In this document: positions 1-64,000 of the stretch, piece by piece
How the letters are laid out: every line of letters starts with the position of its first letter
Position numbering within the stretch: the stretch's first letter is position 1
Source: a virus
Reading direction: 5' to 3' (one strand)
Virus record (IMG/VR): IMGVR_UViG_3300009159_000032
DNA length: 64,000 nucleotides
Translations under genes and position numbers: made by a program
Notes under the pieces: model-generated
The model's database searches: none
Told to the model about the DNA's origin: nothing
Seen by the model: only the letters and a program-made list of their open reading frames with translations

Positions 1-1
1 A

Positions 2-832
2 TCAACCCGTAAACTTGTAGAAAGAGTAGGTACACTTGATGACAATCTTCGAATGGTTAGGATTAGCAGCGACATTTTGCCTGTGTATACTCAGTGCAAT
101 TATAGTTATTTTTGGACCCAACCCAGTGTTAGAAGTTATTGCGAGATTCACTTTGCTGAAGTAGGACGCATAGCACGTGAACAAGATGTGCGTCTTAGTA
201 TGCATCCAGGCCAGTTTACAGTATTAGCCAGTGAAAATCCTGGCATTGTGGAACGTAGTATTGAAGAATTTGAATACCATGCAGACATGGCTCGCTGGAT
301 GGGCTATGGCTGTAAATTTCAAGACTTTAAAATAAATGTACATATAAGTGGAAAACAAGGTCCTGCTGGTATTAGGGCCGCACTTAAACGACTTTCGCCA
401 GAGGCACGAAACTGTATTACTATCGAGAATGACGAGATTTCCTGGGGACTCGATGCTAGCCTGGAACTTGAAAAAGACCTTGCTCTAGTATTAGATATTC
501 ATCACCATTGGATTAACACAGGAGAATATATTGAAGCAAACGATGACCGCATTAAAAGGGTTATTGATAGCTGGCGCGGTGTCCGGCCTGTTATACATTA
601 CAGTGTTAGCCGTGAAGATGTACTCGTCGATCATGACCCTAGAAGTCGCCCTGCTTTGGAGTCTTTGCTTGTAGAAGGCTATAAAAAATCTAAACTTCGA
701 GCACACAGTAATTTCTATTGGAATGAACCAGTTAACCAGTGGGCACTGACACACAGTGAATGGGCTGATATTATGTGCGAGAGTAAAGGTAAGAATCTTG
801 CCAGTTTTGCACTTTATGAACAATCAAAATAA
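2..832 (+). CDS. uvsE: UV damage endonuclease (UvsE/UvdE family), 5' end beyond window
   Basis: Motifs RISSDILP, SMHPGQF, IENDE, LVLDIHH, PVIHYS, DIMCESKGK. The frame is open from position 2 (STRKLVERV...), so the track's ATG at 53 is internal. Confidence 0.9.
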   Translation, partial: STRKLVERVGTLDDNLRMVRISSDILPVYTQCNYSYFWTQPSVRSYCEIHFAEVGRIAREQDVRLSMHPGQFTVLASENPGIVERSIEEFEYHADMARWMGYGCKFQDFKINVHISGKQGPAGIRAALKRLSPEARNCITIENDEISWGLDASLELEKDLALVLDIHHHWINTGEYIEANDDRIKRVIDSWRGVRPVIHYSVSREDVLVDHDPRSRPALESLLVEGYKKSKLRAHSNFYWNEPVNQWALTHSEWADIMCESKGKNLASFALYEQSK

Positions 833-1101
833 TGTTTGGCAGCAACTACAACGATCATAGAGCCAGCCTAGGATACTCAGTTAGAAGTAGGAAAGAAATG
901 GACCAAGCATTTTATAATCGAGCTCAGTGGTCATTGAAGTTTGCATTAGTTCCACACAGATGCGACATAACTAAAAAACTTGTTTGGCTAGACTATGCGT
1001 ATCGTGGCGTTGCTATATGGACTGGTCCAGGAGACGATGCTATCGAAACTCGCTGGCATAGCAAGCTCGAACATGTAATATTCCAATTAAAAAGGGCTTA
1101 A
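832..1101 (+). CDS. hypothetical protein
   Basis: 89 aa ORF overlapping the uvsE stop (TAATG) and ending at a terminator. Confidence 0.7.
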   Translation: MFGSNYNDHRASLGYSVRSRKEMDQAFYNRAQWSLKFALVPHRCDITKKLVWLDYAYRGVAIWTGPGDDAIETRWHSKLEHVIFQLKRA

Positions 1102-1111
1102 AAGCCCTTTT
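1090..1111. terminator. bidirectional intrinsic terminator
   Basis: aaaagggctt-aa-aagccctttt inverted repeat between convergent genes, with A and T tracts. Confidence 0.8.
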
Positions 1112-1112
1112 A

Positions 1113-1469
1113 TTATTTTGCCGTTTTAGCAGTTTTCTTTACTGCTGGTTTTTTAGCAGGAGTTGCTGCCTTTAGCTCACGCGGTTTGCGTGGCTTTTTA
1201 GCAGGTGTAGCACCACTAATATCCATTGGTTCTAGATCAAGTGCAACTGCAACTGGATCAACCTTGTTTTCTACAACAGTGGTCACAGCTTCTGCCGCTG
1301 TAGAAGTAGCAGGTGCAACATCACTAGTTTTAACATGAATTTTTCCATCGGCTACCTTATTGCCAAAAGGCCATTCTTTATTGTCGTTGACAGATTCTGT
1401 CGGTTTCTTTTCTCTAAAAATCATGTATAGCACTGCTACACATACTATCGCTAATAAAATATATCCCAT
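1113..1469 (-). CDS. small membrane-anchored protein with Lys/Ala/Pro-rich tail
   Basis: Likely start MGYILLAIVCVAVLY (AGGAG SD upstream). N-terminal TM helix and C-terminal ATPAKKP repeats. Confidence 0.75.
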   Translation of the reverse strand: MGYILLAIVCVAVLYMIFREKKPTESVNDNKEWPFGNKVADGKIHVKTSDVAPATSTAAEAVTTVVENKVDPVAVALDLEPMDISGATPAKKPRKPRELKAATPAKKPAVKKTAKTAK

Positions 1470-1504
1470 TCTAATCTCCTTGCAAGTAAGTATTGAATAC
1501 AGTT

Positions 1505-1510
1505 TATTTA
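1505..1510 (-). promoter_or_regulatory. putative T4-type late promoter TAAATA
   Basis: TAAATA on the - strand about 35 nt upstream of the 1469 start. Confidence 0.45.
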
Positions 1511-1618
1511 ATACTACGTTAATGACCAGACAAAAAAACATTCTACGTGCTTTGACTAACTTAAAATAAATACTTGTTAGAATACTACCTGCAAAAATTT
1601 GGCAGATTTTTACCATAA

Positions 1619-1624
1619 TAAATA
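1619..1624 (+). promoter_or_regulatory. putative T4-type late promoter (A)TAAATA
   Basis: 21 nt upstream of the tail operon ATG, inside a taccata/tatggta palindrome. Confidence 0.65.
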
Positions 1625-1645
1625 TGGTATAGTACAGAGGAAAAC

Positions 1646-4600
1646 ATGGCTACTCAACAACTTATTAACATCGGAAGTCAACCAAATGACGGCACAGGCG
1701 ACAGCGTTTATGTTGCTTTTCAGAAAGTAAATTCCAACTTTAACGACATCTTTACGCTATTAGGCTATGGTGCTGGTTTCAGCTTTCTAAGATTAAAAGA
1801 AGCGCCGGGGTCGTTAACTCCTAATGCAATTATGCAGGTCAATGCTTTAGGTACAAAATTTGTTAATAAAACACTAGTTGCAGGCACAGGTATGACTATT
1901 GACACTGTGTCGAGCTCAACTGAAATTAGAATTATCAATACATCAAGCAGACTAGTAACAGATAGAAGTCCACAACTAGGCGGGGATTTAGACGGTCAAG
2001 GATCTTTTAATTTAATCAACATGGATACTACTTCTCCGCATAATGATTATGATGCTGTTAGTAGAAAATGGGTCTACGAAAACTTTTTAAATAGAGACGG
2101 TGTTACAGTTTACGATACAACAAGCAGTTTCGAAATTCCTTATAATCAAAAGAGTGTTTTACGAGATAACATCGAAATGTCTTCGGTTCCAGTAGAACCA
2201 ACACACCTTGTAAACAAAACTTATGTCGACGATCTAATCGAAACCAGCGGTTTTGCCAGTCGAACAAACTTTTATGTTTCGACAAACGGTGACGATAACA
2301 GATTTAATATTCCTACCTACAAGAGAGGTAGAAATTTTGCCTATGCTTTTAAGACTGTTAACAGAGCTGCTAAAGCTGCACAACAATTTATTGACGCCAG
2401 TGAGATTGTTCTAGGTCCTTATCAAAAGACCATTACGCATGCCGAAGGTTTATATAAATCAACGGTAGCTGCTATTACAACCAGCACAATATTGCCAGCA
2501 AGCTCATTTGGTATAAGATTACGTGTTGATTTAGACGCAAGTTCAATTAATATTGGCACCGACCCGTATATTAACCGTAGTATTTTTCCAGGAAATTATC
2601 TTATTGGGGCATCTAGTGAAGCAGTAGGATTGATTGAATCTATTGTATTGGACCCAATCAATGGTTATGAATACTATGATATCACTCCTTACGATTATGC
2701 CAAACCATACAGAATCACTGCTACTCCTGATAACGTATTAGATACCAGTGTCGAATTTACATTTGGAGTAGGAGAAACAATTGATATTCCAGATTTCTGG
2801 ATTGGCTATAAATTTGTAATTTCAAATTCTAGTTATAACGTTATTGGATATGGTACTATTACTGCAATTAATACTACCTATGATGCATCACTAAATGTTG
2901 TGGATACCGTTACTGTTGACTTTAGTAACGGTCAATTACCGCCAACAGACAACACTATTGACTTTGATAAATGGCATGTTTTTACTGCTGACTACGAACT
3001 AGGTGAAGAACTGCAATGGGGTCAAAGACAAAATAAAAATCAATGTTCGATCATGATCGAATCTGGTGAACACGAAGACCAATATCCAATTAAAATTTCT
3101 GAAAACGTGTCTTTACGTGGAGATGAATTTAGACGTAGTATTCTTAAACCAGCACCTTTATTTGGTACACGATTACCAAGTATTAGTTCATCTAAATGGG
3201 CAAATACATATTTCTTTAGAGATACACAGACTGACGGTATTATTACCGCTCCTATAAACACAGCAACAGATTATAATAGTGCCGGTAGTTCTATTACTAT
3301 TGATGCTGTAAATAATAATAGTATAACTGGTGTTGTAACTGTTACTCTTGCTATTGGTACTGCACCAACTGCATGGATTGGTAAGGTATTTAAAACCAGC
3401 GGATCTATTGATGCTATAGGTGAAGTTAAAGCGGTAAATGGTCCTACATTCACAGTCGCACTAGCTCAAAATAGCGAATACAGAAAAGAAGTAGGTAATT
3501 ATTCAGCAGGTGCAACCATTGCTAGTGCCGATTGGCATTTGTATAATCCTGTAAATTATGCATACCACTATCTTAGAGATCCTCTAAGACCAGTTGATAC
3601 ACTGACTACAATTACAAATTATGGCGGTATTAATAATGCTGCTATCCTACTTGAGTCAAACAAAGAATTTATTAAAGCAGAGTGTATAGCATATCTTATA
3701 GCAACATTCACATCATTTGTATTTGATCAAGACAAATGTGCTCGAGACCTTGGAATTATTGTCGATTCTCTAGTCTACGATTTAAGAAGCGGTGGTAATA
3801 ATAGAACCATCAATGCTGGCGATAGTTATAGAGAAGTTGCTGTTGTTAAACAAACTCAGCTAACTGAAACTGTGGCTGCAATCGGGTATATTAATCAGAT
3901 CGGTCAGTCTATCATTAATAATGTAGCAGTTGCTCCTATTAGATCTAGCGAGACTCAGGTATATGATGTAACATTAACCACTGAACTTGTTGCAAGTAGT
4001 ATTCTATACGATCTAGTAAGAGCTTGTTATAGAATTGTTAACAACGATCCAGACTTTAATCCTCCAAAATATAACGATCAAATGGACGTTTTATTGATGA
4101 ATGACGCTACATTGAATCGATATGTTAGTGCTCAGGGCCATGGCGGATTTATGAAAGTATTAGATCCAGATGGTCAAATCTTAGCTAAATCGCCGTACAC
4201 ACAAACTTGTTCAAGTTTTTCAAAGAGCTATAATAGACAAGTATTCAGTGGCGGTATGTTTATTGATGGCTTTGCAGGAAATACCAAAGTTACACCAGCA
4301 TACATCACAACCAGCACTCAAGGATTTCCTACTAAAATCAGTGCTACTACTACAGGTAGTATGGGACGTCCTTCTATTATACCAGGCGAAGGATACATTA
4401 GACCACAAACACCTTGTTTCTTTGTAAACAAAGGAATTACCTATGAAGTTAGCTTTATCAGCGAATGGGACGGTACTAACGGTACCGGCGGATTAAATAT
4501 CAACCCATTGCGTCCAGGAGGTATTGCCAGCGTTCCTGCAATCAGTGCCACTGGATTTATGACAGGCTCTACTCAGACTGTTACTGTGAGATTTAGTGCT

Positions 4601-7600
4601 CCGACACAAAGCGGAGGATTAACAGCTACAGGTACCGCTGTGATCAGTCATTTAGGCGCTGTTACAGCTCTTAATGTTACATTCCCAGGTACAGGATATA
4701 CTAACGGAACATACACCAATGTATCAATAGGAGCACCAACTATTATTATTGGCGGTGCAAGATTAAGTTGGACACTAAGCTCAACAGGATCAGTTACTGC
4801 TTGTACAATTATCGACGGCGGTTTAGGTTATGCAATAGGTACAAAAATTACCTTTCCATCAGGACCTGTTAGTACAGCAACAGGTGTTGTCTCAACTGTT
4901 GATGGATTTGGTAAAATAACAGGAATAACAATCAACAACGGTGGGGGTGGGTATTTGTCTGACCCTCCTGTAACTTTTGGTACAAATCTTACCTATACTG
5001 TAAATGTTAAACCAGGATTTAATGTCACTGCTGATAATCCTTTACCATCAGATATCACGCTAATAACTGCTGGTAATCGAAGTATGCTAGCCAATGACTT
5101 TACACAAATCAACGACCTTGGCTACGGAATTTTCTGTACCAATGGTGGACTTGTTGAAAACGTTAGTATGTTTACATACTATTGCTACAGTGCGTACTAT
5201 GCTCTTAACGGTGCTCAATGCCGTAGTATTGCAGGTTCTACATCAAATGGTCTAAATGGTCTAAAGGCAGAAGGCAGCGATCCTTTAGAAGTTCCTGTTG
5301 GTGTTAGAAACAAATATCCTATGAGTCAGATAGCTACAGTAAATGCCGTAGCGACTTACACTAATTTCATAAATGATTTTACACTGTACGTAGATGGGTT
5401 GACATATCCTCCAACTGCACAGAGTCAAATTGAAGTAAATCACAGTGGTACTGTTCAAATATATCTTATTAGAGCAGCACAACAAGACGAATCTGATAGT
5501 AATGTTTATAGTTTATCTATTGACGACGGTGCCGGCGGTGGCTTAGTTGCTGCTGTAGAAGATAATAGACCAGTTATAATTAGAACTTACTATAATCAAA
5601 CATTGTTAGATCTTAATGCCGCAACATTGTCTCGTCCTAGCACTGTGTTAACATACACTGAAGATCCCACATACGTTTATCGTATTTTAAGTTATGCTGA
5701 TCTTGGCGCAGATACTGCACTTGCAGAAGGCGATAGCCCTTACAATTATATTATTATAAGTCCGTATACTGAAAATGACCGATTTAGACAAGGTTTAGGA
5801 AATATCACTGTCACTGCTGGCGGCAGTGGTTATACACCAAGCTCAACTGTAGATGCTGTTATTCCTGCACCAAGCACTGCCGGTACCGGTACTGTGGCAG
5901 TAACTTCAGCAAATACTGATCTTATATATCTAAGTGCCGGATATAATACAATTATGCCAGGTAGTAGAGTTACACTAACATCAGGTGGTGGAGATCCTAA
6001 CGGTGTTCCAACTTATGTTACCTGGGTTGATTCAACTAAAACTGCGGTTAGAGTTAATAAAGCATGGACTTGGACTAGCAGTACTGCTTTAACATTCTCT
6101 GGCACACAAGCAGCAGGTTATGGAGTTACTAACAGCTCCGGAGTCATAACTCATGTAGTACTAAGTAACCAAGGTTCTGGATATTCAGGAACCAGTGTCC
6201 GTAATATTACATTTGCTTCAGGTACAGGTACAGCCACAGCTTATGCAGTTGGTGTAACAGGCGCTACAAAAATTAAAATTGTCGATTTAGATGTTACAAG
6301 TCAAGCTAGACTATCGTCGGGATTTTCTAATGGATGGTACTATACATTCGGTCACGAAGGTATAATGTATAAAGTTACAGGTTATACCAACGCATTAACT
6401 ACTAAAAATGACTGGGGAGAACTAACTGTAGAACGTCTAAGTGACGGTGGTTCTATATCAAATGATATTCTTCAAACTGAACTAAAGGCAGGTATCACAG
6501 CCAACCAATCGGGACAGGTGACTTCAAGAATATCAACAATGCGTGTTACAGGACACGATTTCTTAAACGTTGGAACAGGCGGTTATGCTGATAGTAAATA
6601 TCCAAATGATCTATACGGTCCTCCAAACAATCCAGTAGACAGTGCTTTAGAAGTTCAACAGGTTGGTAAGGGTCGTGTTTATTATGCAACCACTGACCAA
6701 GATGGTAATTTTAAAGTTGGAGAATTTTTTAGTGTTGATCAAGGACGAGGTACTGTAAGTATCAGTGCGCCAGTGGCGTTAACTAACGTTGACGGTATTA
6801 GTTTTAAACGCGGTCAATCACTAATACAAAAATTCTCTGTAGATGGCACTATGGGAGGAAACAGTAACAATGCTGTTCCAACAGAACGTGCTATACAAAG
6901 TTACGTTAACAATAGATTAGGTATTAATAAAAACAATACAGTAGCAGGTGTTCAACTTCTAGGTAGCGGCTTCTTAGATCTAGGCGGCGTCCTTGATATG
7001 AAAGCTAATATCAAGATGGGAACTAACCGTGTTACCAACATGGGTGATCCAGTCAATCCTCAAGATGCGGTTACTAAAGCGTGGGGAGATTTAAATTACG
7101 TCAACACCAGCGGCGATACCATGGTTGGTACTTTAGCTACACAGATCTTAGAACCAACCACTAACGGTACTTACAGAATAGGCAATACTGGCAAAGCCTA
7201 TACAAACATATATGCCAATAACTTTGTTGGGACAGCATCAAGAGCATTGGTTTTTAATACTGCAAGAACAATATCATTTACAGGTGATGTAACTGGTTCA
7301 TTCTCATTAGATGGCAGTACTGATATTAGCACAGCACTAACTATTGCTGCTAATAGTGTAGCATTAGGTACTGATACAACAGGTGACTATGTTGCTACGG
7401 GTGCTACTAGCGGGTTTGGTATTAGCGGAAGTACTTCTGGTGAAGGTCAAACATTCACTGTTACTTCTAATGCAACAAGTACCAACGCTGCTAACACTAT
7501 TGTATTTAGAGATGCATCTGGTGTGTTTGGCGGAACTGCTGTACAAGCACAATACGCCGACTTGGCAGAAAAATATGTTCCAGACGCTCATCATTCTCCT

Positions 7601-7927
7601 GGTACTGTTATGATCTTCGGCGGTGACAAAGAAGTTACTGCTGCTAGAGATTATATGGATAGAAGAATTGCAGGAGTGGTTTCTACCAATCCAGCTTACA
7701 TGATGAACAGCGAGCAAGACGGCGGAATTTATATTGCTCTTGTGGGGCGTGTACCATGTAAAGTTGTAGGTAAAATTAAGAAAGGTGATATGCTGGTATC
7801 TAGCGGAGCGCCCGGAGTTGCTACGGCAGAAAAGAATCCTGCATTAGGATCTGTAATTGGTAAAGCACTTGAAGATTACGATAGTCAGACAGTCGGAGTT
7901 ATTGAAGTTGTAGTAGGAAGAATTTAA
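1646..7927 (+). CDS. large tail fibre / baseplate-attached adhesin, 2093 aa
   Basis: N-terminus INIGSQPNDGTGDS...KVNSNFNDIF resembles the T4 gp9/gp10 anchor. Thr/Gly-rich beta repeats. C-terminal YADLAEKY...GRVPCKV...IGKALE Peptidase_G2-like chaperone domain. Confidence 0.85.
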   Translation: MATQQLINIGSQPNDGTGDSVYVAFQKVNSNFNDIFTLLGYGAGFSFLRLKEAPGSLTPNAIMQVNALGTKFVNKTLVAGTGMTIDTVSSSTEIRIINTSSRLVTDRSPQLGGDLDGQGSFNLINMDTTSPHNDYDAVSRKWVYENFLNRDGVTVYDTTSSFEIPYNQKSVLRDNIEMSSVPVEPTHLVNKTYVDDLIETSGFASRTNFYVSTNGDDNRFNIPTYKRGRNFAYAFKTVNRAAKAAQQFIDASEIVLGPYQKTITHAEGLYKSTVAAITTSTILPASSFGIRLRVDLDASSINIGTDPYINRSIFPGNYLIGASSEAVGLIESIVLDPINGYEYYDITPYDYAKPYRITATPDNVLDTSVEFTFGVGETIDIPDFWIGYKFVISNSSYNVIGYGTITAINTTYDASLNVVDTVTVDFSNGQLPPTDNTIDFDKWHVFTADYELGEELQWGQRQNKNQCSIMIESGEHEDQYPIKISENVSLRGDEFRRSILKPAPLFGTRLPSISSSKWANTYFFRDTQTDGIITAPINTATDYNSAGSSITIDAVNNNSITGVVTVTLAIGTAPTAWIGKVFKTSGSIDAIGEVKAVNGPTFTVALAQNSEYRKEVGNYSAGATIASADWHLYNPVNYAYHYLRDPLRPVDTLTTITNYGGINNAAILLESNKEFIKAECIAYLIATFTSFVFDQDKCARDLGIIVDSLVYDLRSGGNNRTINAGDSYREVAVVKQTQLTETVAAIGYINQIGQSIINNVAVAPIRSSETQVYDVTLTTELVASSILYDLVRACYRIVNNDPDFNPPKYNDQMDVLLMNDATLNRYVSAQGHGGFMKVLDPDGQILAKSPYTQTCSSFSKSYNRQVFSGGMFIDGFAGNTKVTPAYITTSTQGFPTKISATTTGSMGRPSIIPGEGYIRPQTPCFFVNKGITYEVSFISEWDGTNGTGGLNINPLRPGGIASVPAISATGFMTGSTQTVTVRFSAPTQSGGLTATGTAVISHLGAVTALNVTFPGTGYTNGTYTNVSIGAPTIIIGGARLSWTLSSTGSVTACTIIDGGLGYAIGTKITFPSGPVSTATGVVSTVDGFGKITGITINNGGGGYLSDPPVTFGTNLTYTVNVKPGFNVTADNPLPSDITLITAGNRSMLANDFTQINDLGYGIFCTNGGLVENVSMFTYYCYSAYYALNGAQCRSIAGSTSNGLNGLKAEGSDPLEVPVGVRNKYPMSQIATVNAVATYTNFINDFTLYVDGLTYPPTAQSQIEVNHSGTVQIYLIRAAQQDESDSNVYSLSIDDGAGGGLVAAVEDNRPVIIRTYYNQTLLDLNAATLSRPSTVLTYTEDPTYVYRILSYADLGADTALAEGDSPYNYIIISPYTENDRFRQGLGNITVTAGGSGYTPSSTVDAVIPAPSTAGTGTVAVTSANTDLIYLSAGYNTIMPGSRVTLTSGGGDPNGVPTYVTWVDSTKTAVRVNKAWTWTSSTALTFSGTQAAGYGVTNSSGVITHVVLSNQGSGYSGTSVRNITFASGTGTATAYAVGVTGATKIKIVDLDVTSQARLSSGFSNGWYYTFGHEGIMYKVTGYTNALTTKNDWGELTVERLSDGGSISNDILQTELKAGITANQSGQVTSRISTMRVTGHDFLNVGTGGYADSKYPNDLYGPPNNPVDSALEVQQVGKGRVYYATTDQDGNFKVGEFFSVDQGRGTVSISAPVALTNVDGISFKRGQSLIQKFSVDGTMGGNSNNAVPTERAIQSYVNNRLGINKNNTVAGVQLLGSGFLDLGGVLDMKANIKMGTNRVTNMGDPVNPQDAVTKAWGDLNYVNTSGDTMVGTLATQILEPTTNGTYRIGNTGKAYTNIYANNFVGTASRALVFNTARTISFTGDVTGSFSLDGSTDISTALTIAANSVALGTDTTGDYVATGATSGFGISGSTSGEGQTFTVTSNATSTNAANTIVFRDASGVFGGTAVQAQYADLAEKYVPDAHHSPGTVMIFGGDKEVTAARDYMDRRIAGVVSTNPAYMMNSEQDGGIYIALVGRVPCKVVGKIKKGDMLVSSGAPGVATAEKNPALGSVIGKALEDYDSQTVGVIEVVVGRI

Positions 7928-10680
7928 TGGCAACACCAATATGGTTAACCAAAGCAGGATTTTTAGCAACACTTACAGAAAGAACACCGGTTGATATTCC
8001 GTTTTCTGTAAGTGGGACTGACAGTCAGTTTTCTATTATTTCCGGTAATCTTCCAGACGGTATGGTATTGCTTGCAGAAACTAGTGCCACTACAACTTCA
8101 ACAATTGGTTATATTACCGGAAATCCAACTTCAGTTCCTGCTCCAATAACATCAACATTTGTTATACGTGCTAAGAATGATCAAGGTGTGAGTGACCAAA
8201 CCTTTACATTAGACACTGTTGGAGGTGTTGCTCCTTTATGGTTGACACCTAGCGGATTCCTGCACGTTGGAACCAGCGGAGAATGTTTTGCTGTCAACAA
8301 ACATATTATTGATTATCAAATGTCAGCAATACCAAATGTATTGTTTGAAAATATGAAATTGCGATACTATATTGCAGAAGGTGACGGACAGTTACCTTTA
8401 GGTCTAACAATCAACGAGGACGGTAGAATAACTGGTACTATTGACGAAATCACAGTAATTGAAGGCAGTGATAGTGCCAGTAGTGCGGGATACGACAATG
8501 AAAAATATGATAAGTATCCTTATGACGGTGCTGTAATAATTAACAACATTACTACTAAACCTACCTATATCAAAAAAATATATCAATTTTATGTTACAGC
8601 CACCGACGGATTCAATAGTACTCGTAAAATGTTTAAAATGCAGGTTGTGGATGTTAACAGTCTAAGAAGCGATACTAGTTATATCAGTGCTGACGCGGGC
8701 TGCTTCCAAGCAGGCAACAGTTATCTATATGCACCAATATGGTTAAGTCCTGCTAATCTAGGCATTCGTCGTGCCAATAACTATCAAATTGTCAGATTAA
8801 AGACCTACGAACCATTTCCTGAATTAGGTTCATCTAGATGGGAATGGGATATAGTCAGTGTCAATCCTGAAATAAAAGCATTTGCAGATAGCGAATTAGA
8901 AGTAGGACCATATGGTACTAACTATAATATTCGTGGATCAGTATTGAATTATCAAGACCTACCTTTTAATGCTGCTCAAGGCGATGTGTTTACTGTTCAA
9001 GAAGATGAAACGTTTTTAAATCAAACAAGAAGTTATATTTGGATTGGAACTGGTTGGGAGTATGTGAGCTTTTACCCCAAATACAATAGAACTGGAACTT
9101 CAACTGTACATGTTAAAAACTTAACTAGTTTACCCACTGTAGGACAACAATTTAGATTAGACAGTTATATCGATACAGTGTTTACAACTACATACACAAT
9201 TACATCAGTCAGCGGAAACACAGACTATTGTGCTATTGGGTTTAAACACAGTCCAGAACAAGTAGGCGATAGCATTGTTTATCGCACAGATCTATTAGAC
9301 GATATTCCTGATAACAGTATTTTCTTTTTCGGCAGTGCAGTAACCAAACCTGTAGGCTTTAAATTAAATTCCGAGACAGGGGATCTATACGGTCAAATTC
9401 CTTACATTCCTGCATACAGTATAGATTATAAATTCACAGTTAGAACTGTTAAAACTGATCGTGTCACTGGAGATACTAATCGCAGTGACAGAGTATTCCA
9501 ACTAAGATTACAAGGCAGTGTTAATACAGATCTAGATTGGATCACTACATCAACTGTGGGTGTAATTAAAACAGGCTATCAAAGCGAATTGAGCATCAAA
9601 GCAGAACATTTAAATTATCCAGAATTAGGTATACAGTATAGATTTGTAGACGGAGATCTACCTAACGGATTAGAATTTAAATCTGACGGAAGTATTATAG
9701 GAAAAATTCCTTATGGTGGTCTTACAGATATCGACTTAAATTTAGATACATTTTCTATAGACGGCGGTGATACTACTTTAGATAGAACTTACACATTCAC
9801 AGCAGAAGCAACCAACGCATATAGACTGGCTACAATTGATCAAGAATTTAAAATCTATATTGGTGATAATAGTAGAACTCCGTTCAGTAGCATTTATGTA
9901 AGACCATTTATGAATAGAAGTAAACGCAGAACATATCGAGAGTTTATCTATAACACTGATATATTTGACTATAAAACTTTGTATAGACCTTCTGACCCTG
10001 CATTTGGCCTGCAAACAGAAATCAAAATGACTCTAGAGCACGGTATCCAAAGATTAAACCTTGCAGAATATATTATTGGTCTACAATATTATTTTTACAA
10101 TAAAAGATTTTATTTTGGGGATGTAAAGTATCTGCCAGCCGAAGATGAAAAAGGAAATCATGTATACGATATCGTTTATCTAGATATTATTGATAGTAAC
10201 TTAAACATTTTAGGTAAAAGTCCAGATAGTATAAGTTTTTTAATTAATCAACAACTAGTTGATGTGTATACTGACAGTGTAATTAATTGGCAAAATAGTT
10301 TAGAAGGTATTTCTGTTTACGGCGAAACTATTAAAGTCGACGAATATCTTAGACCAAGATTTATGAGAACTATTCAACAAGAAACTGGTTCACCTTTAGG
10401 ATTTATTAAAGCCATGCCAATTTGTTATGTCAAACCTAACTATGGTTTTGAAACAATGCGTCGAATACAACTAAGTGGTTTTGATTTTAAAATTTTAGAT
10501 TTTGAAGTTGATCGACTGATCATAGATCAAACCTTTGATTATAGCGGCGATAAATACCTCAAGTTCCCAATTATAAACACAGATAAGAACAATGTAGCTG
10601 CTCGTCCGTTAAATGTACTTGCTGGACCAGACGGTGTTATCATTACTGACGAAAACGGAAACGAACTTTTAGTTGAATAA
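7927..10680 (+). CDS. putative baseplate/structural protein with Ig-like repeats
   Basis: 917 aa with repeated PxWxT..G.L and GxLPxGL..G.IxG Ig-like segments, translationally coupled within the tail operon. Confidence 0.65.
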   Translation: MATPIWLTKAGFLATLTERTPVDIPFSVSGTDSQFSIISGNLPDGMVLLAETSATTTSTIGYITGNPTSVPAPITSTFVIRAKNDQGVSDQTFTLDTVGGVAPLWLTPSGFLHVGTSGECFAVNKHIIDYQMSAIPNVLFENMKLRYYIAEGDGQLPLGLTINEDGRITGTIDEITVIEGSDSASSAGYDNEKYDKYPYDGAVIINNITTKPTYIKKIYQFYVTATDGFNSTRKMFKMQVVDVNSLRSDTSYISADAGCFQAGNSYLYAPIWLSPANLGIRRANNYQIVRLKTYEPFPELGSSRWEWDIVSVNPEIKAFADSELEVGPYGTNYNIRGSVLNYQDLPFNAAQGDVFTVQEDETFLNQTRSYIWIGTGWEYVSFYPKYNRTGTSTVHVKNLTSLPTVGQQFRLDSYIDTVFTTTYTITSVSGNTDYCAIGFKHSPEQVGDSIVYRTDLLDDIPDNSIFFFGSAVTKPVGFKLNSETGDLYGQIPYIPAYSIDYKFTVRTVKTDRVTGDTNRSDRVFQLRLQGSVNTDLDWITTSTVGVIKTGYQSELSIKAEHLNYPELGIQYRFVDGDLPNGLEFKSDGSIIGKIPYGGLTDIDLNLDTFSIDGGDTTLDRTYTFTAEATNAYRLATIDQEFKIYIGDNSRTPFSSIYVRPFMNRSKRRTYREFIYNTDIFDYKTLYRPSDPAFGLQTEIKMTLEHGIQRLNLAEYIIGLQYYFYNKRFYFGDVKYLPAEDEKGNHVYDIVYLDIIDSNLNILGKSPDSISFLINQQLVDVYTDSVINWQNSLEGISVYGETIKVDEYLRPRFMRTIQQETGSPLGFIKAMPICYVKPNYGFETMRRIQLSGFDFKILDFEVDRLIIDQTFDYSGDKYLKFPIINTDKNNVAARPLNVLAGPDGVIITDENGNELLVE

Positions 10681-10683
10681 AAT

Positions 10684-14819
<4,136 letters not shown>

Positions 14820-14823
14820 AATT

Positions 14824-15930
14824 ATGGCACCACCACCAAGTAGATATTGGGTAGGCGGAACAGGCACCTGGGATGGAACAGATACCACCCATTGGGCAAC
14901 ATCATCTGGTGGTGCTGGTGGTGCCTCAGTACCTACTTCTAATAAGAACGTATTCTTTGATGCCAATTCAGGTGGTGGAACCATCACCACCGGCACTGAC
15001 GGCATTCCATTAGAGATGGCTTCTTTAACCTGCACAGGATTTACTGGAACATTAGATACCAGAACTGCGTCTGAATCAACCGGTGGTCCTGGATTTTATG
15101 TTTACGGCAACGTGACATTATCAACAGGTGGCACATATATTAATTTAAGTTTAAGTATAACAGGTACTTGCACATTTACATCAGTGGGCAAAAAAATTGG
15201 TCAATTTGTCGTGGGCAGCGTGGGGCAAGGCCTTGGCGGCACAGTTACCTTGGCTGATGATTTTTCGTGCGGTTCGCCGGATTCAGGATTTGACAGTTTT
15301 CGTCTAGTAGGCGGAACATTTGATGCAAATAATTTTAATGTAACAACGTTGGATTTTTACACTCAATATGATTTTGTTCCTTCTAGAACTCTAAACATGG
15401 GTTCAGGAACCTGGACCTTGTTTGGCGGCTTTGGTTCCAACGGCTGGTATGTAAATGTTGATAACCTAACAGGACTAACTATCAATTGTGGCACATCTAC
15501 TATAAACATCGACGGCACTGACCCAAGCCCTGGTTTTAATTTTACTGGAGCAGGGTTCACTTATTATAATCTAAATTTAGCAACCGCAAACCTTACTTTT
15601 GAGTTTTCAGATGATAACAGCTTCAATAATATTTCAAACAGTGCAGTATCTGGTATTAATTTAAATGGCTCTGGTATAACTATAACAGTTGCCAATTTTA
15701 ATGTGTCGGGCGCTGATCCTGATTTTGTTAATTTAGGCGGTGGTTTTACCCTATCAAAATTATCTGGTGTAGTAAGTTGTGATTATCTAAACATAACAAA
15801 CTGTGATGCCACTGGCGGTGCCACATGGTATGCAGGGGCTAATTCGGTAAATGGTGGCGGTAACACAGGATGGATATTTACTGCACCACCCAGTGGTGGT
15901 CTTACAGGCAGCTTTTTTGCATTCTTCTAA
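14824..15930 (+). CDS. putative beta-helical tail/adhesin protein
   Basis: RYWVGGTGTW...W..SSGG.GGASVP...VFFDANSG start, Gly/Thr/Asn-rich, located among fibre genes. Confidence 0.65.
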   Translation: MAPPPSRYWVGGTGTWDGTDTTHWATSSGGAGGASVPTSNKNVFFDANSGGGTITTGTDGIPLEMASLTCTGFTGTLDTRTASESTGGPGFYVYGNVTLSTGGTYINLSLSITGTCTFTSVGKKIGQFVVGSVGQGLGGTVTLADDFSCGSPDSGFDSFRLVGGTFDANNFNVTTLDFYTQYDFVPSRTLNMGSGTWTLFGGFGSNGWYVNVDNLTGLTINCGTSTINIDGTDPSPGFNFTGAGFTYYNLNLATANLTFEFSDDNSFNNISNSAVSGINLNGSGITITVANFNVSGADPDFVNLGGGFTLSKLSGVVSCDYLNITNCDATGGATWYAGANSVNGGGNTGWIFTAPPSGGLTGSFFAFF

Positions 15931-15954
15931 AAACAAGGTATAAAAACGGCTAGA

Positions 15955-15960
15955 TAAATA
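15955..15960 (+). promoter_or_regulatory. putative late promoter TAAATA
   Basis: Intergenic, 16 nt before the ATG at 15977. Confidence 0.6.
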
Positions 15961-15976
15961 GATAAAATATAATACT

Positions 15977-16891
15977 ATGTCAATAAATTTTCCAACAACA
16001 GCAACTAACGGTCAAGTCTATTCCTATGGCGGGCATCTATGGGTATACAACAGTTCTTCAACTGCTTGGCTAGCTGGTCCGTTACCATTAGGTTCAACGG
16101 GTGCAACAGGACCTAGCGGTAGCCCAGGTGGTGCTACTGGTCCTGCCGGTGCAACTGGACAGACAGGAACTGCCGGAGGAACAGGCGCTACAGGTGCTAC
16201 AGGACCAAGCGGTACAGGGGCTACTGGGTCTACCGGTGCTGCTGGTAATAATGGTTCAACAGGTGCAACTGGTCCGGCAGGTCAAGGATCTACAGGTGCT
16301 ACTGGTCCGGCAGGTGCAACAGGACCTAGTGGCGGTCCAGTAGGTTCAACAGGTGCTACTGGTCCTAGCGGAACTGGGTCAACAGGCGCCACCGGTGCTA
16401 CTGGAAGTGGTTCAACCGGTGCTACTGGAAACATCGGATCAACTGGTGCTACTGGATTGCCTGGAGGTTTAGGATTAACTGGTGCAACTGGTGCTAATGG
16501 AACAAACGGTGCTACAGGTGCAACTGGACCAGCAGGTCAAGGATCTACAGGTGCTACCGGGCCTAGCGGAACCGGAGCTACTGGTGCCGCAGTATTAGTT
16601 GGAAACACCTATACTGTACAGACATTATATGTTTCTACACTTACAGTAGGAACAGTAGGTGCAGTTACCATTGAATCTGGAAATGATTTAAATTTTAAAG
16701 CAGTGGGTCAGATCACAGTTAACAAACCATTCGTATTAACCACTGCCACAACTGCACAGCTATCAGCATTAGGTGCTACTACACAACGAGGTGCTATGTT
16801 GTATGTCATAGATGCTTCAGGCGGAGCACAACCTTGTTTCTATGACGGAACAAATTGGAGACTCTGTACTGATCGAACCAGCATAGCATAA
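15977..16891 (+). CDS. collagen-like virion fibre protein
   Basis: MSINFPT...W.Y...W N-terminal module followed by a Gly-X-Y run. Confidence 0.8.
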
Positions 16892-16899
16892 GGACATTT

Positions 16900-18483
16900 A
16901 TGTTACATAAATTTTATGTTGTAGTTGACCATCCTGACTATAAACAGGAAATCTTAAACGAATTACAGGCCGAATTGGGCAATGAATCTATACCTGATCG
17001 CAGTGTGGAAATATTAAATCCTATGCCAGGTAGTGAATACAACGCTGTAGTAATGCTCACTGAACAAGAAGCAGATGCTCTAATATCTGATCTACGAATT
17101 AATCATGTACACAGAGATCCCAAAGAACGTGGCGTTGAAAAAATACACTATGGTGTAAGATCTGGTGTATATGACAAACAATCAGGTACAATATCTTCTA
17201 CTCATAAAAATTGGGGGTTAATCCGTTCTACTGCTACATCAAATATTTTTGGAACACTATCATCAATAACTGGTACATTTCCCTATAACTTAGATGGCAC
17301 AGGAGTTGATGTTGTTGTTATCGATTCTGGTGTCGAACCTAATCATCCCGAGTTTGCAGTCAACGCTGATGGCACAGGTGGTAGCAGAGTTGTTGATCAC
17401 GATTGGACACAGTATGGATATATTACCGCAGTACCAACTGGAGGATTCCTAGGTGACTGTGACGGGCACGGTAGTAATTGTGCTAGTATAGCTGCGGGCA
17501 ATACCTGTGGGTGGGCACCTGGAGCAAAAATATACTCTTTACGTAGTGTAGGTAACGGCAGTGGCGGACCATACTATGATATAACAGATGGCAGGCAATT
17601 AGATCTTCTTGATGATTTTCAAGTATGGCAAAGTCTACGTGCGTTTCACCAAGCCAAGGCTATAGATCCAGTCACGGGTTATAAACGGCCCACTATAGTA
17701 AACTGTAGTTTTGGATTTATTAATTATTATACCACTGTTACCGCAATTAGATATAGAGGTACAACTTATAGTGTTTCCACAACCACAGCTGCCTATGGAA
17801 CAATTGGTAAACCAGAAGGCAATACTAGCGGTCTTCACGGGGTTCGATATACTGCTCTTGATGCCGAAATAGCCAGTTGTATCAACGCAGGTATAGTTGT
17901 AGTTGCGGCTGCAGGAAATGATCGTCACAAGATAGACACCGTTGGCGGCAGTGATTACAGCAATTATTGGACTGATTATCTAGGATTCAACGACTACTAT
18001 CATAGAGGTAGTACTCCTGCGGGAACATCAAATGTTGTTACTGTGGGCTGCATTGCTAGTTTTGCAAATACTAATATAAATCCAGAACACAAACGTGCCT
18101 TTAGTTGTGCAGGACCGCGTGTGGATATTTGGGCGCCAGGAGATTATATTATGGGTGCTTATTCTAACAATTCGTATGCCACTGCCGCAGTAGCCGATCC
18201 TAGAAGTGCAGGGCTGTACACTTACTATCTAAATAAAATTTCTGGAACTAGTCAGGCCTGTCCACAGGTTGCCGGTGTATTAGCCTGTTTGTTACAAGCT
18301 CGTCCGTGGATGACTCCAGAGCAGGTACGTACTTGGACCACAGCCACTGCATCAACATGGCTGGTAAACGAAGCATACTATGGAGGCAGCGGATATACCA
18401 ATTTTGGAAGTCTGCAAGGTGGGCCTGCTAAAGCTCTAGTTCAGCCGTTTATTTTACCAGACCCCTTAGTAATTCGCGGATAA
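16900..18483 (+). CDS. subtilisin-like S8 serine protease
   Basis: Catalytic motifs VVIDSG (D), DGHGSNCASIAAG (H), AAAGND (oxyanion N), SGTSQACP (S), plus an N-terminal prodomain-like segment. Confidence 0.9.
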   Translation: MLHKFYVVVDHPDYKQEILNELQAELGNESIPDRSVEILNPMPGSEYNAVVMLTEQEADALISDLRINHVHRDPKERGVEKIHYGVRSGVYDKQSGTISSTHKNWGLIRSTATSNIFGTLSSITGTFPYNLDGTGVDVVVIDSGVEPNHPEFAVNADGTGGSRVVDHDWTQYGYITAVPTGGFLGDCDGHGSNCASIAAGNTCGWAPGAKIYSLRSVGNGSGGPYYDITDGRQLDLLDDFQVWQSLRAFHQAKAIDPVTGYKRPTIVNCSFGFINYYTTVTAIRYRGTTYSVSTTTAAYGTIGKPEGNTSGLHGVRYTALDAEIASCINAGIVVVAAAGNDRHKIDTVGGSDYSNYWTDYLGFNDYYHRGSTPAGTSNVVTVGCIASFANTNINPEHKRAFSCAGPRVDIWAPGDYIMGAYSNNSYATAAVADPRSAGLYTYYLNKISGTSQACPQVAGVLACLLQARPWMTPEQVRTWTTATASTWLVNEAYYGGSGYTNFGSLQGGPAKALVQPFILPDPLVIRG

Positions 18484-18486
18484 ATA
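18481..18486 (+). promoter_or_regulatory. putative late promoter TAAATA
   Basis: Overlaps the S8 stop codon, 21 nt upstream of 18508. Confidence 0.5.
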
Positions 18487-18507
18487 TCTACTATTAAAGA
18501 GATTCTT

Positions 18508-19071
18508 ATGTCAAGTACCCTAACAACTTATAGCAACAATATTAATACAACTTACCCATATCCTGGAGTAGATAATGATACGCAGGGTTTTAGAGATAAT
18601 TTTGCCAACATTAAAAATTCTCTAAATGTTGCAGCCGGTGAAATTGGCAATTTATTACAAGGTGCTGTAAAAACCACTGATAGCCTGAATGACTTCAATA
18701 GAAACGTAATTTATAAACCAACACTACAAGCAGAAGGCTACATAGTCAATAATGAGGGGTCAGTGAGCGGCGATGTTACCGTGGACTTATTATTAGGCTC
18801 CTATCAACAATTACAAGTTAGTGGTGATGCTACCGTAAGTTTTTCAAATTGGCCGGGCAGTAATAGGTACGGAAACGTTAGGTTGCAAGTATCAAATGCC
18901 AACACAAATACTACCAGCACTGTTGCATTTAGTGGTGTTAAACGTGATACCAGTACTTCTACCTATACACTAACCACAGCTATGAATACCAGCTCGATAT
19001 TCTTTGATGTTTGGAGCCCAGATAACGGATCGAACATTTTCTTAAAATATCTCGGTGGTCCATTTGTATAA
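18508..19071 (+). CDS. putative virion structural protein
   Basis: Asn/Thr-rich, with QGFRDNFANIK coiled N-terminus and beta-rich C-terminus, at the end of the tail module. Confidence 0.6.
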   Translation: MSSTLTTYSNNINTTYPYPGVDNDTQGFRDNFANIKNSLNVAAGEIGNLLQGAVKTTDSLNDFNRNVIYKPTLQAEGYIVNNEGSVSGDVTVDLLLGSYQQLQVSGDATVSFSNWPGSNRYGNVRLQVSNANTNTTSTVAFSGVKRDTSTSTYTLTTAMNTSSIFFDVWSPDNGSNIFLKYLGGPFV

Positions 19072-19306
19072 TCCGCTATTGCCCGATCCATCCACTCTAA
19101 AAGATGCAGAGCTAGATCAACGCATAAATGATCTAAGCCGCAAATACCATATTGCTGCTCGAACAGGAATGACACAGGTAATACCACAAATACTAATTTC
19201 TTTAGAAATGTATAAAACAGAAATGAGTAAACGTAGTCAACTGGCACTGCAAAGTACTGCAAAAAGAACCAACGGCAATCTTGATGACTTGATTAATGTA
19301 AATTAA
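19055..19306 (+). CDS. hypothetical protein (start uncertain, GTG 19055 or TTG 19064)
   Basis: Fills the gap between structural and early genes. Helical composition. Confidence 0.65.
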   Translation: MVHLYNPLLPDPSTLKDAELDQRINDLSRKYHIAARTGMTQVIPQILISLEMYKTEMSKRSQLALQSTAKRTNGNLDDLINVN

Positions 19307-19317
19307 TCTGTTATACT
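19289..19317 (+). promoter_or_regulatory. sigma70-type promoter
   Basis: TTGATT-17 nt-TATACT with extended -10 TG. Confidence 0.75.
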
Positions 19318-19323
19318 TAGGGT

Positions 19324-19842
19324 ATGAAGATTGATGATTACGGACAAGTAGTTTTAACCACTGATGATATTATACAGGGATTATATTCTGGAAAGATAAA
19401 CAATCTTACAGATATAACGTTAAACGATACTGAAGAATTTGAACGTTTTCGAACTGCTGTAAAAAGAAATTACAATAAATTTCAATCTATCGATCAGTAT
19501 CAATTACCCAGTGTTCCTGTTGAGCAGTTTGATGCAGATATGCAAAAGCACTGGTTTATGCCTGAGGATTATTATCCGAATCTAGTAGAAATGCTCTACG
19601 GAATGTGCAAAACACCAGAACAACAAGACAGAGTAAGCGAAGAATTAGAATTGTTTATTCAGCATGGAATGATGGATCTGTTGTTCTATCTTAAATACTT
19701 AGTAGACACCATGAGATCAAATAACATAATATGGGGCGTAGGACGAGGTAGTAGCGTAGCTAGTTACGTGCTATATTTGTTAGGTGTACACAAAGTAGAT
19801 AGTATCAAATACGGATTAGATATCCGAGAATTTTTAAAATAA
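19324..19842 (+). CDS. short DnaE (Pol III alpha)-like fragment
   Basis: WGVGRGSSVASYVLYLLGVHKVDSIKYGL matches the DnaE GRGS-x-A-S-L-V-x-Y-x-L-G-I motif, but the protein is only 172 aa. Confidence 0.7.
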   Translation: MKIDDYGQVVLTTDDIIQGLYSGKINNLTDITLNDTEEFERFRTAVKRNYNKFQSIDQYQLPSVPVEQFDADMQKHWFMPEDYYPNLVEMLYGMCKTPEQQDRVSEELELFIQHGMMDLLFYLKYLVDTMRSNNIIWGVGRGSSVASYVLYLLGVHKVDSIKYGLDIREFLK

Positions 19843-19853
19843 GGAGTCATAAA

Positions 19854-20120
19854 ATGACCAGAACATATAAGACAATGAAGGGCAAAGAAATTGACATGGA
19901 TCAATTGTTGGAAAAGAATCAACTAATGCCCGCAGTAGGTAATGTAAGAATGAACGCACGTGGAGACGAACTAGGTCCGGGCGGCCAGGTTGTTAAAAAG
20001 CGTGAAGAAACTATTAACGAATATTACGAAAGTAATCCTGCCGCCAATGTTTCTTCTCAAGGAAAAAAAGTTAACACCGTTATGCAAGATTCTGTAACTT
20101 ATTCAAAAGGTAAGCAATGA
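19854..20120 (+). CDS. hypothetical protein
   Basis: 88 aa ORF with AGGAG SD. Confidence 0.75.
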   Translation: MTRTYKTMKGKEIDMDQLLEKNQLMPAVGNVRMNARGDELGPGGQVVKKREETINEYYESNPAANVSSQGKKVNTVMQDSVTYSKGKQ

Positions 20121-20494
20121 AGGTAATTGGTAAAATTGTTCCGTTAAGTAACAAAGTGCTGATCAGCGACATGAATTTCGAAGGACAACGCACTCGTTCT
20201 GGAATTATTGTTCCGTCAGATAACGGCAAAGTAAACGGTATTCATCCTCGATGGGGCCGTGTTTGGGCCATTGGTCCAGAACAAACTGATGTAAAAGTTG
20301 GTGAATGGATTCTTGTAGAGCACGGACGTTGGACACGTGGTGTTGAGCACGAATTAGAAAACGGTGAACTTATTGAGTTACGCATGGTAGACAATAATGC
20401 TATAATGATGTCAGCAGACGAACCGCCAGCAGATATCATGTTAGCATTTCAATCCGGAGCTCCAGCTGCTAATACATCAAACGTAGGAAAATAA
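20117..20494 (+). CDS. groES: co-chaperonin GroES-like
   Basis: IVPLSNKVLI, TRSGIIVP mobile loop, GRVWAIGP, VKVGEWILV. Confidence 0.85.
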   Translation: MKVIGKIVPLSNKVLISDMNFEGQRTRSGIIVPSDNGKVNGIHPRWGRVWAIGPEQTDVKVGEWILVEHGRWTRGVEHELENGELIELRMVDNNAIMMSADEPPADIMLAFQSGAPAANTSNVGK

Positions 20495-20862
20495 TGACTA
20501 ATCCATTTCGCGATCAAGAAAAATTTATGCAGGCCTGTGACCAAACGGTCGGTCAATCTAATGCAGAACAGTTTAAATTATATGTTAAACTAATGGCAGA
20601 AGAATCGCAAGAGTTAGCACAGGCCATGCAGAGCACAGACGAATTAGAAACCTTAGATGCTCTTATAGATATTTTAGTGGTTACTATTGGTGCTATCCAT
20701 AGTGCCGGATTTGATGCAGAAGGTGCATGGAAAGAAGTTATGCGAACAAATTTTGCAAAAATTGATTCAGACACAGGTAAAGTTCGTAAGCGTGAAGACG
20801 GCAAAGTTTTAAAACCGCTAGGGTGGACACCACCTAATTTAACTCCGTTCTTAAGAAAATGA
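20494..20862 (+). CDS. all-alpha NTP pyrophosphohydrolase (MazG/PRA-PH-like)
   Basis: EESQEL...ETLDALIDILVVTIGA...EVMRTNFAK. Confidence 0.8.
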   Translation: MTNPFRDQEKFMQACDQTVGQSNAEQFKLYVKLMAEESQELAQAMQSTDELETLDALIDILVVTIGAIHSAGFDAEGAWKEVMRTNFAKIDSDTGKVRKREDGKVLKPLGWTPPNLTPFLRK

Positions 20863-21653
20863 CATTAGATTTAAAATTTAAAAATAACTTTTGGTTAGTT
20901 TTTTTACCTCTTCATATCTTAGGGTTCTGCGGTCTATTCTATCTAAATGATTACTGGCAATGGTTATTAATCTTTTGGTTTACTTTTGGTGTGCTAGGTA
21001 ATGGTGTTGCAGGACATCGTTATTTTGCACATGGTCAATTTGAAACATGGACTCCTGTAAAATGGGCACTGGGTTTTCTAACATCGCTTGGAGGATTTGG
21101 TCCTGCAACTGATTGGAGAATACAACACAAGATGCATCATCTTAGAGCAGACAAAGAAGCTGATCCCCATTCTCCACATTTTAAAAATCCTTTCCAAGTT
21201 TTCTACGGATGGTATATATTTCAACACCAAGGTGAAGGATATCTTACTGATAGATTTGTACGCAAGATGGCAGTGAGTCAATTACGAGATAAATTTTACA
21301 GTTTCTTTGATAGAAATCATTATCGCATTATCTTTATTTTTTGTGCTATACTAGGTATAATTAATTTTCATTTGTTATTAATCTATGCTCTTGCATACTG
21401 CATCGACTTTTTTAGACTAGGCTCAGTAAACTATTGGTGTCATCGCAGTGGATACCGTACCTATGAAACTAATGATTACAGTAGGAACAATGTTTGGATA
21501 GGTTGGTTAGGTATGGGATTTGGTTGGCATAATACACACCACGCACATCCTGGTAAACTTATCCTAACTGAACGTTGGTGGGAAATTGACGTTGAAGGTT
21601 ATATCGGTTGGTTACTATCTAAGAACAAATATGGGACACAAAAAACAAATTGA
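20859..21653 (+). CDS. membrane fatty acid desaturase (delta-9-like)
   Basis: Three His boxes HRYFAH, HKMHH and HNTHH, plus TM segments. Confidence 0.9.
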   Translation: MTLDLKFKNNFWLVFLPLHILGFCGLFYLNDYWQWLLIFWFTFGVLGNGVAGHRYFAHGQFETWTPVKWALGFLTSLGGFGPATDWRIQHKMHHLRADKEADPHSPHFKNPFQVFYGWYIFQHQGEGYLTDRFVRKMAVSQLRDKFYSFFDRNHYRIIFIFCAILGIINFHLLLIYALAYCIDFFRLGSVNYWCHRSGYRTYETNDYSRNNVWIGWLGMGFGWHNTHHAHPGKLILTERWWEIDVEGYIGWLLSKNKYGTQKTN

Positions 21654-21873
21654 TGTAGCTGCCGTTGTTGGACAGATTAATGCTGCCGCATATGAATGCA
21701 ACAGTCCGTACAATGACGGATTTATAGGTTGGGGTTACAAGCAAGACTTGTATAGGATTAAATGGATATTAGAAGATGCCATTAGACGATGCCCAAAATA
21801 TTCTCCCGAACCTGAATGGTTGCGAGAACAAGAAAAACAAAAAGTAATCAGGATTTTAAAAGATGATATTTAA
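21631..21873 (+). CDS. hypothetical protein
   Basis: Likely start MGHKKQ. Overlaps both neighbours. Confidence 0.65.
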   Translation: MGHKKQIDVAAVVGQINAAAYECNSPYNDGFIGWGYKQDLYRIKWILEDAIRRCPKYSPEPEWLREQEKQKVIRILKDDI

Positions 21874-22321
21874 TAAAGTTAGAGAATTAAAAGATGCCGG
21901 CATGAAGATCGGCATTACCTTTAGTCAGTTTGATATGCTTCATGCAGGACATATTGCTATGTTAAGTGAAGCTCGAAATCACTGCGATTACCTTATTGCA
22001 GGACTACAAAACAATGCCAAATGGGATCGACCAGAAAAGAACGAGCCAATTCAAAGTATTGTAGAACGTCAAATCCAATTAGCCGCTACACGATATGTGG
22101 ACGAAATTGTTGTATACAACACCGAAAAAGACCTTGAAGATCTCTTGCTTATTCTGCCAATTGATGTTAGAATATTAGGTGTAGAATATAAAGACAAGGC
22201 GTTTACCGGAAGAGAGATCTGTGTCCAACGTAGAATTGAATTGGTTTACAACGGACGAGATCATAGTTTTTCTAGTAGCAGTCTACGTAAACGTGTAGTT
22301 GAAGCAGAAAGCAAGAAATGA
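21863..22321 (+). CDS. cytidylyltransferase (TagD/RfaE-like HIGH family)
   Basis: FSQFDMLHAGH, YVDEIVVY and FSSSSLRKR motifs. Confidence 0.88.
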   Translation: MIFNKVRELKDAGMKIGITFSQFDMLHAGHIAMLSEARNHCDYLIAGLQNNAKWDRPEKNEPIQSIVERQIQLAATRYVDEIVVYNTEKDLEDLLLILPIDVRILGVEYKDKAFTGREICVQRRIELVYNGRDHSFSSSSLRKRVVEAESKK

Positions 22322-23142
22322 AAATCCATTTAGTATCGGACCTACATTTAGAATGTGAGCATCAAGAACTTCCAGGTGGTGAAGTGTTGATTCTTGCAGG
22401 CGACATTGCAGAGTCTCGTACTATTGCAAGACATAAAAAAAGTTTTGAACAAGACCCTGCTGGTATCCTTACAGGCAATCCCTATCGTGCCTGGACGTTC
22501 TTTAAAGAAGAATGTGCCAAATACGATAAAGTATTTTATGTCATGGGCAATCACGAACACTATCACGGTAGGTTTGACAAGACCTATCACGAACTAAAAG
22601 TTATGATGCCCGACAACGTTGTGGTATTAGAAAATGAAGTTTTTGAATACAATGGTGTGATGTTCTTAGGTGCTACTCTGTGGACTGACTGTAATAAACA
22701 CGATCCTATAACAGAGATGACTCTTAAACACGGTATGAATGACTATAACGTGATTACTAATTTTTATGCCAGTAAAAATATCTATTACAAACTAACTCCG
22801 GAACACACTGCCGGTGTTCATCGTAAAACTCTGCAATATTTTAAAATTGTTTTAGAAGATAACAGAGACAAACCATTTGTGGTCATTACGCATCATGCCC
22901 CTAGTTTTGCCAGCGTTAATGAAAAATATGCTCAAGAAAAAACTATGAACGGTGGTTATGCCAGCGAACTTACAGAGTTTGTTCTTGATCATCCCAACAT
23001 CAAAACTTGGGTACATGGTCACATGCACGATCCTGTTGACTACATGATCGGAAGCACTCGTGTACTAAGTCATCCCCGTGGATATTACGGCTTTGAATAC
23101 AATGCCGAAATATTTGAACCTAACTGCGTTTTTGAAATCTAA
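22318..23142 (+). CDS. calcineurin-like metallophosphoesterase
   Basis: DLH, GD, GNHE, THH and HGHMH motifs. Confidence 0.9.
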   Translation: MKIHLVSDLHLECEHQELPGGEVLILAGDIAESRTIARHKKSFEQDPAGILTGNPYRAWTFFKEECAKYDKVFYVMGNHEHYHGRFDKTYHELKVMMPDNVVVLENEVFEYNGVMFLGATLWTDCNKHDPITEMTLKHGMNDYNVITNFYASKNIYYKLTPEHTAGVHRKTLQYFKIVLEDNRDKPFVVITHHAPSFASVNEKYAQEKTMNGGYASELTEFVLDHPNIKTWVHGHMHDPVDYMIGSTRVLSHPRGYYGFEYNAEIFEPNCVFEI

Positions 23143-23146
23143 ATAA

Positions 23147-23587
23147 ATGAAAATTGGTTTAAGTTATAGCCGATGCGTTAGAGATATCGTAGACGGAGTT
23201 GTTGACATCAATGATGTATTAGTTATAATTGCACGTACAGATTTTGATCCTCACAACGATGATCAATGGCGAGGTATTTGGATCAGCTACGGTGGCGGCA
23301 CTGATCACGGTCCTACTACCGGATTCTACAGTATGAGTCATCCTGAATGGGCTGGCTATACAGATGAAGATCGGTTTCGAAGTGTAAGTATTGAACTTTG
23401 GGAGTCTGGTAAATTACACCAGCCGCGTAAGTTTGGAGCACATCCTAGTCGCCGTCCTGAAATTTGGTTAGAAGCAGTTCTACCAAGCAGTGAGTTGACT
23501 AAAAATCCAGCCGCTAAGAAAGCCTGGGAGCAGTTCCAAACTATTGCAGGTTTAACTAATGTAAAATTAGATAAAGACTATCAATGA
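23147..23587 (+). CDS. hypothetical protein
   Basis: 146 aa ORF in operon. Confidence 0.75.
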   Translation: MKIGLSYSRCVRDIVDGVVDINDVLVIIARTDFDPHNDDQWRGIWISYGGGTDHGPTTGFYSMSHPEWAGYTDEDRFRSVSIELWESGKLHQPRKFGAHPSRRPEIWLEAVLPSSELTKNPAAKKAWEQFQTIAGLTNVKLDKDYQ

Positions 23588-24222
23588 AAGAAGACCTTAG
23601 TAATTACAAATATTTCAAACCTATTGGCGGGGAAATAATTGATTACATTGCAGATAGATATGACGAGCTAAAGAAAGATTTTTTTGAAAATATTATTAAT
23701 TCTAGCATAGTTACTAACAAACCAGCTTATAAATTTCCAGATGATGTAACTGATTTGTATAGAGGAAAAATTATAAGTGCAGGGTTGAAGTTATCTTACA
23801 TTGCCGTAGATCATTATGAACGAGAAATCTTAGATTGGACTCCGGGAGAAAGATACAGACATTCGTATGATAAATTTACACCAAAAGTAACCGGGCCTTG
23901 GGTTGATTTTGTTAAAAAGTTTGACCATATGATTGAGCAGTTACATTTTAATATGGCGTATCCCGGAGCAACTATAACTCCGCACAAGGGAATTTCTACA
24001 AAATATTTTAGAGTGCATATATGTTTACAGGAAAATCAAGGTTTTTATTTTGATATTGAGGGTGAAAAAAAATATTGGTACGAAGGTGTAGAAAATGCAT
24101 TTGCATTTGACGACGCCAATGTTAAACACGCTGTTTACTATGAAGAAAAGAATAATCCTAAACCAAGAGTAATAGTATTACTAGATATTAAAAAAGAATT
24201 TTATACAGATTTATTTAAATGA
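23584..24222 (+). CDS. aspartyl/asparaginyl beta-hydroxylase-family 2OG-Fe(II) oxygenase
   Basis: ITPHKG...RVHICL...AFAFDD..KHAV...RVIVLLDI. Confidence 0.75.
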   Translation: MKEDLSNYKYFKPIGGEIIDYIADRYDELKKDFFENIINSSIVTNKPAYKFPDDVTDLYRGKIISAGLKLSYIAVDHYEREILDWTPGERYRHSYDKFTPKVTGPWVDFVKKFDHMIEQLHFNMAYPGATITPHKGISTKYFRVHICLQENQGFYFDIEGEKKYWYEGVENAFAFDDANVKHAVYYEEKNNPKPRVIVLLDIKKEFYTDLFK

Positions 24223-24238
24223 ACAAGGAGTATAGATA

Positions 24239-24574
24239 ATGTACGCAGAAACACAAGTCCCCCCATATAGAGCCCAACAGAAAAAGAAACCGTGGTTCCT
24301 AAAAAGATGGGTTATTAATTGGGTTCGTGAGGACTGGGAGAATGCCAGTGAGAATACTCTAGCATCTAATAGAATTGATTCTCCTAGAGATACTCTGGAT
24401 TCTGATCGAGCTATAAGATTTAACATCTATCACGCCAACGGTGGTCGAGTTGTTGAAGTTAGTAGTTATGATCTCCACAAAGATAGACATAAGAGATCAT
24501 TGTATGTTATAACTAGTGATCAAGACTTTGGTCGTGAGATTGATAAAATTGTTACAATGGAAGCGTTAAAATGA
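24239..24574 (+). CDS. hypothetical protein
   Basis: 111 aa ORF with AGGAG SD. Confidence 0.75.
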   Translation: MYAETQVPPYRAQQKKKPWFLKRWVINWVREDWENASENTLASNRIDSPRDTLDSDRAIRFNIYHANGGRVVEVSSYDLHKDRHKRSLYVITSDQDFGREIDKIVTMEALK

Positions 24575-25491
24575 AAGAATTATGGGTAGAAAAATATCGG
24601 CCTAAGAAAGTCAGTGACTACGTCTTTAGAGACGAGAATCAAAAACGACAAGTTGAGAATTGGATCAAGGAAGGTTCTATTCCGCACTTGTTGTTGAGTG
24701 GTAGTGCTGGTATTGGAAAAACTACTCTAGCAAAAGTACTATGCAACGAGCTAGGCATTGAAGATTTTGATGTACTTGAAATCAATGCAAGTCGAGACAA
24801 TAACGTAGAAACTGTACGTGACAAGATTATCAACTTTGTACAGATGATTCCATTTGGTCCGTTCAAAGTAGTGTTACTGGACGAAGCTGATTATCTTACT
24901 CCTAACGCACAGGCAATCTTACGTGGGGTTATGGAAACATACAGTAACCACAGTAGATTTATTCTTACCTGCAATTATCCGAATAGAATTATTCCTGCTA
25001 TTCACAGTCGTTGTCAAGGTTTCCATGTAGAGAAAACTGATCAAACAGAATACACTGCTCGAGTGGCTACTATTTTGATCGAAGAAGACATTGAGTTTGA
25101 TTTAGATGTGCTTGATACATTTGTTAAGGCAGCATATCCTGATCTGCGTAAGTGTATTAATCTAGTACAGCAATCTGTTACAGATAAAAAACTTCATTCA
25201 CCAGAAGCAAACGATACAGGTATATCTGATTGGAAGATTGATATGGTGCAGTTGTTCAAAGCTAGACAGATTCAGCAGGCACGTAAACTGATCTGTAGCA
25301 AGGCCAAGCCAGAAGAAATTGAAGATGTGTTCCGCTGGATGTATGACAACGTAGATTTGTTCGGTGCCGACGAAGAGTCTAAAGACTCAGCTGTTATTAT
25401 TATCAAACAAGGGCTGTGTGATCATGCCCTTATTGCAGACCCAGAAATTAATTTGTCTGCAACACTGATCAAATTAGCAAGACTACAATAA
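24571..25491 (+). CDS. clamp loader ATPase subunit (T4 gp44 / RFC-small-like)
   Basis: LWVEKYRP, Walker A GSAGIGKT, LEINAS, Walker B LLDEAD, and SRC motif (HSRC). Confidence 0.93.
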   Translation: MKELWVEKYRPKKVSDYVFRDENQKRQVENWIKEGSIPHLLLSGSAGIGKTTLAKVLCNELGIEDFDVLEINASRDNNVETVRDKIINFVQMIPFGPFKVVLLDEADYLTPNAQAILRGVMETYSNHSRFILTCNYPNRIIPAIHSRCQGFHVEKTDQTEYTARVATILIEEDIEFDLDVLDTFVKAAYPDLRKCINLVQQSVTDKKLHSPEANDTGISDWKIDMVQLFKARQIQQARKLICSKAKPEEIEDVFRWMYDNVDLFGADEESKDSAVIIIKQGLCDHALIADPEINLSATLIKLARLQ

Positions 25492-25493
25492 AA

Positions 25494-25536
25494 AATCAGG
25501 TAGTGTGCAGGTCGATAAACGATTCACTACCTGATT
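25494..25536. terminator. long inverted repeat between convergent genes
   Basis: aatcaggtagtg / cactacctgatt 12-bp stem with a 19-nt loop. Confidence 0.6.
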
Positions 25537-25570
25537 ATACGCTTTTTAATTAAAGTGGTATTATAGCTGC

Positions 25571-26308
25571 TTATTCGTTTTCTGATTCCTTATAAATTTT
25601 AAGAACTTCTTTGACTACTGGATGTCTCTCTACATCTTTTGTCTCAAACCTCGCCATAGCAATCATTCGGAAATCACCTCCTTCATCGAATAAACTGCAA
25701 AATTCTAATAGACCGTTTTCACGCGGACGGTCCGCTTGGTTTAAATCTCCTGTAACTACCATACGGCTATTTTCGCCAATACGTGTTAACAACATTTTCA
25801 TCTGTGACGGTGTGGCGTTTTGCATTTCGTCAGCAATAACAAAAGCGTTCTTAAATGTACGCCCTCGCATATAAGCCAACGGTGATATTTCTATCACTCC
25901 ATCATCGAGCATATCAGCTATTTCTCGAGGATGGTAATACTCTTCAAATACATCAAAAATAGGTCTAGTCCAAGGCTCCATTTTTTGATTCAACGTACCG
26001 GGTAAAAATCCGTGTTCTTCATCCACACTGACAGCAGGTCGTGTAACAATTATTTTACTAATTGCACCTTCCTTGAACAATTTAATTGCCATTTGAACTG
26101 CCAACATAGTTTTACCTGTACCGGCTGGGCCGATAGCAAATACTATGAATTTACGGGGGTTTTTCAACATTTCTAGATATGTTTCCTGGCTTATATTGCG
26201 AGGAACTATATTGACCTGTTGTTTCTTACGCAGATACTGATTAATTTGAATCAAATTTTGTTGCTCGGGACGAACCATAGTTCTTTCCTTACGTTTTGCT
26301 CTAGACAA
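25571..26308 (-). CDS. phoH: PhoH-family ATPase
   Basis: GPAGTGKT, TRPAV, LAYMRGRT, DEMQN, LTRIG, GDLNQ. TTG start with AAAGGAGG SD. Confidence 0.95.
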   Translation of the reverse strand: MSRAKRKERTMVRPEQQNLIQINQYLRKKQQVNIVPRNISQETYLEMLKNPRKFIVFAIGPAGTGKTMLAVQMAIKLFKEGAISKIIVTRPAVSVDEEHGFLPGTLNQKMEPWTRPIFDVFEEYYHPREIADMLDDGVIEISPLAYMRGRTFKNAFVIADEMQNATPSQMKMLLTRIGENSRMVVTGDLNQADRPRENGLLEFCSLFDEGGDFRMIAMARFETKDVERHPVVKEVLKIYKESENE

Positions 26309-26393
26309 ATTATGCCTCCTTTGTGAGCGACCTGCATATATAATTATCTCAATATTGTAAAAAGCTAATCAAATAGGTCTTTTTTGAATAGCA

Positions 26394-26399
26394 TAAATA
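26394..26399 (+). promoter_or_regulatory. putative late promoter TAAATA
   Basis: 21 nt upstream of 26421. Confidence 0.6.
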
Positions 26400-26420
26400 T
26401 TATCATAAAAGAGAACTCTC

Positions 26421-26978
26421 ATGCACGACATTGTAGACATTATTAAAAACATACAAACTATCAGTTCCAATGACACAGCATTTAAAATACTTAAAGATTT
26501 TGAACGTGTGTTAGATGAGCTAGATATCTATGTTTTTGACAACTGGAAGGACGGCGAATTAATACAAGGCCCCGAAGTTAACAGATATTCTGTTAGCTGT
26601 GAATTTATGTGGCCTAGAGAAAACATGCCTGATCCAGAAGGCGGTACAAGATTGCTAGACTACGGTTGCAAAGTGATCTACAAAAAAGACAATCTCATGG
26701 TTCCACGCAAAGTGTATAGTCCTGACGATTTTCGACCAGGAACTAAAAAAGGTAAAATAGATGCTCATCCTATTTGGCGTGTAACTATTATAATTCCTAA
26801 AAAGTTAATGCAGGATATCTTCCAAGGATACACTGATAAAGAGAATCGTGCTCTTGCAGATTCAATGAAATATGAACAAATGCTTCAGGCTAATCAGCAG
26901 GCAATGTCCGCAGGTCCAGAAGATGCGGCAGCAGGAGCAACAACAGGAGAAGCAGGTGCAGAAGTTCCGACTATTTGA
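26421..26978 (+). CDS. hypothetical protein
   Basis: 185 aa ORF behind a late-type promoter. Confidence 0.8.
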   Translation: MHDIVDIIKNIQTISSNDTAFKILKDFERVLDELDIYVFDNWKDGELIQGPEVNRYSVSCEFMWPRENMPDPEGGTRLLDYGCKVIYKKDNLMVPRKVYSPDDFRPGTKKGKIDAHPIWRVTIIIPKKLMQDIFQGYTDKENRALADSMKYEQMLQANQQAMSAGPEDAAAGATTGEAGAEVPTI

Positions 26979-27705
26979 AGGACTACGTAGAGGTGATCTA
27001 CAGGGATTTGTAGAAACAACTTTTAGCGTTGACCAATTTACCAGCAAGATGGGTGAAGATGCCAATGTTGCTGTTGTGGGTTTTAAAGTAAACGATAAAC
27101 ATCCAGCTATGGATTTAATGGAGTTTATTGAAAAAGGTTATGACTTTGTTTTAGATGCTGATATCAGTTCTGGCGAAGGCAAGGACGGCAAGTATCAAGT
27201 ATTTGTAGAAATTGAAAGATCTAGAAGACTACCAGAACAGATTAAAGAATTAGTAGGCGGAGTTAGTAGATTAATTGACAGCAAAGATTGGAGATTTAGA
27301 TATTATAGAGATTCTAAAAGCTACGAATTTTCTGAAGAAGCTATTTCAGAAAGTGTGCCACTGACCAGTGATTCATACAAAACAAAAATGTTAGAAATGA
27401 AAAATGTCACAGTTGGTGAATTTTTTAATCAAACACCTTTTGAATCAATTCGTATAGACGAAAACGATCATATTACCATTGTCAAACCCTATTCAGGTTA
27501 TGTCAACATGGAACTGTTAGCAATGGGCAAATACGAAGATATCAAAGACAGTCTTCAAGGTGCTATCCAACTAGACGAAGCTAGCCAGAGTCAGGTTAAT
27601 TTCCTTGAGAAATATCTAGGTAATTACGAAATACATAAAATTAACAACAAATTTTTAATTAGAAACGGCGACCAGGCGGTTGTTGTTACAAAAGAGAGAT
27701 GGTAA
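26956..27705 (+). CDS. hypothetical protein (GTG start, MQKFRLFEGL...)
   Basis: AGGAG SD 6 nt before GTG 26956. The track's upstream extension lies inside the previous gene. Confidence 0.75.
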   Translation: MQKFRLFEGLRRGDLQGFVETTFSVDQFTSKMGEDANVAVVGFKVNDKHPAMDLMEFIEKGYDFVLDADISSGEGKDGKYQVFVEIERSRRLPEQIKELVGGVSRLIDSKDWRFRYYRDSKSYEFSEEAISESVPLTSDSYKTKMLEMKNVTVGEFFNQTPFESIRIDENDHITIVKPYSGYVNMELLAMGKYEDIKDSLQGAIQLDEASQSQVNFLEKYLGNYEIHKINNKFLIRNGDQAVVVTKERW

Positions 27706-27725
27706 TAAAAACATAAGAGGTAACA

Positions 27726-28352
27726 ATGAGTTTTACATTTGAATTTGAAGAAAAACACTTAGAAGCAATGCTACATAATAATCCTTATGTAGATCAATGG
27801 TATAATGCGTTACATGAGATACTACCAGAATACAATATCAATACTCCCCAGCGTGTGGCTGCGTTCCTTGCCCAATGTGCTCACGAAAGCGGTGGGTTTA
27901 AATTTTTAAAAGAAAATTTAAATTACAAAGCAAAAAGTCTACGTACAGTATTTCCAAAGTACTTTACAGATGATAGTATTGCCGCACAATACGCCAACAA
28001 GCCTGAAATGATTGCCAACAGAGTCTATGCCAGTCGCATGGGCAATGGTGACGAATCTAGTGGTGACGGATATCGTTATTGTGGTCGTGGACTTATTCAA
28101 TTAACAGGTAAAGATAACTATTCATGGTTCGCTGCCAGTCTTGACATGACTCCAGAAGATGTTGCAGAATATCTAGGAACATTTGAAGGTGCTGTACAAT
28201 CAGCTTGCTGGTTTTGGGAAAACAACAACTTGAACGTAGAAGCTGACGCAGGCGATATTAAGAAAATGACCAAGAAGATTAACGGTGGTTATATTGGTCT
28301 TGAAGATCGTATCAAACATTACGAACACGCATTACACGTATTTGGAGTCTAA
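27726..28352 (+). CDS. endolysin, glycoside hydrolase family 19
   Basis: AFLAQCAHESGGF, GRGLIQLTGKDNY, KKINGG.IGLEDR. Confidence 0.92.
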   Translation: MSFTFEFEEKHLEAMLHNNPYVDQWYNALHEILPEYNINTPQRVAAFLAQCAHESGGFKFLKENLNYKAKSLRTVFPKYFTDDSIAAQYANKPEMIANRVYASRMGNGDESSGDGYRYCGRGLIQLTGKDNYSWFAASLDMTPEDVAEYLGTFEGAVQSACWFWENNNLNVEADAGDIKKMTKKINGGYIGLEDRIKHYEHALHVFGV

Positions 28353-28355
28353 CCA

Positions 28356-28814
28356 ATGTGGCAGATAATGTGGATACTTTCACTACTACCTGATTGGGTC
28401 TATCATCTTATTACTATTGCAGGTGTACTAGGATTAATTGCAGCCTGGGTTTTAAAATTTATTCCTTTTATCAGCACATATAGACTGCCTATTCAAGTAG
28501 GTAGTGTTATTGCCTTGTTGTTTGGAATATGGATGGAAGGCGGCATTGTTAACGAAGCTAAATGGCAGACTAGAGTTAAAGAACTTGAAGAAAAAGTTGC
28601 AGTAGCAGAAACACAGTCAAAAGAAGAAAATGTTAAGATTGTAACCAAGGTTGTTACAAAAACACAGATTGTAAAAGTTCGTGGAAACGATATTGTAAAA
28701 TATGTTGACAGAGAAATTGTAAAATACGATACAAAATTTGCTCCCGGCGGGATCTGCGAGATTCCTAAAGAGTTTATTAAAGCACACAACGATTCAGCAG
28801 AGGTACCAAAATGA
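28356..28814 (+). CDS. i-spanin (Rz-like)
   Basis: N-terminal TM helices plus coiled coil, directly after the endolysin. Confidence 0.7.
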   Translation: MWQIMWILSLLPDWVYHLITIAGVLGLIAAWVLKFIPFISTYRLPIQVGSVIALLFGIWMEGGIVNEAKWQTRVKELEEKVAVAETQSKEENVKIVTKVVTKTQIVKVRGNDIVKYVDREIVKYDTKFAPGGICEIPKEFIKAHNDSAEVPK

Positions 28815-29098
28815 ATTTGCTTAAATTATTTGTATTAACAATTTGTATTATACTTGCATTCTTAGCAACAGGATGTAGCACAGTAGTACCTGTAACTATG
28901 AAATTTCCCGAAGCACCAGGTAATATAGCATTAACAGCCTGTCCTCAACTGCAAAAACTACAAGAAGATGCTAAATTAAGCGATATTAGCAAGACTGTTT
29001 CTGTAAATTACACAACTTATTACGAATGTGCTGTAAAAACAGATGCATGGATAGAATGGTATCAAAAACAAAAGCAAATATTTGAAAAAGTAAAATAA
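28811..29098 (+). CDS. o-spanin lipoprotein (Rz1-like)
   Basis: Signal peptide with lipobox LATG-C, then a Pro-rich segment. Follows the i-spanin. Confidence 0.75.
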   Translation: MNLLKLFVLTICIILAFLATGCSTVVPVTMKFPEAPGNIALTACPQLQKLQEDAKLSDISKTVSVNYTTYYECAVKTDAWIEWYQKQKQIFEKVK

Positions 29099-29127
29099 CG
29101 GCAATCATTATATTTGCATTTAACAAA

Positions 29128-29133
29128 TAAATA
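29128..29133 (+). promoter_or_regulatory. putative late promoter TAAATA
   Basis: 25 nt upstream of the holin start. Confidence 0.55.
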
Positions 29134-29158
29134 CACTGTACACTTAAAGGAGCCTGCT

Positions 29159-29614
29159 ATGGCAGAAGAACAAAAAGTAGAGAAAAAAGACGAAGATTGG
29201 ATGCAAAAGAAATGGCGTCCAGCTATGGGCTGGATGTATATGGGCATTTGTACACTAGACATGGGTATATTTCCAATTCTATGGAGTGTGCTACAAACAG
29301 TGACTCATGCACCACTTACACAATGGCAACCGCTGACACTACAGGGAGCAGGCCTGTTCCATGTAGCCATGGGTGCTGTTTTAGGTATTGCTGCATTTGG
29401 TCGCACACAAGAAAAATTAGCTGGCGCTGCACAAAACCCTGCACCTGCACCAACGCCAGTTTCATCATTTGCACCGGCACCTGATAATTCAGGGTTTGGG
29501 GGAGGTTTTACAGCACCTGTTACAACACCGTCATTTAGTGCAGCTAAGCCGCCAGTCGTAACTTCCAGCAGTGGAAAGCCAGGACCAGCACAACAACCGA
29601 TGCCAGAACTATAA
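29159..29614 (+). CDS. holin (GTA_holin_3TM-like)
   Basis: WRPAMGWMYM..., PLTLQGAGLFH, LGIAAFGRTQEK hydrophobic core. Start at MAEEQK with AAGGAG SD. Confidence 0.7.
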   Translation: MAEEQKVEKKDEDWMQKKWRPAMGWMYMGICTLDMGIFPILWSVLQTVTHAPLTQWQPLTLQGAGLFHVAMGAVLGIAAFGRTQEKLAGAAQNPAPAPTPVSSFAPAPDNSGFGGGFTAPVTTPSFSAAKPPVVTSSSGKPGPAQQPMPEL

Positions 29615-29624
29615 AGGAATAACA

Positions 29625-29822
29625 ATGAAAAAATTATTAGCACTATTGATAGCATCAGCATTTATCATGCCAGTTATGGCTGAAGATGTTAAGCCAGAAG
29701 TCAAGAAAGTTTGTATCAAACAAAAAGACGCTAAAACAGGCAAAGAAAAAGAAGTCTGTAAGAATGTAAAGAAACATAAAAAACACGAAGGCACCGAAGT
29801 ACCTACTGGTAAGAAAAAGTAA
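29625..29822 (+). CDS. small secreted basic protein
   Basis: Signal peptide MKKLLALLIASAFIMPVMA, a Cys pair and a Lys-rich body. Confidence 0.7.
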   Translation: MKKLLALLIASAFIMPVMAEDVKPEVKKVCIKQKDAKTGKEKEVCKNVKKHKKHEGTEVPTGKKK

Positions 29823-29828
29823 TTTTAT

Positions 29829-29857
29829 TTGACACAACCAAAAAGGTATAGTATAAT
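29829..29857 (+). promoter_or_regulatory. consensus sigma70 promoter
   Basis: TTGACA-17 nt-TATAAT. The -10 lies in the loop of an 11-bp inverted repeat. Confidence 0.9.
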
Positions 29858-29877
29858 AGCTATACCTTTTTTCTTTT

Positions 29878-30699
29878 ATGGAATATTACAATACACTAGG
29901 AATAACCAAAGATGCTGGCCCCGATGAAATCAAACGGGCTTATCGCAGTCTTGCATCTAAACATCATCCAGATAAAGGTGGCGACACTGCAACATTCCAA
30001 AAGATACAAGAGGCATACGCAACACTAAGCGACCCTCAGAAAAAATCCGAATACGATAATCCAAGGCCTCAAATGGAGGGATTCCATTTTGGTGGAGGTG
30101 GTATGCCTCAAGGATTTGAACAATTTTTTCATCAGTTTGGACCAAACATTGGAGACCTATTTGGTAGGAATAGGGCCATGCGTAATCGAAACATTAATCT
30201 AGAAACACAAATTGATTTAGAAGAAGCATATCGAGGTAAGGATGTCATTGCCAGTTATCGCCTAGGTAACAACAGTGAAAGAACATTTGAAGTAAAAATC
30301 CCCCCCGGCGTACATGACGGAGTAACTTTAAGAATTGCAGGTGCAGGTGATAATCAATATCAACAGTTACCTCCAGGCGATGCAATGTTAACTGTAAGAG
30401 TCCGACAGCATTCAAAATTTCAGCGTAACGGCAATGACCTAGTAGAACAAATTACAATTTCAGCGTTTGATGCCATGTTAGGCCGTGACTTAGAGATAAC
30501 AACCATCGATGGAAATAAATTAACCGTAGGCATAAAAGAAGGAACACAACCTGGCAACATGTTAAGAATACAAGGGTATGGTATGCCTGATTTGAACAAT
30601 CCCAATATCAAAGGTAATCATATGTTGATCATTAATGTTCAAATACCAAATAACCTTACTGAATATCAAAAGAATACAATCCGTTCTATATTACCTTAA
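29878..30699 (+). CDS. dnaJ: DnaJ/CbpA-like co-chaperone (J domain plus C-terminal domains, no Zn finger)
   Basis: YYNTLG, HPDKGG, F..IQEAY..LSD, a G/F-rich linker, and KIPPGV/GDAML C-domain. Confidence 0.92.
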   Translation: MEYYNTLGITKDAGPDEIKRAYRSLASKHHPDKGGDTATFQKIQEAYATLSDPQKKSEYDNPRPQMEGFHFGGGGMPQGFEQFFHQFGPNIGDLFGRNRAMRNRNINLETQIDLEEAYRGKDVIASYRLGNNSERTFEVKIPPGVHDGVTLRIAGAGDNQYQQLPPGDAMLTVRVRQHSKFQRNGNDLVEQITISAFDAMLGRDLEITTIDGNKLTVGIKEGTQPGNMLRIQGYGMPDLNNPNIKGNHMLIINVQIPNNLTEYQKNTIRSILP

Positions 30700-30707
30700 A
30701 TATTATT

Positions 30708-31202
30708 ATGATGAAAATTATTACTTTCCCCGATCCCATTCTTAGAGAAAGAATGCCAGAATTTGATTTTAAAAATCCTGTTATGGATCCAAAAGAATTA
30801 GAAAGAGAAATGATAGCAACTATGTTTGCCAATGACGGTATGGGACTAGCAGCCAATCAAATTGGTGTTCGAGCTCGAATGTTTGTTATGGGAGATAAAA
30901 GAAATTTCCTAATGGCCAAAGCATACTTTAATCCTATCATTGTTGCTAATACAACAGATATACATGATTTGGAAGAGGGATGTTTGAGTTTTCCTGGAGT
31001 TTATGTTAATATAAAAAGACCTACTGGGATACAAGTAGAATATCAAAATGCTGACGGTGAAACAGAAAGAGCAGAATTTCAAGGATATGATTGTAAATGT
31101 TTTTTACATGAGTATGATCATTTAGAAGGAATTACCTATCAAGATAGAGTAAGCACTTTGAAATGGGCATTGGCAGTTAAACAATCAAAAAAGAGGAAAT
31201 AA
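30708..31202 (+). CDS. def: peptide deformylase
   Basis: GMGLAANQIG, EGCLS, HEYDHLEG. Confidence 0.95.
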   Translation: MMKIITFPDPILRERMPEFDFKNPVMDPKELEREMIATMFANDGMGLAANQIGVRARMFVMGDKRNFLMAKAYFNPIIVANTTDIHDLEEGCLSFPGVYVNIKRPTGIQVEYQNADGETERAEFQGYDCKCFLHEYDHLEGITYQDRVSTLKWALAVKQSKKRK

Positions 31203-31207
31203 AAATA

Positions 31208-33478
31208 ATGTTAGAACCAAACAGCGATCTAGAAAAGATTTTTGAAAGAGCAGTTTCGATTGCTTCAAAAAATCAACACGAGTATATCACACTTGAACAT
31301 TTTCTTTATAGTATTGTAACCGACGAAACGTTCAATGCAATACTAAAAGATTTTGGTGCAGAAGTAGATCAGCTAAAAAAGAATTTGGAAAAGTTTATCA
31401 AGGACGATCTGGCAGATATTAAAACTGACAAAGAAGACTATCGTCCTAAAAAGACCAATACTGTTGAACGTATGTTAAACCGTGCATTTACACAGGTGTT
31501 GTTTGGTGGTCGTAATGTCATTGAGCCGGTTGATTGTTTTATCAGTATTTTCAGCGAAAAGAAAAGTTTTGCTAATTTTTTCTTACGTAAAGCAAAGATT
31601 GAAAAAGATAAATTTATTGAGTTTATTGAAAACAGTCCTATGGGAGAAGGTGACGAAATTAGTGAAGCTAGCGGAAATCAATTAGAAAGAATGATTGTAC
31701 AATTCTGCACTAACTTGACTAACAAAGTTAAACAGAAAAAGATTGATCCAGTTATTGGTCGAGAAAAAGAAATTGAAGAGATTCAATTGGCTCTGGCCCG
31801 TAGACAAAAATCCAACGTTATGTTGATTGGCGATCCTGGTGTTGGCAAGACTGCTATTGCAGAAGGACTTGCACGTAAGATCGAAGAAGGCAAAGTTCCT
31901 AAATTTATTCAAGACCACACTGTCTACAGTCTAGACATCAGTGGATTACTAGCAGGCAGCAAGTATCGAGGCGATTTTGAAGAACGTTTAAAAATGGTCA
32001 TTACTGCACTTGAAAAGAAAAAGAATTGTATTCTATTCATTGACGAAGCACACATGATGAACGGTGCGGGTGCAGCCGGAGGGGGTAGTAACGACATGGC
32101 TAATATGCTGAAGCCGGCATTAGGCAAAGGCACACTTAAAGTCGTTGCCTCAACCACGTGGGAAGAATTCCGTAAACACTTTGAAAAGGATCGTGCCCTA
32201 ATGCGTCGATTCCAACGTGTGATTGTGAATGAACCAAACGAAGCAACTTCTATTAAGATTATAAAAGGTCTTAAAAAGTATTACGAACAACATCACGGTG
32301 TTAAGATTACTAATCAAGCTGTCATTGATAGTGTAAAATACAGTATCAAGTATATGACTGATAAACGCCTGCCAGACAAAGCCATTGATTTAATTGACTG
32401 TGCCTGTGCTCGCTTTAAAGTACGTGATCAAGAAAACGGTATTGTTGACCACGACGAAATTGTTTTTGAAGTTAGTAAACTAACAGGTCTTCCATTAGAT
32501 CAAATTGCTGCAAAAGAAAATAAAAATCTCAAAGACCTTGACAAGAATATGCGTAGCAAAGTGTATGGTCAAGAATCTGCAATTGAAATTTTGTTAGATA
32601 AAATCTTTATTGCTCAAGCAGGTTTAAAATCTCTAAACAAACCTGTAGGTAGTTTCTTGTTTACTGGACCAACAGGCGTTGGTAAAACTGAAACTGCAAA
32701 AGTGCTGGCCGCAGGTATGAGTGTAGAACTTGTACGTTTTGATATGAGTGAGTATCAAGAGAAACACAGTGTTGCCAAGTTTATCGGTGCTCCTCCAGGA
32801 TATGTTGGTTTTGAAGACAATGCCGGACTGCTGATCACTAAACTACAAGAACATCCTAACTGTATCTTGTTATTTGATGAGATTGAAAAAGCACATCCGG
32901 ATGTTAGTAATGTCCTATTACAACTAATGGACAATGGCTACGTTACAGGTAGCAACGGTAAAAAAGCAGATGGCCGCAATGCTATTCTTATCATGACCAG
33001 TAACTTAGGGGCCGCTGATGCAGAACGCAATGCTGTAGGCTTTGGTAGTCTTGAAAGAGATGATGACGGTAAAGATGCTGTTAACAGTTTCTTTAAGCCA
33101 GAATTCCGCAATCGTTTAGACGGTATTATTAAGTTTGGAAAACTTGATCATAACACAATGGCTAAAATTGTTAAGAAGTTTATTGACGAACTTAATAGTC
33201 TGCTTAAAGATAAGAATGTTCACGTTAAACTTAATGCAGATGCTGCTGAACTATTAATCAAGAAAGGCTTTAATCGTAAAATGGGTGCCCGCCCACTGCA
33301 ACGTACTATTGACGACATGATTAAAAAGCCACTAAGTAAAGAAATTTTATTTGGTAGACTTGTTAACGGTGGCATTATTGAAATTACAGTTAAGAACAAC
33401 CAACTGTCAATAACATACCCTGAGATTCTTTCAGTTGAGGCTACAAGTGATAAAGATAAAGAGACTGAAAACCAATAA
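31208..33478 (+). CDS. clpA: ClpA-like double-AAA+ unfoldase
   Basis: Clp N-domain, two Walker A motifs (GDPGVGKT, GPTGVGKT), pore loops KYRG and GYVG, VGF ClpP-docking loop, GARPL. Confidence 0.92.
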   Translation: MLEPNSDLEKIFERAVSIASKNQHEYITLEHFLYSIVTDETFNAILKDFGAEVDQLKKNLEKFIKDDLADIKTDKEDYRPKKTNTVERMLNRAFTQVLFGGRNVIEPVDCFISIFSEKKSFANFFLRKAKIEKDKFIEFIENSPMGEGDEISEASGNQLERMIVQFCTNLTNKVKQKKIDPVIGREKEIEEIQLALARRQKSNVMLIGDPGVGKTAIAEGLARKIEEGKVPKFIQDHTVYSLDISGLLAGSKYRGDFEERLKMVITALEKKKNCILFIDEAHMMNGAGAAGGGSNDMANMLKPALGKGTLKVVASTTWEEFRKHFEKDRALMRRFQRVIVNEPNEATSIKIIKGLKKYYEQHHGVKITNQAVIDSVKYSIKYMTDKRLPDKAIDLIDCACARFKVRDQENGIVDHDEIVFEVSKLTGLPLDQIAAKENKNLKDLDKNMRSKVYGQESAIEILLDKIFIAQAGLKSLNKPVGSFLFTGPTGVGKTETAKVLAAGMSVELVRFDMSEYQEKHSVAKFIGAPPGYVGFEDNAGLLITKLQEHPNCILLFDEIEKAHPDVSNVLLQLMDNGYVTGSNGKKADGRNAILIMTSNLGAADAERNAVGFGSLERDDDGKDAVNSFFKPEFRNRLDGIIKFGKLDHNTMAKIVKKFIDELNSLLKDKNVHVKLNADAAELLIKKGFNRKMGARPLQRTIDDMIKKPLSKEILFGRLVNGGIIEITVKNNQLSITYPEILSVEATSDKDKETENQ

Positions 33479-34139
33479 GCTGTTTTTTAACAAGTGGCCT
33501 TACAAGGTCAGTTGTAAAGTTTCTGGTGCAAGCAGGGTTGTTGCACTAGGCTTAGATCGTGCCGAAAAATGGTGTAAGGGAGAGTGGTCACCTCCTTTTA
33601 ATTCCTCTCGTATGAATGTTACTGATAAACCAGATCTATTAAAGTTTGTTAGGTCCATTAAAAGTTTAACTCTATTAAAAGAAGACGTTAAGGTTAGAGC
33701 CGAAGGCGCACATTTTAATATGTTTTTTAAAGATCCTACAATTTTGAAAAAAATTGAAAGGAAACTTAGTCCCTGGATTGAAAGCATTACTGAACCTAAT
33801 AGTCAAGAAGAACACGACTTTTTAATGTCTGGTAACAGTAAAAAAGTTCTCTGTGACGAAATACCCAAAGGCAAATATGTGTTTAAAGTGTATCTCAAAG
33901 AATCTATAAAATCAGATACACGAGAACAGTTCCTTCAATGGAGTGAAAAATACGGAGAGGATATAATTTTAGTCAGTCCTACAACATTGCGATGGTTAGC
34001 AGGGCAAAAATTGTACAAGCAAGACCCGTTTTTCTATGTCAACAACGCCTCAATGATGACTATGGTTAGAATTTTCCTTGGTGACAACGTAAGACGTGTG
34101 CATGAATACGTGCCCAGAAATAAGCTAGAACCAGTATAA
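33447..34139 (+). CDS. hypothetical protein (start uncertain)
   Basis: About 230 aa ORF overlapping the clpA end. Confidence 0.75.
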   Translation: MIKIKRLKTNKLFFNKWPYKVSCKVSGASRVVALGLDRAEKWCKGEWSPPFNSSRMNVTDKPDLLKFVRSIKSLTLLKEDVKVRAEGAHFNMFFKDPTILKKIERKLSPWIESITEPNSQEEHDFLMSGNSKKVLCDEIPKGKYVFKVYLKESIKSDTREQFLQWSEKYGEDIILVSPTTLRWLAGQKLYKQDPFFYVNNASMMTMVRIFLGDNVRRVHEYVPRNKLEPV

Positions 34140-34142
34140 ATA
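34135..34142 (+). promoter_or_regulatory. T4 late promoter consensus TATAAATA
   Basis: Exact consensus 21 nt upstream of 34164. Confidence 0.75.
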
Positions 34143-34163
34143 CAGTATCAACCACTGTAAAAT

Positions 34164-34625
34164 ATGCCATCATTAAGTAAAAGTTTCAAATTTGTTGTTC
34201 ATACAGGAGTAGGCTCAACCGCTACTAGTGTAGCAGTAGGATATCCTTTGTATCCCTTTGGAATCTCTGGTACACAGATTTTTACTAGTATAAAAGAGCA
34301 GGGTGCCGGTTATTACGGTACTACTAACGGGTTACATACCCTAGTGGTAGCAACTACCCCAAGTTTTAGAGGTACTGCAACTGTACAGGCAACACTAACA
34401 ACAGACCCTCAAGAAGCAGATTGGTTCAATGTCAGTCCTGCAGAATTCACTTATACAGCTTCAAGTCCAGGATATATCCCCGGACAGTTAATAGGTGCAA
34501 ACCCCAATGGCACTAGCCCCGGTCCTAGAAACGATTACTCAACATTTAATGGTCAATTTACTTGGTTACGTACACGTATTGCAATCGACGAAGGTGCTGT
34601 ACTGTCTATCAAGTACAACTACTAA
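34164..34625 (+). CDS. hypothetical, possibly virion beta-sandwich protein
   Basis: 153 aa, Thr/Gly-rich, behind a late promoter. Confidence 0.7.
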   Translation: MPSLSKSFKFVVHTGVGSTATSVAVGYPLYPFGISGTQIFTSIKEQGAGYYGTTNGLHTLVVATTPSFRGTATVQATLTTDPQEADWFNVSPAEFTYTASSPGYIPGQLIGANPNGTSPGPRNDYSTFNGQFTWLRTRIAIDEGAVLSIKYNY

Positions 34626-34639
34626 GTCAAAAAAATAGC

Positions 34640-34645
34640 TAAATA
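34640..34645 (+). promoter_or_regulatory. putative late promoter TAAATA heading the 34.6-44.1 kb cluster
   Basis: 20 nt upstream of 34666, followed by a GGAG SD. Confidence 0.6.
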
Positions 34646-34665
34646 CTCAAATAACGGAGTTTGGC

Positions 34666-35043
34666 ATGCTATTGAACGAATTTTTTGGGTCTATTAATCT
34701 AAAAACAAATACTGAATCTTCAAAAAAAGAAGAACACAAAAAAGTTAAACAACAGGCCCTTGCTGACGATATTTTTGAATATATCATTAATAATAATAAG
34801 CTACACAAAAATGTATTCTTTCCCATTGCCGAAAAAATAGTTAAAGAAGCAACTAAAGAACATGATCCAAAAATGTGGATGCCTATAGTTAACAAAGGCT
34901 GTATGGAATTTTACAATCACATAAAATTAAAAGATAATCCCAAAGAACTTTTTACAGAAGAATTCCGTGAAGAATTGTGTCACAAAATGGCAGAACACTA
35001 CAACCGTGATATATTAACCGGCATATATAATCTAGGAAAATAA
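34666..35043 (+). CDS. hypothetical protein with MLLNEFF leader
   Basis: 125 aa. The leader resembles that of the next gene (MLLNQLF). Confidence 0.8.
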   Translation: MLLNEFFGSINLKTNTESSKKEEHKKVKQQALADDIFEYIINNNKLHKNVFFPIAEKIVKEATKEHDPKMWMPIVNKGCMEFYNHIKLKDNPKELFTEEFREELCHKMAEHYNRDILTGIYNLGK

Positions 35044-38000
35044 ATGCTGTTAAATCAATTATTTTCTCCTAAAAAATTATTCGAGGGCGGCAACTTAGCC
35101 AGTCACAAAGCTGACGGACAACCTATGCCAGGATGGCAGGGGATTCCTGGACAACATCAAGCACAAGAACTAGATTTAAACGTACACAACCGTACAGAAG
35201 TAGTAGCTGTACTATCTGATTTATTACACGGTATTAATGATGCATTTGCACAACAATTTAAAGAACCGCTTTGGCATGAAAATTCTGTAAAGGCTCAAAA
35301 GTTCTTAAGTGGTAGTACTATGCGATTCTTTGATAAGAAAATTTCAGACGAAGAATTTGTACGTGTCAAACCTACAGTAGGTGATATTGATACACAGGCG
35401 CCCGATAAACACGAAGGAACAATCAAACAATTCCTTACAGGATTAATTGGTAAGAAAGTAGGCGATGCTAAATTTATTGGATTTAGTGCTGGTAACAATC
35501 AATACACTAGTATGTGGGAAGTTTTACTAAAGGATCTTCCAGTTAAATTACAGATCGACTTTGAATACGGAGCACACGATCCAGAAACTGGATTACCCAC
35601 TCCGTGGCAAGAATACAGTCATAGCAGTTCTTGGGAAGATTTATCAGCAGGTATCAAAGGTGTATTTCACAAATACATCGATCGCGCCTTGCCATACGCT
35701 TCTACTGTTAGCACTAAGTATGTTGCTCGTGTATTAAAGAAAAGTACAAAAATCAGTGATGAACCTGTAACAGATTCAGATTACAGTTTTGCTGTCAGTG
35801 GTCAAGGCGGTGGTGGTGTAAGTAGAAAGTATGTTCCTTATAATGATCCAGCTACTGGTGCTCCTATGGAAAGAGACGGCATACCAGTTATGCAGTTATT
35901 AGATCCAGCAAACAGACAATACATTCAAAATCTTGGACAACAATTTGAAATTTTCTTTGGTCGTAAACCCAAAGGTAATGATCAGCAACTTAAAAATAGT
36001 TTTGTGGGCACTGTAGAACTAGCCAACAAATATCTAGACGACCAACAACGTACAGAATTATTCAACAGATTTGTATCTATATGTTTCGAACCTGGTAGTC
36101 AAATGATTACCAAAGGCGACCCAGCTAGAGATCGCAATATTAAAATGGCTGCTATTGATTACATGATTCAAAACATGAAACTTGCTAATCCTCAGGGCAT
36201 GAGAAAGCAGGCTATTAAAACAGCCATGGACTATGAGCAGGCCTTTACTTCAAAGCAGGCAGGTAAGGGCTTGAACGAAGCAGAAGTTAAGGCACAGTTT
36301 CGTAAAAACATGCCTCACCTTAAGGATCTAAAGCCCATTGATTTTTTAGATTTGTTAGATGAATTGCATCAAGGCAACGGACAATTTAAATTAAAGAATA
36401 TTCCATTAAATGTCAAAGTAGATGGCTTTGGTGGCCGCTTTGGTAAGAACTCAGACGGCAAGCCATTTATGGCCACAAGTAGAACAGAGCCGCGTTATCA
36501 AGCAGGCTTTGTTGACTATCATCAAAAGAAAGGCACAACTGATCCCGAAATACTAGGTCGTGCTCAACTTTTTGACGATTTGTTTGCAGAAATGATGAGT
36601 GCTGTACAACTTGTTGACAGCAAACTAGGTCCTGATTTTTTAATTAACAAACAAGTAACCTGCGAAGTTTTATATCTGCCATTTGCTACAGAAACTCCAG
36701 AAGGCAGGTTAAAATTTGTAGGTATACACTATGACAAACTTCCACAGGGTGTTCAATTAGCACTAGTTCCGTTCCGCGTAACAGATGCAACCACAGGCGA
36801 AGACCTTCCAGAGTCAAATAAAATAGTTAAAGAATTAACCAGCGTAGGTCGTCAAGGCAGTGTAATGTTTATTGACAACAGTCTAACACAAAACGAAGAA
36901 TTAGATGTTACTGAAATTATTAATGTGTTAGATAATATTGAAGAATTAAAACAGATTGTGTCGGACACTGCTGGTAAAAGAGATCGTGCTAGTTTAGATC
37001 TTAGACGTCAAGTTGAAGAAAAATTACAACCAGTTAAAGTAGAACTTGAAAAAGCAATTATTAACGATCCTAACATCATTGGTAAAGATTTATTGGGCAA
37101 AGACTACGAAGGTATTGTTATCAATAGTCGCCTTGGTCCTATTAAAATTACCAGTCAAGAACAACGTGATGTTATTAGTGCTAAAAATGCAGCTAAAGTA
37201 AGTGCAAGAACAGAACAGCCACGTGCAAATTCTAATAAAACAGCAGTAGTAGCAATAGGATCTTTTATTGGTCATAAAGGGCACGAAGAACTTTGGGACT
37301 ATACTGTTAAGAAAGCAGAACAAGTTGGCGGTGATCCTTATCTGTTTATCGGTAATGCAGAAGGCAAAGACGATCCTATTCCTCCTTCAGTTAAAGTACA
37401 GACATGGCATAAACTATATCCAGAATATGCTAAGAATATCAGCACAGTACAAGAAGGCGGACAGCTAATACAAAAGATCAAACACGAATTAATTAATCCA
37501 CTTCCAGGTAAACCTCCACGCTATGATAACATTATTATCATGGTTGGCGAAGATAGAGCAGGTATTAACATGCCTAATGCTTTAATGAAAGCTGTGAACA
37601 AATTCCAAGGATATGAACATGTTAAGGTAAGCCTTGATGTTACTCCGCGTGGCACTGGAATTAGCGGAACTGCGTTACGTAATAGTCTAAAAAATGATCC
37701 TCCAGAAAAAGCATTGGCTACATGGTCTAATGCATTTGATGTAAACAAACTTGGTGTTGATTGGATCAAACACTTAATGGATATAACGAGAAAAGGTATG
37801 GGCATACAACAAACACAACCACAACAACCTGCATCGCAGCCCACACCAATGGCTGAGATGAGACTGTTCAACGCTCTTGTAGCACCAAAACATAGTATGC
37901 AAGAAGGCTTAGGTAAACACGTTGCTAGTGCTGCATTAGCAGGTGCTATGGCATTCGGTGGTGCAGGAGCACATGCCCAGAGTTCAGGAGAAGATTTTTT

Positions 38001-39117
38001 ACCCGATATTGTTGCTCACGTTACTTTTAAAGTTAACGGCAAAGAAATATCAAAAGATATTAATCTAGGAACAACATATAAATCTCCCGGTGAAGCGTCA
38101 GCTGCACTTGAAAAATTCTTAAAATCTAAAGGCATCAAGTATTTTGAATATAGTCTTGAGCGTGTAAAATCAAAAGATGACGACTATATAGATAAAACTC
38201 CGGCATCAGATACAAGTACATCGGGTTCCGTAGACAGTCGTCCTTACAGTTCAACTGGAAATTCACCAAGTAACTATATGGCTAAAGAAAATGTAGAAGA
38301 AGCTAAGTCTGCTAGTAGACGTTGGCATGATGCATTACAGCGTGAAAAAGAACGCCGTGAACGCAATGAACGTGCAGGTCAAGAACTTCTAAATCCTAAA
38401 AAGAAAGAAGAACCTAAAGAAAAAGATGTGGCGGAAGGCTCCTTAGAAGCAAATACTCCAAATCCTGTTGTAGTAGTACAAGACTTAAAAGGTAAGATTT
38501 TAGATAAAGTAAATCTATCAATGGCTGTACAAAAATATAAATTAGGCAACCCGCAAGATATAAAAAATCAATTAGCACATCAAAACTATACTCAAATTGG
38601 AAATTATATTATAGTGTCACCTATGAGCGGACAGCCGCAAGATGCAACAACGCAAGGTGTGGCGGAAGGTGACAGTGGTGCAAAATATAAAGTAAGAAGT
38701 ATTGGGCACGATGCCAAAGGTGATTATTATATCAGCCCAAGCACAGGAAAAAAAGTTTATAAAAAGGGTGCCAAAGTCGGTGATCACGAAAATCCCAAAA
38801 CGGGCGAGCACAAAGGTGTAGCGGAAGGTGATAGTCCAGCAATGGCACATACTACCAAGAGCTTGGAAAATCCTCCTAAGGTTATGCAACACCGTGCCAA
38901 ACGTGATCAAGAACGTGATAAGCAACTACAATATAGAAATATTTCTAAACGAGATGAAGATCTAGACGAAAAAATCAAAGGCGCAGACGGCAAAGCCTGC
39001 TGGCCCAACTATCGTTACAACGGTACAGAGAACGGCTCAGACAAGTGTGTTAAAATTGGCGAAGCATGGGAATTAGAAATGTCTAATGCTATTAGTAAAC
39101 TATTTGAAAACCGATGA
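35044..39117 (+). CDS. multidomain polyprotein: Pol-beta-like nucleotidyltransferase, RNA/DNA-ligase-like domain, HIGH nucleotidyltransferase, and C-terminal mini-modules
   Basis: LSGS...VGDIDT...QIDFE; NVKVDG...YEGIVI...PIKI; GSFIGHKGH...ISGTALR; then modules separated by xVAEG. Confidence 0.75.
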   Translation: MLLNQLFSPKKLFEGGNLASHKADGQPMPGWQGIPGQHQAQELDLNVHNRTEVVAVLSDLLHGINDAFAQQFKEPLWHENSVKAQKFLSGSTMRFFDKKISDEEFVRVKPTVGDIDTQAPDKHEGTIKQFLTGLIGKKVGDAKFIGFSAGNNQYTSMWEVLLKDLPVKLQIDFEYGAHDPETGLPTPWQEYSHSSSWEDLSAGIKGVFHKYIDRALPYASTVSTKYVARVLKKSTKISDEPVTDSDYSFAVSGQGGGGVSRKYVPYNDPATGAPMERDGIPVMQLLDPANRQYIQNLGQQFEIFFGRKPKGNDQQLKNSFVGTVELANKYLDDQQRTELFNRFVSICFEPGSQMITKGDPARDRNIKMAAIDYMIQNMKLANPQGMRKQAIKTAMDYEQAFTSKQAGKGLNEAEVKAQFRKNMPHLKDLKPIDFLDLLDELHQGNGQFKLKNIPLNVKVDGFGGRFGKNSDGKPFMATSRTEPRYQAGFVDYHQKKGTTDPEILGRAQLFDDLFAEMMSAVQLVDSKLGPDFLINKQVTCEVLYLPFATETPEGRLKFVGIHYDKLPQGVQLALVPFRVTDATTGEDLPESNKIVKELTSVGRQGSVMFIDNSLTQNEELDVTEIINVLDNIEELKQIVSDTAGKRDRASLDLRRQVEEKLQPVKVELEKAIINDPNIIGKDLLGKDYEGIVINSRLGPIKITSQEQRDVISAKNAAKVSARTEQPRANSNKTAVVAIGSFIGHKGHEELWDYTVKKAEQVGGDPYLFIGNAEGKDDPIPPSVKVQTWHKLYPEYAKNISTVQEGGQLIQKIKHELINPLPGKPPRYDNIIIMVGEDRAGINMPNALMKAVNKFQGYEHVKVSLDVTPRGTGISGTALRNSLKNDPPEKALATWSNAFDVNKLGVDWIKHLMDITRKGMGIQQTQPQQPASQPTPMAEMRLFNALVAPKHSMQEGLGKHVASAALAGAMAFGGAGAHAQSSGEDFLPDIVAHVTFKVNGKEISKDINLGTTYKSPGEASAALEKFLKSKGIKYFEYSLERVKSKDDDYIDKTPASDTSTSGSVDSRPYSSTGNSPSNYMAKENVEEAKSASRRWHDALQREKERRERNERAGQELLNPKKKEEPKEKDVAEGSLEANTPNPVVVVQDLKGKILDKVNLSMAVQKYKLGNPQDIKNQLAHQNYTQIGNYIIVSPMSGQPQDATTQGVAEGDSGAKYKVRSIGHDAKGDYYISPSTGKKVYKKGAKVGDHENPKTGEHKGVAEGDSPAMAHTTKSLENPPKVMQHRAKRDQERDKQLQYRNISKRDEDLDEKIKGADGKACWPNYRYNGTENGSDKCVKIGEAWELEMSNAISKLFENR

Positions 39118-39383
39118 AACAATATAGAATATCAGGATTCCCAATAGATGCATCAACTGATCCAGATTGTGCATTGTCTCCTGACGATCCTATACATAAA
39201 CTAAAGGCCAGTAATTGGCTAGGTGAATTAGGCGCCGAAGCTAGGATGGCAGAATACAATAACAGCAGTCGTACGCCTACATGGAATGATCCACGTAGCG
39301 AAAATGCACGTATTATGCGTGAACAAGGTATTAAACCAGGTACTCCTGCTTGGTTCGAGCTTTGGTTTGGAAAAAATAAATAA
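39114..39383 (+). CDS. hypothetical protein
   Basis: 89 aa, ATGA-coupled, ending in IKPGTPAWFELWF. Confidence 0.75.
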   Translation: MKQYRISGFPIDASTDPDCALSPDDPIHKLKASNWLGELGAEARMAEYNNSSRTPTWNDPRSENARIMREQGIKPGTPAWFELWFGKNK

Positions 39384-39389
39384 CATATT

Positions 39390-39764
39390 ATGAGAATATC
39401 TGAATTACTCACCGAAGTTAAGTCTGGCAAAATCAGCAAGAGAGCACAACAACCCAGTCGTGGCATTAACACCTATGGCGATGTTGAACACGCAAACAGC
39501 GACTATGTAGGCTTTAAGCTAGGGCAGGCTATGGCAATGAGTGACGGTTCGGGTGCTCCGATAAACATTGACCCTAAGAGCTGGTACGGTAAAAAGAAAA
39601 CTGTGCATCCTTATTCAGAAATAGAACAACAGATGTTTAAAGATGCGGCTAAGGTAGTCGGAGCTAGTTATAAAGATATAAACAAAGGCGATATGAAAAG
39701 CAAAGAGCTAGACAGTACTCACAATATTAGTCCTGTGCCTGATAGAAAGAAGCTAGCAAAATGA
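39390..39764 (+). CDS. putative internal head protein (MRISELLTE leader)
   Basis: Leader resembles the T4 CTS MKTYQEFIAE. Confidence 0.65.
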   Translation: MRISELLTEVKSGKISKRAQQPSRGINTYGDVEHANSDYVGFKLGQAMAMSDGSGAPINIDPKSWYGKKKTVHPYSEIEQQMFKDAAKVVGASYKDINKGDMKSKELDSTHNISPVPDRKKLAK

Positions 39765-39925
39765 AAATACAAGAACTCTTAGAAACAGCAACAGGTATGG
39801 GCACCAGTGCTATTGCAACCAGCATGCCTGCAAAGAAACCTAAGAAGGGACAGAAATTAAATCTGCTTGGGACTCCTGTATCTGAGACAGATAAAGAAGT
39901 TAAGATAATAAAGAGACAACCATGA
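39761..39925 (+). CDS. 54-aa putative internal head peptide missing from the ORF track (MKIQELLETATGMGTSAIATSMPAKKPKK...)
   Basis: ATGA overlaps at both ends. Same leader as its neighbours. Confidence 0.75.
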   Translation: MKIQELLETATGMGTSAIATSMPAKKPKKGQKLNLLGTPVSETDKEVKIIKRQP

Positions 39926-40773
39926 ATCATCCAGACCACGAAATAGAAATGGCACGTTCCGAATTATATTCAATAGCCAAATATGCTATTGCACTTCACG
40001 AGATGTTAGAAAATGTCAGTGAACTAGACGGCATGGAAGGTTGGCAACAGAGTAAAATCACTCGTGCAGCTGACTACATGGAAAGTGTTTATCAAAGCCT
40101 TACACATGAAATGAAATTTGGAGAGTCTGCTCCCAAAGGTTGGGAAGGTACCGTTAAGGCCATGAAGAAACACAAGGAAATTGATAATCCTTGGGCACTA
40201 GCACACTATATGAAAAACAAAGGCTACAAGAGTCACAAGAAAGAAGAAGGTGTGGCAGAAGCAGGATATGGTCGTAACAAAGATTACGATCCCGGATTTG
40301 CCAGTCCACACGCACCAAAGTTAACACCTATTGGTGGTCCAAAACAAGATGACGAATACGTAAACGGTAATCCAGTAAACAATATTGAAGTATCTATTAA
40401 CGGTCGTCCTTGGAAGATATTTCCAGGCAAGGGACCAGATGGTAGTCGGGCATTTTTCCAACAAAAACAAGATGTTGACGAAATGTGTAAACGCAAGACT
40501 GCCGCAACTGGTAAGAAATGGAGTTGGGGTGTTACCGGTGAGCCTGCTACCAATGAAAGTACTGTGCAGGAACACAAGAAAGGTGTACGTGCTATGAAGC
40601 ATACCACTAAGCCAAGAAACCCAGTAATGGCTGGAGACAAACCAGGTAAAGCAACTGTTACTCACAAAAACAAAAAGAAAGATCAACAACGCGGTGTAGA
40701 AAAACACAAAGGCAAAGAACCTGCTTATGAATCGCGCCTGTGGAACGCACTGTCACAACACTTAGAAAAATAA
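39922..40773 (+). CDS. modular basic polyprotein-like protein
   Basis: Modules separated by FGE/, GVAE/, TNE/ and VQE/. Contains one copy of the DNA repeat. Confidence 0.7.
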   Translation: MNHPDHEIEMARSELYSIAKYAIALHEMLENVSELDGMEGWQQSKITRAADYMESVYQSLTHEMKFGESAPKGWEGTVKAMKKHKEIDNPWALAHYMKNKGYKSHKKEEGVAEAGYGRNKDYDPGFASPHAPKLTPIGGPKQDDEYVNGNPVNNIEVSINGRPWKIFPGKGPDGSRAFFQQKQDVDEMCKRKTAATGKKWSWGVTGEPATNESTVQEHKKGVRAMKHTTKPRNPVMAGDKPGKATVTHKNKKKDQQRGVEKHKGKEPAYESRLWNALSQHLEK

Positions 40774-42026
40774 TGCGTATACAAGAGCTAGTTGAAACAT
40801 CAAAGCGTACACCAGATTTGATGGATGCGTTTAAGGTTTTTATTCCTCTAGCTATGAAAGAGCTAGAGATTGATCAGCTACCTGATATTAAATTACAATC
40901 AAAATTAGAATTAGATGAACAACCTTCATTCGGACGTTTTGTTCAACATGAAAACAGAATTTATCTAGCTTTGGAAAATCGTCATCCTATTGATATACTT
41001 AGAACATTTGCACATGAACTTGTACACTACAAACAAGGTACAGAACACGAGTTAGATTCTAATAGCGGCGACACTGGTAGTCCACAAGAAAACGAAGCAC
41101 ACGAAGTAGCTGGTGTTATTATGAGACATTTTGATAAAATGTATCCTGAGTTTTTTGATACTTCTGCTGTTGATATCAGTGAAAGTTTGCGAAGTAAGGC
41201 AGCAGGGCTGGCATTAGGTGCTTTGTCTCTAGGTGCTCAAGCTACTGCACCACAGATAGTCCAACAAATTGTCGAGCCAGGTGATACAGTTTATAGTATA
41301 GCAAGACAAAATAATGTACCGCCTGCTGAAATTATGAAACTTAATAAAATGGGGCAAAAGACTAAACTTGAAATTGGTCAGAAAGTAAAAGTTCCAGATT
41401 ATTCAAAACCTATTAGCAAAATGCCTGCTACAGTAACTCCTACTGTTAAGCAAGAACCTACTAAAATATCTCCGGATGCACAGGCAGCTCCAATGAAAGT
41501 ATTGCCTAAAGTAGGCAGTGAAGTTTCTTTATTAAGTAATAATACGGATGCTGAGGCTGCATTGCAATCTGCTGCCAAAGCCGCAGGGCTTAAAGGCGCA
41601 GAGCTGGCACAGTTTATGGCGCAGACTAGACATGAAAGTTGGGACTTTGGCAAAATGAAGGAAGTAGGTAACAAGAAAAAATTTGCCAAATATGAAACTC
41701 CACGCAAAGCAAGACAATTAGGCAATAAAGTAAAAGGCGACGGTGAAAGATTTAAAGGTCGTGGCTTTATACAATTAACTGGCAGAGATAATTACACTAG
41801 AGCCAGTGAACAAATTTTTGGTGATGACAGACTAGTTCGTAAACCTGAATTAGCCAGCGATCTTAACATTGCTGCTAAGATTGCACTTTGGTATTGGAAA
41901 AATCAAGTTAGACCTAATGTAAATAACTTTAATAATACAAAAGAAGTGACTAATGCAATTAATCCGGGTCTAAGTGGACTACAAGACCGACACAATAAAT
42001 TTAAGGAGTATCTAGCAGTATTATGA
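40773..42026 (+). CDS. zincin-like HExxH domain + LysM + GH19 hydrolase, MRIQELVE leader
   Basis: TAATG overlap gives the start at 40773. FAHELVH...ENEAH; VEPGDTVYSIARQNNV LysM; AQFMAQTRHES...FKGRGFIQLTGRDNY. Confidence 0.85.
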   Translation: MRIQELVETSKRTPDLMDAFKVFIPLAMKELEIDQLPDIKLQSKLELDEQPSFGRFVQHENRIYLALENRHPIDILRTFAHELVHYKQGTEHELDSNSGDTGSPQENEAHEVAGVIMRHFDKMYPEFFDTSAVDISESLRSKAAGLALGALSLGAQATAPQIVQQIVEPGDTVYSIARQNNVPPAEIMKLNKMGQKTKLEIGQKVKVPDYSKPISKMPATVTPTVKQEPTKISPDAQAAPMKVLPKVGSEVSLLSNNTDAEAALQSAAKAAGLKGAELAQFMAQTRHESWDFGKMKEVGNKKKFAKYETPRKARQLGNKVKGDGERFKGRGFIQLTGRDNYTRASEQIFGDDRLVRKPELASDLNIAAKIALWYWKNQVRPNVNNFNNTKEVTNAINPGLSGLQDRHNKFKEYLAVL

Positions 42027-42715
42027 GAGTCAATGAATTTATAAACGAAGGCTGGAGCCAAAAATATAAAAAAAGCATTAACTGTTCGCACCCAAAAGGT
42101 TTCAGTCAACGTGCTCACTGTGCTGGCAAAAAGAAGCATAACGAAAGCATAGAAACAGAAATGACCTGCCCTGACTGCGGTCTTTGTGAGGCACACGGCA
42201 ATAGTAAAATTTACGATAAGTGCTGGACAGGTTTTAGAAAAGTACCAGGAAAGAAACGTGGTGAAGATGGTAGCTGTAAGAAGATTGGTGAAGATGAAGA
42301 ATTACATCAAGAGTTTGACTTAATTGAACAAATGGTTGAGCATATTGCAAGACAACACGCTATTGATCCTGAATTTGTCTGGGAAGATCTAGAAAGTCTC
42401 ACAGACGACGAACTATATGTATTTGCTGTCACACAAGAACCTGTAATGGAAGATTGGCAAAAAGTTAACAAAAGAGATAAAACCGATGGCATGAGCCGTA
42501 AAGCTGTTAATGCTTATCGAAGAGAAAACCCGGGTAGTAAATTAAAGACCGCCGTAACTACCAAGCCAAGTAAACTAAAGCGTGGTAGCAAGGCCAGCAA
42601 GCGTAGAAGTAGCTATTGTTCTAGGTCCGCTGGACAAAAGAGTATGCATCATATTGATTGCAGCAAAACTCCAGACAAGGCAATTTGCAAAGCACGACGT
42701 CGTTGGAACTGCTGA
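42023..42715 (+). CDS. Cys-rich basic modular protein (MRVNEFINE leader)
   Basis: Modules CSHPKGFSQRAHC, CPDCGLC, CWTG...SCKKIGE and YCSRS...KARRRWNC. Confidence 0.75.
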   Translation: MRVNEFINEGWSQKYKKSINCSHPKGFSQRAHCAGKKKHNESIETEMTCPDCGLCEAHGNSKIYDKCWTGFRKVPGKKRGEDGSCKKIGEDEELHQEFDLIEQMVEHIARQHAIDPEFVWEDLESLTDDELYVFAVTQEPVMEDWQKVNKRDKTDGMSRKAVNAYRRENPGSKLKTAVTTKPSKLKRGSKASKRRSSYCSRSAGQKSMHHIDCSKTPDKAICKARRRWNC

Positions 42716-42912
42716 TGCGAATAACAGAGCTTATTGAAAACTTTGCAGATGGTCGTAATCCACAGGATAAAGGCGATGCTAAACGTCACGGAATTAATAC
42801 CAAAGCCAGTGTAAGTAGTTTGCGTAAAACTGCCAAGCAAGGTGGACGCAAAGGACAACTAGCACATTGGCTGGCTAATATGAAAGCTGGTAGAGCTAAG
42901 AAGAAACATTAA
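42715..42912 (+). CDS. small basic protein (MRITELIE leader)
   Basis: TGATG overlap gives the start at 42715. 65 aa, Lys/Arg-rich. Confidence 0.75.
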   Translation: MRITELIENFADGRNPQDKGDAKRHGINTKASVSSLRKTAKQGGRKGQLAHWLANMKAGRAKKKH

Positions 42913-42915
42913 TAT

Positions 42916-43593
42916 ATGACCGAAGAATTGCACACTCAACCAATATATCGAAAACATGAGATACCTCTTGTTAATTATCTAATGACTTTTAAAGATGCCC
43001 TAACAGAAGAATTTTTAAAATTTCACGATAATTGGTTTAATCAAGATGAAGATGTAAAAGGCCTTATACTAACTAGACCAGCAGGTCGAAACGTTGACAA
43101 TTATTTAAGCGACCCTAATGCATGGAAATCTTCGTGGATCAGATACGAATATACTCCCGGAGGTAAAGTTCTTAATAATGATAATACTATTTGGACTTTT
43201 CCAACAGCACATAAAATAATGAAACAGTATGAAGGGCAACTTGGAATTGTTATGTATAGTGTGTTAGAAGCAAACAGTGTTATCAGTAGGCATACTGGTC
43301 CAGAAAATCGTACTGGCGAATATTTAAGAATTCATTTGCCTCTTATTGTGCCAGACGGTGATATATTTTTAGAAGTGAACGGGGAAGAAATAGATTGGAG
43401 CGAACCTTTTGGTTTTAATAATCAGTATATTCACAGTGCTCATAATTATAGTCCTAAAAGAAGATTGGTATTTTTGATCGATATTAAAAGAAGTTTTCTA
43501 GGATTACCTCGAGGAGTTCATTTTCGTGCAAAAGATCATATAGCATATCTAGCATCAGTTCAACCTTTTAAAAGAAAAGGTATTACAATATGA
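42916..43593 (+). CDS. aspartyl/asparaginyl beta-hydroxylase-family oxygenase
   Basis: ISRHTG...LRIHLPLIVP...FNNQYIHSAHN...RLVFLID. Confidence 0.8.
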   Translation: MTEELHTQPIYRKHEIPLVNYLMTFKDALTEEFLKFHDNWFNQDEDVKGLILTRPAGRNVDNYLSDPNAWKSSWIRYEYTPGGKVLNNDNTIWTFPTAHKIMKQYEGQLGIVMYSVLEANSVISRHTGPENRTGEYLRIHLPLIVPDGDIFLEVNGEEIDWSEPFGFNNQYIHSAHNYSPKRRLVFLIDIKRSFLGLPRGVHFRAKDHIAYLASVQPFKRKGITI

Positions 43594-44129
43594 GAGACTT
43601 ATTGACCATTATAGAAGCTGTAGAAACTAAAAAATTAACTACAGAAAAACTGCCCTACGGCAAGTCTGAACTTAATCCTGTCATGAGTGATGCCACTATC
43701 AATTATCATTACGAAAAACTAGCCAAGGGGTATGCAGAAAAATATAACAAAGGCGAAGGTGATGATGCTTTTAATATTGCAGGAAGTTTTCTTCATAATT
43801 TATTCTTTCCTCAATTACAGCCTCCCAAAACAAATAATAAACCTGTAGGTGCAAGTTTAGCACTTATTGAAAAGAAATTTAAATCATTTGAAAAATTTCA
43901 AGAAGAAATGCAAACTGAAGCTATGAAAATACAAGGCAGCGGATGGATTTACATGAGCACATCCGGTGCTATTAAAACAATTAAGAATCACGAGGTTAGA
44001 AAAGATATAGCATTGTTGATTGACTGGTGGGAACATGCCTGGGCATTGGACTACCAAGCAGACAAGCAAAAATATATCAAAAACATTTGGCGTATAATTA
44101 ATTGGGAAGTTGTTAACTCAAGACTATAA
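43590..44129 (+). CDS. sod: Fe/Mn superoxide dismutase with N-terminal leader
   Basis: LPY..SEL.P.MS..TINYHY, FLHNLFF, QGSGW, IDWWEHAW..DY: all four metal ligands present. Confidence 0.92.
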   Translation: MRDLLTIIEAVETKKLTTEKLPYGKSELNPVMSDATINYHYEKLAKGYAEKYNKGEGDDAFNIAGSFLHNLFFPQLQPPKTNNKPVGASLALIEKKFKSFEKFQEEMQTEAMKIQGSGWIYMSTSGAIKTIKNHEVRKDIALLIDWWEHAWALDYQADKQKYIKNIWRIINWEVVNSRL

Positions 44130-44130
44130 T

Positions 44131-44652
44131 ATGAATCAGAGACCATTGTATTTTATATCCCAAAAAAAAGAGTTAGAATTAATTAATAAATTAGAAACTA
44201 TTGTTGATAATAGGTTATTTCATCCTTCTAATACTGCTGTTATACAAGCCAGTGTTGATTTTGCAGGGACTGCGGCTATGCATCTTGCACATTCTTGGTC
44301 CGTAGGCGGAGAAATTATTCCAATTATTCCAATCGAAGTGACATACCCCGGCGAAACCTACGACTATGTTAGATCAAAATTTCAATATGATATGCGTTGG
44401 CATTTAGAACATTTTGATTATCAAAGATTTGTTGTTGTTGAAGCGGGCATTATTCGCGGTGGGAATTGGAAATGGATTTTAGAAGAATTTGCTCTTTTAA
44501 ATGTTCCTCGAGAAAATATCACATTAGTAACTATGGTAGAAAATATTCATTCAATTATAAAATCTGACTACGTCGGCGAATATTATGATGACGATAAGGA
44601 AGATTTAACTTTTTACTTTGAAAAATTTAACAAGCACTGGCCGGTAAAATAA
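44131..44652 (+). CDS. phosphoribosyltransferase-fold-like protein
   Basis: RFVVVEAGIIRGGNW resembles a degenerate PRPP-binding loop. Confidence 0.5.
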   Translation: MNQRPLYFISQKKELELINKLETIVDNRLFHPSNTAVIQASVDFAGTAAMHLAHSWSVGGEIIPIIPIEVTYPGETYDYVRSKFQYDMRWHLEHFDYQRFVVVEAGIIRGGNWKWILEEFALLNVPRENITLVTMVENIHSIIKSDYVGEYYDDDKEDLTFYFEKFNKHWPVK

Positions 44653-44661
44653 CCAAACAGG

Positions 44662-44690
44662 TTGATTTCTGCCTAAATAATCTATACTAT
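44662..44690 (+). promoter_or_regulatory. sigma70-type promoter with embedded TAAATA
   Basis: TTGATT-17-TACTAT, with TAAATA at 44674-44679. Confidence 0.7.
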
Positions 44691-44710
44691 AACACACAAG
44701 GAGATAATCT

Positions 44711-44983
44711 ATGGGAAAAGCATTTGGAGCCCCAGAGCAGGCCAAAATTAAACAAATCGTTGCAGAAGGCATGACTGTAATGCAGGAAATTCAAGACCTT
44801 ACTGAAGGATTGAATGACACAATCAAAGCAGTAGCAGAAGAATTAGAAGTTAAACCTAGTGTGATTAAAAAAGCAATCCGCATTGCACAAAAAGATCAAT
44901 GGGATCAAGTTTGGAGAGAATTTGACGACCTAGAAACTATTGTTGACATCAGTGGACATAGTTTCCGTAAAAAAGATGAATGA
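44711..44983 (+). CDS. putative dsDNA-binding protein (T4 DsbA/GapR-like)
   Basis: EIQDLTEGLNDTIKAVAEELEVKPSVIKKAIRIA helical pattern, upstream of the polymerase. Confidence 0.55.
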   Translation: MGKAFGAPEQAKIKQIVAEGMTVMQEIQDLTEGLNDTIKAVAEELEVKPSVIKKAIRIAQKDQWDQVWREFDDLETIVDISGHSFRKKDE

Positions 44984-45266
44984 TATCTTATTGGGTATTC
45001 TTAATTGGATACGCGATGATTACAAAAGCAATAGAGTTCGTTTTTGTCTTGAGGTCCTTGCTTGGGCTATTTCTATTGGCTGTAGTATCACTATGGCACT
45101 CACCGTTCCGACCCCACCTTTACTCTATATGTACCCAGTGTGGATCACTGGCTGTGCTATATATGCTGGGTGTGCTTATAGTCGGCGTTCCTTTGGTATG
45201 CTTGCTAATTACCTGCTTCTTACCACAATCGACTCAATAGGGTTGATTAGAATGTTAAATAATTAA
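44976..45266 (+). CDS. small multi-TM membrane protein
   Basis: Three hydrophobic segments. Start MNDILLG. Confidence 0.7.
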   Translation: MNDILLGILNWIRDDYKSNRVRFCLEVLAWAISIGCSITMALTVPTPPLLYMYPVWITGCAIYAGCAYSRRSFGMLANYLLLTTIDSIGLIRMLNN

Positions 45267-45276
45267 GAGAAAGGTT

Positions 45277-45329
45277 TAACCAGCCACAAATGGTTATAAA
45301 GGTATTTGTCAGCCGCAAGTGACATGGAG
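45277..45329 (+). promoter_or_regulatory. tandem hairpins abutting the polymerase SD (putative translational operator)
   Basis: taacca-GCCACAAA-tggtta and tgtca-GCCGCAAG-tgaca, then GGAG. Confidence 0.6.
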
Positions 45330-45334
45330 AAAAT

Positions 45335-48004
45335 ATGAGTTATGTTGATTCCGTCTGGGATCGCGACAAAGACACCATTCGAGTTGTCGAGCGAGACCTT
45401 ACTAAAGGTAGACAGTTTAAAGACTTTCCTGCCAAATATGTTTTTTACTATCCAGACCCAAAAGGAAAATATCAATCCATTCATGGAGATCCCTTAACTA
45501 AGGTCAGTGTAAAAAGTCATAAAGAATTCCAAAAAGAACTACGCATACACAGCGGCAAGAAACTTTTTGAAAGTGATATTAATCCAGTATTCCGATGTCT
45601 AGAAGAAAACTATCTAGGTAAAGATGCTCCAACACTAAATGTAGCGTTTTGGGATATTGAAGTGGACTTTGATCCCGAGCGTGGATATGCAAGTCCTGAT
45701 GATCCGTTCATGCCAATCACTGCCATTGCTGTTCACCTACAGTGGATGGACACACTGGTATGTCTTGCTATACCACCAAAGACCATGACCATGGAACAGG
45801 CCAAGGAAGCAGTTAAAGATTTCCCTAACACTATCTTATTTGATTCAGAATATGATATGTTGGATACTTTTTTAAATTTAATCCAAGATGCAGATGTGTT
45901 ATCAGGTTGGAACAGCGAGGGATTCGATATGCCCTATACTGTTAATCGCGTTATTAAAGTTTTAAGCAAAGAAGATACACGTAGATTCTGTTTGTTTAAT
46001 CATTATCCTAAAAGGAGAGAATATGAGAAATATGGTAAAGATGCTGTCACTTATGATCTTATTGGTCGCGTCCATCTTGACAGTCTCGAGTTATACAGGA
46101 AATATACCTATGAAGAAAGACATAGTTATCGACTAGATGCTATTGCTGAATACGAACTAGGCGAAACTAAGACTGTGTACGAAGGAACACTGGATCAACT
46201 TTACAACAATGACTTTAAAAAGTTCATCGAATATAACAGACAAGACTGTGCCCTGCTTGACAAACTAGATAAAAAACTTAAATTTATTGATCTTGCCAAT
46301 ACTGTTGCTCATGAAAACACAGTGTTGATTCAAACCACAATGGGTGCTGTGGCTGTAACAGAACAGGCAATTGTCAATGAAGCTCATCACAGAGGTATGA
46401 TTGTTCCAGGGCGTCCTAAACGTGATGAAGAAGTCGATACACAGGCCGCAGGTGCTTATGTAGCATATCCTAAAAAAGGACTACATGACTGGATCGGCTC
46501 AATGGATATTAACAGTTTGTATCCTTCGGCAATTCGTGCGTTGAACATGGGTCCAGAAACTATTATAGGTCAACTGCGTCAAGATTACACCAAATCAGAA
46601 ATATCTAGTAAAATGAGCAAAGGTAGCTCGTTTGCGGCTGCATGGGAAGGTAAGTTTGGTAGCAACGAATATGAATTTGTAATGAGTAAAGATCGGGCAA
46701 CTGATATTACCATTGACTGGGAAGATGGTAGAGTCGACGTGCTCAGCGGTGCTCAAATTTATGAATTGATTTTTGAAAGTAATCAACCTTGGATGCTGAG
46801 TGCTAACGGTACTATCTTTACCTATGAGCGTGAAGGTATTATTCCTGGCTTGTTAAAGCGGTGGTATGCTGAACGTAAAGAAATGCAGGCCAAGTTAAAG
46901 GAAGCCATTGCCGCAGGAGACAAAGTACAAGAAGAATACTGGGACAAACGTCAACTAGTTAAGAAGATTAACTTGAACAGTTTATATGGTGCTATTCTTA
47001 ACGCAGGTTGCCGTTTCTTTGATAATCGTATTGGACAAAGTACTACACTGACTGGTCGAAGAATTGCCCGACACATGGCTAGTAAAGTCAACGAAGTTAT
47101 CACAGGTGAATATAATTACATTGGTAAAAGTATTATCTACGGTGATACTGACTCTGTTTATTTTTCAGCATACACTACGTTGAAAAACGACATCAATAAG
47201 AAACTTATTCCGTGGGACAAAGATACAATTATTCAATTGTATGATACAATCTCAGATGAAGTTAATGGTACATTTTCTCAATATATGTTAGACGATTTTC
47301 ATTGCCCAACTAGCAGGGGCAGTGTTATCAAAGCAGGTCGAGAAATTGTTGCTGTTAAAGGCCTGTTCATTACTAAGAAACGTTATGCTGTTCTTTACTT
47401 TGACAAAGAAGGTAAACGTAGCGATGTAGAGGGCAAGCCAGGAAAAATCAAGGCCATGGGCTTAGACTTGAAGCGTAGTGATACTCCAGAGTTTATGCAA
47501 AAGTTTCTAGAAGAAGTACTAACTAAAGTGCTTAATGGTGCTGAAGAAAAAGATATTCTAGAAATGATTGGCGAATTCCGAACTGAGTTTAAAGCAAGAC
47601 CTGGTTGGGAAAAAGGCAGTCCCAAACGTGCCAACAACATTGCTGAGTACCAGGCTAAAGAAGTCAAGGCTGGCAAGACTAATATGCCAGGCCACGTTAG
47701 AGCAAGTATTAATTGGAATACGCTCAAAAGAATGAACGGTGACAAATACAGTCAACAGATTGTAGACGGTATGAAAGTCATTGTTTGTAAACTAAAAGAC
47801 AATCCATTAGGATATACATCAGTGGCATATCCAGTAGACGAATTACGTCTACCTAAGTGGTTTCAAGAACTTCCATTTGATCACGGTGAAATGGAAACAA
47901 CAATTATCAATAACAAACTTGATAACTTAATCGGTGTGTTGGAATGGGACTTAGAATCAACAACACAAAATAACACCTTTGGTAGTTTATTCAGCTTTGA
48001 ATAA
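45335..48004 (+). CDS. family B DNA polymerase (T4 gp43-like)
   Basis: Exonuclease motifs DIE, GWNSEGFD, YNRQD. Polymerase motifs DINSLYP, KINLNSLYG, YGDTDS, KKRYA. Confidence 0.97.
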   Translation: MSYVDSVWDRDKDTIRVVERDLTKGRQFKDFPAKYVFYYPDPKGKYQSIHGDPLTKVSVKSHKEFQKELRIHSGKKLFESDINPVFRCLEENYLGKDAPTLNVAFWDIEVDFDPERGYASPDDPFMPITAIAVHLQWMDTLVCLAIPPKTMTMEQAKEAVKDFPNTILFDSEYDMLDTFLNLIQDADVLSGWNSEGFDMPYTVNRVIKVLSKEDTRRFCLFNHYPKRREYEKYGKDAVTYDLIGRVHLDSLELYRKYTYEERHSYRLDAIAEYELGETKTVYEGTLDQLYNNDFKKFIEYNRQDCALLDKLDKKLKFIDLANTVAHENTVLIQTTMGAVAVTEQAIVNEAHHRGMIVPGRPKRDEEVDTQAAGAYVAYPKKGLHDWIGSMDINSLYPSAIRALNMGPETIIGQLRQDYTKSEISSKMSKGSSFAAAWEGKFGSNEYEFVMSKDRATDITIDWEDGRVDVLSGAQIYELIFESNQPWMLSANGTIFTYEREGIIPGLLKRWYAERKEMQAKLKEAIAAGDKVQEEYWDKRQLVKKINLNSLYGAILNAGCRFFDNRIGQSTTLTGRRIARHMASKVNEVITGEYNYIGKSIIYGDTDSVYFSAYTTLKNDINKKLIPWDKDTIIQLYDTISDEVNGTFSQYMLDDFHCPTSRGSVIKAGREIVAVKGLFITKKRYAVLYFDKEGKRSDVEGKPGKIKAMGLDLKRSDTPEFMQKFLEEVLTKVLNGAEEKDILEMIGEFRTEFKARPGWEKGSPKRANNIAEYQAKEVKAGKTNMPGHVRASINWNTLKRMNGDKYSQQIVDGMKVIVCKLKDNPLGYTSVAYPVDELRLPKWFQELPFDHGEMETTIINNKLDNLIGVLEWDLESTTQNNTFGSLFSFE

Positions 48005-48012
48005 AAATTTCA

Positions 48013-48041
48013 TTGACTTCTACCAATTTTCTAAATATACT
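48013..48041 (+). promoter_or_regulatory. sigma70-type promoter overlapping TAAATA
   Basis: TTGACT-17-TATACT, with TAAATA at 48032-48037. Confidence 0.8.
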
Positions 48042-48059
48042 TAACAAAAGGATTTTATC

Positions 48060-48794
48060 ATGCAAGATTTATTAAAAGATATCGTAGGTCACACACATAA
48101 CCTTGGCTTCCTAAATGTTGTGAAAATTACAGGCGAAGATACTAAAACCAGTATCGACAGTATGGCAGATGACCGTACTGTTATCATGTACGCAGAAACT
48201 GCCAATCCATATCCAGACATGATTGGTGTGTTTGGTATGCCTCAACTAAACAAACTACGCTATCACTTAGATTGCCCAGAATATAAAGAGGGTGCTAAGA
48301 TTGAAGTTGTCAAGGCAGAACGCAACGGCGAAACTATGCCAATTGGTTTACACTTTGAAAATGCAACTAAAGACTTTAAAAACGATTATCGTTTTATGAG
48401 CACAGAGATTATCAACGAAAAACTTAAAACTGTTAAGTTCCGTGGTGTTAAGTGGGATGTTGAGATCGAGCCTTCAGTGCAGTCTATCCAACGTTTCCAA
48501 TTCCAAGCAGCCGCTAACAATGAGCACACAACATTCTTGGCAAAGACTGACGGTGATAAATTGATTTTTACCTTTGGTGATCAAAGCACACATGGCGGTG
48601 AATTTGTATTTGCCACAGGTGTCACAGGTAAAATTACCAAGGCTTGGACATGGCCCGTTGTCAGTGTTTTGAGTATTCTTAAAATTGCTGATGCTAACAA
48701 TGCTAAACTGAGTTTTAGTAATGAAGGTGCTATGCAAATTACCTTAGACAGCGGCCTGGCTACTTACAAATATATTATTCCGGCAAACGCATGA
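48060..48794 (+). CDS. putative sliding clamp (gp45/PCNA-like)
   Basis: 244 aa two-domain size, alternating beta/alpha pattern, directly after the polymerase, with a clamp loader in the window. No diagnostic motif. Confidence 0.55.
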   Translation: MQDLLKDIVGHTHNLGFLNVVKITGEDTKTSIDSMADDRTVIMYAETANPYPDMIGVFGMPQLNKLRYHLDCPEYKEGAKIEVVKAERNGETMPIGLHFENATKDFKNDYRFMSTEIINEKLKTVKFRGVKWDVEIEPSVQSIQRFQFQAAANNEHTTFLAKTDGDKLIFTFGDQSTHGGEFVFATGVTGKITKAWTWPVVSVLSILKIADANNAKLSFSNEGAMQITLDSGLATYKYIIPANA

Positions 48795-49174
48795 TAAAAG
48801 GTATAATGGGATCTAATGGGATTGCTGTCGAAGGCGGTAACACCAGTGTGCCATACGTTAATGAAAATAAAAATAATCCCCTAACAGGTATGATACGTGT
48901 ATGGGGTAATGACATGCAGGTATTTGATGGTACTGCATGGTTACATATGAACACTAGTTATGCTACTGTTGAGTTTGACACTGAATCGAAAAATCTGTTA
49001 GAATGGACAAAGAAAAAGAAGGGTGAGGAAGAGGCATTGATATCTTTGCCGTCAGATCATCCAGCTGTCAAAGTTGCCAAAGAAAATCTAAATAAAGCCA
49101 AGCAAGAAGTAAAAAGACTAGAAGAACAATTACGAATAACAGAGATATTAATACATGAAGAATCCACCAGTTAA
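48791..49174 (+). CDS. hypothetical protein
   Basis: 127 aa coupled ORF. Confidence 0.7.
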   Translation: MIKGIMGSNGIAVEGGNTSVPYVNENKNNPLTGMIRVWGNDMQVFDGTAWLHMNTSYATVEFDTESKNLLEWTKKKKGEEEALISLPSDHPAVKVAKENLNKAKQEVKRLEEQLRITEILIHEESTS

Positions 49175-50774
49175 TTTAACACCGTTACAGAAAGACTATG
49201 CTGTGTATTTGCCAGCTATTAGTAGTTTCTATTCAACTTATGTTGCAAAACAACGACTAGAAGAATTTGTTCCTAAGAATCGTATTCCTGCAGGATTTGA
49301 TCGTGGTATCGAAGGTATGAACTTTCTTAATCCAGAACAAGGATACTTTACCTACAAATATGGATTGTATTCAGCAGGTCATGCACAATTAGATCTCAAC
49401 AAGTCAATGACACAAGAATCTATGATCCAACAACGTGATCGTGCTAACACAATGATCCTAGGCGACTCTGGTGGATACCAAATTGGTAAAGGCGTTCTTA
49501 AATTTGATTGGTTAGATTTTGAAGGTAAGTCGGCAAATAAAACTCGTCAAAGTATTTTAGAGTGGCTTGAATTAACTGCTGACTGGTCAATGATGCTAGA
49601 CGTTCCTACGTGGGCCTGTGACCATATTCATAGTCCAAAGACCGGACTAAAAACATTTGAAGATTGTTTAGAAAAGACACGCTTTAATAATGACTATTTC
49701 TTAATGAATAGAATTGGCCAAACTAAATGGCTAAACGTTCTGCAAGGCGGAGATTGGGATACTGCTGAAAAGTGGTATAACGGTGTTAAAGAATTCAGCG
49801 ACCCTAAAGGAAAGTATAAAGGGCGTGAAGCAGAAGGTTGGGCCTTTGGTGGTGCTAACATGTGTAAAATGGATATTACTCTTAAACGTCTTATGACACT
49901 AAGAGACGACGGTTTGCTAGAAAGCAAAAACTGGATCCACTTCTTGGGTACAGCTCAGTTGGATTGGTCATGCTATCTAACTTCAATTCAACGACAAATC
50001 AGGAAACATATCAATGAAGAAATTACCATATCTTTTGACTGCGCCAGTCCGTTCATTGCAACAGCCCACGGACTTGTCTATACCAACGCAGTCCACACAC
50101 CAAAAAGGTGGAGTGTTATTATGGACAAAGCCCCTGACAACAAAGCCTTGTCAGGCAGTGACATTCCATTCCCCTTTGAATCAACAATTGGCAGACGCTT
50201 AACAATAGCTGATATTGCCTATTATGATCTAGGCGAACGTAAGACTGATGCAGAATTAGGTAAAGTTAAATTTGATCATTTAAATCCAGAACATTATCAC
50301 AAAGTTCCCCGACTTAATAAACTAGGTAAAATTCCAAACAAAACATCGTGGGATAGTTTTGCCTACGCATTAATGATGGGACATAATGTTGAATGTCATA
50401 TTGTTGCTGTACAACGTGCTCAACAACTAATGGATATCGAATGTGCTAGACATAAACCAGACTGGCGTATGTGGGGTCTAGAAGGAAAGAAAGAAATTGA
50501 ATTCAGTGATTGGGTTCCACGTAAGATATTGTACTTTGATCGCTTTGTTAAAGAACTGTTTGAAACTAAAACCAAAGCAGAAGCATTTGCAATGATTGAG
50601 CAAGCCATGCCATTCTTACGTAGTTTGGAAGGTGCTAGACTTCAAGGCGGACCTGCTCAAAATACCTTTGGTAATTTGTTTGAAGTAGAACAGGTTGTTA
50701 AACAAGAAGAAATTGATCTTGCTAATCCAGACGATGAAGAATTACGTGCATTAGAAGAAGGACTTGTAGAATGA
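49155..50774 (+). CDS. dpdA: TGT-fold DNA transglycosylase (DpdA-like)
   Basis: GDSGGYQ, MMLDVP, VLQGG, WAFGG, IHFLG, SFDC. No obvious CxCxxC Zn site. Clustered with folE and queE. Confidence 0.8.
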   Translation: MKNPPVNLTPLQKDYAVYLPAISSFYSTYVAKQRLEEFVPKNRIPAGFDRGIEGMNFLNPEQGYFTYKYGLYSAGHAQLDLNKSMTQESMIQQRDRANTMILGDSGGYQIGKGVLKFDWLDFEGKSANKTRQSILEWLELTADWSMMLDVPTWACDHIHSPKTGLKTFEDCLEKTRFNNDYFLMNRIGQTKWLNVLQGGDWDTAEKWYNGVKEFSDPKGKYKGREAEGWAFGGANMCKMDITLKRLMTLRDDGLLESKNWIHFLGTAQLDWSCYLTSIQRQIRKHINEEITISFDCASPFIATAHGLVYTNAVHTPKRWSVIMDKAPDNKALSGSDIPFPFESTIGRRLTIADIAYYDLGERKTDAELGKVKFDHLNPEHYHKVPRLNKLGKIPNKTSWDSFAYALMMGHNVECHIVAVQRAQQLMDIECARHKPDWRMWGLEGKKEIEFSDWVPRKILYFDRFVKELFETKTKAEAFAMIEQAMPFLRSLEGARLQGGPAQNTFGNLFEVEQVVKQEEIDLANPDDEELRALEEGLVE

Positions 50775-51289
50775 ATAGAGATTATGCAACAGGCACCGCA
50801 GATAATATAGCATTTTTTACAGGACAAGAAATTGAACATAGTCCTGCATACGGAATGTCGACACTATTTGTAACTGGACTTCAAAATCCTGCCGAAGTTT
50901 TAGTATTGGCTAAACAAGAAAAAGTAAAACACATTTATTTTGGTGCTAATCAAAGTTTTAGGCCAACTAGTACAGATGAACTTAATCATTGGCAAAAAAT
51001 GATTATTTCTCTTTTGAAACAAAACTTTTGGTGTACATTAGATTTTGATGTCAAATATGCAGAAGATATTTTGGAAACAGGATTAAATGAAGAAAGAAAA
51101 TTCATTTCGATGATTTCTGTGAAGCTGCCCTACTTGACACAATTTAATTATAATAGTATACTAAAGATTGACGACAAAGACTTTGAGGCAACTAACCCGG
51201 GTGTTTGGACTCATAGGTTGCATGACCTATTGGACAGTAACAAGTTTACTGATTGGGATCAATATAAAGAGGATGAGATTGCAAAATGA
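50771..51289 (+). CDS. hypothetical protein in the deazaguanine cluster
   Basis: 172 aa, coupled to dpdA. Contains HIYFGANQSF. Confidence 0.75.
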   Translation: MNRDYATGTADNIAFFTGQEIEHSPAYGMSTLFVTGLQNPAEVLVLAKQEKVKHIYFGANQSFRPTSTDELNHWQKMIISLLKQNFWCTLDFDVKYAEDILETGLNEERKFISMISVKLPYLTQFNYNSILKIDDKDFEATNPGVWTHRLHDLLDSNKFTDWDQYKEDEIAK

Positions 51290-51489
51290 AAGAATTTGTA
51301 ATTAAAGATAGCGCCGCATTTCGACTACGTGTTAAAATGTGGAAGTGTTTAAACCCTTCAGATTTGAACAGTATTGAATTTATTCAAGAATGTAAAGATG
51401 AAAAAGGTGAAGTTAATTTTAGTTCAACCTATAATTACTTTCTTACCGATGAAGATATTAAAGCAATGGTGGATGGTTTTTCAAAATGA
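51286..51489 (+). CDS. hypothetical protein
   Basis: 67 aa coupled ORF. Confidence 0.65.
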   Translation: MKEFVIKDSAAFRLRVKMWKCLNPSDLNSIEFIQECKDEKGEVNFSSTYNYFLTDEDIKAMVDGFSK

Positions 51490-51884
51490 ACCAATCAATT
51501 ATGAGACAAGACTGGCGCCCAAATAAAATGATTTGGGTTACCTTCCGTAAAGAAGGTATGCATCGTTATCCAGCAGCCGCTACAGATCCTAATCTAGCTA
51601 CAGGTGACGAATATGATGTTTCGTTCCTTGCTAATGAACATCGCCATATCTTTCACTTCCGCGTTTGGATTGGTGTAACACACAATGATCGCGACATTGA
51701 ATTTATTCAATTCAAACGTTGGTTGGAAAATCTTTATAAAGATAGTACACTAACATTAGATCACAAGAGTTGCGAGATGATGAGCGATGATTTATATGCT
51801 CAGATTCACGCAAAGTATCCAGACCGTGAGGTTTGGATTGAGGTCTCCGAAGACGGAGAAAATGGTTCTTTTATCAAATATTAA
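51486..51884 (+). CDS. QueD-like T-fold protein (possibly DpdL-type)
   Basis: EGMH, LANEHRHIFHF, DIEF, SCE, EVSEDGEN. Confidence 0.75.
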   Translation: MNQSIMRQDWRPNKMIWVTFRKEGMHRYPAAATDPNLATGDEYDVSFLANEHRHIFHFRVWIGVTHNDRDIEFIQFKRWLENLYKDSTLTLDHKSCEMMSDDLYAQIHAKYPDREVWIEVSEDGENGSFIKY

Positions 51885-51897
51885 TAAGGAAATTTAA

Positions 51898-52146
51898 ATG
51901 GCATTGCCATCTTTTATTCAAAAAACTCTTGTAATGAAACCCGAAGTTGAGAAAATCTTTGATGATCTTGATGCATGGTTAGATCATTGTCGTTTTAACA
52001 TGTTGCCTTTTAATCCTGCAGATCTTTATAGATCTCAAGAATATCGCAACTTCCAGCGTTATCAAAACGGTGGTGAGCGCCGTCCGTACTTAGGCAAAAA
52101 GCCTCGTTTTGAGAACAAGAGCAATGGCGAACGTTTTTCTCGTTGA
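51898..52146 (+). CDS. hypothetical protein
   Basis: 82 aa with AAGGA SD. Confidence 0.7.
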   Translation: MALPSFIQKTLVMKPEVEKIFDDLDAWLDHCRFNMLPFNPADLYRSQEYRNFQRYQNGGERRPYLGKKPRFENKSNGERFSR

Positions 52147-53221
52147 TTTAGAATCAGTTGAAACAAGGTACACGGGACAATGGAAGTCTCATGTACCTGC
52201 TCTCTTACGAAAGGCAGGACACAATGTCAACATTATATCAGGTCCTACGGACATTCCTAGTGCTACCACTCCTGGGGCATTTCTCAACTTTGGCGGAACT
52301 AATATCTACAAGGCTAGCCAGGTTGAGCAAATGGGCCGTTTATTTTGTAGTGGATCCGTTCATCCTGGCGACCACTTTATTTTTACTGACGCTTGGCATC
52401 CAGGCATTATAAATTTAAAGTACATGAGTGAGTTATTGGGCATTCCAGTAGTCACACACGGCTTGTGGCATGCCGGATCATATGATCCTCAGGACTTTCT
52501 TGGACGCCTAGTTGGCAATAAACCTTGGGTTAGAAATGCTGAGAAAAGTTTCTATTGTGCGTTTGATCACAACTATTTTGCCACAGAGTTTCATGTACAC
52601 CTGTTTATGAAACAGTTACTCAACGATGGTTATACTGTCGAAAATCCTTGGTGGCATGAAGATTGGCATGAACGATACGACAGTGGCAAAATTGTCAAGA
52701 CTGGTTGGCCTATGGAGTATATGGACAATGCTCTTGTAGAATATAAGAACATGCCCAAACGTGATCTTATCTTATTTCCGCATCGCATTGCTCCAGAGAA
52801 ACAAGTTGAGATCTTCCGCGACTTAAAAGAACAACTGCCACAGTATGAATTTGTAGTGTGTCAGGACCAACAACTAACTAAAAATGAATATCATAATTTG
52901 CTGGGCGAAGCTAAAATTGTTTTTAGTGCTAGCCTACAAGAAACATTAGGTATTGGCTGCTACGAAGGTGCCTTAGTTGATGCTATGCCTATGGTACCTG
53001 ATCGACTAAGCTATAAAGAAATGTACTATGATACATTTAAGTATCCTAGTATTTGGACACAAGATTGGGAAAACTATAATGCATATCGTCCAAACTTATG
53101 TCGACTAATAATTGAACATATGGCAAATTACAAAACTAGAATTCCACAATTACGCAAACAAACAGAAGACTTGTCTAAATATTTCTTTAGTGCAGGTCGT
53201 CTGCTGGAGAATATAAAATGA
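52124..53221 (+). CDS. GT-B (GT4-like) glycosyltransferase
   Basis: HRIAPEKQ and ETLGIGCYE (E-x7-E) motifs. Start MANVFL. Confidence 0.82.
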   Translation: MANVFLVDLESVETRYTGQWKSHVPALLRKAGHNVNIISGPTDIPSATTPGAFLNFGGTNIYKASQVEQMGRLFCSGSVHPGDHFIFTDAWHPGIINLKYMSELLGIPVVTHGLWHAGSYDPQDFLGRLVGNKPWVRNAEKSFYCAFDHNYFATEFHVHLFMKQLLNDGYTVENPWWHEDWHERYDSGKIVKTGWPMEYMDNALVEYKNMPKRDLILFPHRIAPEKQVEIFRDLKEQLPQYEFVVCQDQQLTKNEYHNLLGEAKIVFSASLQETLGIGCYEGALVDAMPMVPDRLSYKEMYYDTFKYPSIWTQDWENYNAYRPNLCRLIIEHMANYKTRIPQLRKQTEDLSKYFFSAGRLLENIK

Positions 53222-54021
53222 GTGATCCTTTTCAATTACCGAAGATTGGTATTATTGGTTTAGGCTTTGTTGGTCAGGCCATTAGAGAAAGTATTGGTGG
53301 CTATAATGTAGTTACAGTTGATAAAGACCCTAGCAAGGGTGCTGATAAATTTGAAGATTTATTTGACTGCGAAGGAATTTTTATCTGTGTACCTAGTCCG
53401 CAAGCAGATGACGGTACTTGCGACACATCAATCTTGGAAGATGTCTTAGAAAAACTACAAGAATTTAAAGGTGTCATTATTAGTAAATGCACAGCACCGC
53501 CAGATGTTTACAAACGATTAAATGATCTTTATCCAAATCTTGTTCATGCTCCGGAGTTTTTAACTGCTGCTAATGCCAAGCGTGATTATATAAATGGTAA
53601 ATTTGCGTTTATTGGTGGAAATGTTCTTGCTTATCAACACGAAGCAGAACGCATGATTAGAATCACACAGCACAGTCTTAATAAAGTTATATATTGCACA
53701 ATCAGTGAAGCTGCATTGGCCAAATACACTATCAATAGTTTCTTAGCTACTAAGGTAACTTTTATGAATGAAATTTACATGCTGGCACAAAATCTAGGAC
53801 TTAACTATAACAAAGTTGCAGAGATGGTTGTTTGCGATGATCGTATAGGCAAGAGTCACATGCAGGTTCCCGGTACTGACGGAGTGTTTGGTTTTGGTGG
53901 AATGTGTTTTCCTAAAGACACAGCCGCACTGATCAAATTTGCAGAACAAGCCGGCGTACACGTTAATGTTGTTGATGCCGCAGTAAAGAAAAATACTTTA
54001 CTTCGCTTGACAAAAACCTAA
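53218..54021 (+). CDS. UDP-glucose/GDP-mannose dehydrogenase-family protein (short, lacks C-terminal domain)
   Basis: IGLGFVG, FICVPSP, APEFL, AKYTINSFLATKVTFMNEI, GFGGMCFPKD. Confidence 0.88.
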   Translation: MSDPFQLPKIGIIGLGFVGQAIRESIGGYNVVTVDKDPSKGADKFEDLFDCEGIFICVPSPQADDGTCDTSILEDVLEKLQEFKGVIISKCTAPPDVYKRLNDLYPNLVHAPEFLTAANAKRDYINGKFAFIGGNVLAYQHEAERMIRITQHSLNKVIYCTISEAALAKYTINSFLATKVTFMNEIYMLAQNLGLNYNKVAEMVVCDDRIGKSHMQVPGTDGVFGFGGMCFPKDTAALIKFAEQAGVHVNVVDAAVKKNTLLRLTKT

Positions 54022-54035
54022 ATAAACTATACAAT
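54007..54035 (+). promoter_or_regulatory. sigma70-type promoter with embedded TAAATA
   Basis: TTGACA-17-TACAAT, with TAAATA at 54019-54024. Confidence 0.8.
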
Positions 54036-54079
54036 AAACAAATGGCAATCCTCTGCCTTAACATCGGAGAATAATAAAA

Positions 54080-54859
54080 ATGGTATATCAAAATGCGTAC
54101 GAAAGTCACGACGAGGAACCTAGTGACAAAAAAGAATCAATTTTAGATATTGATGAAAAAGGTTACGAAGTAGGTTACTTAGGTAATGCTATTCGTGCAA
54201 AAATGAAACGTGATAAAAAACGTTTCTGGGCAGGCGACAACGTAAGTGAATATCTTATGCCTGGCGATAAAGAAATGCTAATTGACGATGCTACAGAAGC
54301 ATTTGAAAGTGTATTAGATGCACTGTTGATTGATCGTGAGAATGATCCTAACAGCAAGGGTACAGCACGTAGGCTTGCTAAAATGTATTTTAACGAGATA
54401 ATGGCAGGAAGATATGAACCAGCACCAGACGCAACAGCATTTCCAAATGATTCAGCAGACAGATACGAAGGTATGTTGGTTGTGCGTAGCGAACTACGTA
54501 GTATGTGCAGTCATCATCATCAACCTGTTAGTGGAGTGGCATACATTGGAATTATTGCGGCAGAAAAACTTATCGGCTTGTCCAAGTATACACGCATTGC
54601 CCAATGGTGTGCTCGTCGAGGAACATTACAGGAAGAATTGTGTATTGACATAACCAACAAGATTATGGCTGCAACTGGTAGCAAGGACGTAGGTGTGTAC
54701 ATTCAAGCAGTGCATGGATGCTGTGAGAATCGTGGCATTATGGCACATAGTAGTTTGACTCAGACTACTGTACTTAGAGGTGCATTTAAAGATGACCCTA
54801 ACACTAAAAAAGAATTCATGGACAATGTTAAACTACAGCAAGAATTTGCGCCTCGATGA
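54080..54859 (+). CDS. folE: GTP cyclohydrolase I
   Basis: SMCSHHHQP, GLSKYTR, QEEL, HGCCENRG, TTVLRGAF. Confidence 0.95.
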   Translation: MVYQNAYESHDEEPSDKKESILDIDEKGYEVGYLGNAIRAKMKRDKKRFWAGDNVSEYLMPGDKEMLIDDATEAFESVLDALLIDRENDPNSKGTARRLAKMYFNEIMAGRYEPAPDATAFPNDSADRYEGMLVVRSELRSMCSHHHQPVSGVAYIGIIAAEKLIGLSKYTRIAQWCARRGTLQEELCIDITNKIMAATGSKDVGVYIQAVHGCCENRGIMAHSSLTQTTVLRGAFKDDPNTKKEFMDNVKLQQEFAPR

Positions 54860-55002
54860 AATACATCACTAACATTACAGGGGAGATTAAACTTCCCTGG
54901 GAACCTGGACTTTTAGAATGGTTGCAGGAACAATATCCTTATTCAAAATATCGCGTAGTGGAAGAACATCAAGATGAAGAAATTTCTCAATTGGTTGGAT
55001 AA
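54856..55002 (+). CDS. 48-aa hypothetical protein missing from the ORF track (MKYITNITGEIKLPWEPGLLEWLQEQYPYSKY...)
   Basis: ATGA overlap with the folE stop. Fills the gap before the cupin. Confidence 0.65.
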   Translation: MKYITNITGEIKLPWEPGLLEWLQEQYPYSKYRVVEEHQDEEISQLVG

Positions 55003-55435
55003 GTTAGGTCGCAAACGTATTGTTATGGATCGTATTAATAACGAACCATATTTAGAACGTTATTATCTATTCCTTAAAGATCGCAAACGTTTTCCGTTTA
55101 ATGTGTTCCTACATAAATTTTTAAAGAGTGATCCAGATGATGTACATGATCATCCATGGCCGTATGCCACACTAATTTTAAAAGGCGGATACTATGAATG
55201 GATTCCCCAGTTTGATACAGATGGCAAGAAGTTTGGAGAAATAGCTCATTGGCGTGGCCCTGGACATTTTCGCATTTGCAAAGAAAACAGCTACCATCGC
55301 ATTGAACTTGATCCCAGCGTAACTGCATGGACATTGTTTATGCCAGGACCACAACGTAGAGAATGGGGATTCCTTGTTAACAATAAGTGGATCCATAACG
55401 AAACATACTTAACAGAAAGAGCAAAAAATGGATGA
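54974..55435 (+). CDS. cupin-fold protein
   Basis: HDHPW...ILKGGYYE...YHRI...WTLF metal-binding cupin pattern. Confidence 0.75.
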   Translation: MKKFLNWLDKLGRKRIVMDRINNEPYLERYYLFLKDRKRFPFNVFLHKFLKSDPDDVHDHPWPYATLILKGGYYEWIPQFDTDGKKFGEIAHWRGPGHFRICKENSYHRIELDPSVTAWTLFMPGPQRREWGFLVNNKWIHNETYLTERAKNG

Positions 55436-55718
55436 TAAAGTAAACGAAATTCTTCATATTCTACAAGAAGAATGTGCAGAAGTTACGCAGGCAATTAGTA
55501 AATGTTTTCGATTTGGTTTAGATAATGCTAAACCTGGAAAGCCATTAACTAATGTAGAGCATCTAGAAGGTGAAATTGGGGATTTACTTGCAATGGTAGA
55601 TCTGTTAAAATATTATAATGTTGTCAGTGAAGAAGGCCTAAATACTGCCAAACAAGCAAAAATTGAAAAATTAAAAATGTGGTCTAACATTTACGAAGGT
55701 GGAACAGATGGTATATAA
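55428..55718 (+). CDS. MazG-like nucleotide pyrophosphohydrolase
   Basis: LQEECAEVTQAISK...LEGEIGDLLAM. Confidence 0.8.
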   Translation: MDDKVNEILHILQEECAEVTQAISKCFRFGLDNAKPGKPLTNVEHLEGEIGDLLAMVDLLKYYNVVSEEGLNTAKQAKIEKLKMWSNIYEGGTDGI

Positions 55719-55935
55719 AACAGTTTACACAGAAGTGGAAGTAGATGTAGATATCGGTGATTTTGATACTGATGATCTATTAGAAGAATTAGAACAACGT
55801 GGTTCATTACCACCAGAAGGCGATACCAATGCCAAAGAACTAGTTGAACAGATGTACTACTTACACCGCCAAGGACAAGACTGTACACATCTGTTAGATC
55901 GTCTGTTCTATTCTGTATTAGGAAAAATAGTATGA
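55708..55935 (+). CDS. hypothetical acidic protein
   Basis: Coupled ORF containing VEVDVDIGDFDTDDLLEELE. Confidence 0.65.
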   Translation: MVYKTVYTEVEVDVDIGDFDTDDLLEELEQRGSLPPEGDTNAKELVEQMYYLHRQGQDCTHLLDRLFYSVLGKIV

Positions 55936-56780
55936 GCAAAATTAAAATAGCAGAATTATTTTACAGTATTCAAGGTGAAGGAAGGTACATGGGTGTACCT
56001 TCCGTGTTCTTACGCACGTTTGGTTGCAATTTTAAATGTCAAGGTTTCGGCATGCCTAGGGGAGAACTAAGCAATGAAGCAGATGAGTTAGGTAGTCTTG
56101 CTCATATGTTTAACAAGTATGAAGAGCTACCGCTAGTTAGCACAGGCTGTGATAGCTATGCTAGTTGGCATCCAGACTTTAAAGAACTTAGTCCAATGCT
56201 TACCAGCGAAGCAATCGCAGATCGTATTATGGAAATTCTCCCACACGGCGAATGGCAAGATGAACATCTTGTTATTACAGGTGGTGAGCCATTACTAGGG
56301 TGGCAACGTGCTTATCCAGAGTTGTTAGAGCATCCTAAGATGGCGGGCTTAAAAGAGATCACATTTGAAACAAACGGTACTCAAAAACTAACTGAAGAAT
56401 TTAAACATTACCTAGGTGAGTGGACTGCTGAACATTGGGATAGAGAAATTACATTCTCAGTAAGTGCTAAACTGCCAGCCAGTGGTGAGAAGTGGGAAGA
56501 AGCTATTTGTCCGGAAGTAGTGTGCGAGTATGAAAAACGTGGCACTGCGTATCTTAAATTAGTTGTATCTACGGCAGATGATATTTTAGATGCAGAACGT
56601 GCTGTTAAACAATTTAAAGATGCAGGATTTAAAGGACACATTTATCTGATGCCTGTCGGTGGTGTGGAAAGTGTTTATACGCTAAATGCAAAGAATGTAG
56701 CATTAGCCGCTATGAATCGTGGATGGCGATACAGTGATAGACTACAGGTGCCGTTGTTTAAGAATGAGTGGGGAACCTAA
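55932..56780 (+). CDS. queE: 7-carboxy-7-deazaguanine synthase (radical SAM)
   Basis: ELFYSIQGEG...SVFLRTFGCNFKC...CD, VITGGEPLL, ETNGT, LMPVGG, SDRLQ. Confidence 0.92.
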   Translation: MSKIKIAELFYSIQGEGRYMGVPSVFLRTFGCNFKCQGFGMPRGELSNEADELGSLAHMFNKYEELPLVSTGCDSYASWHPDFKELSPMLTSEAIADRIMEILPHGEWQDEHLVITGGEPLLGWQRAYPELLEHPKMAGLKEITFETNGTQKLTEEFKHYLGEWTAEHWDREITFSVSAKLPASGEKWEEAICPEVVCEYEKRGTAYLKLVVSTADDILDAERAVKQFKDAGFKGHIYLMPVGGVESVYTLNAKNVALAAMNRGWRYSDRLQVPLFKNEWGT

Positions 56781-56986
56781 TGGAAACTAAAAAACGAACT
56801 GTGGTAAGGATGCTTACTTATCGGTTAACTGCATGGCTATTTACAATCTTTTGGACGTGGCTATTCACTGGCAATATCGCCAGTGCTACAGGGTTTGCTA
56901 CAGCATTACACATTCTTTTGAGTGTCGATTATTACATACATGAACGTATTTGGCTTAAGATTAAATGGGGCAGAATTGATGCGTAA
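56780..56986 (+). CDS. small membrane protein (DUF2061-like)
   Basis: ETKKRT....TYR...YYIHERIWLKIKWG. Confidence 0.7.
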   Translation: METKKRTVVRMLTYRLTAWLFTIFWTWLFTGNIASATGFATALHILLSVDYYIHERIWLKIKWGRIDA

Positions 56987-57164
56987 TGTTAACTATTGTC
57001 ATTTTGATGATAGATACGCATCGTCTTGGACTTTGAGATTTAAAAGAATTTATGTTTCACTGCGTCGAGATAAGGTAGCAAAGACCTGGCATTTTTACAT
57101 TAAGCAGATAACTGATCTAGATATACTAGGTCTATACCACGAAGTAAATTGGAAAATTAAATGA
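56979..57164 (+). CDS. hypothetical protein
   Basis: Short coupled ORF. Confidence 0.55.
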   Translation: MRNVNYCHFDDRYASSWTLRFKRIYVSLRRDKVAKTWHFYIKQITDLDILGLYHEVNWKIK

Positions 57165-57589
57165 TTAGAAATTTTATTAAAAAATTAATCGGTTTGGATA
57201 AAATTGAAGCCGAAGTTGCCGAAGCTACAAAAAGAAAAGTCGAAGCTGAAATCGAAGCTACCGCTGCCGTAGAGGGGGCAAGACTTGCAAAACTATCTCC
57301 AAAGGAACGTGCTACTGAAGCTAAGGAACCTTGGGTAGAAGTTTTGGACACTCATGTTAATAAAGAAAATGTTCGTAACGGATTCTTCGAACTTGACTGG
57401 AATGAATATTTTGTGCTACAATTACGTAGCAATGGTTATCAAGGTGATACCGATGAATCCATTGTTGATCAATGGTTCCAAGATCTTTGCAGAAATATCG
57501 GTGCCGAGGCCGGTGTTGATATGGAACGTAGAGGTAGTGGATTTGTTAACAGAGCGTTACGAGATGACGGAAAAACTGAGATAGGTTAA
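57161..57589 (+). CDS. hypothetical protein
   Basis: 142 aa coupled ORF. Confidence 0.8.
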   Translation: MIRNFIKKLIGLDKIEAEVAEATKRKVEAEIEATAAVEGARLAKLSPKERATEAKEPWVEVLDTHVNKENVRNGFFELDWNEYFVLQLRSNGYQGDTDESIVDQWFQDLCRNIGAEAGVDMERRGSGFVNRALRDDGKTEIG

Positions 57590-58575
57590 TGACATATATT
57601 CTAGTAGATACTGCTAATACATTTTTTAGAGCACGGCATGTTACTCGTGGAGACCTTAACGACAAGGTTGGTATGAGTATACATGTCATTCTTAATTCAG
57701 TTCGCAAGGCATGGAAAGACTTTAACGGCAGTCACGTTATTTTCTGCTTAGAAGGTCGCAGTTGGCGGAAGGATCATTATGCTCCGTACAAGAGAAACCG
57801 CACCGACGCTCGGGCTCTGCAAAGTCCTCGCGAGGCTGAAGAGGATCGCGTGTTTTGGGAAACATTTGATAAGTTCAAAGATTTTGTTACAGAAAAAACT
57901 AACTGTACAGTATTACAACATCCGCAATTAGAAGCAGATGATTTGATCGCTGGTTGGATACAAGCACATCCAAATGATGATCATGTTATTATTTCGACAG
58001 ACGGCGATTTTGCACAATTGATTGCTCCTAACGTTAAACAGTATAACGGTGTAATGGGCATCACAACTACGCACGAAGGATACTTCGATGACAAAAATAA
58101 ACCTGTCACTGATAAGAAAACTAAACAAGTCAAAGGGGCGCCGGATCCAGAATGGTTACTATTTGAGAAGTGTATGCGTGGAGACACCTCCGACAACATC
58201 TTTAGTGCTTATCCGGGAGTACGTGAGAAAGGCACAAAGAATAAAATTGGTCTCCGTGAAGCATTTGCCGATAGAAAAACCAAAGGATATTCTTGGAACA
58301 ATATGATGCTCCAGCGTTGGGCCGACCACGAAGGTGTCGAACATCGTGTATTAGACGACTACGAAAGAAATCGATTACTGTGCGATCTTACTGCACAACC
58401 AGAAGAGATTCGAAATATTATTAAAGAAACAATTAATGCATCAACTACTAGCAATAAAAATGTTAGTCAGGTTGGTATTAGACTACTGAAATTTTGTGCG
58501 GCTTATGACCTTATTAAGGTCAGTGAGCAGGTACAAAGTTACGCCGACCCACTTAATGCAAGGTATATATTATGA
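57589..58575 (+). CDS. 5'-3' exonuclease / T4 RNase H-like
   Basis: LVDTAN, YKRNR, LEADDLI, STDGDFAQL, GDTSDNI. Confidence 0.93.
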   Translation: MTYILVDTANTFFRARHVTRGDLNDKVGMSIHVILNSVRKAWKDFNGSHVIFCLEGRSWRKDHYAPYKRNRTDARALQSPREAEEDRVFWETFDKFKDFVTEKTNCTVLQHPQLEADDLIAGWIQAHPNDDHVIISTDGDFAQLIAPNVKQYNGVMGITTTHEGYFDDKNKPVTDKKTKQVKGAPDPEWLLFEKCMRGDTSDNIFSAYPGVREKGTKNKIGLREAFADRKTKGYSWNNMMLQRWADHEGVEHRVLDDYERNRLLCDLTAQPEEIRNIIKETINASTTSNKNVSQVGIRLLKFCAAYDLIKVSEQVQSYADPLNARYIL

Positions 58576-59060
58576 CTACAACAGCAAAAGTATTAATTCC
58601 AAATAAAAGTTGGTTATTAGAAGACAATGGTTTAAAAATTGGAACACTAAGTAAAGAACGAAGCTCGTATTCTATCATTAAAAATGGTCAAAAAATTCCA
58701 GTTGGCACAGTCAAAGATGTTAAAGAAAAATTAGGAATTGTTTTTAACGATTCAAATGTTAAATCTGAAAAAGTAGTAACTAAAGAATATAGTGTCTATG
58801 ATTTTCCGTGTGGATCTAAACCTTACGGATCAGTTTATAATATTCGAAAAAAACTTCCTATCTATGCTAAGAGCTCAAAAAGCAAAAGTCAATATTGTGC
58901 AGGTTTTTATGTAATTAAATTCCGTAAAGGTTGGGTTAAAAGTTTCTGTCCTAAACTAATTACACTAGAACGGTATCCATTTCATGGACCGTTTAAAAGC
59001 GAAAGCGAAATGAAACAGATGCTTACTGTACTAGGTAGAAAAGATAATGAAACAAATTAA
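58572..59060 (+). CDS. hypothetical protein
   Basis: 162 aa coupled ORF. Confidence 0.75.
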   Translation: MTTTAKVLIPNKSWLLEDNGLKIGTLSKERSSYSIIKNGQKIPVGTVKDVKEKLGIVFNDSNVKSEKVVTKEYSVYDFPCGSKPYGSVYNIRKKLPIYAKSSKSKSQYCAGFYVIKFRKGWVKSFCPKLITLERYPFHGPFKSESEMKQMLTVLGRKDNETN

Positions 59061-59286
59061 CACATTACCAATTGAAATATACCTAGAAAAGGCTCGAATT
59101 GCAAATAAATCTGGTCAGAAAACTCTAGTTCTTGACATTAAAGATGCCGTGGCTCTTTCAGATAGCCTAGCGGTAGTAATGACTAGATTAACTGGACAGT
59201 TAGAAGAACTTATAGTGCAGTCACAACGAACACAACCCCAGGAAGAAGTTATCCAGGTCAGTATGGACGGGGGCGGATTTAGGTAA
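59047..59286 (+). CDS. hypothetical protein
   Basis: 79 aa overlapping ORF. Confidence 0.7.
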   Translation: MKQINTLPIEIYLEKARIANKSGQKTLVLDIKDAVALSDSLAVVMTRLTGQLEELIVQSQRTQPQEEVIQVSMDGGGFR

Positions 59287-59290
59287 TTTT

Positions 59291-59329
59291 TAAATAAATA
59301 AATGCGTATATTTCTGGAACATACGCATT
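59291..59329 (+). promoter_or_regulatory. late promoter(s) TAAATA plus RBS-occluding hairpin
   Basis: TAAATAAATA at 59291-59300 and aatgcgtat/atacgcatt 9-bp stem ending at the ATG. Confidence 0.6.
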
Positions 59330-59629
59330 ATGAGTCGACCAAAACCAAACATATTATTAGAAGTAACGAACAAGAAAAATTACAAGACAGAACAGGTTTT
59401 GGAAGCAGATGCCATTTGGGCAGTTTTTTACAAAGACAAACCTGTTAATCTCAAAACCACCAGTATTGTAGCTCAGGATCTTGGACCAAAATATAAAAAA
59501 GTCAGTTTTTCAAACGCAGGACATGCTTTTAATCTTGCAGAAAAATTAAACAAACTTTTTAACTGTGAAGATTTTTCTGTATATAAATTAACCACAGGTC
59601 AAAAACTTAAAGATGAATCAGAAGGATGA
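59330..59629 (+). CDS. hypothetical protein
   Basis: 99 aa basic ORF (MSRPKP...). Confidence 0.8.
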   Translation: MSRPKPNILLEVTNKKNYKTEQVLEADAIWAVFYKDKPVNLKTTSIVAQDLGPKYKKVSFSNAGHAFNLAEKLNKLFNCEDFSVYKLTTGQKLKDESEG

Positions 59630-60008
59630 AATCACCAAGTATGTAATGACCCATTTGGGCTTGCCTATTGATGATAAAACTTTTAAACGAGCTACATTTG
59701 CTTGGTGGCAAAATCCAAGAAAAAAATCAAGTGGCGGATTTCGATTATCTGATAAAGGATATGAATTCCTAAAAAGAGCAGATATCAAAGACTACGAAAT
59801 TAAATTACCCAAAGACACAGAATTTACTAGTCAATTGATAATTTGGTTAGACAAGTTTATTGATTGCCCATTTTACATTACTAAAAAATCTATTTTTGTC
59901 TTTGGAGAAAGAATGGCTGTGCAATTAATCCTATTTTCTGGAGACCTTAAAAAATACGGTTGGAGTAGGGCAAGAAGTGTTGCAAAATCACAACTTGACG
60001 AGATCTAA
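59613..60008 (+). CDS. hypothetical protein
   Basis: 131 aa overlapping ORF. Confidence 0.75.
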   Translation: MNQKDEITKYVMTHLGLPIDDKTFKRATFAWWQNPRKKSSGGFRLSDKGYEFLKRADIKDYEIKLPKDTEFTSQLIIWLDKFIDCPFYITKKSIFVFGERMAVQLILFSGDLKKYGWSRARSVAKSQLDEI

Positions 60009-60023
60009 GAAAGAGCATATAAT
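59995..60023 (+). promoter_or_regulatory. sigma70-type promoter
   Basis: TTGACG-17-TATAAT. Confidence 0.85.
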
Positions 60024-60075
60024 TTATGCATACGTTAAAAAACGTATCAAAATTCAACTCAACAAAGGTTTTAAA

Positions 60076-61158
60076 ATGGCAGAAAAAATCAGCGGTAACC
60101 GCACTGTTACTCCTAATGAAGCTAAAAAAAGCATTCGTAAATGTGTAAAAATTAAACGCCCTGTATTCTTGTGGGGGCCTCCAGGTATTGGCAAATCCGA
60201 TATTGTTAAACAAATTGGTGACGAACAAGATCGCGAAGTTATTGACGTTCGTTTGTCACTTTGGGAACCTACTGATATTAAAGGTATTCCATATTTTGAC
60301 TCAAATGCAAACACCATGACTTGGGCACCTCCTGCAGAATTGCCTACTGATCCAGAGTCTACTGCTATTCTGTTCCTAGATGAATTGAATTCTGCGGCTC
60401 CTGCTACACAGGCAGCGGCTTTCCAATTAGTGCTTAACCGTCGTGTTGGCACTTATGTACTACCAAAAGGTGTTAGTATTATTGCCGCCGGTAACCGTGA
60501 AACTGACAAGGGTGTTACTTATCGTATGCCTGCTCCGTTGGCTAATCGTTTCCTGCACTTGGAATTGCGTACCGACTTTGACGACTGGTTGATGTGGGCT
60601 ACTAAAAATAAATTGCATGAACAGGTTGTTGGTTACTGCTCTTTTGCCAAACAAGACTTGTACGACTTTGATCCAAAGAGTGCAAGCAAGGCATTTGCTA
60701 CTCCCCGTTCTTGGTCATTTGTTAGCGAGTTGTTAATAGATGATGACTTGGACGAAGGTACACTGACTGATTTGGTGTCAGGTGCTATTGGCGAAGGTTT
60801 GGCAGTTAAGTTTATGGCACACCGTAAAGTTGCTAAACAAATGCCCAAGCCTGAGGATATTTTGAGTGGTAAAATTGATAAAATTTCTATCAAAGAAATC
60901 TCAGCTATGTACTCTTTGACTACTTCTTTGAGCTACGAGCTTCAAGAAGCAGATCGTAAGAAAGCCAAAGATTGGGACAAAATGGCTGATAACTTCTTCA
61001 AATTCATGATGGATAATTTCCCAACTGAATTGGTTGTTATGGGTGCCAAGGTTGCACTTACAAACTATCAACTGCCATTTGATTCCAGCAAAATGGATCA
61101 CTTTGACAAATTCCATGACAAGTACGGCAAGTACATTATCACTGCAATGGAACAGTAA
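60076..61158 (+). CDS. MoxR-like AAA+ ATPase
   Basis: GPPGIGKS, LFLDELNSA, AAGNR, PLANRF. Start MAEKIS lies downstream of the promoter. Confidence 0.9.
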   Translation: MAEKISGNRTVTPNEAKKSIRKCVKIKRPVFLWGPPGIGKSDIVKQIGDEQDREVIDVRLSLWEPTDIKGIPYFDSNANTMTWAPPAELPTDPESTAILFLDELNSAAPATQAAAFQLVLNRRVGTYVLPKGVSIIAAGNRETDKGVTYRMPAPLANRFLHLELRTDFDDWLMWATKNKLHEQVVGYCSFAKQDLYDFDPKSASKAFATPRSWSFVSELLIDDDLDEGTLTDLVSGAIGEGLAVKFMAHRKVAKQMPKPEDILSGKIDKISIKEISAMYSLTTSLSYELQEADRKKAKDWDKMADNFFKFMMDNFPTELVVMGAKVALTNYQLPFDSSKMDHFDKFHDKYGKYIITAMEQ

Positions 61159-61162
61159 AATT

Positions 61163-61182
61163 GGCCCGCAAGGGCCTTTTTT
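61163..61182 (+). terminator. intrinsic terminator
   Basis: ggccc-GCAA-gggcc followed by T6. Confidence 0.85.
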
Positions 61183-61184
61183 AC

Positions 61185-61213
61185 TTGACTTTAGAGTATT
61201 TTGAATATATAAT
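61185..61213 (+). promoter_or_regulatory. sigma70-type promoter
   Basis: TTGACT-17-TATAAT immediately after the terminator. Confidence 0.85.
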
Positions 61214-61238
61214 AATACATCAACAGCAAAGGATTACT

Positions 61239-62492
61239 ATGACATCAGTAATGAAGACCGAAAAGGTTAAAAAAGCAGTTCCTACTAAAGAATACACTGC
61301 TTCAGAAAAATCCAAAATTTTAGATAAACTTATCACTGCCCGTGTAGGTTTATTGTTGCGTCATCCGTTTTTTGGCAATCTTGCTACACGTATGAAATTA
61401 ATTGATGCCAGTGATTGGTGTCCTACACTAGCCACAGACGGACGTAATTTTTATTACAATAACGATTTTGTTTACAAGTTAAAACCAAAAGAAGCAGAGT
61501 TTGGCTTTGCTCACGAAGTATTGCACAATGTATTTGATCACATGGGGCGTCGTGATCATCGAGATCCAGTTATTTCTAACATTTCCGCAGACTATGCCGC
61601 AAATCAAATTCTTAAAGATGAAGGTATTGGAGAAGTTCCAAGTTGGATTAAAATTTATCAAGACAACAAATATCGTGGCTGGAGTTACGAACAGATTTAT
61701 GAAGAGCTCGAATCCAAAGCAACTAAAATTGATTTAAGTACACTTGGAGAGTTACTCGACGAACATTTGGATGGTGAAGGTGACGACGGTGACGAGGATG
61801 AAAACGGCAACAAAAATGGTAGCGGTCGTCCAAAATTAACTGCTGAAGAAAAGAAAGCAATCAAAGACGAAATTAAAGAAGCTATGGTTGCGGCTGCTCA
61901 GGCTGCAGGTGCCGGGCGTGTACCGGCAGGTGTACAACGTCTAATCCAAACTTTTACTGAACCTAAAATGGATTGGCGTCAAATGTTGCGTATGAATATC
62001 CAAAGCATTATTAAAAGCAATTTTAGTTTTGCTCGTCCAAATCGCAAGTCACAGCACTGCGGTGCAATTTTGCCCGGTTTGATGAACGAAGAAACAATCG
62101 ATGTAGCAGTAGCTATTGATATGAGTGGCAGTATTTCGGACAAAATGGCCAATGACTTTATCAGTGAAGTCAAAGGTATTATGGACGAATATGTTGACTT
62201 TAAATTGGATCTATGGTGTTTTGATACAGCAGTGTATGGTTACCAACAATTCACAGGCGATAACGCTGACGAAATTATGGAATACAAATGCAAAGGAGGT
62301 GGTGGCACTGACTTTGATGTTAACTACGAGTTCATGAAAGAAAACGACATCAATCCAAAACGTTTCATTATGTTTACAGACGGCTATCCTTGCGGTAGCT
62401 GGGGTGACGAGGATTATTGCGAATCATTGTTCATTGTACACGGAAATGATAAGATCATTTCTCCATTCGGCCAGACTGCACATTATAAATAA
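61239..62492 (+). CDS. metallopeptidase-like (HExxH) + vWA domain protein (DUF2201-like)
   Basis: ATDG, AHEVLH, MIDAS motif IDMSGS, GGGTDF, FTDG. Start MTSVMK. Confidence 0.85.
   Translation: MTSVMKTEKVKKAVPTKEYTASEKSKILDKLITARVGLLLRHPFFGNLATRMKLIDASDWCPTLATDGRNFYYNNDFVYKLKPKEAEFGFAHEVLHNVFDHMGRRDHRDPVISNISADYAANQILKDEGIGEVPSWIKIYQDNKYRGWSYEQIYEELESKATKIDLSTLGELLDEHLDGEGDDGDEDENGNKNGSGRPKLTAEEKKAIKDEIKEAMVAAAQAAGAGRVPAGVQRLIQTFTEPKMDWRQMLRMNIQSIIKSNFSFARPNRKSQHCGAILPGLMNEETIDVAVAIDMSGSISDKMANDFISEVKGIMDEYVDFKLDLWCFDTAVYGYQQFTGDNADEIMEYKCKGGGGTDFDVNYEFMKENDINPKRFIMFTDGYPCGSWGDEDYCESLFIVHGNDKIISPFGQTAHYK
62484..62491 (+). promoter_or_regulatory. T4 late promoter consensus TATAAATA
   Basis: Exact consensus upstream of 62505. 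Confidence 0.6.
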
Positions 62493-62504
62493 AGTAGGTA
62501 TATT

Positions 62505-62783
62505 ATGGGAATAAGCAAAGGTAAGGTGAATCCGTTAAATGTTTTAAATGTAAGACGTTTGAATCGAATTCCTCCAAACTTTGCTAAGATCCATCTAAAA
62601 GATTTTTTTGATATTCAAAAACTCGATAGCTGGATCTACCTAAATCTCGACAGTAGATACTGTGTCAGAAAAACCAGTGTCATAAGTGATAATAAGCTAA
62701 TTACTGTTGTTGAGGTAGGGGTTGAAGAAGCTAAAGAACTTTCTATGTTAACTTTAGCCTGCCCATTACTAGATAAACAATAA
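62505..62783 (+). CDS. hypothetical protein
   Basis: 92 aa ORF. Confidence 0.7.
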   Translation: MGISKGKVNPLNVLNVRRLNRIPPNFAKIHLKDFFDIQKLDSWIYLNLDSRYCVRKTSVISDNKLITVVEVGVEEAKELSMLTLACPLLDKQ

Positions 62784-62792
62784 GGAAATATA

Positions 62793-62993
62793 ATGTCAGA
62801 AGAACAAAAAGGTCCAGAATTAACTGTAACAGATTTACAGAATATTCGTGCTATTATTGATGTGGCTGCAACACGCGGTGCGTTTAAGGCTGCAGAGATG
62901 ACTGCTGTTGGAACAGTTTTTAATAAATTAGACACATTTTTAAATGCTGTTACTCCTGCCCAGCCCGCAGATCAACCTGCGGCAACTGAATGA
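62793..62993 (+). CDS. hypothetical protein
   Basis: 66 aa with AAGGA SD. Confidence 0.75.
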   Translation: MSEEQKGPELTVTDLQNIRAIIDVAATRGAFKAAEMTAVGTVFNKLDTFLNAVTPAQPADQPAATE

Positions 62994-63004
62994 GGAATCA
63001 CAAT

Positions 63005-63622
63005 ATGAAACACGTTGGAAAAATGAAAAATAACGGGGCTCGAGTAGCCGTTGCGTTTAGAACTATTCCTGGAGATCCGCATAGTGCCTTAGTAATTGGT
63101 ACCAACGGGTTAGCTGATGCTTATCACGATTCTCTCATGAGTCTGATTGAATCAGAAGGTGCTCAACAAGCCAACGAATTAGCAGATGTACTTGCTGTTC
63201 GCAAATTCCCAGATGGTAGCAATATGTTAGAATGGTTGCATAGCCGAGGAAGTCTTAAAAAGGTTCCAACTAATCTAGTGTTAATGACTCCGGACACAAA
63301 AAGTTCAATTCAATTAGACGAATTGAATATATTGATTGCAGACCAAAAAGGTCTAACATTAGAACAACTTGCAATCACCGAAGGTGAAATGATTGTTGTA
63401 GAACCTAATGCTCCAGCAACACAGAACAAATGGGACAAGGCTAGAGAAGATCGAGCCACTGCCAAGGCAGCAAAAGAAGAAGCAGAAATGGTTTCATCTA
63501 TTTCTCTAAGTCCTGCAGAAATGCGGTCACGTGCAGATGCACTTTATAAAGAAGCTGCAAGACTACGTAAAGAAGCAGATGCTGTTGATCCGCCAAAAAA
63601 GAAAACTAAAGTTGAAGCATAA
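63005..63622 (+). CDS. hypothetical protein
   Basis: GAGG SD before MKHVGK, with a coiled C-terminus. Confidence 0.8.
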   Translation: MKHVGKMKNNGARVAVAFRTIPGDPHSALVIGTNGLADAYHDSLMSLIESEGAQQANELADVLAVRKFPDGSNMLEWLHSRGSLKKVPTNLVLMTPDTKSSIQLDELNILIADQKGLTLEQLAITEGEMIVVEPNAPATQNKWDKAREDRATAKAAKEEAEMVSSISLSPAEMRSRADALYKEAARLRKEADAVDPPKKKTKVEA

Positions 63623-63649
63623 AAAAAGCACCCTTGGGTGCTTTTTTTT
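63621..63649. terminator. bidirectional intrinsic terminator
   Basis: aaaaaaagcaccc-tt-gggtgcttttttt between convergent genes. Confidence 0.85.
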
Positions 63650-63998
63650 AGACCAATATTTCTATAATTCCTAAATCACCGTCAAAGTCTTGAAGTGCTT
63701 TACCAACTACTGCCAAAGGATTCACTGTAGATGTACGGCGAACTTCAGCATAACCTACAGTATCTGACGATACTAGGATATTACCCTTGCGTACAGGACC
63801 TTTAACTTTACAAGGTACCCGCCCTTTTAATGCAATTGCAACACCACCAAACAACTCACTATTCATTAGATAAGCAGGATTAGTTGATACAACTCCAATT
63901 ACTGCATCACATTCATATTCATCACAAACTGTAACTTCAGCACTACCACCAATTTTTAAAACAGTGCCAGATTCATATTCAGCATCAGCTAGATAGTT
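63648..63998 (-). CDS. C-terminal chaperone domain of a fibre protein; gene begins beyond the window
   Basis: Frame open to the edge: NYLADAEYESGTVLKIGG...STNPAYLMN...GRVPCKV...VGKAL. Confidence 0.85.
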   Translation of the reverse strand, partial: NYLADAEYESGTVLKIGGSAEVTVCDEYECDAVIGVVSTNPAYLMNSELFGGVAIALKGRVPCKVKGPVRKGNILVSSDTVGYAEVRRTSTVNPLAVVGKALQDFDGDLGIIEILV

Positions 63999-64000
63999 TT

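Follow-up and report, generated by a model that had tools for sequence, protein, structure and literature searches.

A candidate virion-cargo locus with portable N-terminal leaders in an uncultured jumbo phage of the T4 superfamily

Results

Organization of the gene block

The window analyzed here is a 64,000-nt stretch of viral DNA (IMG/VR record IMGVR_UViG_3300009159_000032) from a novel, uncultured jumbo phage of the T4 superfamily, the relatives of which measure 330–360 kb. The block of interest contains the following features, where a slash marks a putative cleavage junction.

34135–34142, + strand: T4-type late-promoter core TATAAATA, 29 nt before gene 34164, heading the gap-free block 34164–44652
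34164–34625, + strand: 153-aa beta-rich protein, leaderless, the conserved first gene; 93 homologues in related loci
34666–35043, + strand: family A protein, 125 aa; invariant N-terminus M-L/K-L-x-E-F-F, variable charged linker, helical domain
35044–39117, + strand: 1357-aa polyprotein; 14-aa leader ending L-F-E, then G-G-N
39114–39383, + strand: conserved 89-aa ORF, leaderless; start overlaps the polyprotein stop
39390–39764, + strand: family C protein, 124 aa, basic (pI 9.5); 9-aa leader ending L-T-E
39761–39925, + strand: 54-aa basic peptide (pI 9.9); 8-aa leader, then a copy-like capsid post-cleavage N-arm
39922–40773, + strand: 283-aa basic protein with no leader of its own; one V-A-E/A junction
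40773–42026, + strand: 417-aa protein; 8-aa leader, zincin-like HExxH, LysM and GH19 muramidase/chitinase-like domain
42023–42715, + strand: 230-aa Cys-rich basic protein; 9-aa leader, C-terminal DUF6321 (Pfam) after V-M-E
42715–42912, + strand: 65-aa very basic peptide (pI 11.1); 8-aa leader plus N-F-A-D-G module
42916–43593, + strand: 225-aa AspH/LpxO/OlsC-like 2OG hydroxylase, leaderless (Pfam Asp_Arg_Hydrox; NCBIfam)
43590–44129, + strand: 179-aa Fe/Mn superoxide dismutase (SOD; Pfam Sod_Fe_N and Sod_Fe_C); variant 9-aa leader ending I-I-E

The initial annotation described eight ORFs with similar leaders, translationally coupled and headed by a late-type promoter. All eight are present, with ATG starts and the coordinates and N-termini given there. 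Coupling is borne out by eight junctions at which stop and start codons abut or overlap by 1–4 nt (starts at 35044, 39114, 39761, 39922, 40773, 42023, 42715 and 43590). The promoter assignment also holds: ATAAATA lies upstream of 36 of the 48 distinct homologues of gene 34164, compared with 11% of background ORFs, and the late-promoter motif occurs ~28 nt upstream of fiber and tail genes as well. A related CTAAATA is found at 34639, 27 nt upstream of 34666. A scan for sigma-70 promoters and terminators performed no better than shuffled sequence.

The first gene product has weak PHROG matches, one of them to a ‘virion structural protein’ family. The family A gene that follows always immediately precedes the polyprotein gene, and in an alignment of 37 family A sequences (A2) residues M1, L3, E5, F6 and F7 are invariant. 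Its AlphaFold2 (AF2) model consists of a helical bundle preceded by a low-pLDDT segment (residues 1–20); Foldseek found no fold match in the PDB, and for families A and C the ESM Atlas offered nothing usable. The polyprotein contains Pol-beta-type nucleotidyltransferase-like, K-x-D-G ligase-like and H-x-G-H cytidylyltransferase-like domains, in line with the nucleotidyltransferases named in the initial annotation, and PHROG matches (19290, 12709 and 3041) together with motifs are the whole basis of this assignment; a sequence search of the PDB with the polyprotein found nothing. Also evident within it are (i) a fossil internal leader at aa 936–946, (ii) a hydrophobic Gly/Ala segment at aa 955–980, following M-Q-E and (iii) three V-A-E/G junctions at aa 1129, 1206 and 1259.

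The ORF at 39114 has 81 homologues, every one starting M-K-Q-[YF], and no family match in Pfam or PHROG searches. Family C has 251 metagenomic relatives, all unnamed proteins, and its homologue in relative G001 lies near the tail-sheath gene. Segments homologous to the 39922 protein sit inside leader-tagged proteins in some relatives. The 40773 protein matches Pfam LysM and Glyco_hydro_19 as well as PHROG endolysin and metalloprotease families, and I-S-E is followed in it by a Gly/Ala-rich hydrophobic segment (41184–41243) that is conserved in relatives. Its AF2 model has a pLDDT of 83.7 (47 for the leader), and Foldseek returned only weak fold matches for the N-terminal domain, to minigluzincins, Wss1 and IrrE. 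A role for this protein as the endolysin is unlikely because a separate lysis-like cassette is located at 27726–29098.

Homologues of the 42023 protein occur in T4-like cyanophages. The hydroxylase is an insertion relative to the closest relatives, with L003 and L001 lacking it. The SOD carries a 14-residue extension over solved Fe/Mn SODs, such that its residue 20 aligns to their residue 6–7, and the SODs of relatives have another extension, of 10 aa, ending [LV]-x-E. The small cargo proteins are basic (pI 9.5–11.1), as are the T4 internal proteins. An NCBIfam search of the block gained us little.

Distribution and nature of the leader

We applied a strict pattern for the leader, ^M[RK][ILV].E[LFI].{0,2}E, to all six frames of the 64-kb window, in which 699 ORFs start with ATG and reach 30 aa or more. 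Five ORFs match (39390, 39761, 40773, 42023 and 42715), all of them gene starts and all within 3.3 kb, where column shuffles give a mean of 0.037 matches and a maximum of 2. Among the 79 called genes, a broader pattern gains only 34666 and 35044, which carry a second flavor, MLLN-E/Q-F/L. Neither pattern covers the SOD leader at 43590, which does contain I-I-E, and within the block the genes at 39114, 39922 and 42916 are leaderless. The five strict and two second-flavor leaders stand on different protein families, as expected from the earlier observation that the bodies behind them are unrelated.

The same restriction is seen in 160 related IMG/VR loci, in which we compared the ORFs between the ClpA-like gene and PolB with the flanking ORFs. 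The tag is found on 251 of 896 ORFs in the former set and on 0 of 971 in the latter; replication genes do not have it, which speaks against the motif being as frequent on early genes. A further leader reported at 26956 does not stand, being a GTG codon and not an ATG start, inside a longer ORF, and the remainder of that claim, confinement of the leader to the cluster, does. In Sinorhizobium phage Phosso, a more distant cultured relative, the leader DNA pattern gives three matches versus two in the control and is thus not enriched; the tag in its present form is clade-specific.

The clade-wide consensus is M-[RKL]-[ILA]-x-E-[FL]-[FIL]-x(0-1)-E. The leaders are acidic and amphipathic, span 8–17 residues and have Glu as the fifth and as the final residue, and thus differ from Sec or Tat signal peptides, whose basic n-region and h-region of at least 10 residues are missing from them. 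Hydrophobic Gly/Ala segments do occur in these proteins, only internally, after Glu sites, and never in leaders. Third codon positions diverge between leaders (1–5 of 7 identical per pair), so it is the peptide and not the DNA that is conserved, and this divergence rules out DNA repeats as the source of the similarity.

A glutamate boundary that travels with the modules

Across the clade, 290 unique tagged ORFs fall into 38 body clusters by single linkage. Homologous bodies are found with either flavor, and leader length varies (8–17 aa) while the leader end is fixed at the same body residue. Thus, the portability suspected from the window alone is upheld, both by the unrelated bodies that carry the tag and by the interchange of flavors on homologous ones. 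The tag always ends in Glu, at the point where leaderless homologues of other phages begin. The leaderless polyprotein homologues of Vibrio phage Va1 and of Xanthomonas phage X1 begin M-G-G-N; in Campylobacter phage CP21_014, as in the window polyprotein, G-G-N follows a leader.

The boundary is equally evident inside proteins. Glu precedes three unrelated modules in 97 of 98 contexts, N-terminal or internal and including giant polyproteins: 44/44 for NFADG, 10/10 for DUF6321 and 43/44 for the major capsid protein (MCP) arm. The 44 distinct N-F-A-D-G contexts place this module at positions 9 to 1371 in proteins of 64 to 1775 aa. At internal junctions, P3 is frequently a residue other than L or I (V, M, E, A or N). 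The invariant Glu may also belong to each module itself and not be the P1 residue of a protease site. AF2 places the leader outside the zincin fold, as an appendage modeled with low confidence, and the N-terminus and linker of family A are likewise low-confidence parts of their model.

Cleavage-site similarity and the link to the head module

T4 gp21 cuts after L/I-X-E (PMC9026906), and the first 10 residues of T4 IPIII are enough for targeting (PMC8442874). The parallel drawn in the initial annotation between the leaders and the T4 capsid-targeting sequence (CTS) is supported by a T4-type (L/I)-x-E end at a conserved body boundary. [LI]-x-E occurs within the first 14 residues of all eight window leaders, and it lies at residues 5–12 in 60% of 378 tagged ORFs versus 5% of 3034 others. 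Leader position 7, which is P3 if the terminal Glu is residue 9, is mostly F, I or L, and S or A are not among its common residues. The tag and the T4 CTS share a pattern, offset by one residue, in a segment too short to be tested for homology. Cyanophage MA01 has a near-copy of the T4 CTS. Cleavage is less clearly predicted for the variant leaders at 34666 and 43590; in family A, L-x-E is found only at residues 3–5, so that cleavage at this site would yield a very short propeptide.

Peptidase_S77 (PF03420, the T4 gp21-type prohead protease) was identified in 8 of 10 long relatives and in all three relatives that are at least 90% complete; the relatives in which protease and head genes were read have 81–89% PolB identity to the window. 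Their head module is of canonical T4 type (Pfam Gp23, Portal_T4 and Peptidase_S77), with the order Portal_T4, 80-aa ORF, 311-aa ORF, Peptidase_S77, 366-aa ORF, Gp23 in G001. The 80-aa ORF begins with the cargo tag, of which both flavors are found there, and the scaffold-position and capsid proteins have N-terminal motifs similar to it. Small tagged peptides reproduce the predicted cleavage junction of the capsid protein, L-S-E/S-A-T-A-G. Within G001, the MCP arm pattern is present only on the MCP among 371 ORFs.

Megablast found no match for the block among 50,697 phage records, and an exact 40-mer from the window was absent from IMG/VR and from JGI metagenome contigs. In cultured phages, tblastn detected no homologues of the 65-aa and 124-aa cargo proteins. 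Genes for DnaJ, peptide deformylase and a ClpA-like ATPase lie directly upstream of the block in every relative; neither ClpP nor an adaptor was seen within the 64-kb window. The locus itself shows turnover even among near-identical phages, a pattern that suits genes for host interaction and not genes for assembly.

Discussion

A model for tagged cargo

The region 34164–44129 is best explained as a hypervariable locus for virion cargo in a jumbo phage of the T4 superfamily. By analogy with T4, we consider it probable that the leaders are propeptides that target packaged cargo to the capsid and are taken off by the prohead protease; delivery to the host of tagged products loaded into the head is the most likely outcome. 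The propeptide would act in the role of the T4 CTS, docking each protein onto the scaffolding core during prohead assembly, and a gp21-type protease would then cut after the terminal Glu at (L/I/V)-x-E. The same protease could also cut Glu-marked junctions within the giant polyproteins, and the processed modules would be retained in the DNA-filled head and exit with the DNA at infection. We infer docking, cleavage, head retention and ejection alike from the T4 comparison. The cargo would comprise basic peptides, a zincin-like protease, a LysM–GH19 wall hydrolase, a set of three nucleotidyltransferases and the DUF6321 protein, and SOD is probably among its modules. Several points count against this model: myophage cargo must traverse the tail tube, an unproven route for enzymes this large, the SOD leader is off-pattern, three genes in the block are leaderless and Phosso shows no enrichment.

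A second interpretation, to which we give some but clearly limited credence, is that the locus is a combinatorial set of Glu-delimited cassettes in which cuts unmask functional N-termini, so that a ready-processed enzyme kit is injected. The kit would consist of the nucleotidyltransferase/ligase set, the zincin protease and SOD. Cleavage would unmask a Sec/SAR-like hydrophobic anchor on the LysM–GH19 hydrolase and on one polyprotein module, routing both to the envelope after injection, and the copy of the mature-capsid N-arm on small basic peptides could dock these in the capsid lattice.

Alternative explanations

It is improbable, in our judgment, that the tagged proteins are instead parts of the prohead core or inner scaffold, targeted and cut and then either expelled or kept for assembly or DNA condensation, with no injected payload. 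Most T4 core proteins (gp22, gp67 and gp68) are indeed cut to fragments that leave the head (PMC9026906), head-module ORFs carry the tag here too, many modules are small, basic or of low complexity, and the MCP-arm copies suggest a capsid-internal role. However, SOD, GH19 with LysM, the HExxH zincin and three nucleotidyltransferase-like domains have no obvious use in a head, these enzymes keep their catalytic motifs intact, and the turnover of the locus is not what assembly genes would lead one to expect.

We attach equally little weight to the idea that the leader serves another process, such as recognition by the ClpA-like unfoldase or DnaJ, regulated degradation, localization within the infected cell, or processing by the zincin-like protease of the locus, in which case the Glu boundaries would be a feature of that process and not of the prohead protease. 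The invariant upstream neighbors and the HExxH domain encoded in the locus itself are compatible with such a function, but it would leave unexplained the tag and boundary in head-module ORFs and at the predicted maturation junction of the capsid protein, the match to the T4 gp21 motif and the late-type promoter, and neither ClpP nor an adaptor was seen in the window. Finally, the shared N-termini are very unlikely to be a by-product of AT-rich initiation contexts (M-K/R-I) or of a recombination sequence shuffled with the cassettes: AAA, AGA and ATA are common after ATG in AT-rich genomes and the locus is visibly recombinogenic, but third codon positions are not conserved, conservation reaches E5, F/L6 and the terminal Glu, none of the 971 ORFs that flank the locus in the same phages is tagged and leader length varies while the end stays fixed relative to the body.

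Implications

If the model is correct, the principle by which one tag serves many cargoes extends beyond the T-even phages, and an abundant clade of uncultured jumbo phages possesses a large, evolvable delivery system. The tag and Glu boundaries would also provide a way of listing, from sequence only, the proteins that phages carry into the cell. Because carried proteins act ahead of all phage gene expression, they are prime candidates for counter-defense and takeover functions; should the cassette interpretation hold, the tag would be a sequence handle for injected counter-defense proteins in uncultured phages. The locus is in addition a source of new leader sequences for protein encapsidation and of testable cases of protease-unmasked signals.

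Comparison with known systems

In podovirus T7, gp16 is an internal core protein that is packaged in the head and ejected and that has a lytic transglycosylase domain. The likeness to our proposal for the 40773 protein would be a wall hydrolase held in the head and freed at infection. T7 gp16 is part of the podovirus core stack and has no cleaved targeting propeptide, and we know of no sequence relation between it and the 40773 protein.

The inner-body and ejection proteins of phiKZ-like phages (phiKZ, 201phi2-1 and SPN3US) are processed at S/A-X-E by a diverged gp21 homologue (PMC9026906, PMC5694885, PMC10052503). These phages are also jumbo, and in them many head-internal proteins are cut after Glu at multiple sites, propeptides are lost and a large amount of protein accompanies the ejected DNA. 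No common N-terminal tag on their cargo is described in those three papers. The relatives’ head module is in contrast canonically T4-type by Pfam, with no phiKZ-type head genes, and the S/A-X-E motif does not describe the leaders, in which P3 is mostly F, I or L; only some internal junctions, such as V-A-E/G, come near it.

The closest comparison is with T4, where the CTS is found on IPI, IPII, IPIII and Alt and is removed by the gp21 prohead protease (PMC9026906; PMC3012670; PMC8442874). The shared features are (i) a short N-terminal propeptide ending (L/I)-x-E on otherwise unrelated proteins, (ii) the arrangement hydrophobic-x-E-hydrophobic-hydrophobic-x-E, with the one-residue offset, (iii) Portal_T4, Peptidase_S77 and Gp23 in the lineage, here read in relatives and (iv) small basic and enzymatic cargo together (the T4 enzyme being Alt), in a locus that varies between close relatives. 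Unlike the T4 CTS, the tag has another consensus and at least three interchangeable flavors in the clade. It is also on far more genes, seven or eight in the window and dozens of body families across the clade, and Glu-delimited modules make up giant polyproteins and recur as stand-alone tagged genes. The Fe/Mn SOD, the LysM–GH19 protein with its zincin domain and the fusion of three nucleotidyltransferases, all putative cargo here, have no known counterpart in T4. Most likely, then, the system represents the known principle of the T4 CTS and internal proteins in a larger and more modular form.

Leaders of the putative cargo locus

The initial annotation described eight ORFs that begin with a short capsid-targeting-like leader, in a tightly coupled cluster headed by a late-type promoter, and each of these elements was recovered. 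All eight have the N-termini it gave, neighbouring genes abut or overlap by 1–4 nt, and no gap exceeds 40 nt from gene 34164 (genes are named by start coordinate) to 44652. The promoter, TATAAATA, lies 29 nt ahead of gene 34164. The ATAAATA core precedes 36 of the 48 distinct homologues of this gene, compared with 11% of background ORFs, and stands at the same distance ahead of fibre and tail genes.

Of the 699 ORFs that start with ATG and span 30 aa or more in the six frames, five fit a strict leader pattern, M-[RK]-[ILV]-x-E-[LFI]-x(0-2)-E, against 0.037 expected from column shuffling; all five are real gene starts, within 39390–42715. A second flavour (M-L-L-N-[EQ]-[FL]) is common to genes 34666 and 35044, and the superoxide dismutase (SOD) gene has a looser form. 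The leader is missing from three of the block's genes, 39114, 39922 and 42916. A further leader-like site proposed at 26956 is a GTG start inside ORF 26872–27705 and does not match the tag; this ORF overlaps the 3′ end of the preceding gene. AF2 predicts the bodies confidently, with the leaders as appendages of low confidence.

Putative cargo genes and neighbours in the window
27726–29098: probable lysis cassette, distinct from the 40773 protein; 208-aa protein (weak GH19 match), 152-aa membrane protein, 95-aa lipoprotein-like ORF
29878–33478: phage-encoded proteostasis block (DnaJ, peptide deformylase, 756-aa ClpA-like ATPase); immediately precedes the cargo locus in every relative
35044: 1357-aa polyprotein, a three-nucleotidyltransferase-like fusion; motifs Pol-beta-type G-S...D-x-D, K-x-D-G and H-x-G-H
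37906–37983: second Gly/Ala-rich hydrophobic segment, within the polyprotein
39785–39925: capsid-arm-like peptide (gene 39761); also L160:17675–17857, L173:13573–13818 and many other relatives
40773: zincin-like HExxH domain, LysM and GH19
42916–43593: AspH/LpxO/OlsC-like hydroxylase without leader, between the NFADG peptide and SOD genes; inserted, missing from the closest relatives (L003, L001)
43590: Fe/Mn SOD, N-terminal extension of 14 residues
Also in the locus: basic peptides, pI 9.5–11.1; DUF6321 protein, Cys-rich

Restriction and portability of the tag

No close match to the window was found among 50,697 cultured-phage records. Its family-B DNA polymerase (PolB) shares 51% identity with its counterpart in Sinorhizobium jumbo phage Phosso and 43–46% with those in Atu_ph07 and the 350–380-kb Escherichia jumbo phages. 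PolB relatives at 80–99% identity number in the hundreds in IMG/VR, where related contigs reach 328–364 kb (CheckV 92–100% complete). Judged by these identities and the size of the relatives, the window belongs to an uncultured jumbo phage in the T4 superfamily.

The comparison covered 2.46 Mb of IMG/VR sequence in 160 loci, each anchored on PolB or the ClpA-like ATPase. A broader leader pattern occurs there on 251 of the 896 ORFs between the ATPase gene and PolB, and on 0 of the 971 that flank this interval, ahead of the ATPase or beyond PolB. The 290 unique tagged ORFs form 38 body clusters by single linkage. The tag is portable, as had been proposed: homologous bodies carry differing flavours, with leaders of 8 to 17 residues, and whatever the flavour or length the leader ends at the same body residue. 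For example, either an M-L-L-S or an M-R-I-K leader precedes G-G-N-V-F in a 320-aa family, and a zincin family has either M-L-L-T-Q or M-R-I-Q-E. Compared with the window, a contig whose PolB is 99% identical lacks the hydroxylase gene and has one module in another place, which points to fast turnover of the locus.

In two near-complete relatives, the contigs G001 and G010, tagged ORFs are few (14/371 and 13/455), lie mostly in the cargo locus and beside the head module, and include no recognisable replication gene; others in G001 adjoin tail and baseplate-type genes. Two G001 regions outside the main locus (L091 and L100) carry further tagged ORFs. One, 126585–127244, is a low-complexity 219-aa ORF with TATAAATA 39 nt upstream, about 1 kb ahead of ORFs leading into the head module; the other, 306379–309342, belongs to a second small cluster at 302–309 kb.

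Glu-marked boundaries

Homologues of the N-terminal domain of the 1357-aa protein exist in cultured phages. Leaderless forms, from Vibrio phage Va1 and Xanthomonas phage X1, start M-G-G-N; the window and Campylobacter phage CP21 have the same G-G-N behind a leader that ends in Glu. In X1 (OQ427096, 79667–83016; L190), the enzyme domains that the window's protein fuses are four separate leaderless genes adjoining primase/helicase, and the conserved enzyme set possibly serves RNA or nucleotide repair.

Glu directly precedes three unrelated modules: the basic N-F-A-D-G peptide in 44/44 distinct contexts, the DUF6321 domain in 10/10 and the capsid-arm-like peptide in 43/44, whether right after a leader or up to 1370 residues inside a polyprotein. 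An [LI]-x-E motif falls within residues 5–12 of 60% of tagged ORFs, versus 5% of others. Together, these comparisons place the end of the tag at a real body boundary, marked by Glu. The window polyprotein has three V-A-E/G junctions, and an L-F-E two residues ahead of its stop, where relatives run on into the N-F-A-D-G module. Its residues 936–946 (37849–37881) are leader-like and follow M-A-E; this looks like a relic of in-frame fusion with a once-separate tagged gene.

Two hydrophobic segments rich in Gly and Ala, at 41184–41243 and 37906–37983, look like signal or SAR anchors and directly follow Glu sites. The former lies ahead of the LysM–GH19 part of the 40773 protein, and relatives conserve it with the form E/[GD]-W-[KR]-D-W-x-A-G-A-A. 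If cut at the preceding Glu, these segments would become N-terminal anchors.

Link to the head module

Of 10 long relatives, 8 encode Peptidase_S77, among them each of the three with a completeness of 90% or more. In G001 the gene order is Portal_T4, 80-aa ORF, acidic 311-aa ORF, Peptidase_S77, 366-aa ORF and Gp23, which we take to be the T4 map order 20-67-68-21-22-23. The 80-aa ORF itself opens with the cargo tag, of which G001 has one flavour and G010 the other, and the capsid and scaffold-position proteins have related motifs at their starts.

Residue 41 of the G001 capsid protein aligns with residue 11 of mature T4 gp23* (HMMER), and the closest [LI]-x-E sites have their Glu at residues 19 and 42. 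Directly behind the leader Glu, small tagged peptides repeat the capsid sequence after residue 42 exactly, for up to 13 residues, a pattern found in no ORF but the capsid protein among the 371 of G001. These copies equate the leader–body junction with the likely maturation site of the capsid protein. The module, which also forms the C-terminal end of larger proteins, could dock to the capsid lattice or act as a protease decoy.

The initial reading of the leaders as an address for packaging into the head is supported as far as sequence reaches, and we consider it likely that they are T4-like capsid-targeting propeptides, which the prohead protease would remove from a hypervariable set of packaged proteins and polyproteins. 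That the tagged proteins are instead core components that are not injected seems unlikely, and equally so that the tag serves another process, for instance one involving the neighbouring Clp/DnaJ block or the zincin that the locus itself encodes. That the shared N-termini are a by-product without function is very improbable; the leaders differ from one another at third codon positions, which indicates selection on the peptide.

Comparison with T4 and the T-even phages

The T4 prohead protease gp21 cuts after L/I-X-E, and the first ten residues of IPIII are enough for targeting, with residues 4 and 7 serving targeting and 8 and 10 processing (PMC9026906). The clade consensus has the same hydrophobic-x-E-hydrophobic-hydrophobic-x-E pattern as the T4 capsid targeting sequence (CTS; PMC8442874), but starts it one residue earlier. 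In Synechococcus phage MA01 (PP110484, 46275–46976; L103), a basic 233-aa ORF adjoining the gene for the small terminase opens with a near-copy of the T4 CTS, its first six residues identical, so the T4 tag itself persists in T4-like cyanophages.

The tag principle is already known from T-even phages, and a review describes sequences resembling the CTS on further basic proteins of T2, T4D and T6. The clade described here differs in scale, in its interchangeable tag flavours, in its Glu-delimited polyproteins, and in its capsid-arm copies and putative enzyme cargo.

Follow-up and report, generated by a model that had tools for sequence, protein, structure and literature searches.

Three nucleotidyltransferase folds in one predicted head-packaged polyprotein of a giant T4-related phage

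What would a giant, T4-related phage do with a single protein that carries three different nucleotidyltransferases behind a short N-terminal leader? This question was raised by a long open reading frame (P0001) in the window, that is, the whole 64,000-nucleotide stretch of viral DNA that was analysed. The protein encoded by this gene consists, in order, of a leader, three domains (D1, D2, and D3), a post-D3 linker, and a variable C-terminal region (Table 1). An initial annotation had proposed three different nucleotidyltransferase folds in one leader-tagged protein, and predicted structures with a fold search for each domain bore this out, matching all three domains to the folds that had been named. 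All of the motifs it claimed were present at the exact residues given: LFE (12-14), GS (90-91), DID (114-116), IDFE (171-174), LNE (410-412), KVDG (458-461), EGIV (689-692), IKITS (700-704), HKGH (744-747), and ISGTALR (873-879). Its span of 35086-37800 began at the codon directly after the leader LFE and ended inside D3; the ORF continued for about 430 residues beyond position 37800. The motifs were not chance occurrences, because their residues (G90, S91, D114, D116, D172, K458, D460, G461, E541, E689, G690, K701, H744, H747, S874, and R879) were invariant or nearly so in 220-232 homologous domain copies. The invariance of catalytic-type residues in the 220-232 homologues reached down to about 25-30% identity.

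Table 1. Features of the polyprotein locus (positions in the window)
Feature	Coordinates	Strand	Basis
T4 late-promoter-like octamer, TATAAATA	34135..34142	+	22 nt upstream of ORF 34164-34625
Whole ORF (P0001), 1357 aa, including stop codon	35044..39117	+	One continuous ORF
Leader, aa 1-14 (MLLNQLFSPKKLFE), T4-type capsid-targeting-like propeptide ending L-F-E	35044..35085	+	Homologue comparison
D1, aa 15-412, Pol-beta-superfamily nucleotidyltransferase, PolX-like palm and thumb; GS 90-91, D114, D116, D172	35086..36279	+	Model, fold searches, conservation
L-N-E (aa 410-412), predicted prohead-protease site between D1 and D2	36271..36279	+	Homologue conservation
D2, aa 413-716, covalent (lysine-AMP type) ligase nucleotidyltransferase domain	36280..37191	+	Model, fold searches, invariant residues
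D3, aa 717-925, HIGH-motif (HxGH and ISxTxxR) nucleotidyltransferase, PPAT/NMNAT-like	37192..37818	+	Fold searches, profiles
Post-D3 linker, M-A-E (936-938) and M-Q-E (952-954), candidate cleavage sites	37819..37905	+	Motif and homologues
Variable C-terminal region, aa 955-1357	37906..39114	+	Homologue comparison

The gene has an AGGA ribosome-binding site 8 nt upstream. It belongs to a gene run whose first member, ORF 34164-34625, is preceded by the octamer TATAAATA; this is weak, single-site evidence for a late promoter, with 2 copies of the octamer in 64 kb versus 7 expected by chance. The neighbouring genes encode a peptide deformylase, a ClpB-like ATPase, and a DNA polymerase, and the polyprotein gene was located among chaperone, protease, and replication genes and not in a head module.

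The predicted structure of D1 (AlphaFold pLDDT 91.1) indicated that the domain is a Pol-beta-superfamily nucleotidyltransferase, with its longest alignments to family X polymerases. Foldseek returned Pol lambda/beta (probability 0.99, E 6e-3), and Pol-beta-fold nucleotidyltransferases made up nearly all of the top 50 VIA-align matches (Z 5.0-7.8; all scores were below 8, and each alone is middling by VIA-align's own scale). The longest structural alignments were to TdT (Z 7.6, 195 residues aligned), Pol beta (7.4, 172 residues), and ASFV PolX (6.6, 164 of 176 residues), and the palm and thumb aligned with TdT, Pol beta, Pol lambda, and ASFV PolX over 164-197 residues (Z 6.6-7.6, rmsd 3.7-4.7). 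The superfamily motifs were all present, with hG[GS] as G90-S91, DxD as D114-I-D116, and D172 as the third carboxylate, and they were invariant in 220-221 of 221 homologues. OAS2 (Z 6.8) and CdnG (Z 6.6) were also matched. We considered a CCA-adding enzyme and a CD-NTase as identities for D1 and rejected both, since these matches were no better than those to many other Pol-beta nucleotidyltransferases and were shorter than the PolX matches. No Pfam family, PF10127 (RlaP) and PolX included, matched D1 in P0001 at E<=1 or in 49 D1 homologues at E<=0.1. A language-model atlas gave two leads, NTP_transf_2 in 33% of one cluster and DUF6267; no mention of DUF6267 was found in the literature.

For D2, the initial annotation had named a covalent ligase-type nucleotidyltransferase with KVDG, EGIV, and a motif V-like lysine, and this assignment was upheld by the predicted structure and by both fold searches. 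Motifs I (K458-V-D-G), III (E541), IV (E689-G690), and V (K701, a single lysine) occurred in order and were invariant apart from gaps. The AlphaFold model of D2-D3 had a pLDDT of 94, and Foldseek matches to D2 had E values of 1.8e-5 to 6e-4 and probabilities of 0.9-1.0 (Trl1-LIG, 1.8e-5; Rnl3, 1.5e-4). In VIA-align, NgrRnl ranked highest (Z 10.5, 194 residues aligned), followed by REL1 (9.6), T4 Rnl2 (9.3), MthRnl (8.8), and Trl1 (8.4); DNA ligases reached 8.2-9.3 (Pmar-Lig, 9.3; Afu ligase, 8.9), which leaves a gap of about 1.2 Z to the top RNA ligase. RNA ligases topped both searches, and the model indicated that D2 has a covalent ligase fold for which nick-sealing RNA ligases are the top match. 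D2 shares the adenylyltransferase fold of the Rnl2/Rnl5 enzymes T4 Rnl2, Trypanosoma brucei REL1, and Naegleria NgrRnl (Z 9.0-10.5, 185-201 residues aligned) and has their motifs I, III, IV, and V in the same order. However, it has no detectable sequence similarity to them, its motifs III and IV are about 150 residues apart (E541 to E689) with a long helix between them in the model, and its motif V has one lysine rather than two. An OB-fold domain with motif VI was absent from D2, which ends about 15 residues past motif V, and stand-alone D2 proteins (276-306 aa) stop at the same point. Where other ligases have a C-terminal or OB domain, D2 is followed by the PPAT/NMNAT-like D3.

Sequence searches with D2 returned little. 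No Pfam match to D2, including the Rnl families PF09511 and PF09414, was obtained with P0001 and 23 D2/D3 homologues, and there was no PDB profile match. When domain profiles were compared by hhalign with 67 T4 and Va1 ORFs, T4 Rnl1 came first for D2 at a probability of 8% and over motifs IV-V only, a suggestive result at most. A profile search seeded with stand-alone D2 sequences reached no Pfam-labelled protein. Rnl1/Rnl2 Pfam profiles had no match on two partial relative contigs (40-58% complete), an uninformative result because the Rnl1 control was silent as well. Because D1 and D2 had no Pfam, NCBIfam, or PDB match by sequence (P0001) and none by PDB profile, the substrates suggested below for these two domains are read from their folds.

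The third domain had been described as a HIGH-family enzyme of the NMNAT/cytidylyltransferase kind, and VIA-align, Foldseek, and the two motifs (H744-K-G-H747 and I873-S-G-T-A-L-R879) agreed with this description. H744, H747, and R879 were kept in all ungapped homologues (229-231 of 232), and S874 was kept in 220 of 232. The best VIA-align match was PPAT (Z 13.5, 151 residues aligned of a 161-residue chain, rmsd 3.2), with NadM NMNAT at Z 12.5-12.8 and Methanocaldococcus jannaschii NMNAT at 11.9; the Foldseek match was 3pxu (2e-5, TMt 0.71). In this case, profiles also contributed: RibF was matched in the PDB (E 6.5e-6), Pfam FAD_syn (PF06574) was found in 16 of 23 members, and the D3 homologue of Xanthomonas phage BUDD passed PF01467 (CTP_transf_like; 28.7 versus 21). 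D3 of P0001 itself scored 12.9-14.1 bits on FAD_syn against a cut-off of 27. As modelled, D3 has a HIGH-motif PPAT/NMNAT-type fold. It shares this compact Rossmann-like fold (Z 11.5-13.5) and the HxGH and ISxTxxR motifs with PPAT (CoaD), NMNAT (NadM, NadD, and archaeal), and the FMN adenylyltransferase domain of RibF. In contrast to these enzymes, D3 is always fused or adjacent to a ligase domain, and its sequence similarity to them is confined to the HxGH segment.

The family was abundant in metagenomes, with 868 cluster representatives at E<=1e-3. D1, D2, and D3 were fused in 148 of the homologues fetched, a two-gene form (D1 and D2D3) was found in one syntenic relative, and three consecutive genes encoded D1, D2, and D3 in L005-L007. 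Xanthomonas phages BUDD and X1 also carried the three as separate genes, which in BUDD are neighbours. Because the domains occur as separate but neighbouring genes in other phages, they appear to function as a unit. In all three arrangements (one fused gene, two genes, or three), D1 was genetically linked to the ligase-like D2, an association resembling that of RlaP; D1 also occurred alone in Campylobacter phages, Firehammervirus among them, and in Vibrio phages. No description of a D1-D2-D3 fusion protein was found in the literature.

The N terminus of the polyprotein resembled that of proteins loaded into T4 heads. T4 gp21 cleaves after L/I-x-E, and 10-residue CTS leaders bring foreign proteins into T4 heads (PMC9026906). 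The leader MLLNQLFSPKKLFE, which had a pLDDT below 50 in the AlphaFold model, was similar to those of T4 Alt (MELITELFDE), IPI (MKTFKEF...), and IPII/III (MKTYQEFIAE) and fits the T4 type, an N-terminal leader of about 10-19 aa ending in L/I-x-E. Homologue leaders varied in sequence and length, yet [LIV]-x-E preceded GGN in 130 of 131. In the D1/D2 linker, which was itself variable, [LIVM]-x-E stood a few residues ahead of the conserved D2 start in 146 of 148 homologues, and this position was the gene split point in one syntenic relative. The D2/D3 linker (about 29 aa) had no such site in 224 of 228, and after D3, [LIVM]-x-E occurred within 60 aa in 203 of 211 homologues. Among stand-alone D1 genes, 21 of 46 began exactly at M-GGN and 25 of 46 had leaders such as MKSFKEFLSLLSE; many stand-alone D2 genes were leaderless. 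[LI]-x-E was also present within the folded D2.

Two further observations came from related phages. A gp21-family Peptidase_S77 (89-92 bits) was encoded in two relatives that carry the fusion, on contigs of 206 kb and 143 kb. ESI-MS/MS of virions of Campylobacter phage IBB_35 identified a D1 homologue, the product of gene 1-56, with 17% coverage (PMC3322345 supplement); the CP220 orthologue of this protein begins MKLSELMFILE-GGN. The initial annotation had regarded the N terminus as a tag and D1, bounded by LFE and LNE, as separable. This predicted arrangement was supported by the conserved [LIV]-x-E sites, the split-gene and leaderless M-GGN forms, the gp21-type protease in relatives, and the virion match for the D1 homologue. 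Because a T4-style head-loading tag is present, the polyprotein probably enters the virus head, is cleaved into two parts, and reaches the host cell along with the injected DNA. Packaging would not be a prerequisite for enzyme function, since about half of the stand-alone D1 genes are leaderless.

The region after the last candidate sites was variable. In P0001 it had a hydrophobic segment along with low-complexity stretches and three VAEG repeats, its conserved tail ended L-F-E-N-R, and it gave no Pfam match. Homologues ranged from 949 to 1919 aa and differed in this region, which in some of them contained LysM, phage lysozyme, PG_binding_1, or DUF6321.

The polyprotein can be compared with three known kinds of system: the internal proteins of T4, polyvalent proteins, and RlaP paired with an RNA ligase. 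As in T4 IPI, IPII, IPIII, and Alt, its N-terminal leader is short, similar in sequence, and ends in L/I-x-E; relatives encode a gp21-family protease, and leader-bearing genes form a hypervariable locus. Alt also has a conserved L-x-E near its C terminus, as the polyprotein does, and is C-terminally trimmed (PMC9026906). Unlike the T4 proteins, the cargo here is a 1357-aa polyprotein of three nucleotidyltransferases with internal predicted sites rather than a small single protein or an ART. Polyvalent proteins, as described in the available text of Iyer, Burroughs, Anand, de Souza, and Aravind 2017 (PMC5512222), likewise have many enzymatic domains, with Pol-beta nucleotidyltransferases (compare D1) among those listed, and are predicted to be packaged and injected. 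According to the same text, they are typically MuF/portal-linked or carry their own zincin-type peptidase, whereas the polyprotein has a T4-type leader and predicted prohead-protease cutting; that text reports no RNA ligase beside 2H domains and no combination of a ligase with a HIGH nucleotidyltransferase.

In bacteria and jumbo phages, modules of RlaP (PF10127) and an ATP-dependent RNA ligase likewise tie a Pol-beta-superfamily nucleotidyltransferase to an RNA-ligase-type enzyme. Such RlaP enzymes accompany RNA ligases in jumbo phages (PMC7824862) and extend damaged RNA at its 3'-OH by 1-2 NMP ahead of ligation (bioRxiv 10.64898/2025.12.29.696909). In contrast to these modules, D1 had no PF10127 match, D2 had no Rnl Pfam match, there was no Pnk/phosphoesterase partner, a third, HIGH-motif enzyme was always attached, and the proteins bear capsid-targeting-like leaders. 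A Pfam search of the genes around the trio (L005, L006, and the window) turned up no kinase, phosphatase, or 2H end-healing enzyme. Classical tRNA repair requires such end-healing enzymes (kinase, phosphatase, or 2H), and to our knowledge a D3-type enzyme has no place in any known repair pathway.

The explanation that we favour, at somewhat less than even confidence, is that the polyprotein is a head-packaged, protease-cut, injected enzyme pair (D1 and D2-D3) that repairs nucleic-acid ends. The folds, active-site conservation, site pattern, and gene linkage were computed, and from these we infer packaging, cleavage, injection, and all activities; the repair kit itself is a best guess based on the domain combination. 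The polyprotein would be synthesized late in infection, and its N-terminal 14 residues would act as a T4-like capsid-targeting sequence that loads it into the prohead. There, a T4 gp21-type prohead protease would cut after L-F-E14, after L-N-E412, and in the post-D3 linker. Two enzymes would result: D1 (about 46 kDa), a Pol-beta nucleotidyltransferase of the PolX-like type, and D2-D3 (about 58 kDa), in which the RNA-ligase-like lysine-adenylyltransferase stays attached to the NMNAT/PPAT-like HIGH-motif nucleotidyltransferase. Small C-terminal modules would also be set free. All of them would be ejected into the cell together with the DNA, where they would most likely repair broken nucleic-acid ends right at the onset of infection. 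D1 may supply the missing nucleotide(s) at a 3'-OH, and D2 may then seal the break, with RNA somewhat favoured over DNA as the substrate; D3 may pass NMP to some phosphorylated acceptor. A more speculative version, which we regard as a long shot, holds that D2-D3 is a self-fuelling ligase that works with the PolX-like D1 to repair phage or host nucleic acids and could do so even where abortive-infection defences have drained the cell of ATP or NAD. D3 would then make or recycle an adenylate donor in cis, e.g., ATP from NAD or another dinucleotide plus PPi, or the reverse; alternatively, it would directly adenylylate or de-adenylylate 5'-phosphate ends.

The same enzymes might act on the phage's own incoming DNA, with D1 filling gaps or adding (ribo)nucleotides at nicks or breaks and D2 sealing them. 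Such sealing can be likened to Rnl5- and LigD-type 3'-ribo nick sealing, and its outcome would be a genome shielded from nicking or cutting defences or the closure of packaged nicks. A DNA target is consistent with delivery alongside DNA, with the longest alignments of D1, to polymerases that fill gaps or act in NHEJ (Pol beta, lambda, mu, TdT, and ASFV PolX), with NgrRnl, a nick-sealing enzyme, as the best match for D2, and with the minimal DNA ligases (Pmar-Lig and Afu ligase) that scored close behind it. However, D2 lacks the OB or DNA-binding domain that DNA ligases normally require, both of its fold searches are led by RNA ligases, and no Ku-like or end-binding partner was seen; we consider a DNA target unlikely. 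Somewhat less likely again is an unpackaged cytoplasmic multi-enzyme for RNA repair of the RlaP-plus-ligase kind, in which the N terminus and the [LIV]-x-E sites have another cause or none. The leaderless stand-alone D1 genes (21 of 46) and D2 genes, the deformylase, ClpB-like, and DNA polymerase neighbours, and the occurrence of [LI]-x-E within folded D2 agree with it, but the sites depend on position, occurring where the leader ends and between D1 and D2 but not in the D2/D3 linker, the leaders closely resemble those of T4 IPI and Alt, and a D1 homologue was detected in IBB_35 virions. Moreover, the C-terminal lysozyme, LysM, and PG-binding modules of homologues would make little sense in the cytoplasm.

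Other alternatives give the injected protein a different target. In an injected counter-defence that works on small molecules, D1 would make or mimic a nucleotide signal in the manner of a CD-NTase or OAS, and D3 would rebuild NAD or a related cofactor after depletion by NADases. D3 is equally near NMNAT (Z 12.5) and PPAT, D1 also matches OAS2 and CdnG, and NAD/ADPr enzymes packaged in heads are predicted to be widespread among myoviruses (PMC9503650). Against this, the CD-NTase matches of D1 were no better than those to TUTases or PolX and covered shorter stretches, the ligase domain, always fused or adjacent to D3, would be left without a role, and a few injected NMNAT molecules would need a supply of NMN, all of which makes this scheme improbable. 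Among the earlier proposals, the folds, the N-terminal tag, and the release of D1 were supported; the making or decoying of a signal and the restoration of NAD-type cofactors by D3 did not gain such support. We give still less credence to nucleotidylylation of host proteins by D1 (AMPylation or similar) with an unrelated role for D2-D3: Pol-beta nucleotidyltransferases are listed among the protein-modifying domains of injected polyvalent proteins in the available text of Iyer et al. 2017 (PMC5512222), and D1 is solitary in Campylobacter and Vibrio phages, but the PolX-like palm-plus-thumb match and the conserved ligase linkage point to nucleic acid. That at least one domain is an inactive scaffold merely filling the head is very hard to credit, given that the metal-binding, lysine-nucleophile, and HxGH/SxTxxR residues are all invariant in >200 homologues.

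If the repair of nucleic-acid ends by an injected enzyme pair is confirmed, giant T4-related phages would bring finished nucleic-acid repair enzymes along in the head, and these would reach the cell ahead of any phage gene expression. Injected phage enzymes already known include Alt, the N4 and phiKZ virion RNA polymerases, and DarB, and polymerase- and ligase-type enzymes would join this short list. The D1 and D2 families lie outside Pfam coverage, and no function has been described for the consistent association of a ligase with a PPAT/NMNAT-like domain; therefore, assays could reveal new enzymology. The leader-plus-site grammar would also make it possible to predict from sequence which proteins uncultured phages carry in their heads.

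The polyprotein combined three nucleotidyltransferase folds, conserved active sites, a T4-type leader and positionally conserved protease-type sites. Sequence methods saw almost nothing of the folds: the sole Pfam match, to FAD_syn, lay at the HxGH motif and scored below threshold, NCBIfam and PDB sequence searches gave no match, and PHROGs returned unknown families at aa 39-383 and 434-584 and "cytidyltransferase" at aa 712-926. For this reason, homologues were gathered and aligned, and structures were predicted for two pieces, aa 1-420 (first domain, D1) and aa 415-940 (second and third domains, D2-D3).

The D1 model had a pLDDT of 91.1 and a pTM of 0.89, and almost every one of its 50 best matches, from an exhaustive structural search, was a Pol-beta-fold nucleotidyltransferase. 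The Z scores were each middling (TUT7, 7.8; TdT, 7.6; Pol beta, 7.4; Pol lambda, 7.0; OAS2, 6.8; CdnG, 6.6; ASFV PolX, 6.6), family X polymerases gave the longest structural alignments (164-197 residues), and Foldseek placed Pol lambda and Pol beta on top (prob 0.99, E 6e-3). Because the match list agreed and GS, DxD and D172 were invariant, we considered the assignment of D1 to the Pol-beta superfamily settled. For D2 (D2-D3 model, pLDDT 94.0), the top structural matches were nick-sealing RNA ligases (NgrRnl, Z 10.5, 194 aligned; REL1, 9.6; T4 Rnl2, 9.3), followed by further RNA ligases, together with minimal DNA ligases (Z 8.2-9.3); Foldseek matched Trl1-LIG (1.8e-5) and Rnl3 (1.5e-4). D2 ended about 15 residues after motif V, and D3 occupied the position that in other ligases is taken by an OB or C-terminal domain. 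D3 itself matched PPAT (Z 13.5, 151 aligned, chain of 161 residues) and NMNATs (Z 11.9-12.8).

Thus, the predicted structures and structural searches bore out the claim in the initial annotation of three different nucleotidyltransferase folds in one leader-tagged protein, and every motif quoted there was located at its residues. The annotated start, 35086, was the first codon past the leader L-F-E, and the ORF continued about 430 residues past the annotated end. It is unlikely that the domains are an inactive scaffold, since the putative catalytic residues were invariant, apart from gaps, in 220-232 homologous copies per domain, down to about 25-30% identity. In the homologue alignment, these were G90, S91, D114, D116 and D172 in D1; K458, D460, G461, E541, E689, G690 and K701 in D2; and H744, H747, S874 and R879 in D3.

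Leader-targeted, gp21-processed and ejected head proteins are classical T4 biology. In the polyprotein family, the first 12-18 residues varied, yet they ended in [LIV]-x-E right before an invariant GGN in 130 of 131 homologues. Homologue leaders such as MKSFKEFLSLLSE and MKQFKNFLNE were close to those of IPI (MKTFKEF...), IPII/III (MKTYQEFIAE) and Alt (MELITELFDE), taken directly from the T4 genome. Stand-alone D1 proteins either had a leader ending in the site (25/46) or started exactly at M-GGN (21/46), which indicated that the leader is a separable module and that GGN is the enzyme start. Although poorly conserved, the D1/D2 linker had [LIVM]-x-E a few residues ahead of the conserved D2 start (146/148), mostly with A as the next residue, and a site was present within 60 residues past D3 (203/211). 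The D2/D3 linker, on average 29 aa long, served as an internal control, and 224 of its 228 copies had no site of this kind. A gp21-family protease (Peptidase_S77, 89-92 bits) was found in two fusion-carrying relatives (contigs of 206 kb and 143 kb). The T4 prohead protease gp21 cleaves after L/I-x-E, and a 10-residue T4 leader is enough for foreign proteins to be loaded into heads (PMC9026906). The product of Campylobacter phage IBB_35 gene 1-56 (44,446 Da) was detected in purified virions by ESI-MS/MS with 17% coverage (PMC3322345 supplement); this gene is a D1 homologue, and its CP220 orthologue starts MKLSELMFILE-GGN. The polyprotein ended in ...KLFENR (window 39100-39114), and a hydrophobic-x-E within a few residues of the C terminus recurred in homologues (...KLIENQLR, ...LLENK, ...KLFEDKK), which recalls the reported C-terminal trimming of T4 Alt.

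At E<=1e-3, an exhaustive search gave 868 homologous cluster representatives. The 120 best hits were 57-99% identical over their N-terminal 940 residues, and the C-terminal part varied in length, giving totals of 949-1919 aa. In a syntenic relative (contig L004; DnaJ, deformylase, ClpB-like gene and two small genes shared with the window), D1 (394 aa) and D2-D3 (514 aa) were separate genes, with the split at the D1/D2 junction. These genes (4848-6032 and 6001-7545) overlapped by 32 nt in different frames, which could mean that the split is real, that a frameshift site lies here or that the assembly is wrong. On other contigs, D1, D2 and D3 were three consecutive genes. They were also neighbours in Xanthomonas phage BUDD, whose D3 passed Pfam CTP_transf_like and where one gene separated D1 from D2 (L001 6879-7880; 333 aa, unknown family, no fusion counterpart); queuosine-type genes (QueE, TGT) lay in the same region. 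Stand-alone D1 occurred in Campylobacter and Vibrio phages. The three domains, kept together across phages, are a conserved unit.

The window is a portion of a large phage genome, with nearly all ORFs of at least 100 aa on the + strand. Its genes included long collagen-like ones for tail fibres and one for a family B DNA polymerase with 43-51% identity to those of jumbo phages Phosso, Atu_ph07 and the Rak2/CBB group. Upstream of the polyprotein (29878-33478) were DnaJ-like, peptide deformylase and ClpB/ClpA-like genes, in the same order as in L004 (194-3807).

Features of the polyprotein gene neighbourhood in the window
Feature	Coordinates	Strand	Details
Peptide deformylase	30708-31202		upstream of polyprotein
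ClpB/ClpA-like double-AAA ATPase	31208-33478		756 aa; upstream of polyprotein
Leader MLLNEFF	34666
Polyprotein ORF	35044-39117	+	1357 aa; AGGA ribosome-binding site
Leader MRISELLTE	39390
Metalloprotease-like N-terminal part and endolysin (GH19-type) C-terminal domain	40740-42026		neighbour of polyprotein
Leader MRIQELVE			inside ORF called from 40740
DUF6321 ORF	42023-42715		neighbour of polyprotein
Leader MRVNEFINE	42023
Leader MRITELIE			inside ORF called from 42658
Leader MRDLLTIIE	43590

Several neighbouring ORFs at 34666-44129 had polyprotein-like leaders, each with a hydrophobic-x-E site, and this region resembles a hypervariable locus of genes for head cargo. Lysozyme, LysM, PG_binding_1 or DUF6321 modules, borne by the C-terminal part of some homologues, were in the window found outside the polyprotein, in neighbouring genes with similar leaders. 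A small peptide ending ...GGRKGQLAHWLANMKAGRAK was a leader-bearing ORF here (42658-42912) and a D1/D2-linker insert in several homologues (P0076, P0067, P0032), which indicated that modules move between genes of the locus. Directly past M-Q-E954, a hydrophobic Ala/Gly-rich stretch (GLGKHVASAALAGAMAFGGAGAHA, 37906-37977) resembles a signal peptide or membrane anchor, although it lies mid-protein. The same gene run included an Asp/Asn beta-hydroxylase-family protein (PF05118, 225 aa, 42916-43593). The T4 late-promoter-like TATAAATA occurred only twice in 64 kb (34135-34142 and 62484-62491) versus about 7 expected; the first copy was 22 nt before ORF 34164-34625, just upstream of the gene run, and is weak evidence for a late promoter. 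The product of that ORF was beta-rich and looks structural.

In our literature search, no paper described the D1-D2-D3 trio, its D2-D3 fusion or any packaged enzyme of the ligase or polymerase type; multidomain injected "polyvalent proteins" are already described (PMC5512222). In function, the closest parallel is RlaP paired with RNA ligase, as in jumbo phages and bacteria (PMC7824862; bioRxiv 10.64898/2025.12.29.696909), although D1, unlike RlaP, was not detectable as a PF10127 member. RNA is somewhat favoured over DNA as the target because RNA ligases led both fold searches and D2 is without an OB domain. A serious rival is a DNA target, the incoming genome, on which gaps would be filled and nicks sealed; the PolX-like shape of D1 lends this support. 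D3, a candidate nucleotidyltransferase by fold, is the least explained part.

While the folds and leader tag of the initial annotation held, its injected repair kit is kept as a proposal only. The polyprotein would most likely be expressed late, loaded into the prohead and cut into D1, D2-D3 and small C-terminal pieces. The ejected products would then act on broken nucleic-acid ends, with D1 adding nucleotides to the 3'-OH and D2 sealing.

Follow-up and report, generated by a model that had tools for sequence, protein, structure and literature searches.

A codon-locked 17-base word at module junctions of phage polyproteins may serve both as an exchange point and as a head-protease site

Introduction

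Why would a phage with an A+T-rich genome write the same short peptide several times, in separate places of its genes, with nearly the same G+C-rich bases? The question is raised by two polyprotein genes, P0001 and P0002, of a large uncultured T4-like phage. They lie in a stretch of 64,000 nt from the IMG/VR virus record IMGVR_UViG_3300009159_000032, which we call the window and to which all coordinates refer. Four in-frame copies of a DNA word encoding (Q/K/E)(G/D)VAE(G/A) are found there, three in the C-terminal tail of P0001 and one in the neighbouring P0002 (Table 1). A preliminary description of this DNA had interpreted the repeat as the core of an integron-like array, in which peptide cassettes are added in frame and each is released by cleavage after VAE.

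Methods

Codons were tallied at 61 unique junctions from loci that were chosen by protein similarity, and codon backgrounds were taken from ORFs of at least 200 aa of this phage group. The pairwise synonymous comparison of homologous junctions comprised only 19 pairs, all of them close.

Table 1. Positions of genes, junctions and modules in the window
Feature	Coordinates	Strand	Basis or remark
P0001, 1357-aa gene	35044..39117	+	ORF list and translation
P0001 leader, 14 residues, ends L-F-E before G-G	35044..35085	+	resembles T4 capsid-targeting sequence
Decayed junction M Q E / G, before hydrophobic LGKHV... module	37897..37908	+	comparison with L001, L028
Decayed junction N V E E / A, before KSASRRW... 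module	38290..38301	+	comparison with L224
Junction copy 1, K D V A E / G	38422..38439	+	one G-to-A change from consensus
Module M1, 77 aa, residues 1132-1208	38437..38667	+	DNA homology blocks
Junction copy 2, Q G V A E / G	38653..38670	+	exact consensus
Module M2, 53 aa, residues 1209-1261	38668..38826	+	homology blocks start 38651-38665
Junction copy 3, K G V A E / G, GTA for Val	38812..38829	+	sequence
C-terminal module M3, 96 aa	38827..39114	+	Cys-Trp...Cys motif, conserved terminal helix
124-aa gene, leader-like N-terminus M R I S E L L T E	39390..39764	+	translation; gene call repeated on an independent contig
54-aa leader ORF, M K I Q E L L E / T A T G...	39761..39925	+	gene call on L386
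P0002, 283-aa gene, two modules joined by junction copy 4	39922..40773	+	ORF
Widely travelled 41-aa unit (...APKGWEGTV...KSHKKE)	40123..40245	+	DNA comparison
Junction copy 4, E G V A E / A, GCA for Ala	40246..40263	+	sequence
Control peptide V A E G in small conserved gene	44753..44773 (VAEG 44759-44770)	+	GTT GCA GAA GGC

Results

The polyproteins have a conserved core and a variable tail

P0001 consists of a conserved core (approximately residues 1-930) and a variable C-terminal polyprotein tail. Residues 39-383 match PHROG 19290 and residues 712-926 the cytidylyltransferase-like PHROG 3041, and no PDB sequence relative of P0001 was found. Its relatives retain residues 1 to ~930, followed by a tail that ranges from none to ~1000 aa. 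P0002, the start of which is overlapped by the stop of the 54-aa leader ORF, had no match in Pfam, PHROG or NCBIfam; the NCBIfam search gave no match for P0001 either. Among cultured phages we found no DNA match, and the tail modules had no protein match there. The protein matches of P0001 in cultured phages were restricted to the N-terminal core (hypothetical proteins of Campylobacter, Vibrio and Xanthomonas phages), and the N-terminal part of P0002 matched hypothetical proteins of Flavobacterium phages weakly (E = 5e-4). A literature search with the junction peptide string retrieved unrelated papers only.

The junction is written with locked codons

The four near-identical copies that had been reported are all present, each on the plus strand and in the coding frame. 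When the window was searched with a 16-mer allowing at most three mismatches, these four matches were obtained, compared with a mean of 0.39 in dinucleotide shuffles, none of which (0/100) reached four. The consensus of the word is [C/A/G]AA GGT GTG GCG GAR G(G/C)N. Only copy 2 agrees with it perfectly; copies 1, 3 and 4 each carry a single G-to-A change within GGT GTG GCG. Viewed as DNA, the word provides 11-17 bases of G+C-rich identity against an A+T-rich background, and its frame never changes.

GTG and GCG had been described as G+C-rich choices for an A+T-rich genome, and they are minority codons: in this phage group they make up 12.6% of Val and 7.7% of Ala codons. At the junctions, Val was GTG in 53 of 61 cases, Ala was GCG in 55 and Gly was GGT in 58 (background 44%). 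Other invariant peptides of the same loci are written with ordinary codons. The same is true of the differently written VAEG that had been offered as a control: in 16 relatives its codons are mixed, Val being written GTT, GTA or GTG and Ala being written GCA, GCC or GCT. Among the junctions that have neither flank in common (n=50), GTG GCG occurred in 39, with ~0.5 expected (P ~1e-68). The pattern that the preliminary description had named as refuting its view, orthologues with random synonymous codons and modules that are invariant or vary at other positions, was not observed. These data support the earlier claim that selection acts on the DNA: across at least 50 junctions with neither flank in common, the junction motif is constrained as a nucleotide sequence.

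The reading frame is equally constant. All core matches (82/82) were in the G-V-A-E frame on the coding strand, including two on L001 for which our script gave an overlapping open frame instead. When viral contigs were scanned for the 17-base word, at least 160 sites were obtained, and among the matches listed 158 of 160 were in the QGVAE frame within long ORFs. In bacterial genomes, by contrast, matches were single, mostly in high-G+C genomes, and in mixed frames, which argues against a chance origin. The pooled junctions comprised 224 distinct left and 210 distinct right contexts, of which 25 left and 32 right contexts were paired with more than one partner.

Homology blocks end at the word

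DNA homology blocks between the window and its relatives begin and finish at the word. Every block that covers M1 has its left edge at copy 1; at copy 2 the M1 blocks end and those of M2 begin. M1 is 98.3% identical in DNA to L047, 94.6% to L049 and 92.7% to L045 and L046, where it is located inside unrelated proteins, while the other stretches that these loci have in common with the window are 64-79% identical. M2 is preceded in other loci by six different left-hand modules. Homology to L001 stops exactly at copy 3, after which a different module follows in L001; to the left of the equivalent of copy 4, L001 carries two other modules. The 41-aa unit upstream of copy 4 was found in ~80 loci within many different proteins (76-90% DNA identity), and here, too, homology stops at copy 4. 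Many homologue tails close with a C-terminal end similar to M3, irrespective of the intervening content.

The stretches between the repeats had been called unrelated modules. This holds between copies 1 and 2 (77 aa) and between copies 2 and 3 (53 aa), and M1 and M2 have no significant similarity to one another or to any of the other segments. It does not hold between copies 3 and 4, where the sequence comprises the last 96 codons of P0001, three small genes and the first 113 codons of P0002.

The modules are 90-98% DNA-identical to those on contigs whose core genes are merely 64-75% identical, which indicates recent lateral movement. Module order is permuted between close relatives, and module content differs exactly at the repeat, in line with the proposal that the repeat marks gain and loss. 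At some borders the word is not found on both partners; in L047, for example, it is missing where the 98%-identical copy of M1 ends on the right. Clean insertion pairs (X/Y versus X/M/Y) were not found among 265 junctions.

Most of this evidence comes from metagenome contigs, and a join at a common in-frame word always preserves the frame. Chimeric assembly at such a repeat, or a chance repeat, could therefore be suspected. We regard this as extremely improbable. The common identity (17-23 bases) does not exceed the smallest assembly k-mers, and M1 would need two chimeric joins within 250 bases, with identities of 92-98% rather than 100%. The exact P0001 protein is present on 3 contigs and the exact P0002 protein on 4, and identical junctions occur in different metagenomes (e.g. 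L025/L026/L057 or L045/L046). The codon lock, moreover, is independent of assembly.

Junctions decay

The LGKHV... module comes immediately after the consensus word in L001 and L028; at this place the window keeps only Glu and Gly. Similarly, the consensus word precedes the KSASRRW... module in L224, which is 93.5% DNA-identical to that of the window. Starts of homologous modules were preceded by the consensus in 50 cases, by a near-consensus in 21, by another sequence with Glu kept in 35 and by another sequence in 50. By our own tally, 21 of 27 in-frame single-base variants of the word were GC-to-AT transitions.

These figures bear on the idea that the word works in the mRNA, as a ribosome pause (through rare codons or the Shine-Dalgarno-like AAGGUG) or as an RNA processing or binding site, so that its silent positions are fixed and shuffling at the borders is a by-product. 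GTG and GCG are indeed rare in this phage group, AAGG and GGAAGG stretches lie inside the word, and the word is always on the sense strand in one frame. However, GTC is as rare as GTG and was never used (0/61), so that the sequence matters and codon rarity does not; pausing at rare codons was rejected on this ground. More than half of the homologous modules lack the word, and two decayed junctions are found in the window itself. No stable structure or G-quadruplex was predicted, and the lock persists when Ala follows the junction, which removes the fourth GG run and thus also speaks against a G-quadruplex. An explanation by phage tRNAs was dismissed, no tRNA gene being located within the 64-kb window. 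Finally, a function in RNA or translation leaves the 90-98% module identity against a 64-75% backbone unexplained, and we consider it distinctly improbable.

A Chi-like hotspot was also rejected: the 64-kb window has no more than 4 copies, each of them in frame and at a junction, and the word exceeds the length of Chi.

The junction peptide resembles prohead-protease sites

A T4-type capsid protein (Gp23) and a gp21-type (S77) protease were detected in 8 of 10 related large records, neither being present in the 64-kb window. An L-x-E/S site is found in the capsid protein of all five records examined for it. In T4, capsid-targeting leaders of 10-20 residues are removed by gp21, and proteases of this type cleave after Glu (PMC5694885, PMC9026906). 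Homologues of P0001 conserve the leader pattern L-x-E followed by GG. Leaders of the same kind as the 54-aa ORF are fused to the polyprotein in seven loci, and these fused leaders copy the residues that follow the cut site of the capsid protein. P0002 has no leader of its own. With the protease, the capsid sites and the targeting-like leaders taken together, cleavage after VAE, as it had been proposed, is plausible, and the junction is probably an x-x-Glu cutting site of the head protease.

The peptide could instead be a flexible linker between the domains of an uncut polyvalent protein, with its DNA identity serving or reflecting recombination and no protease involved. Gly and Ala are small residues typical of linkers, and packaging without processing occurs for some polyvalent proteins (PMC5512222). 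Furthermore, one 343-kb record (G007; CheckV 99% complete, 48% G+C compared with 39% in the word-bearing T4-like phage) has five copies of the word, and neither Gp23 nor a gp21-type protease was detectable in it, even with a profile search. Against a mere linker, Glu is the residue most often retained in decaying junctions. The arrangement of a hydrophobic P3, Glu at P1 and a small P1' is that of the capsid protein's site in the five relatives examined, it agrees with the published specificity of the protease family (PMC5694885), and leaders resembling targeting sequences are present. We therefore judge the linker-only reading rather unlikely.

No dedicated recombinase was detected

The core GGTGTGGCGGA (11-13 bases) might be the recognition or annealing site of a dedicated activity, such as a site-specific recombinase, a nicking or homing nuclease or an annealing protein, encoded by phage or host. 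In-frame cassettes would then be actively excised and inserted, possibly via small circles, as in a true protein-cassette integron. In more than 200 contexts the core is highly uniform in spite of its very small length, which recognition of a sequence explains more easily than homology alone. The third base of the Glu codon showed a weak trend to go with the right-hand module in our codon-variant linkage test, suggesting exchange points within the upstream core. The permuted module order of close relatives points in the same direction, as do the mini-circles that arise at PeSL repeats in T4-type phages (PMC2839356).

However, integrases, resolvases and reverse transcriptases were not found in five related large records, two of which are complete. 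PF00589 (tyrosine recombinase) matched none of these five (0/5) and all of 14 control genomes (14/14), and no integrase family was detected among ~40 window ORFs scanned. The word is non-palindromic with no partner structure in its variable flanks, no gene was seen to co-occur with it, junctions decay freely, and the word is missing at some borders. We consider dedicated machinery unlikely. If an activity at GGTGTGGCGGA did exist, sets of injected effectors would be rebuilt on ecological time scales and across phage lineages.

As a mechanism, the integron-like part of the preliminary description found no support. The locus resembles an integron in that exchangeable units are arrayed with a repeated site at the border of each. 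It differs in lacking IntI, attI and an attC hairpin, and its units are in-frame parts of proteins rather than promoterless genes. attC sites are hairpin-forming imperfect inverted repeats with a length of 57-141 bases. The word has 17 bases and is not palindromic, the flanks of different junctions are unrelated, and the predicted fold of the word with typical flanks amounts to only -1.6 to -4.4 kcal/mol.

Discussion

We think it reasonably probable that the word is a frame-preserving exchange junction of short homology, probably doubling as a head-protease site, in polyproteins that resemble the T4 internal proteins. Related phages have swapped modules at the linker, which therefore looks like an exchange point that keeps the frame. 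According to this model, whole modules would be exchanged, inserted or lost at the word, with the reading frame kept, between different phages or between different genes of one phage. Short-homology recombination, by annealing or strand invasion, is the most likely route, and it would be carried out in mixed infections by the general machinery with which the phage recombines and replicates its DNA; a RecA/UvsX homologue was found in 5 of 5 related large records searched. Fresh junctions would have the consensus, and unused ones would erode through GC-to-AT mutation. An identity of 11-17 bases is, however, short for classical homologous recombination.

At the protein level, an N-terminal targeting leader would carry the precursor into the prohead. 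Since the junction peptide (hydrophobic residue, any residue, Glu, then Gly or Ala) fits the specificity of gp21-type prohead proteases, the precursor would be cut there into small separate proteins. By analogy with the T4 internal proteins, the head would store these products, and they would probably enter the host together with the DNA.

If so, one coding sequence is kept for two readings, as a protease or linker peptide and as a DNA exchange point that preserves the frame. This would explain how large phages build and renew sets of small, probably injected proteins while their genes stay intact. The 17-base word is a simple handle for mining hundreds of autonomous phage modules, with exact borders, from metagenomes; these modules are candidate anti-defence or host-takeover factors. 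The system also makes it possible to ask directly whether selection for evolvability maintains short conserved junctions or whether these are mere footprints of recombination. Fusions meant to be packaged and released in T4-like phages could be designed after this natural model.

Among known systems, the promoter-early stem-loops (PeSLs) of T4-type phages (Arbiol et al. 2010, PMC2839356; Comeau et al. 2014, PMC4122927) belong to the same phage superfamily and are likewise short conserved DNA elements repeated at the borders of variable units. Recombination from copy to copy yields insertions, deletions and replacements between relatives, no dedicated recombinase is known, and excised circles between copies have been demonstrated there (PMC2839356, PMC4122927). 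PeSLs, however, are intergenic and regulatory, with a sigma-70-like promoter and a terminator stem-loop, and flank whole genes. The word comprises 17 frame-bound bases that also encode a probable protease site; it was inside coding sequence in every case and forms no stem-loop.

In the gp38 adhesins of T-even phages, short conserved intragenic motifs separate variable segments, and exchanges occur in or near these glycine-rich motifs (Trojet et al. 2011, PMC3157838). Those motifs have a fixed order and together build the structural core of a single folded domain (PMC3157838), whereas the modules joined by the word are unrelated and autonomous and vary freely in order and number, with silent positions of the word locked over hundreds of contexts.

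The T4 internal proteins IPI, IPII, IPIII and Alt (PMC9026906, PMC5694885) resemble the present system in their N-terminal leaders (8-17 residues), which end in hydrophobic-x-Glu. The leaders of P0001 and its homologues, the 54-aa ORF and the seven fused loci are of this kind, 8 of the 10 related large records have the protease and the capsid protein, and the predicted products would be similarly small (50-100 aa). In T4, each protein has its own gene and a single cut; here, several modules share a putative precursor with repeated internal candidate sites.

Polyvalent proteins (Iyer et al. 2017, PMC5512222) combine two to fifteen unrelated effector-type domains in one phage or plasmid polypeptide, for which proteolytic release and delivery with the DNA have been proposed, the processing being ascribed to built-in metallopeptidase domains (PMC5512222). 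The likeness lies in the strings of unrelated small domains, in genes placed among virion and late genes, and in the ParB-like, HD and nucleotidyltransferase-like domains of relatives. It does not extend to the junction, as that paper gives no conserved junction peptide or DNA word and the term 'linker' is absent from its text (PMC5512222). Most modules of our set match nothing and recognisable domains are few; those found in relatives were HD (63.7 bits), ParB_N (25.6 bits, just below the cut-off), DUF6321 and, weakly, ParBc_2. An HExxH-type segment was also spotted by eye among the relatives.

Junction copies in the window

The window carries four in-frame copies of the junction word, starting at 38422, 38653, 38812 and 40246, as the preliminary description had claimed. 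Shuffled sequences gave 0.39 matches to the word, and none of 100 shuffles had four. Only copy 2 is a perfect consensus; copies 1, 3 and 4 are each one G-to-A difference away from it, in all cases inside the GGT GTG GCG codons. The segments between copies (77 and 53 aa; modules M1 and M2) are unlike each other and all other segments. The internal control of the preliminary description, V-A-E-G at 44759, was correct and is written in common codons. Two decayed junctions were also found (listed below; ↓ marks the position after the Glu of a junction, leader or capsid site). Immediately after the first of them comes a hydrophobic segment (37906-38000), rich in Gly and Ala and resembling a signal peptide or transmembrane stretch, and its module sits behind a consensus junction in the related loci L001 and L028. 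Another module in relatives opens with a twin-arginine-like R-R-G-F-L-K-G segment.

Features of the window and, in the last two lines, of the 343-kb viral record G007
Feature	Position	Remark
Tail-fibre-like gene (2093 aa) and collagen-like tail-fibre genes		
Subtilase (Peptidase_S8), 527 aa	16900-18483	directly after the collagen-like tail-fibre genes
ClpA/ClpB-type double AAA+ ATPase, 756 aa	31208-33478	full-length; lies a few genes 5' of the polyprotein gene
P0001, 1357 aa	35044-39117	junctions in its C-terminal tail
Decayed junction M-Q-E↓G	37897	L001: consensus before the same module
Decayed junction N-V-E-E↓A	38290	L224: consensus at the matching site
Separate leader ORF, 54 aa	39761-39925	stop overlaps P0002 start; translationally coupled
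P0002, 283 aa	39922-40773	one junction copy
LysM + GH19 lysin, 428 aa	40740-42026	N-terminus: weak metalloprotease PHROG match
Asp/Asn beta-hydroxylase-like gene	42916-43593	
Family B DNA polymerase		
GTP cyclohydrolase I-like gene	54080-54859	
QueE-like radical SAM gene	55932-56780	
MoxR-like AAA ATPase, then DUF2201 metallopeptidase/VWA protein	59977-62492	
Locus L389	G007:C1:172000-183000	
Locus L390	G007:C1:161500-164500	

Silent codons are fixed at the junctions

We collected junctions from 132 related viral-contig loci, picked for encoding proteins similar to P0001 and P0002 and blind to the junction DNA, and took background codon use from ORFs of at least 200 aa in these protein-picked loci. 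At 61 unique G-V-A-E-(G/A) junctions, Val was encoded by GTG in 53 (background: 12.6% of Val), Ala by GCG in 55 (7.7% of Ala) and Gly by GGT in 58 (44% of Gly); use of the Glu codon was background-like (GAA 48, GAG 13). Among the 50 junctions without any shared flank, 39 had GTG GCG, where ~0.5 were expected (P~1e-68). Two control peptides from the same loci, an invariant 12-residue peptide in a travelling module (35 copies) and the peptide Q-I-V-A-E-G (16 copies), encoded in a small conserved gene, had ordinary codons, with Val mainly GTT and Ala mainly GCA. All 82 unique matches to the 11-base core (at most one mismatch) lay on the coding strand in the G-V-A-E frame, counting two in L001 for which the script gave an overlapping open frame instead. 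In agreement with the preliminary description, we conclude that the junction motif is constrained as DNA, beyond the peptide.

Several other accounts of the word found no support: a G-quadruplex or local RNA structure in the folding check, rare-codon pausing in the junction codon counts, tRNA supply in the window, which has no tRNA gene, and a Chi-like site in the distribution of the word in the window.

Decay of junctions

Single-base variants of the core were almost all in frame, and they included non-synonymous ones (such as G-V-V-E, G-V-G-E, G-V-E-E, G-M-A-E and G-L-A-E) that retained the other locked codons. By our own tally, 21 of the 27 listed in-frame single-base variants were GC-to-AT transitions. 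We then classified 156 starts of homologous modules from the protein-picked loci by the sequence preceding them: the consensus word in 50, a sequence one or two bases off consensus in 21, unrelated codons with Glu kept at P1 in 35 and other sequence in 50. Since decayed junctions precede homologous modules, the locked silent positions are dispensable for module or protein function. This dispensability, together with Glu being the most durable junction residue, makes it unlikely that the word has a strict role in RNA or translation at every junction. The decay pattern fits repeated renewal by copying, that is, recombination.

Modules are exchanged at the word and move laterally

In the closest relative, L001, the core protein is 93% identical and the homology blocks are permuted relative to the window. 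Several block edges lie at or a few bases from the word (L001 4661 and 4666; window 38829), and others 13-16 bases upstream of a word copy (window 38415 and 40237). The L001 orthologue of P0002 has two other, word-bounded units in place of one. Across all loci, DNA homology blocks of M1 extend from 38422/3 to 38651-38669 and those of M2 start at 38651-38665, and the homology of a 41-aa unit of P0002 stops at copy 4. Ends of protein HSPs showed ~2.6-fold enrichment at distances of up to 5 aa from a junction, with sharp peaks where the motif opens or closes the HSP. The preliminary description had proposed comparing related genomes for module gain or loss at the repeat, and module content indeed differs among relatives exactly at the word.

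The identity of shared modules was far above that of the backbone on the same contigs, which included the DNA polymerase gene (L045, L049, L224) or the ClpA-like gene (L088, L073). It follows that the presence of these modules in their current hosts is far more recent than the divergence of the hosts themselves. We conclude that modules have been exchanged at the word and laterally moved. Exact copies of P0001 on three contigs and of P0002 on four argue against assembly chimeras; the window arrangement is no one-off assembly product.

DNA identity of window modules and of other sequence shared with the same contigs
Module	Locus	Module identity	Other shared sequence
M1	L047	98.3%	other shared genes 73-74%
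M1	L045	92.7%	other shared genes 64-79%
M1	L049	94.6%	other shared genes 66-73%
38299-38437	L224	93.5%	long backbone matches ~71% (65-79% overall)
41-aa unit	L088, L073	~90%	backbone genes 66-75%

The 41-aa unit (...A-P-K-G-W-E-G-T-V...K-S-H-K-K-E; window 40123-40245) occurs in ~80 loci (L055-L132) at 76-90% DNA identity, in many unrelated proteins of 150-1060 aa. It has Glu on both borders, usually without the consensus word. P0001 contains a nucleotidyltransferase-like domain in its interior (residues 712-926); in L224, the same domain forms the N-terminus of a separate 509-aa ORF (minus strand, 1053-2579) with its own M-K-L-L-E-L-F-E leader and, after the enzyme domain, tail modules that also occur in the window. 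The enzyme core, too, is thus a movable unit.

Spread of the word

Scanning IMG/VR for the 17-base word gave at least 120 loci and at least 160 sites. Among the matches listed, 158 of 160 sites were in the Q-G-V-A-E frame, with a median open frame of 545 aa (22 aa in the other frames) and extremely diverse flanks. In bacterial genomes (596 Gb), matches were mostly single, came from high-G+C genomes and fell in various frames, as expected by chance. When all loci were pooled, we counted at least 265 junctions with at least 224 distinct left and 210 distinct right contexts; at least 25 left and 32 right contexts were paired with more than one partner, and M2 was preceded by six different modules.

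We searched ten large records (123-525 kb), five that carry P0001- or P0002-related sequences and five obtained through the DNA word. They contained 0-6 word copies each, clustered in one to a few genes. Eight of the ten encoded both a capsid protein of the T4 Gp23 type and a gp21-type prohead protease (S77). Record G007 (48% G+C; CheckV 99% complete) has five exact core copies in polyproteins that share modules with the window family (L389 and L390), and neither a T4-type capsid protein nor a gp21-type protease was detected in it, even with a seven-sequence profile. Either the head genes of G007 are very diverged or lie outside the record, or the word crosses phage lineages. Junction modules were absent from the cultured phages searched.

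Mechanism of exchange

Short-homology exchange at the word is the best-supported explanation of the junctions. The G+C-rich, frame-fixed word would provide a short-homology exchange point between co-infecting genomes, and also between genes of one genome; junctions would start out as consensus and decay wherever renewal stops. In the Glu codon, the third base tends to accompany the right-hand module, a weak trend hinting that exchanges may fall inside the upstream 11-13 bases of the word. General T4-type recombination machinery is present, with a RecA/UvsX homologue in all five large records tested. The weak point of the short-homology model is the short shared identity (11-17 bases), which leaves a low probability for a dedicated activity acting on the word. 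Tyrosine recombinases, serine recombinases and reverse transcriptases were not found in the same five large records, and control genomes were positive. With these defining parts missing from the five records, the integron analogy of the preliminary description fails; its DNA constraint and exchange at the motif stand.

Among the closest mechanistic precedents are two systems of the same phage superfamily, PeSL cassettes, in which intergenic repeats drive modular shuffling with mini-circles (PMC2839356), and gp38, whose conserved glycine-rich motifs are exchange sites (PMC3157838). The closest functional precedents include T4 internal proteins and 'polyvalent proteins'; the paper by Iyer et al. 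on the latter mentions no junction motif (PMC5512222). Our literature search for the junction peptide returned no paper with the peptide in a comparable context. We class the codon-locked junction as a new, in-frame form of recombination-linker system.

Leaders and a possible protease site

The prohead protease gp21 and its giant-phage homologues cleave after Glu at short x-x-E motifs, and T4 internal proteins have targeting leaders of 10-20 residues (PMC5694885, PMC9026906). V-A-E↓G agrees with the x-x-E pattern of gp21-type proteases, and from its sequence the junction is a plausible head-protease site. The capsid protein had an L-x-E↓S site in all five records examined, where T4 gp23 maturation predicts it. 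Seven polyprotein genes of other loci open with a leader that matches M-K-I-x-(D/E)-(I/L)-L-E↓S, and the residues past the leader Glu (up to a dozen) are nearly identical to the predicted new N-terminus of the capsid protein. By this resemblance, the polyprotein leaders look like mimics of the protease or assembly signal of the capsid protein. P0001 and its homologues have an N-terminal leader of 14-17 residues ending in L-x-E↓G-G. The leader form M-K-I-x-x-L-L-E, then S-A-T-A-G-A-T-S..., was seen in L008, L014, L027, L050, L074, L235 and L236, and in the window at 39761-39925. The subtilase of the window is a second protease candidate, with no kinship to gp21.

Other genes of the window

Judged from gene content, the window (38.9% G+C) reads as a portion of a large phage genome. 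The lysin and beta-hydroxylase-like genes are located just 3' of the polyprotein genes. The PHROGs label 'HNH endonuclease' for the DUF2201/VWA protein is without support from its Pfam domains. The GTP cyclohydrolase I-like and QueE-like genes suggest that the phage makes 7-deazaguanine derivatives, which probably serve in DNA modification.
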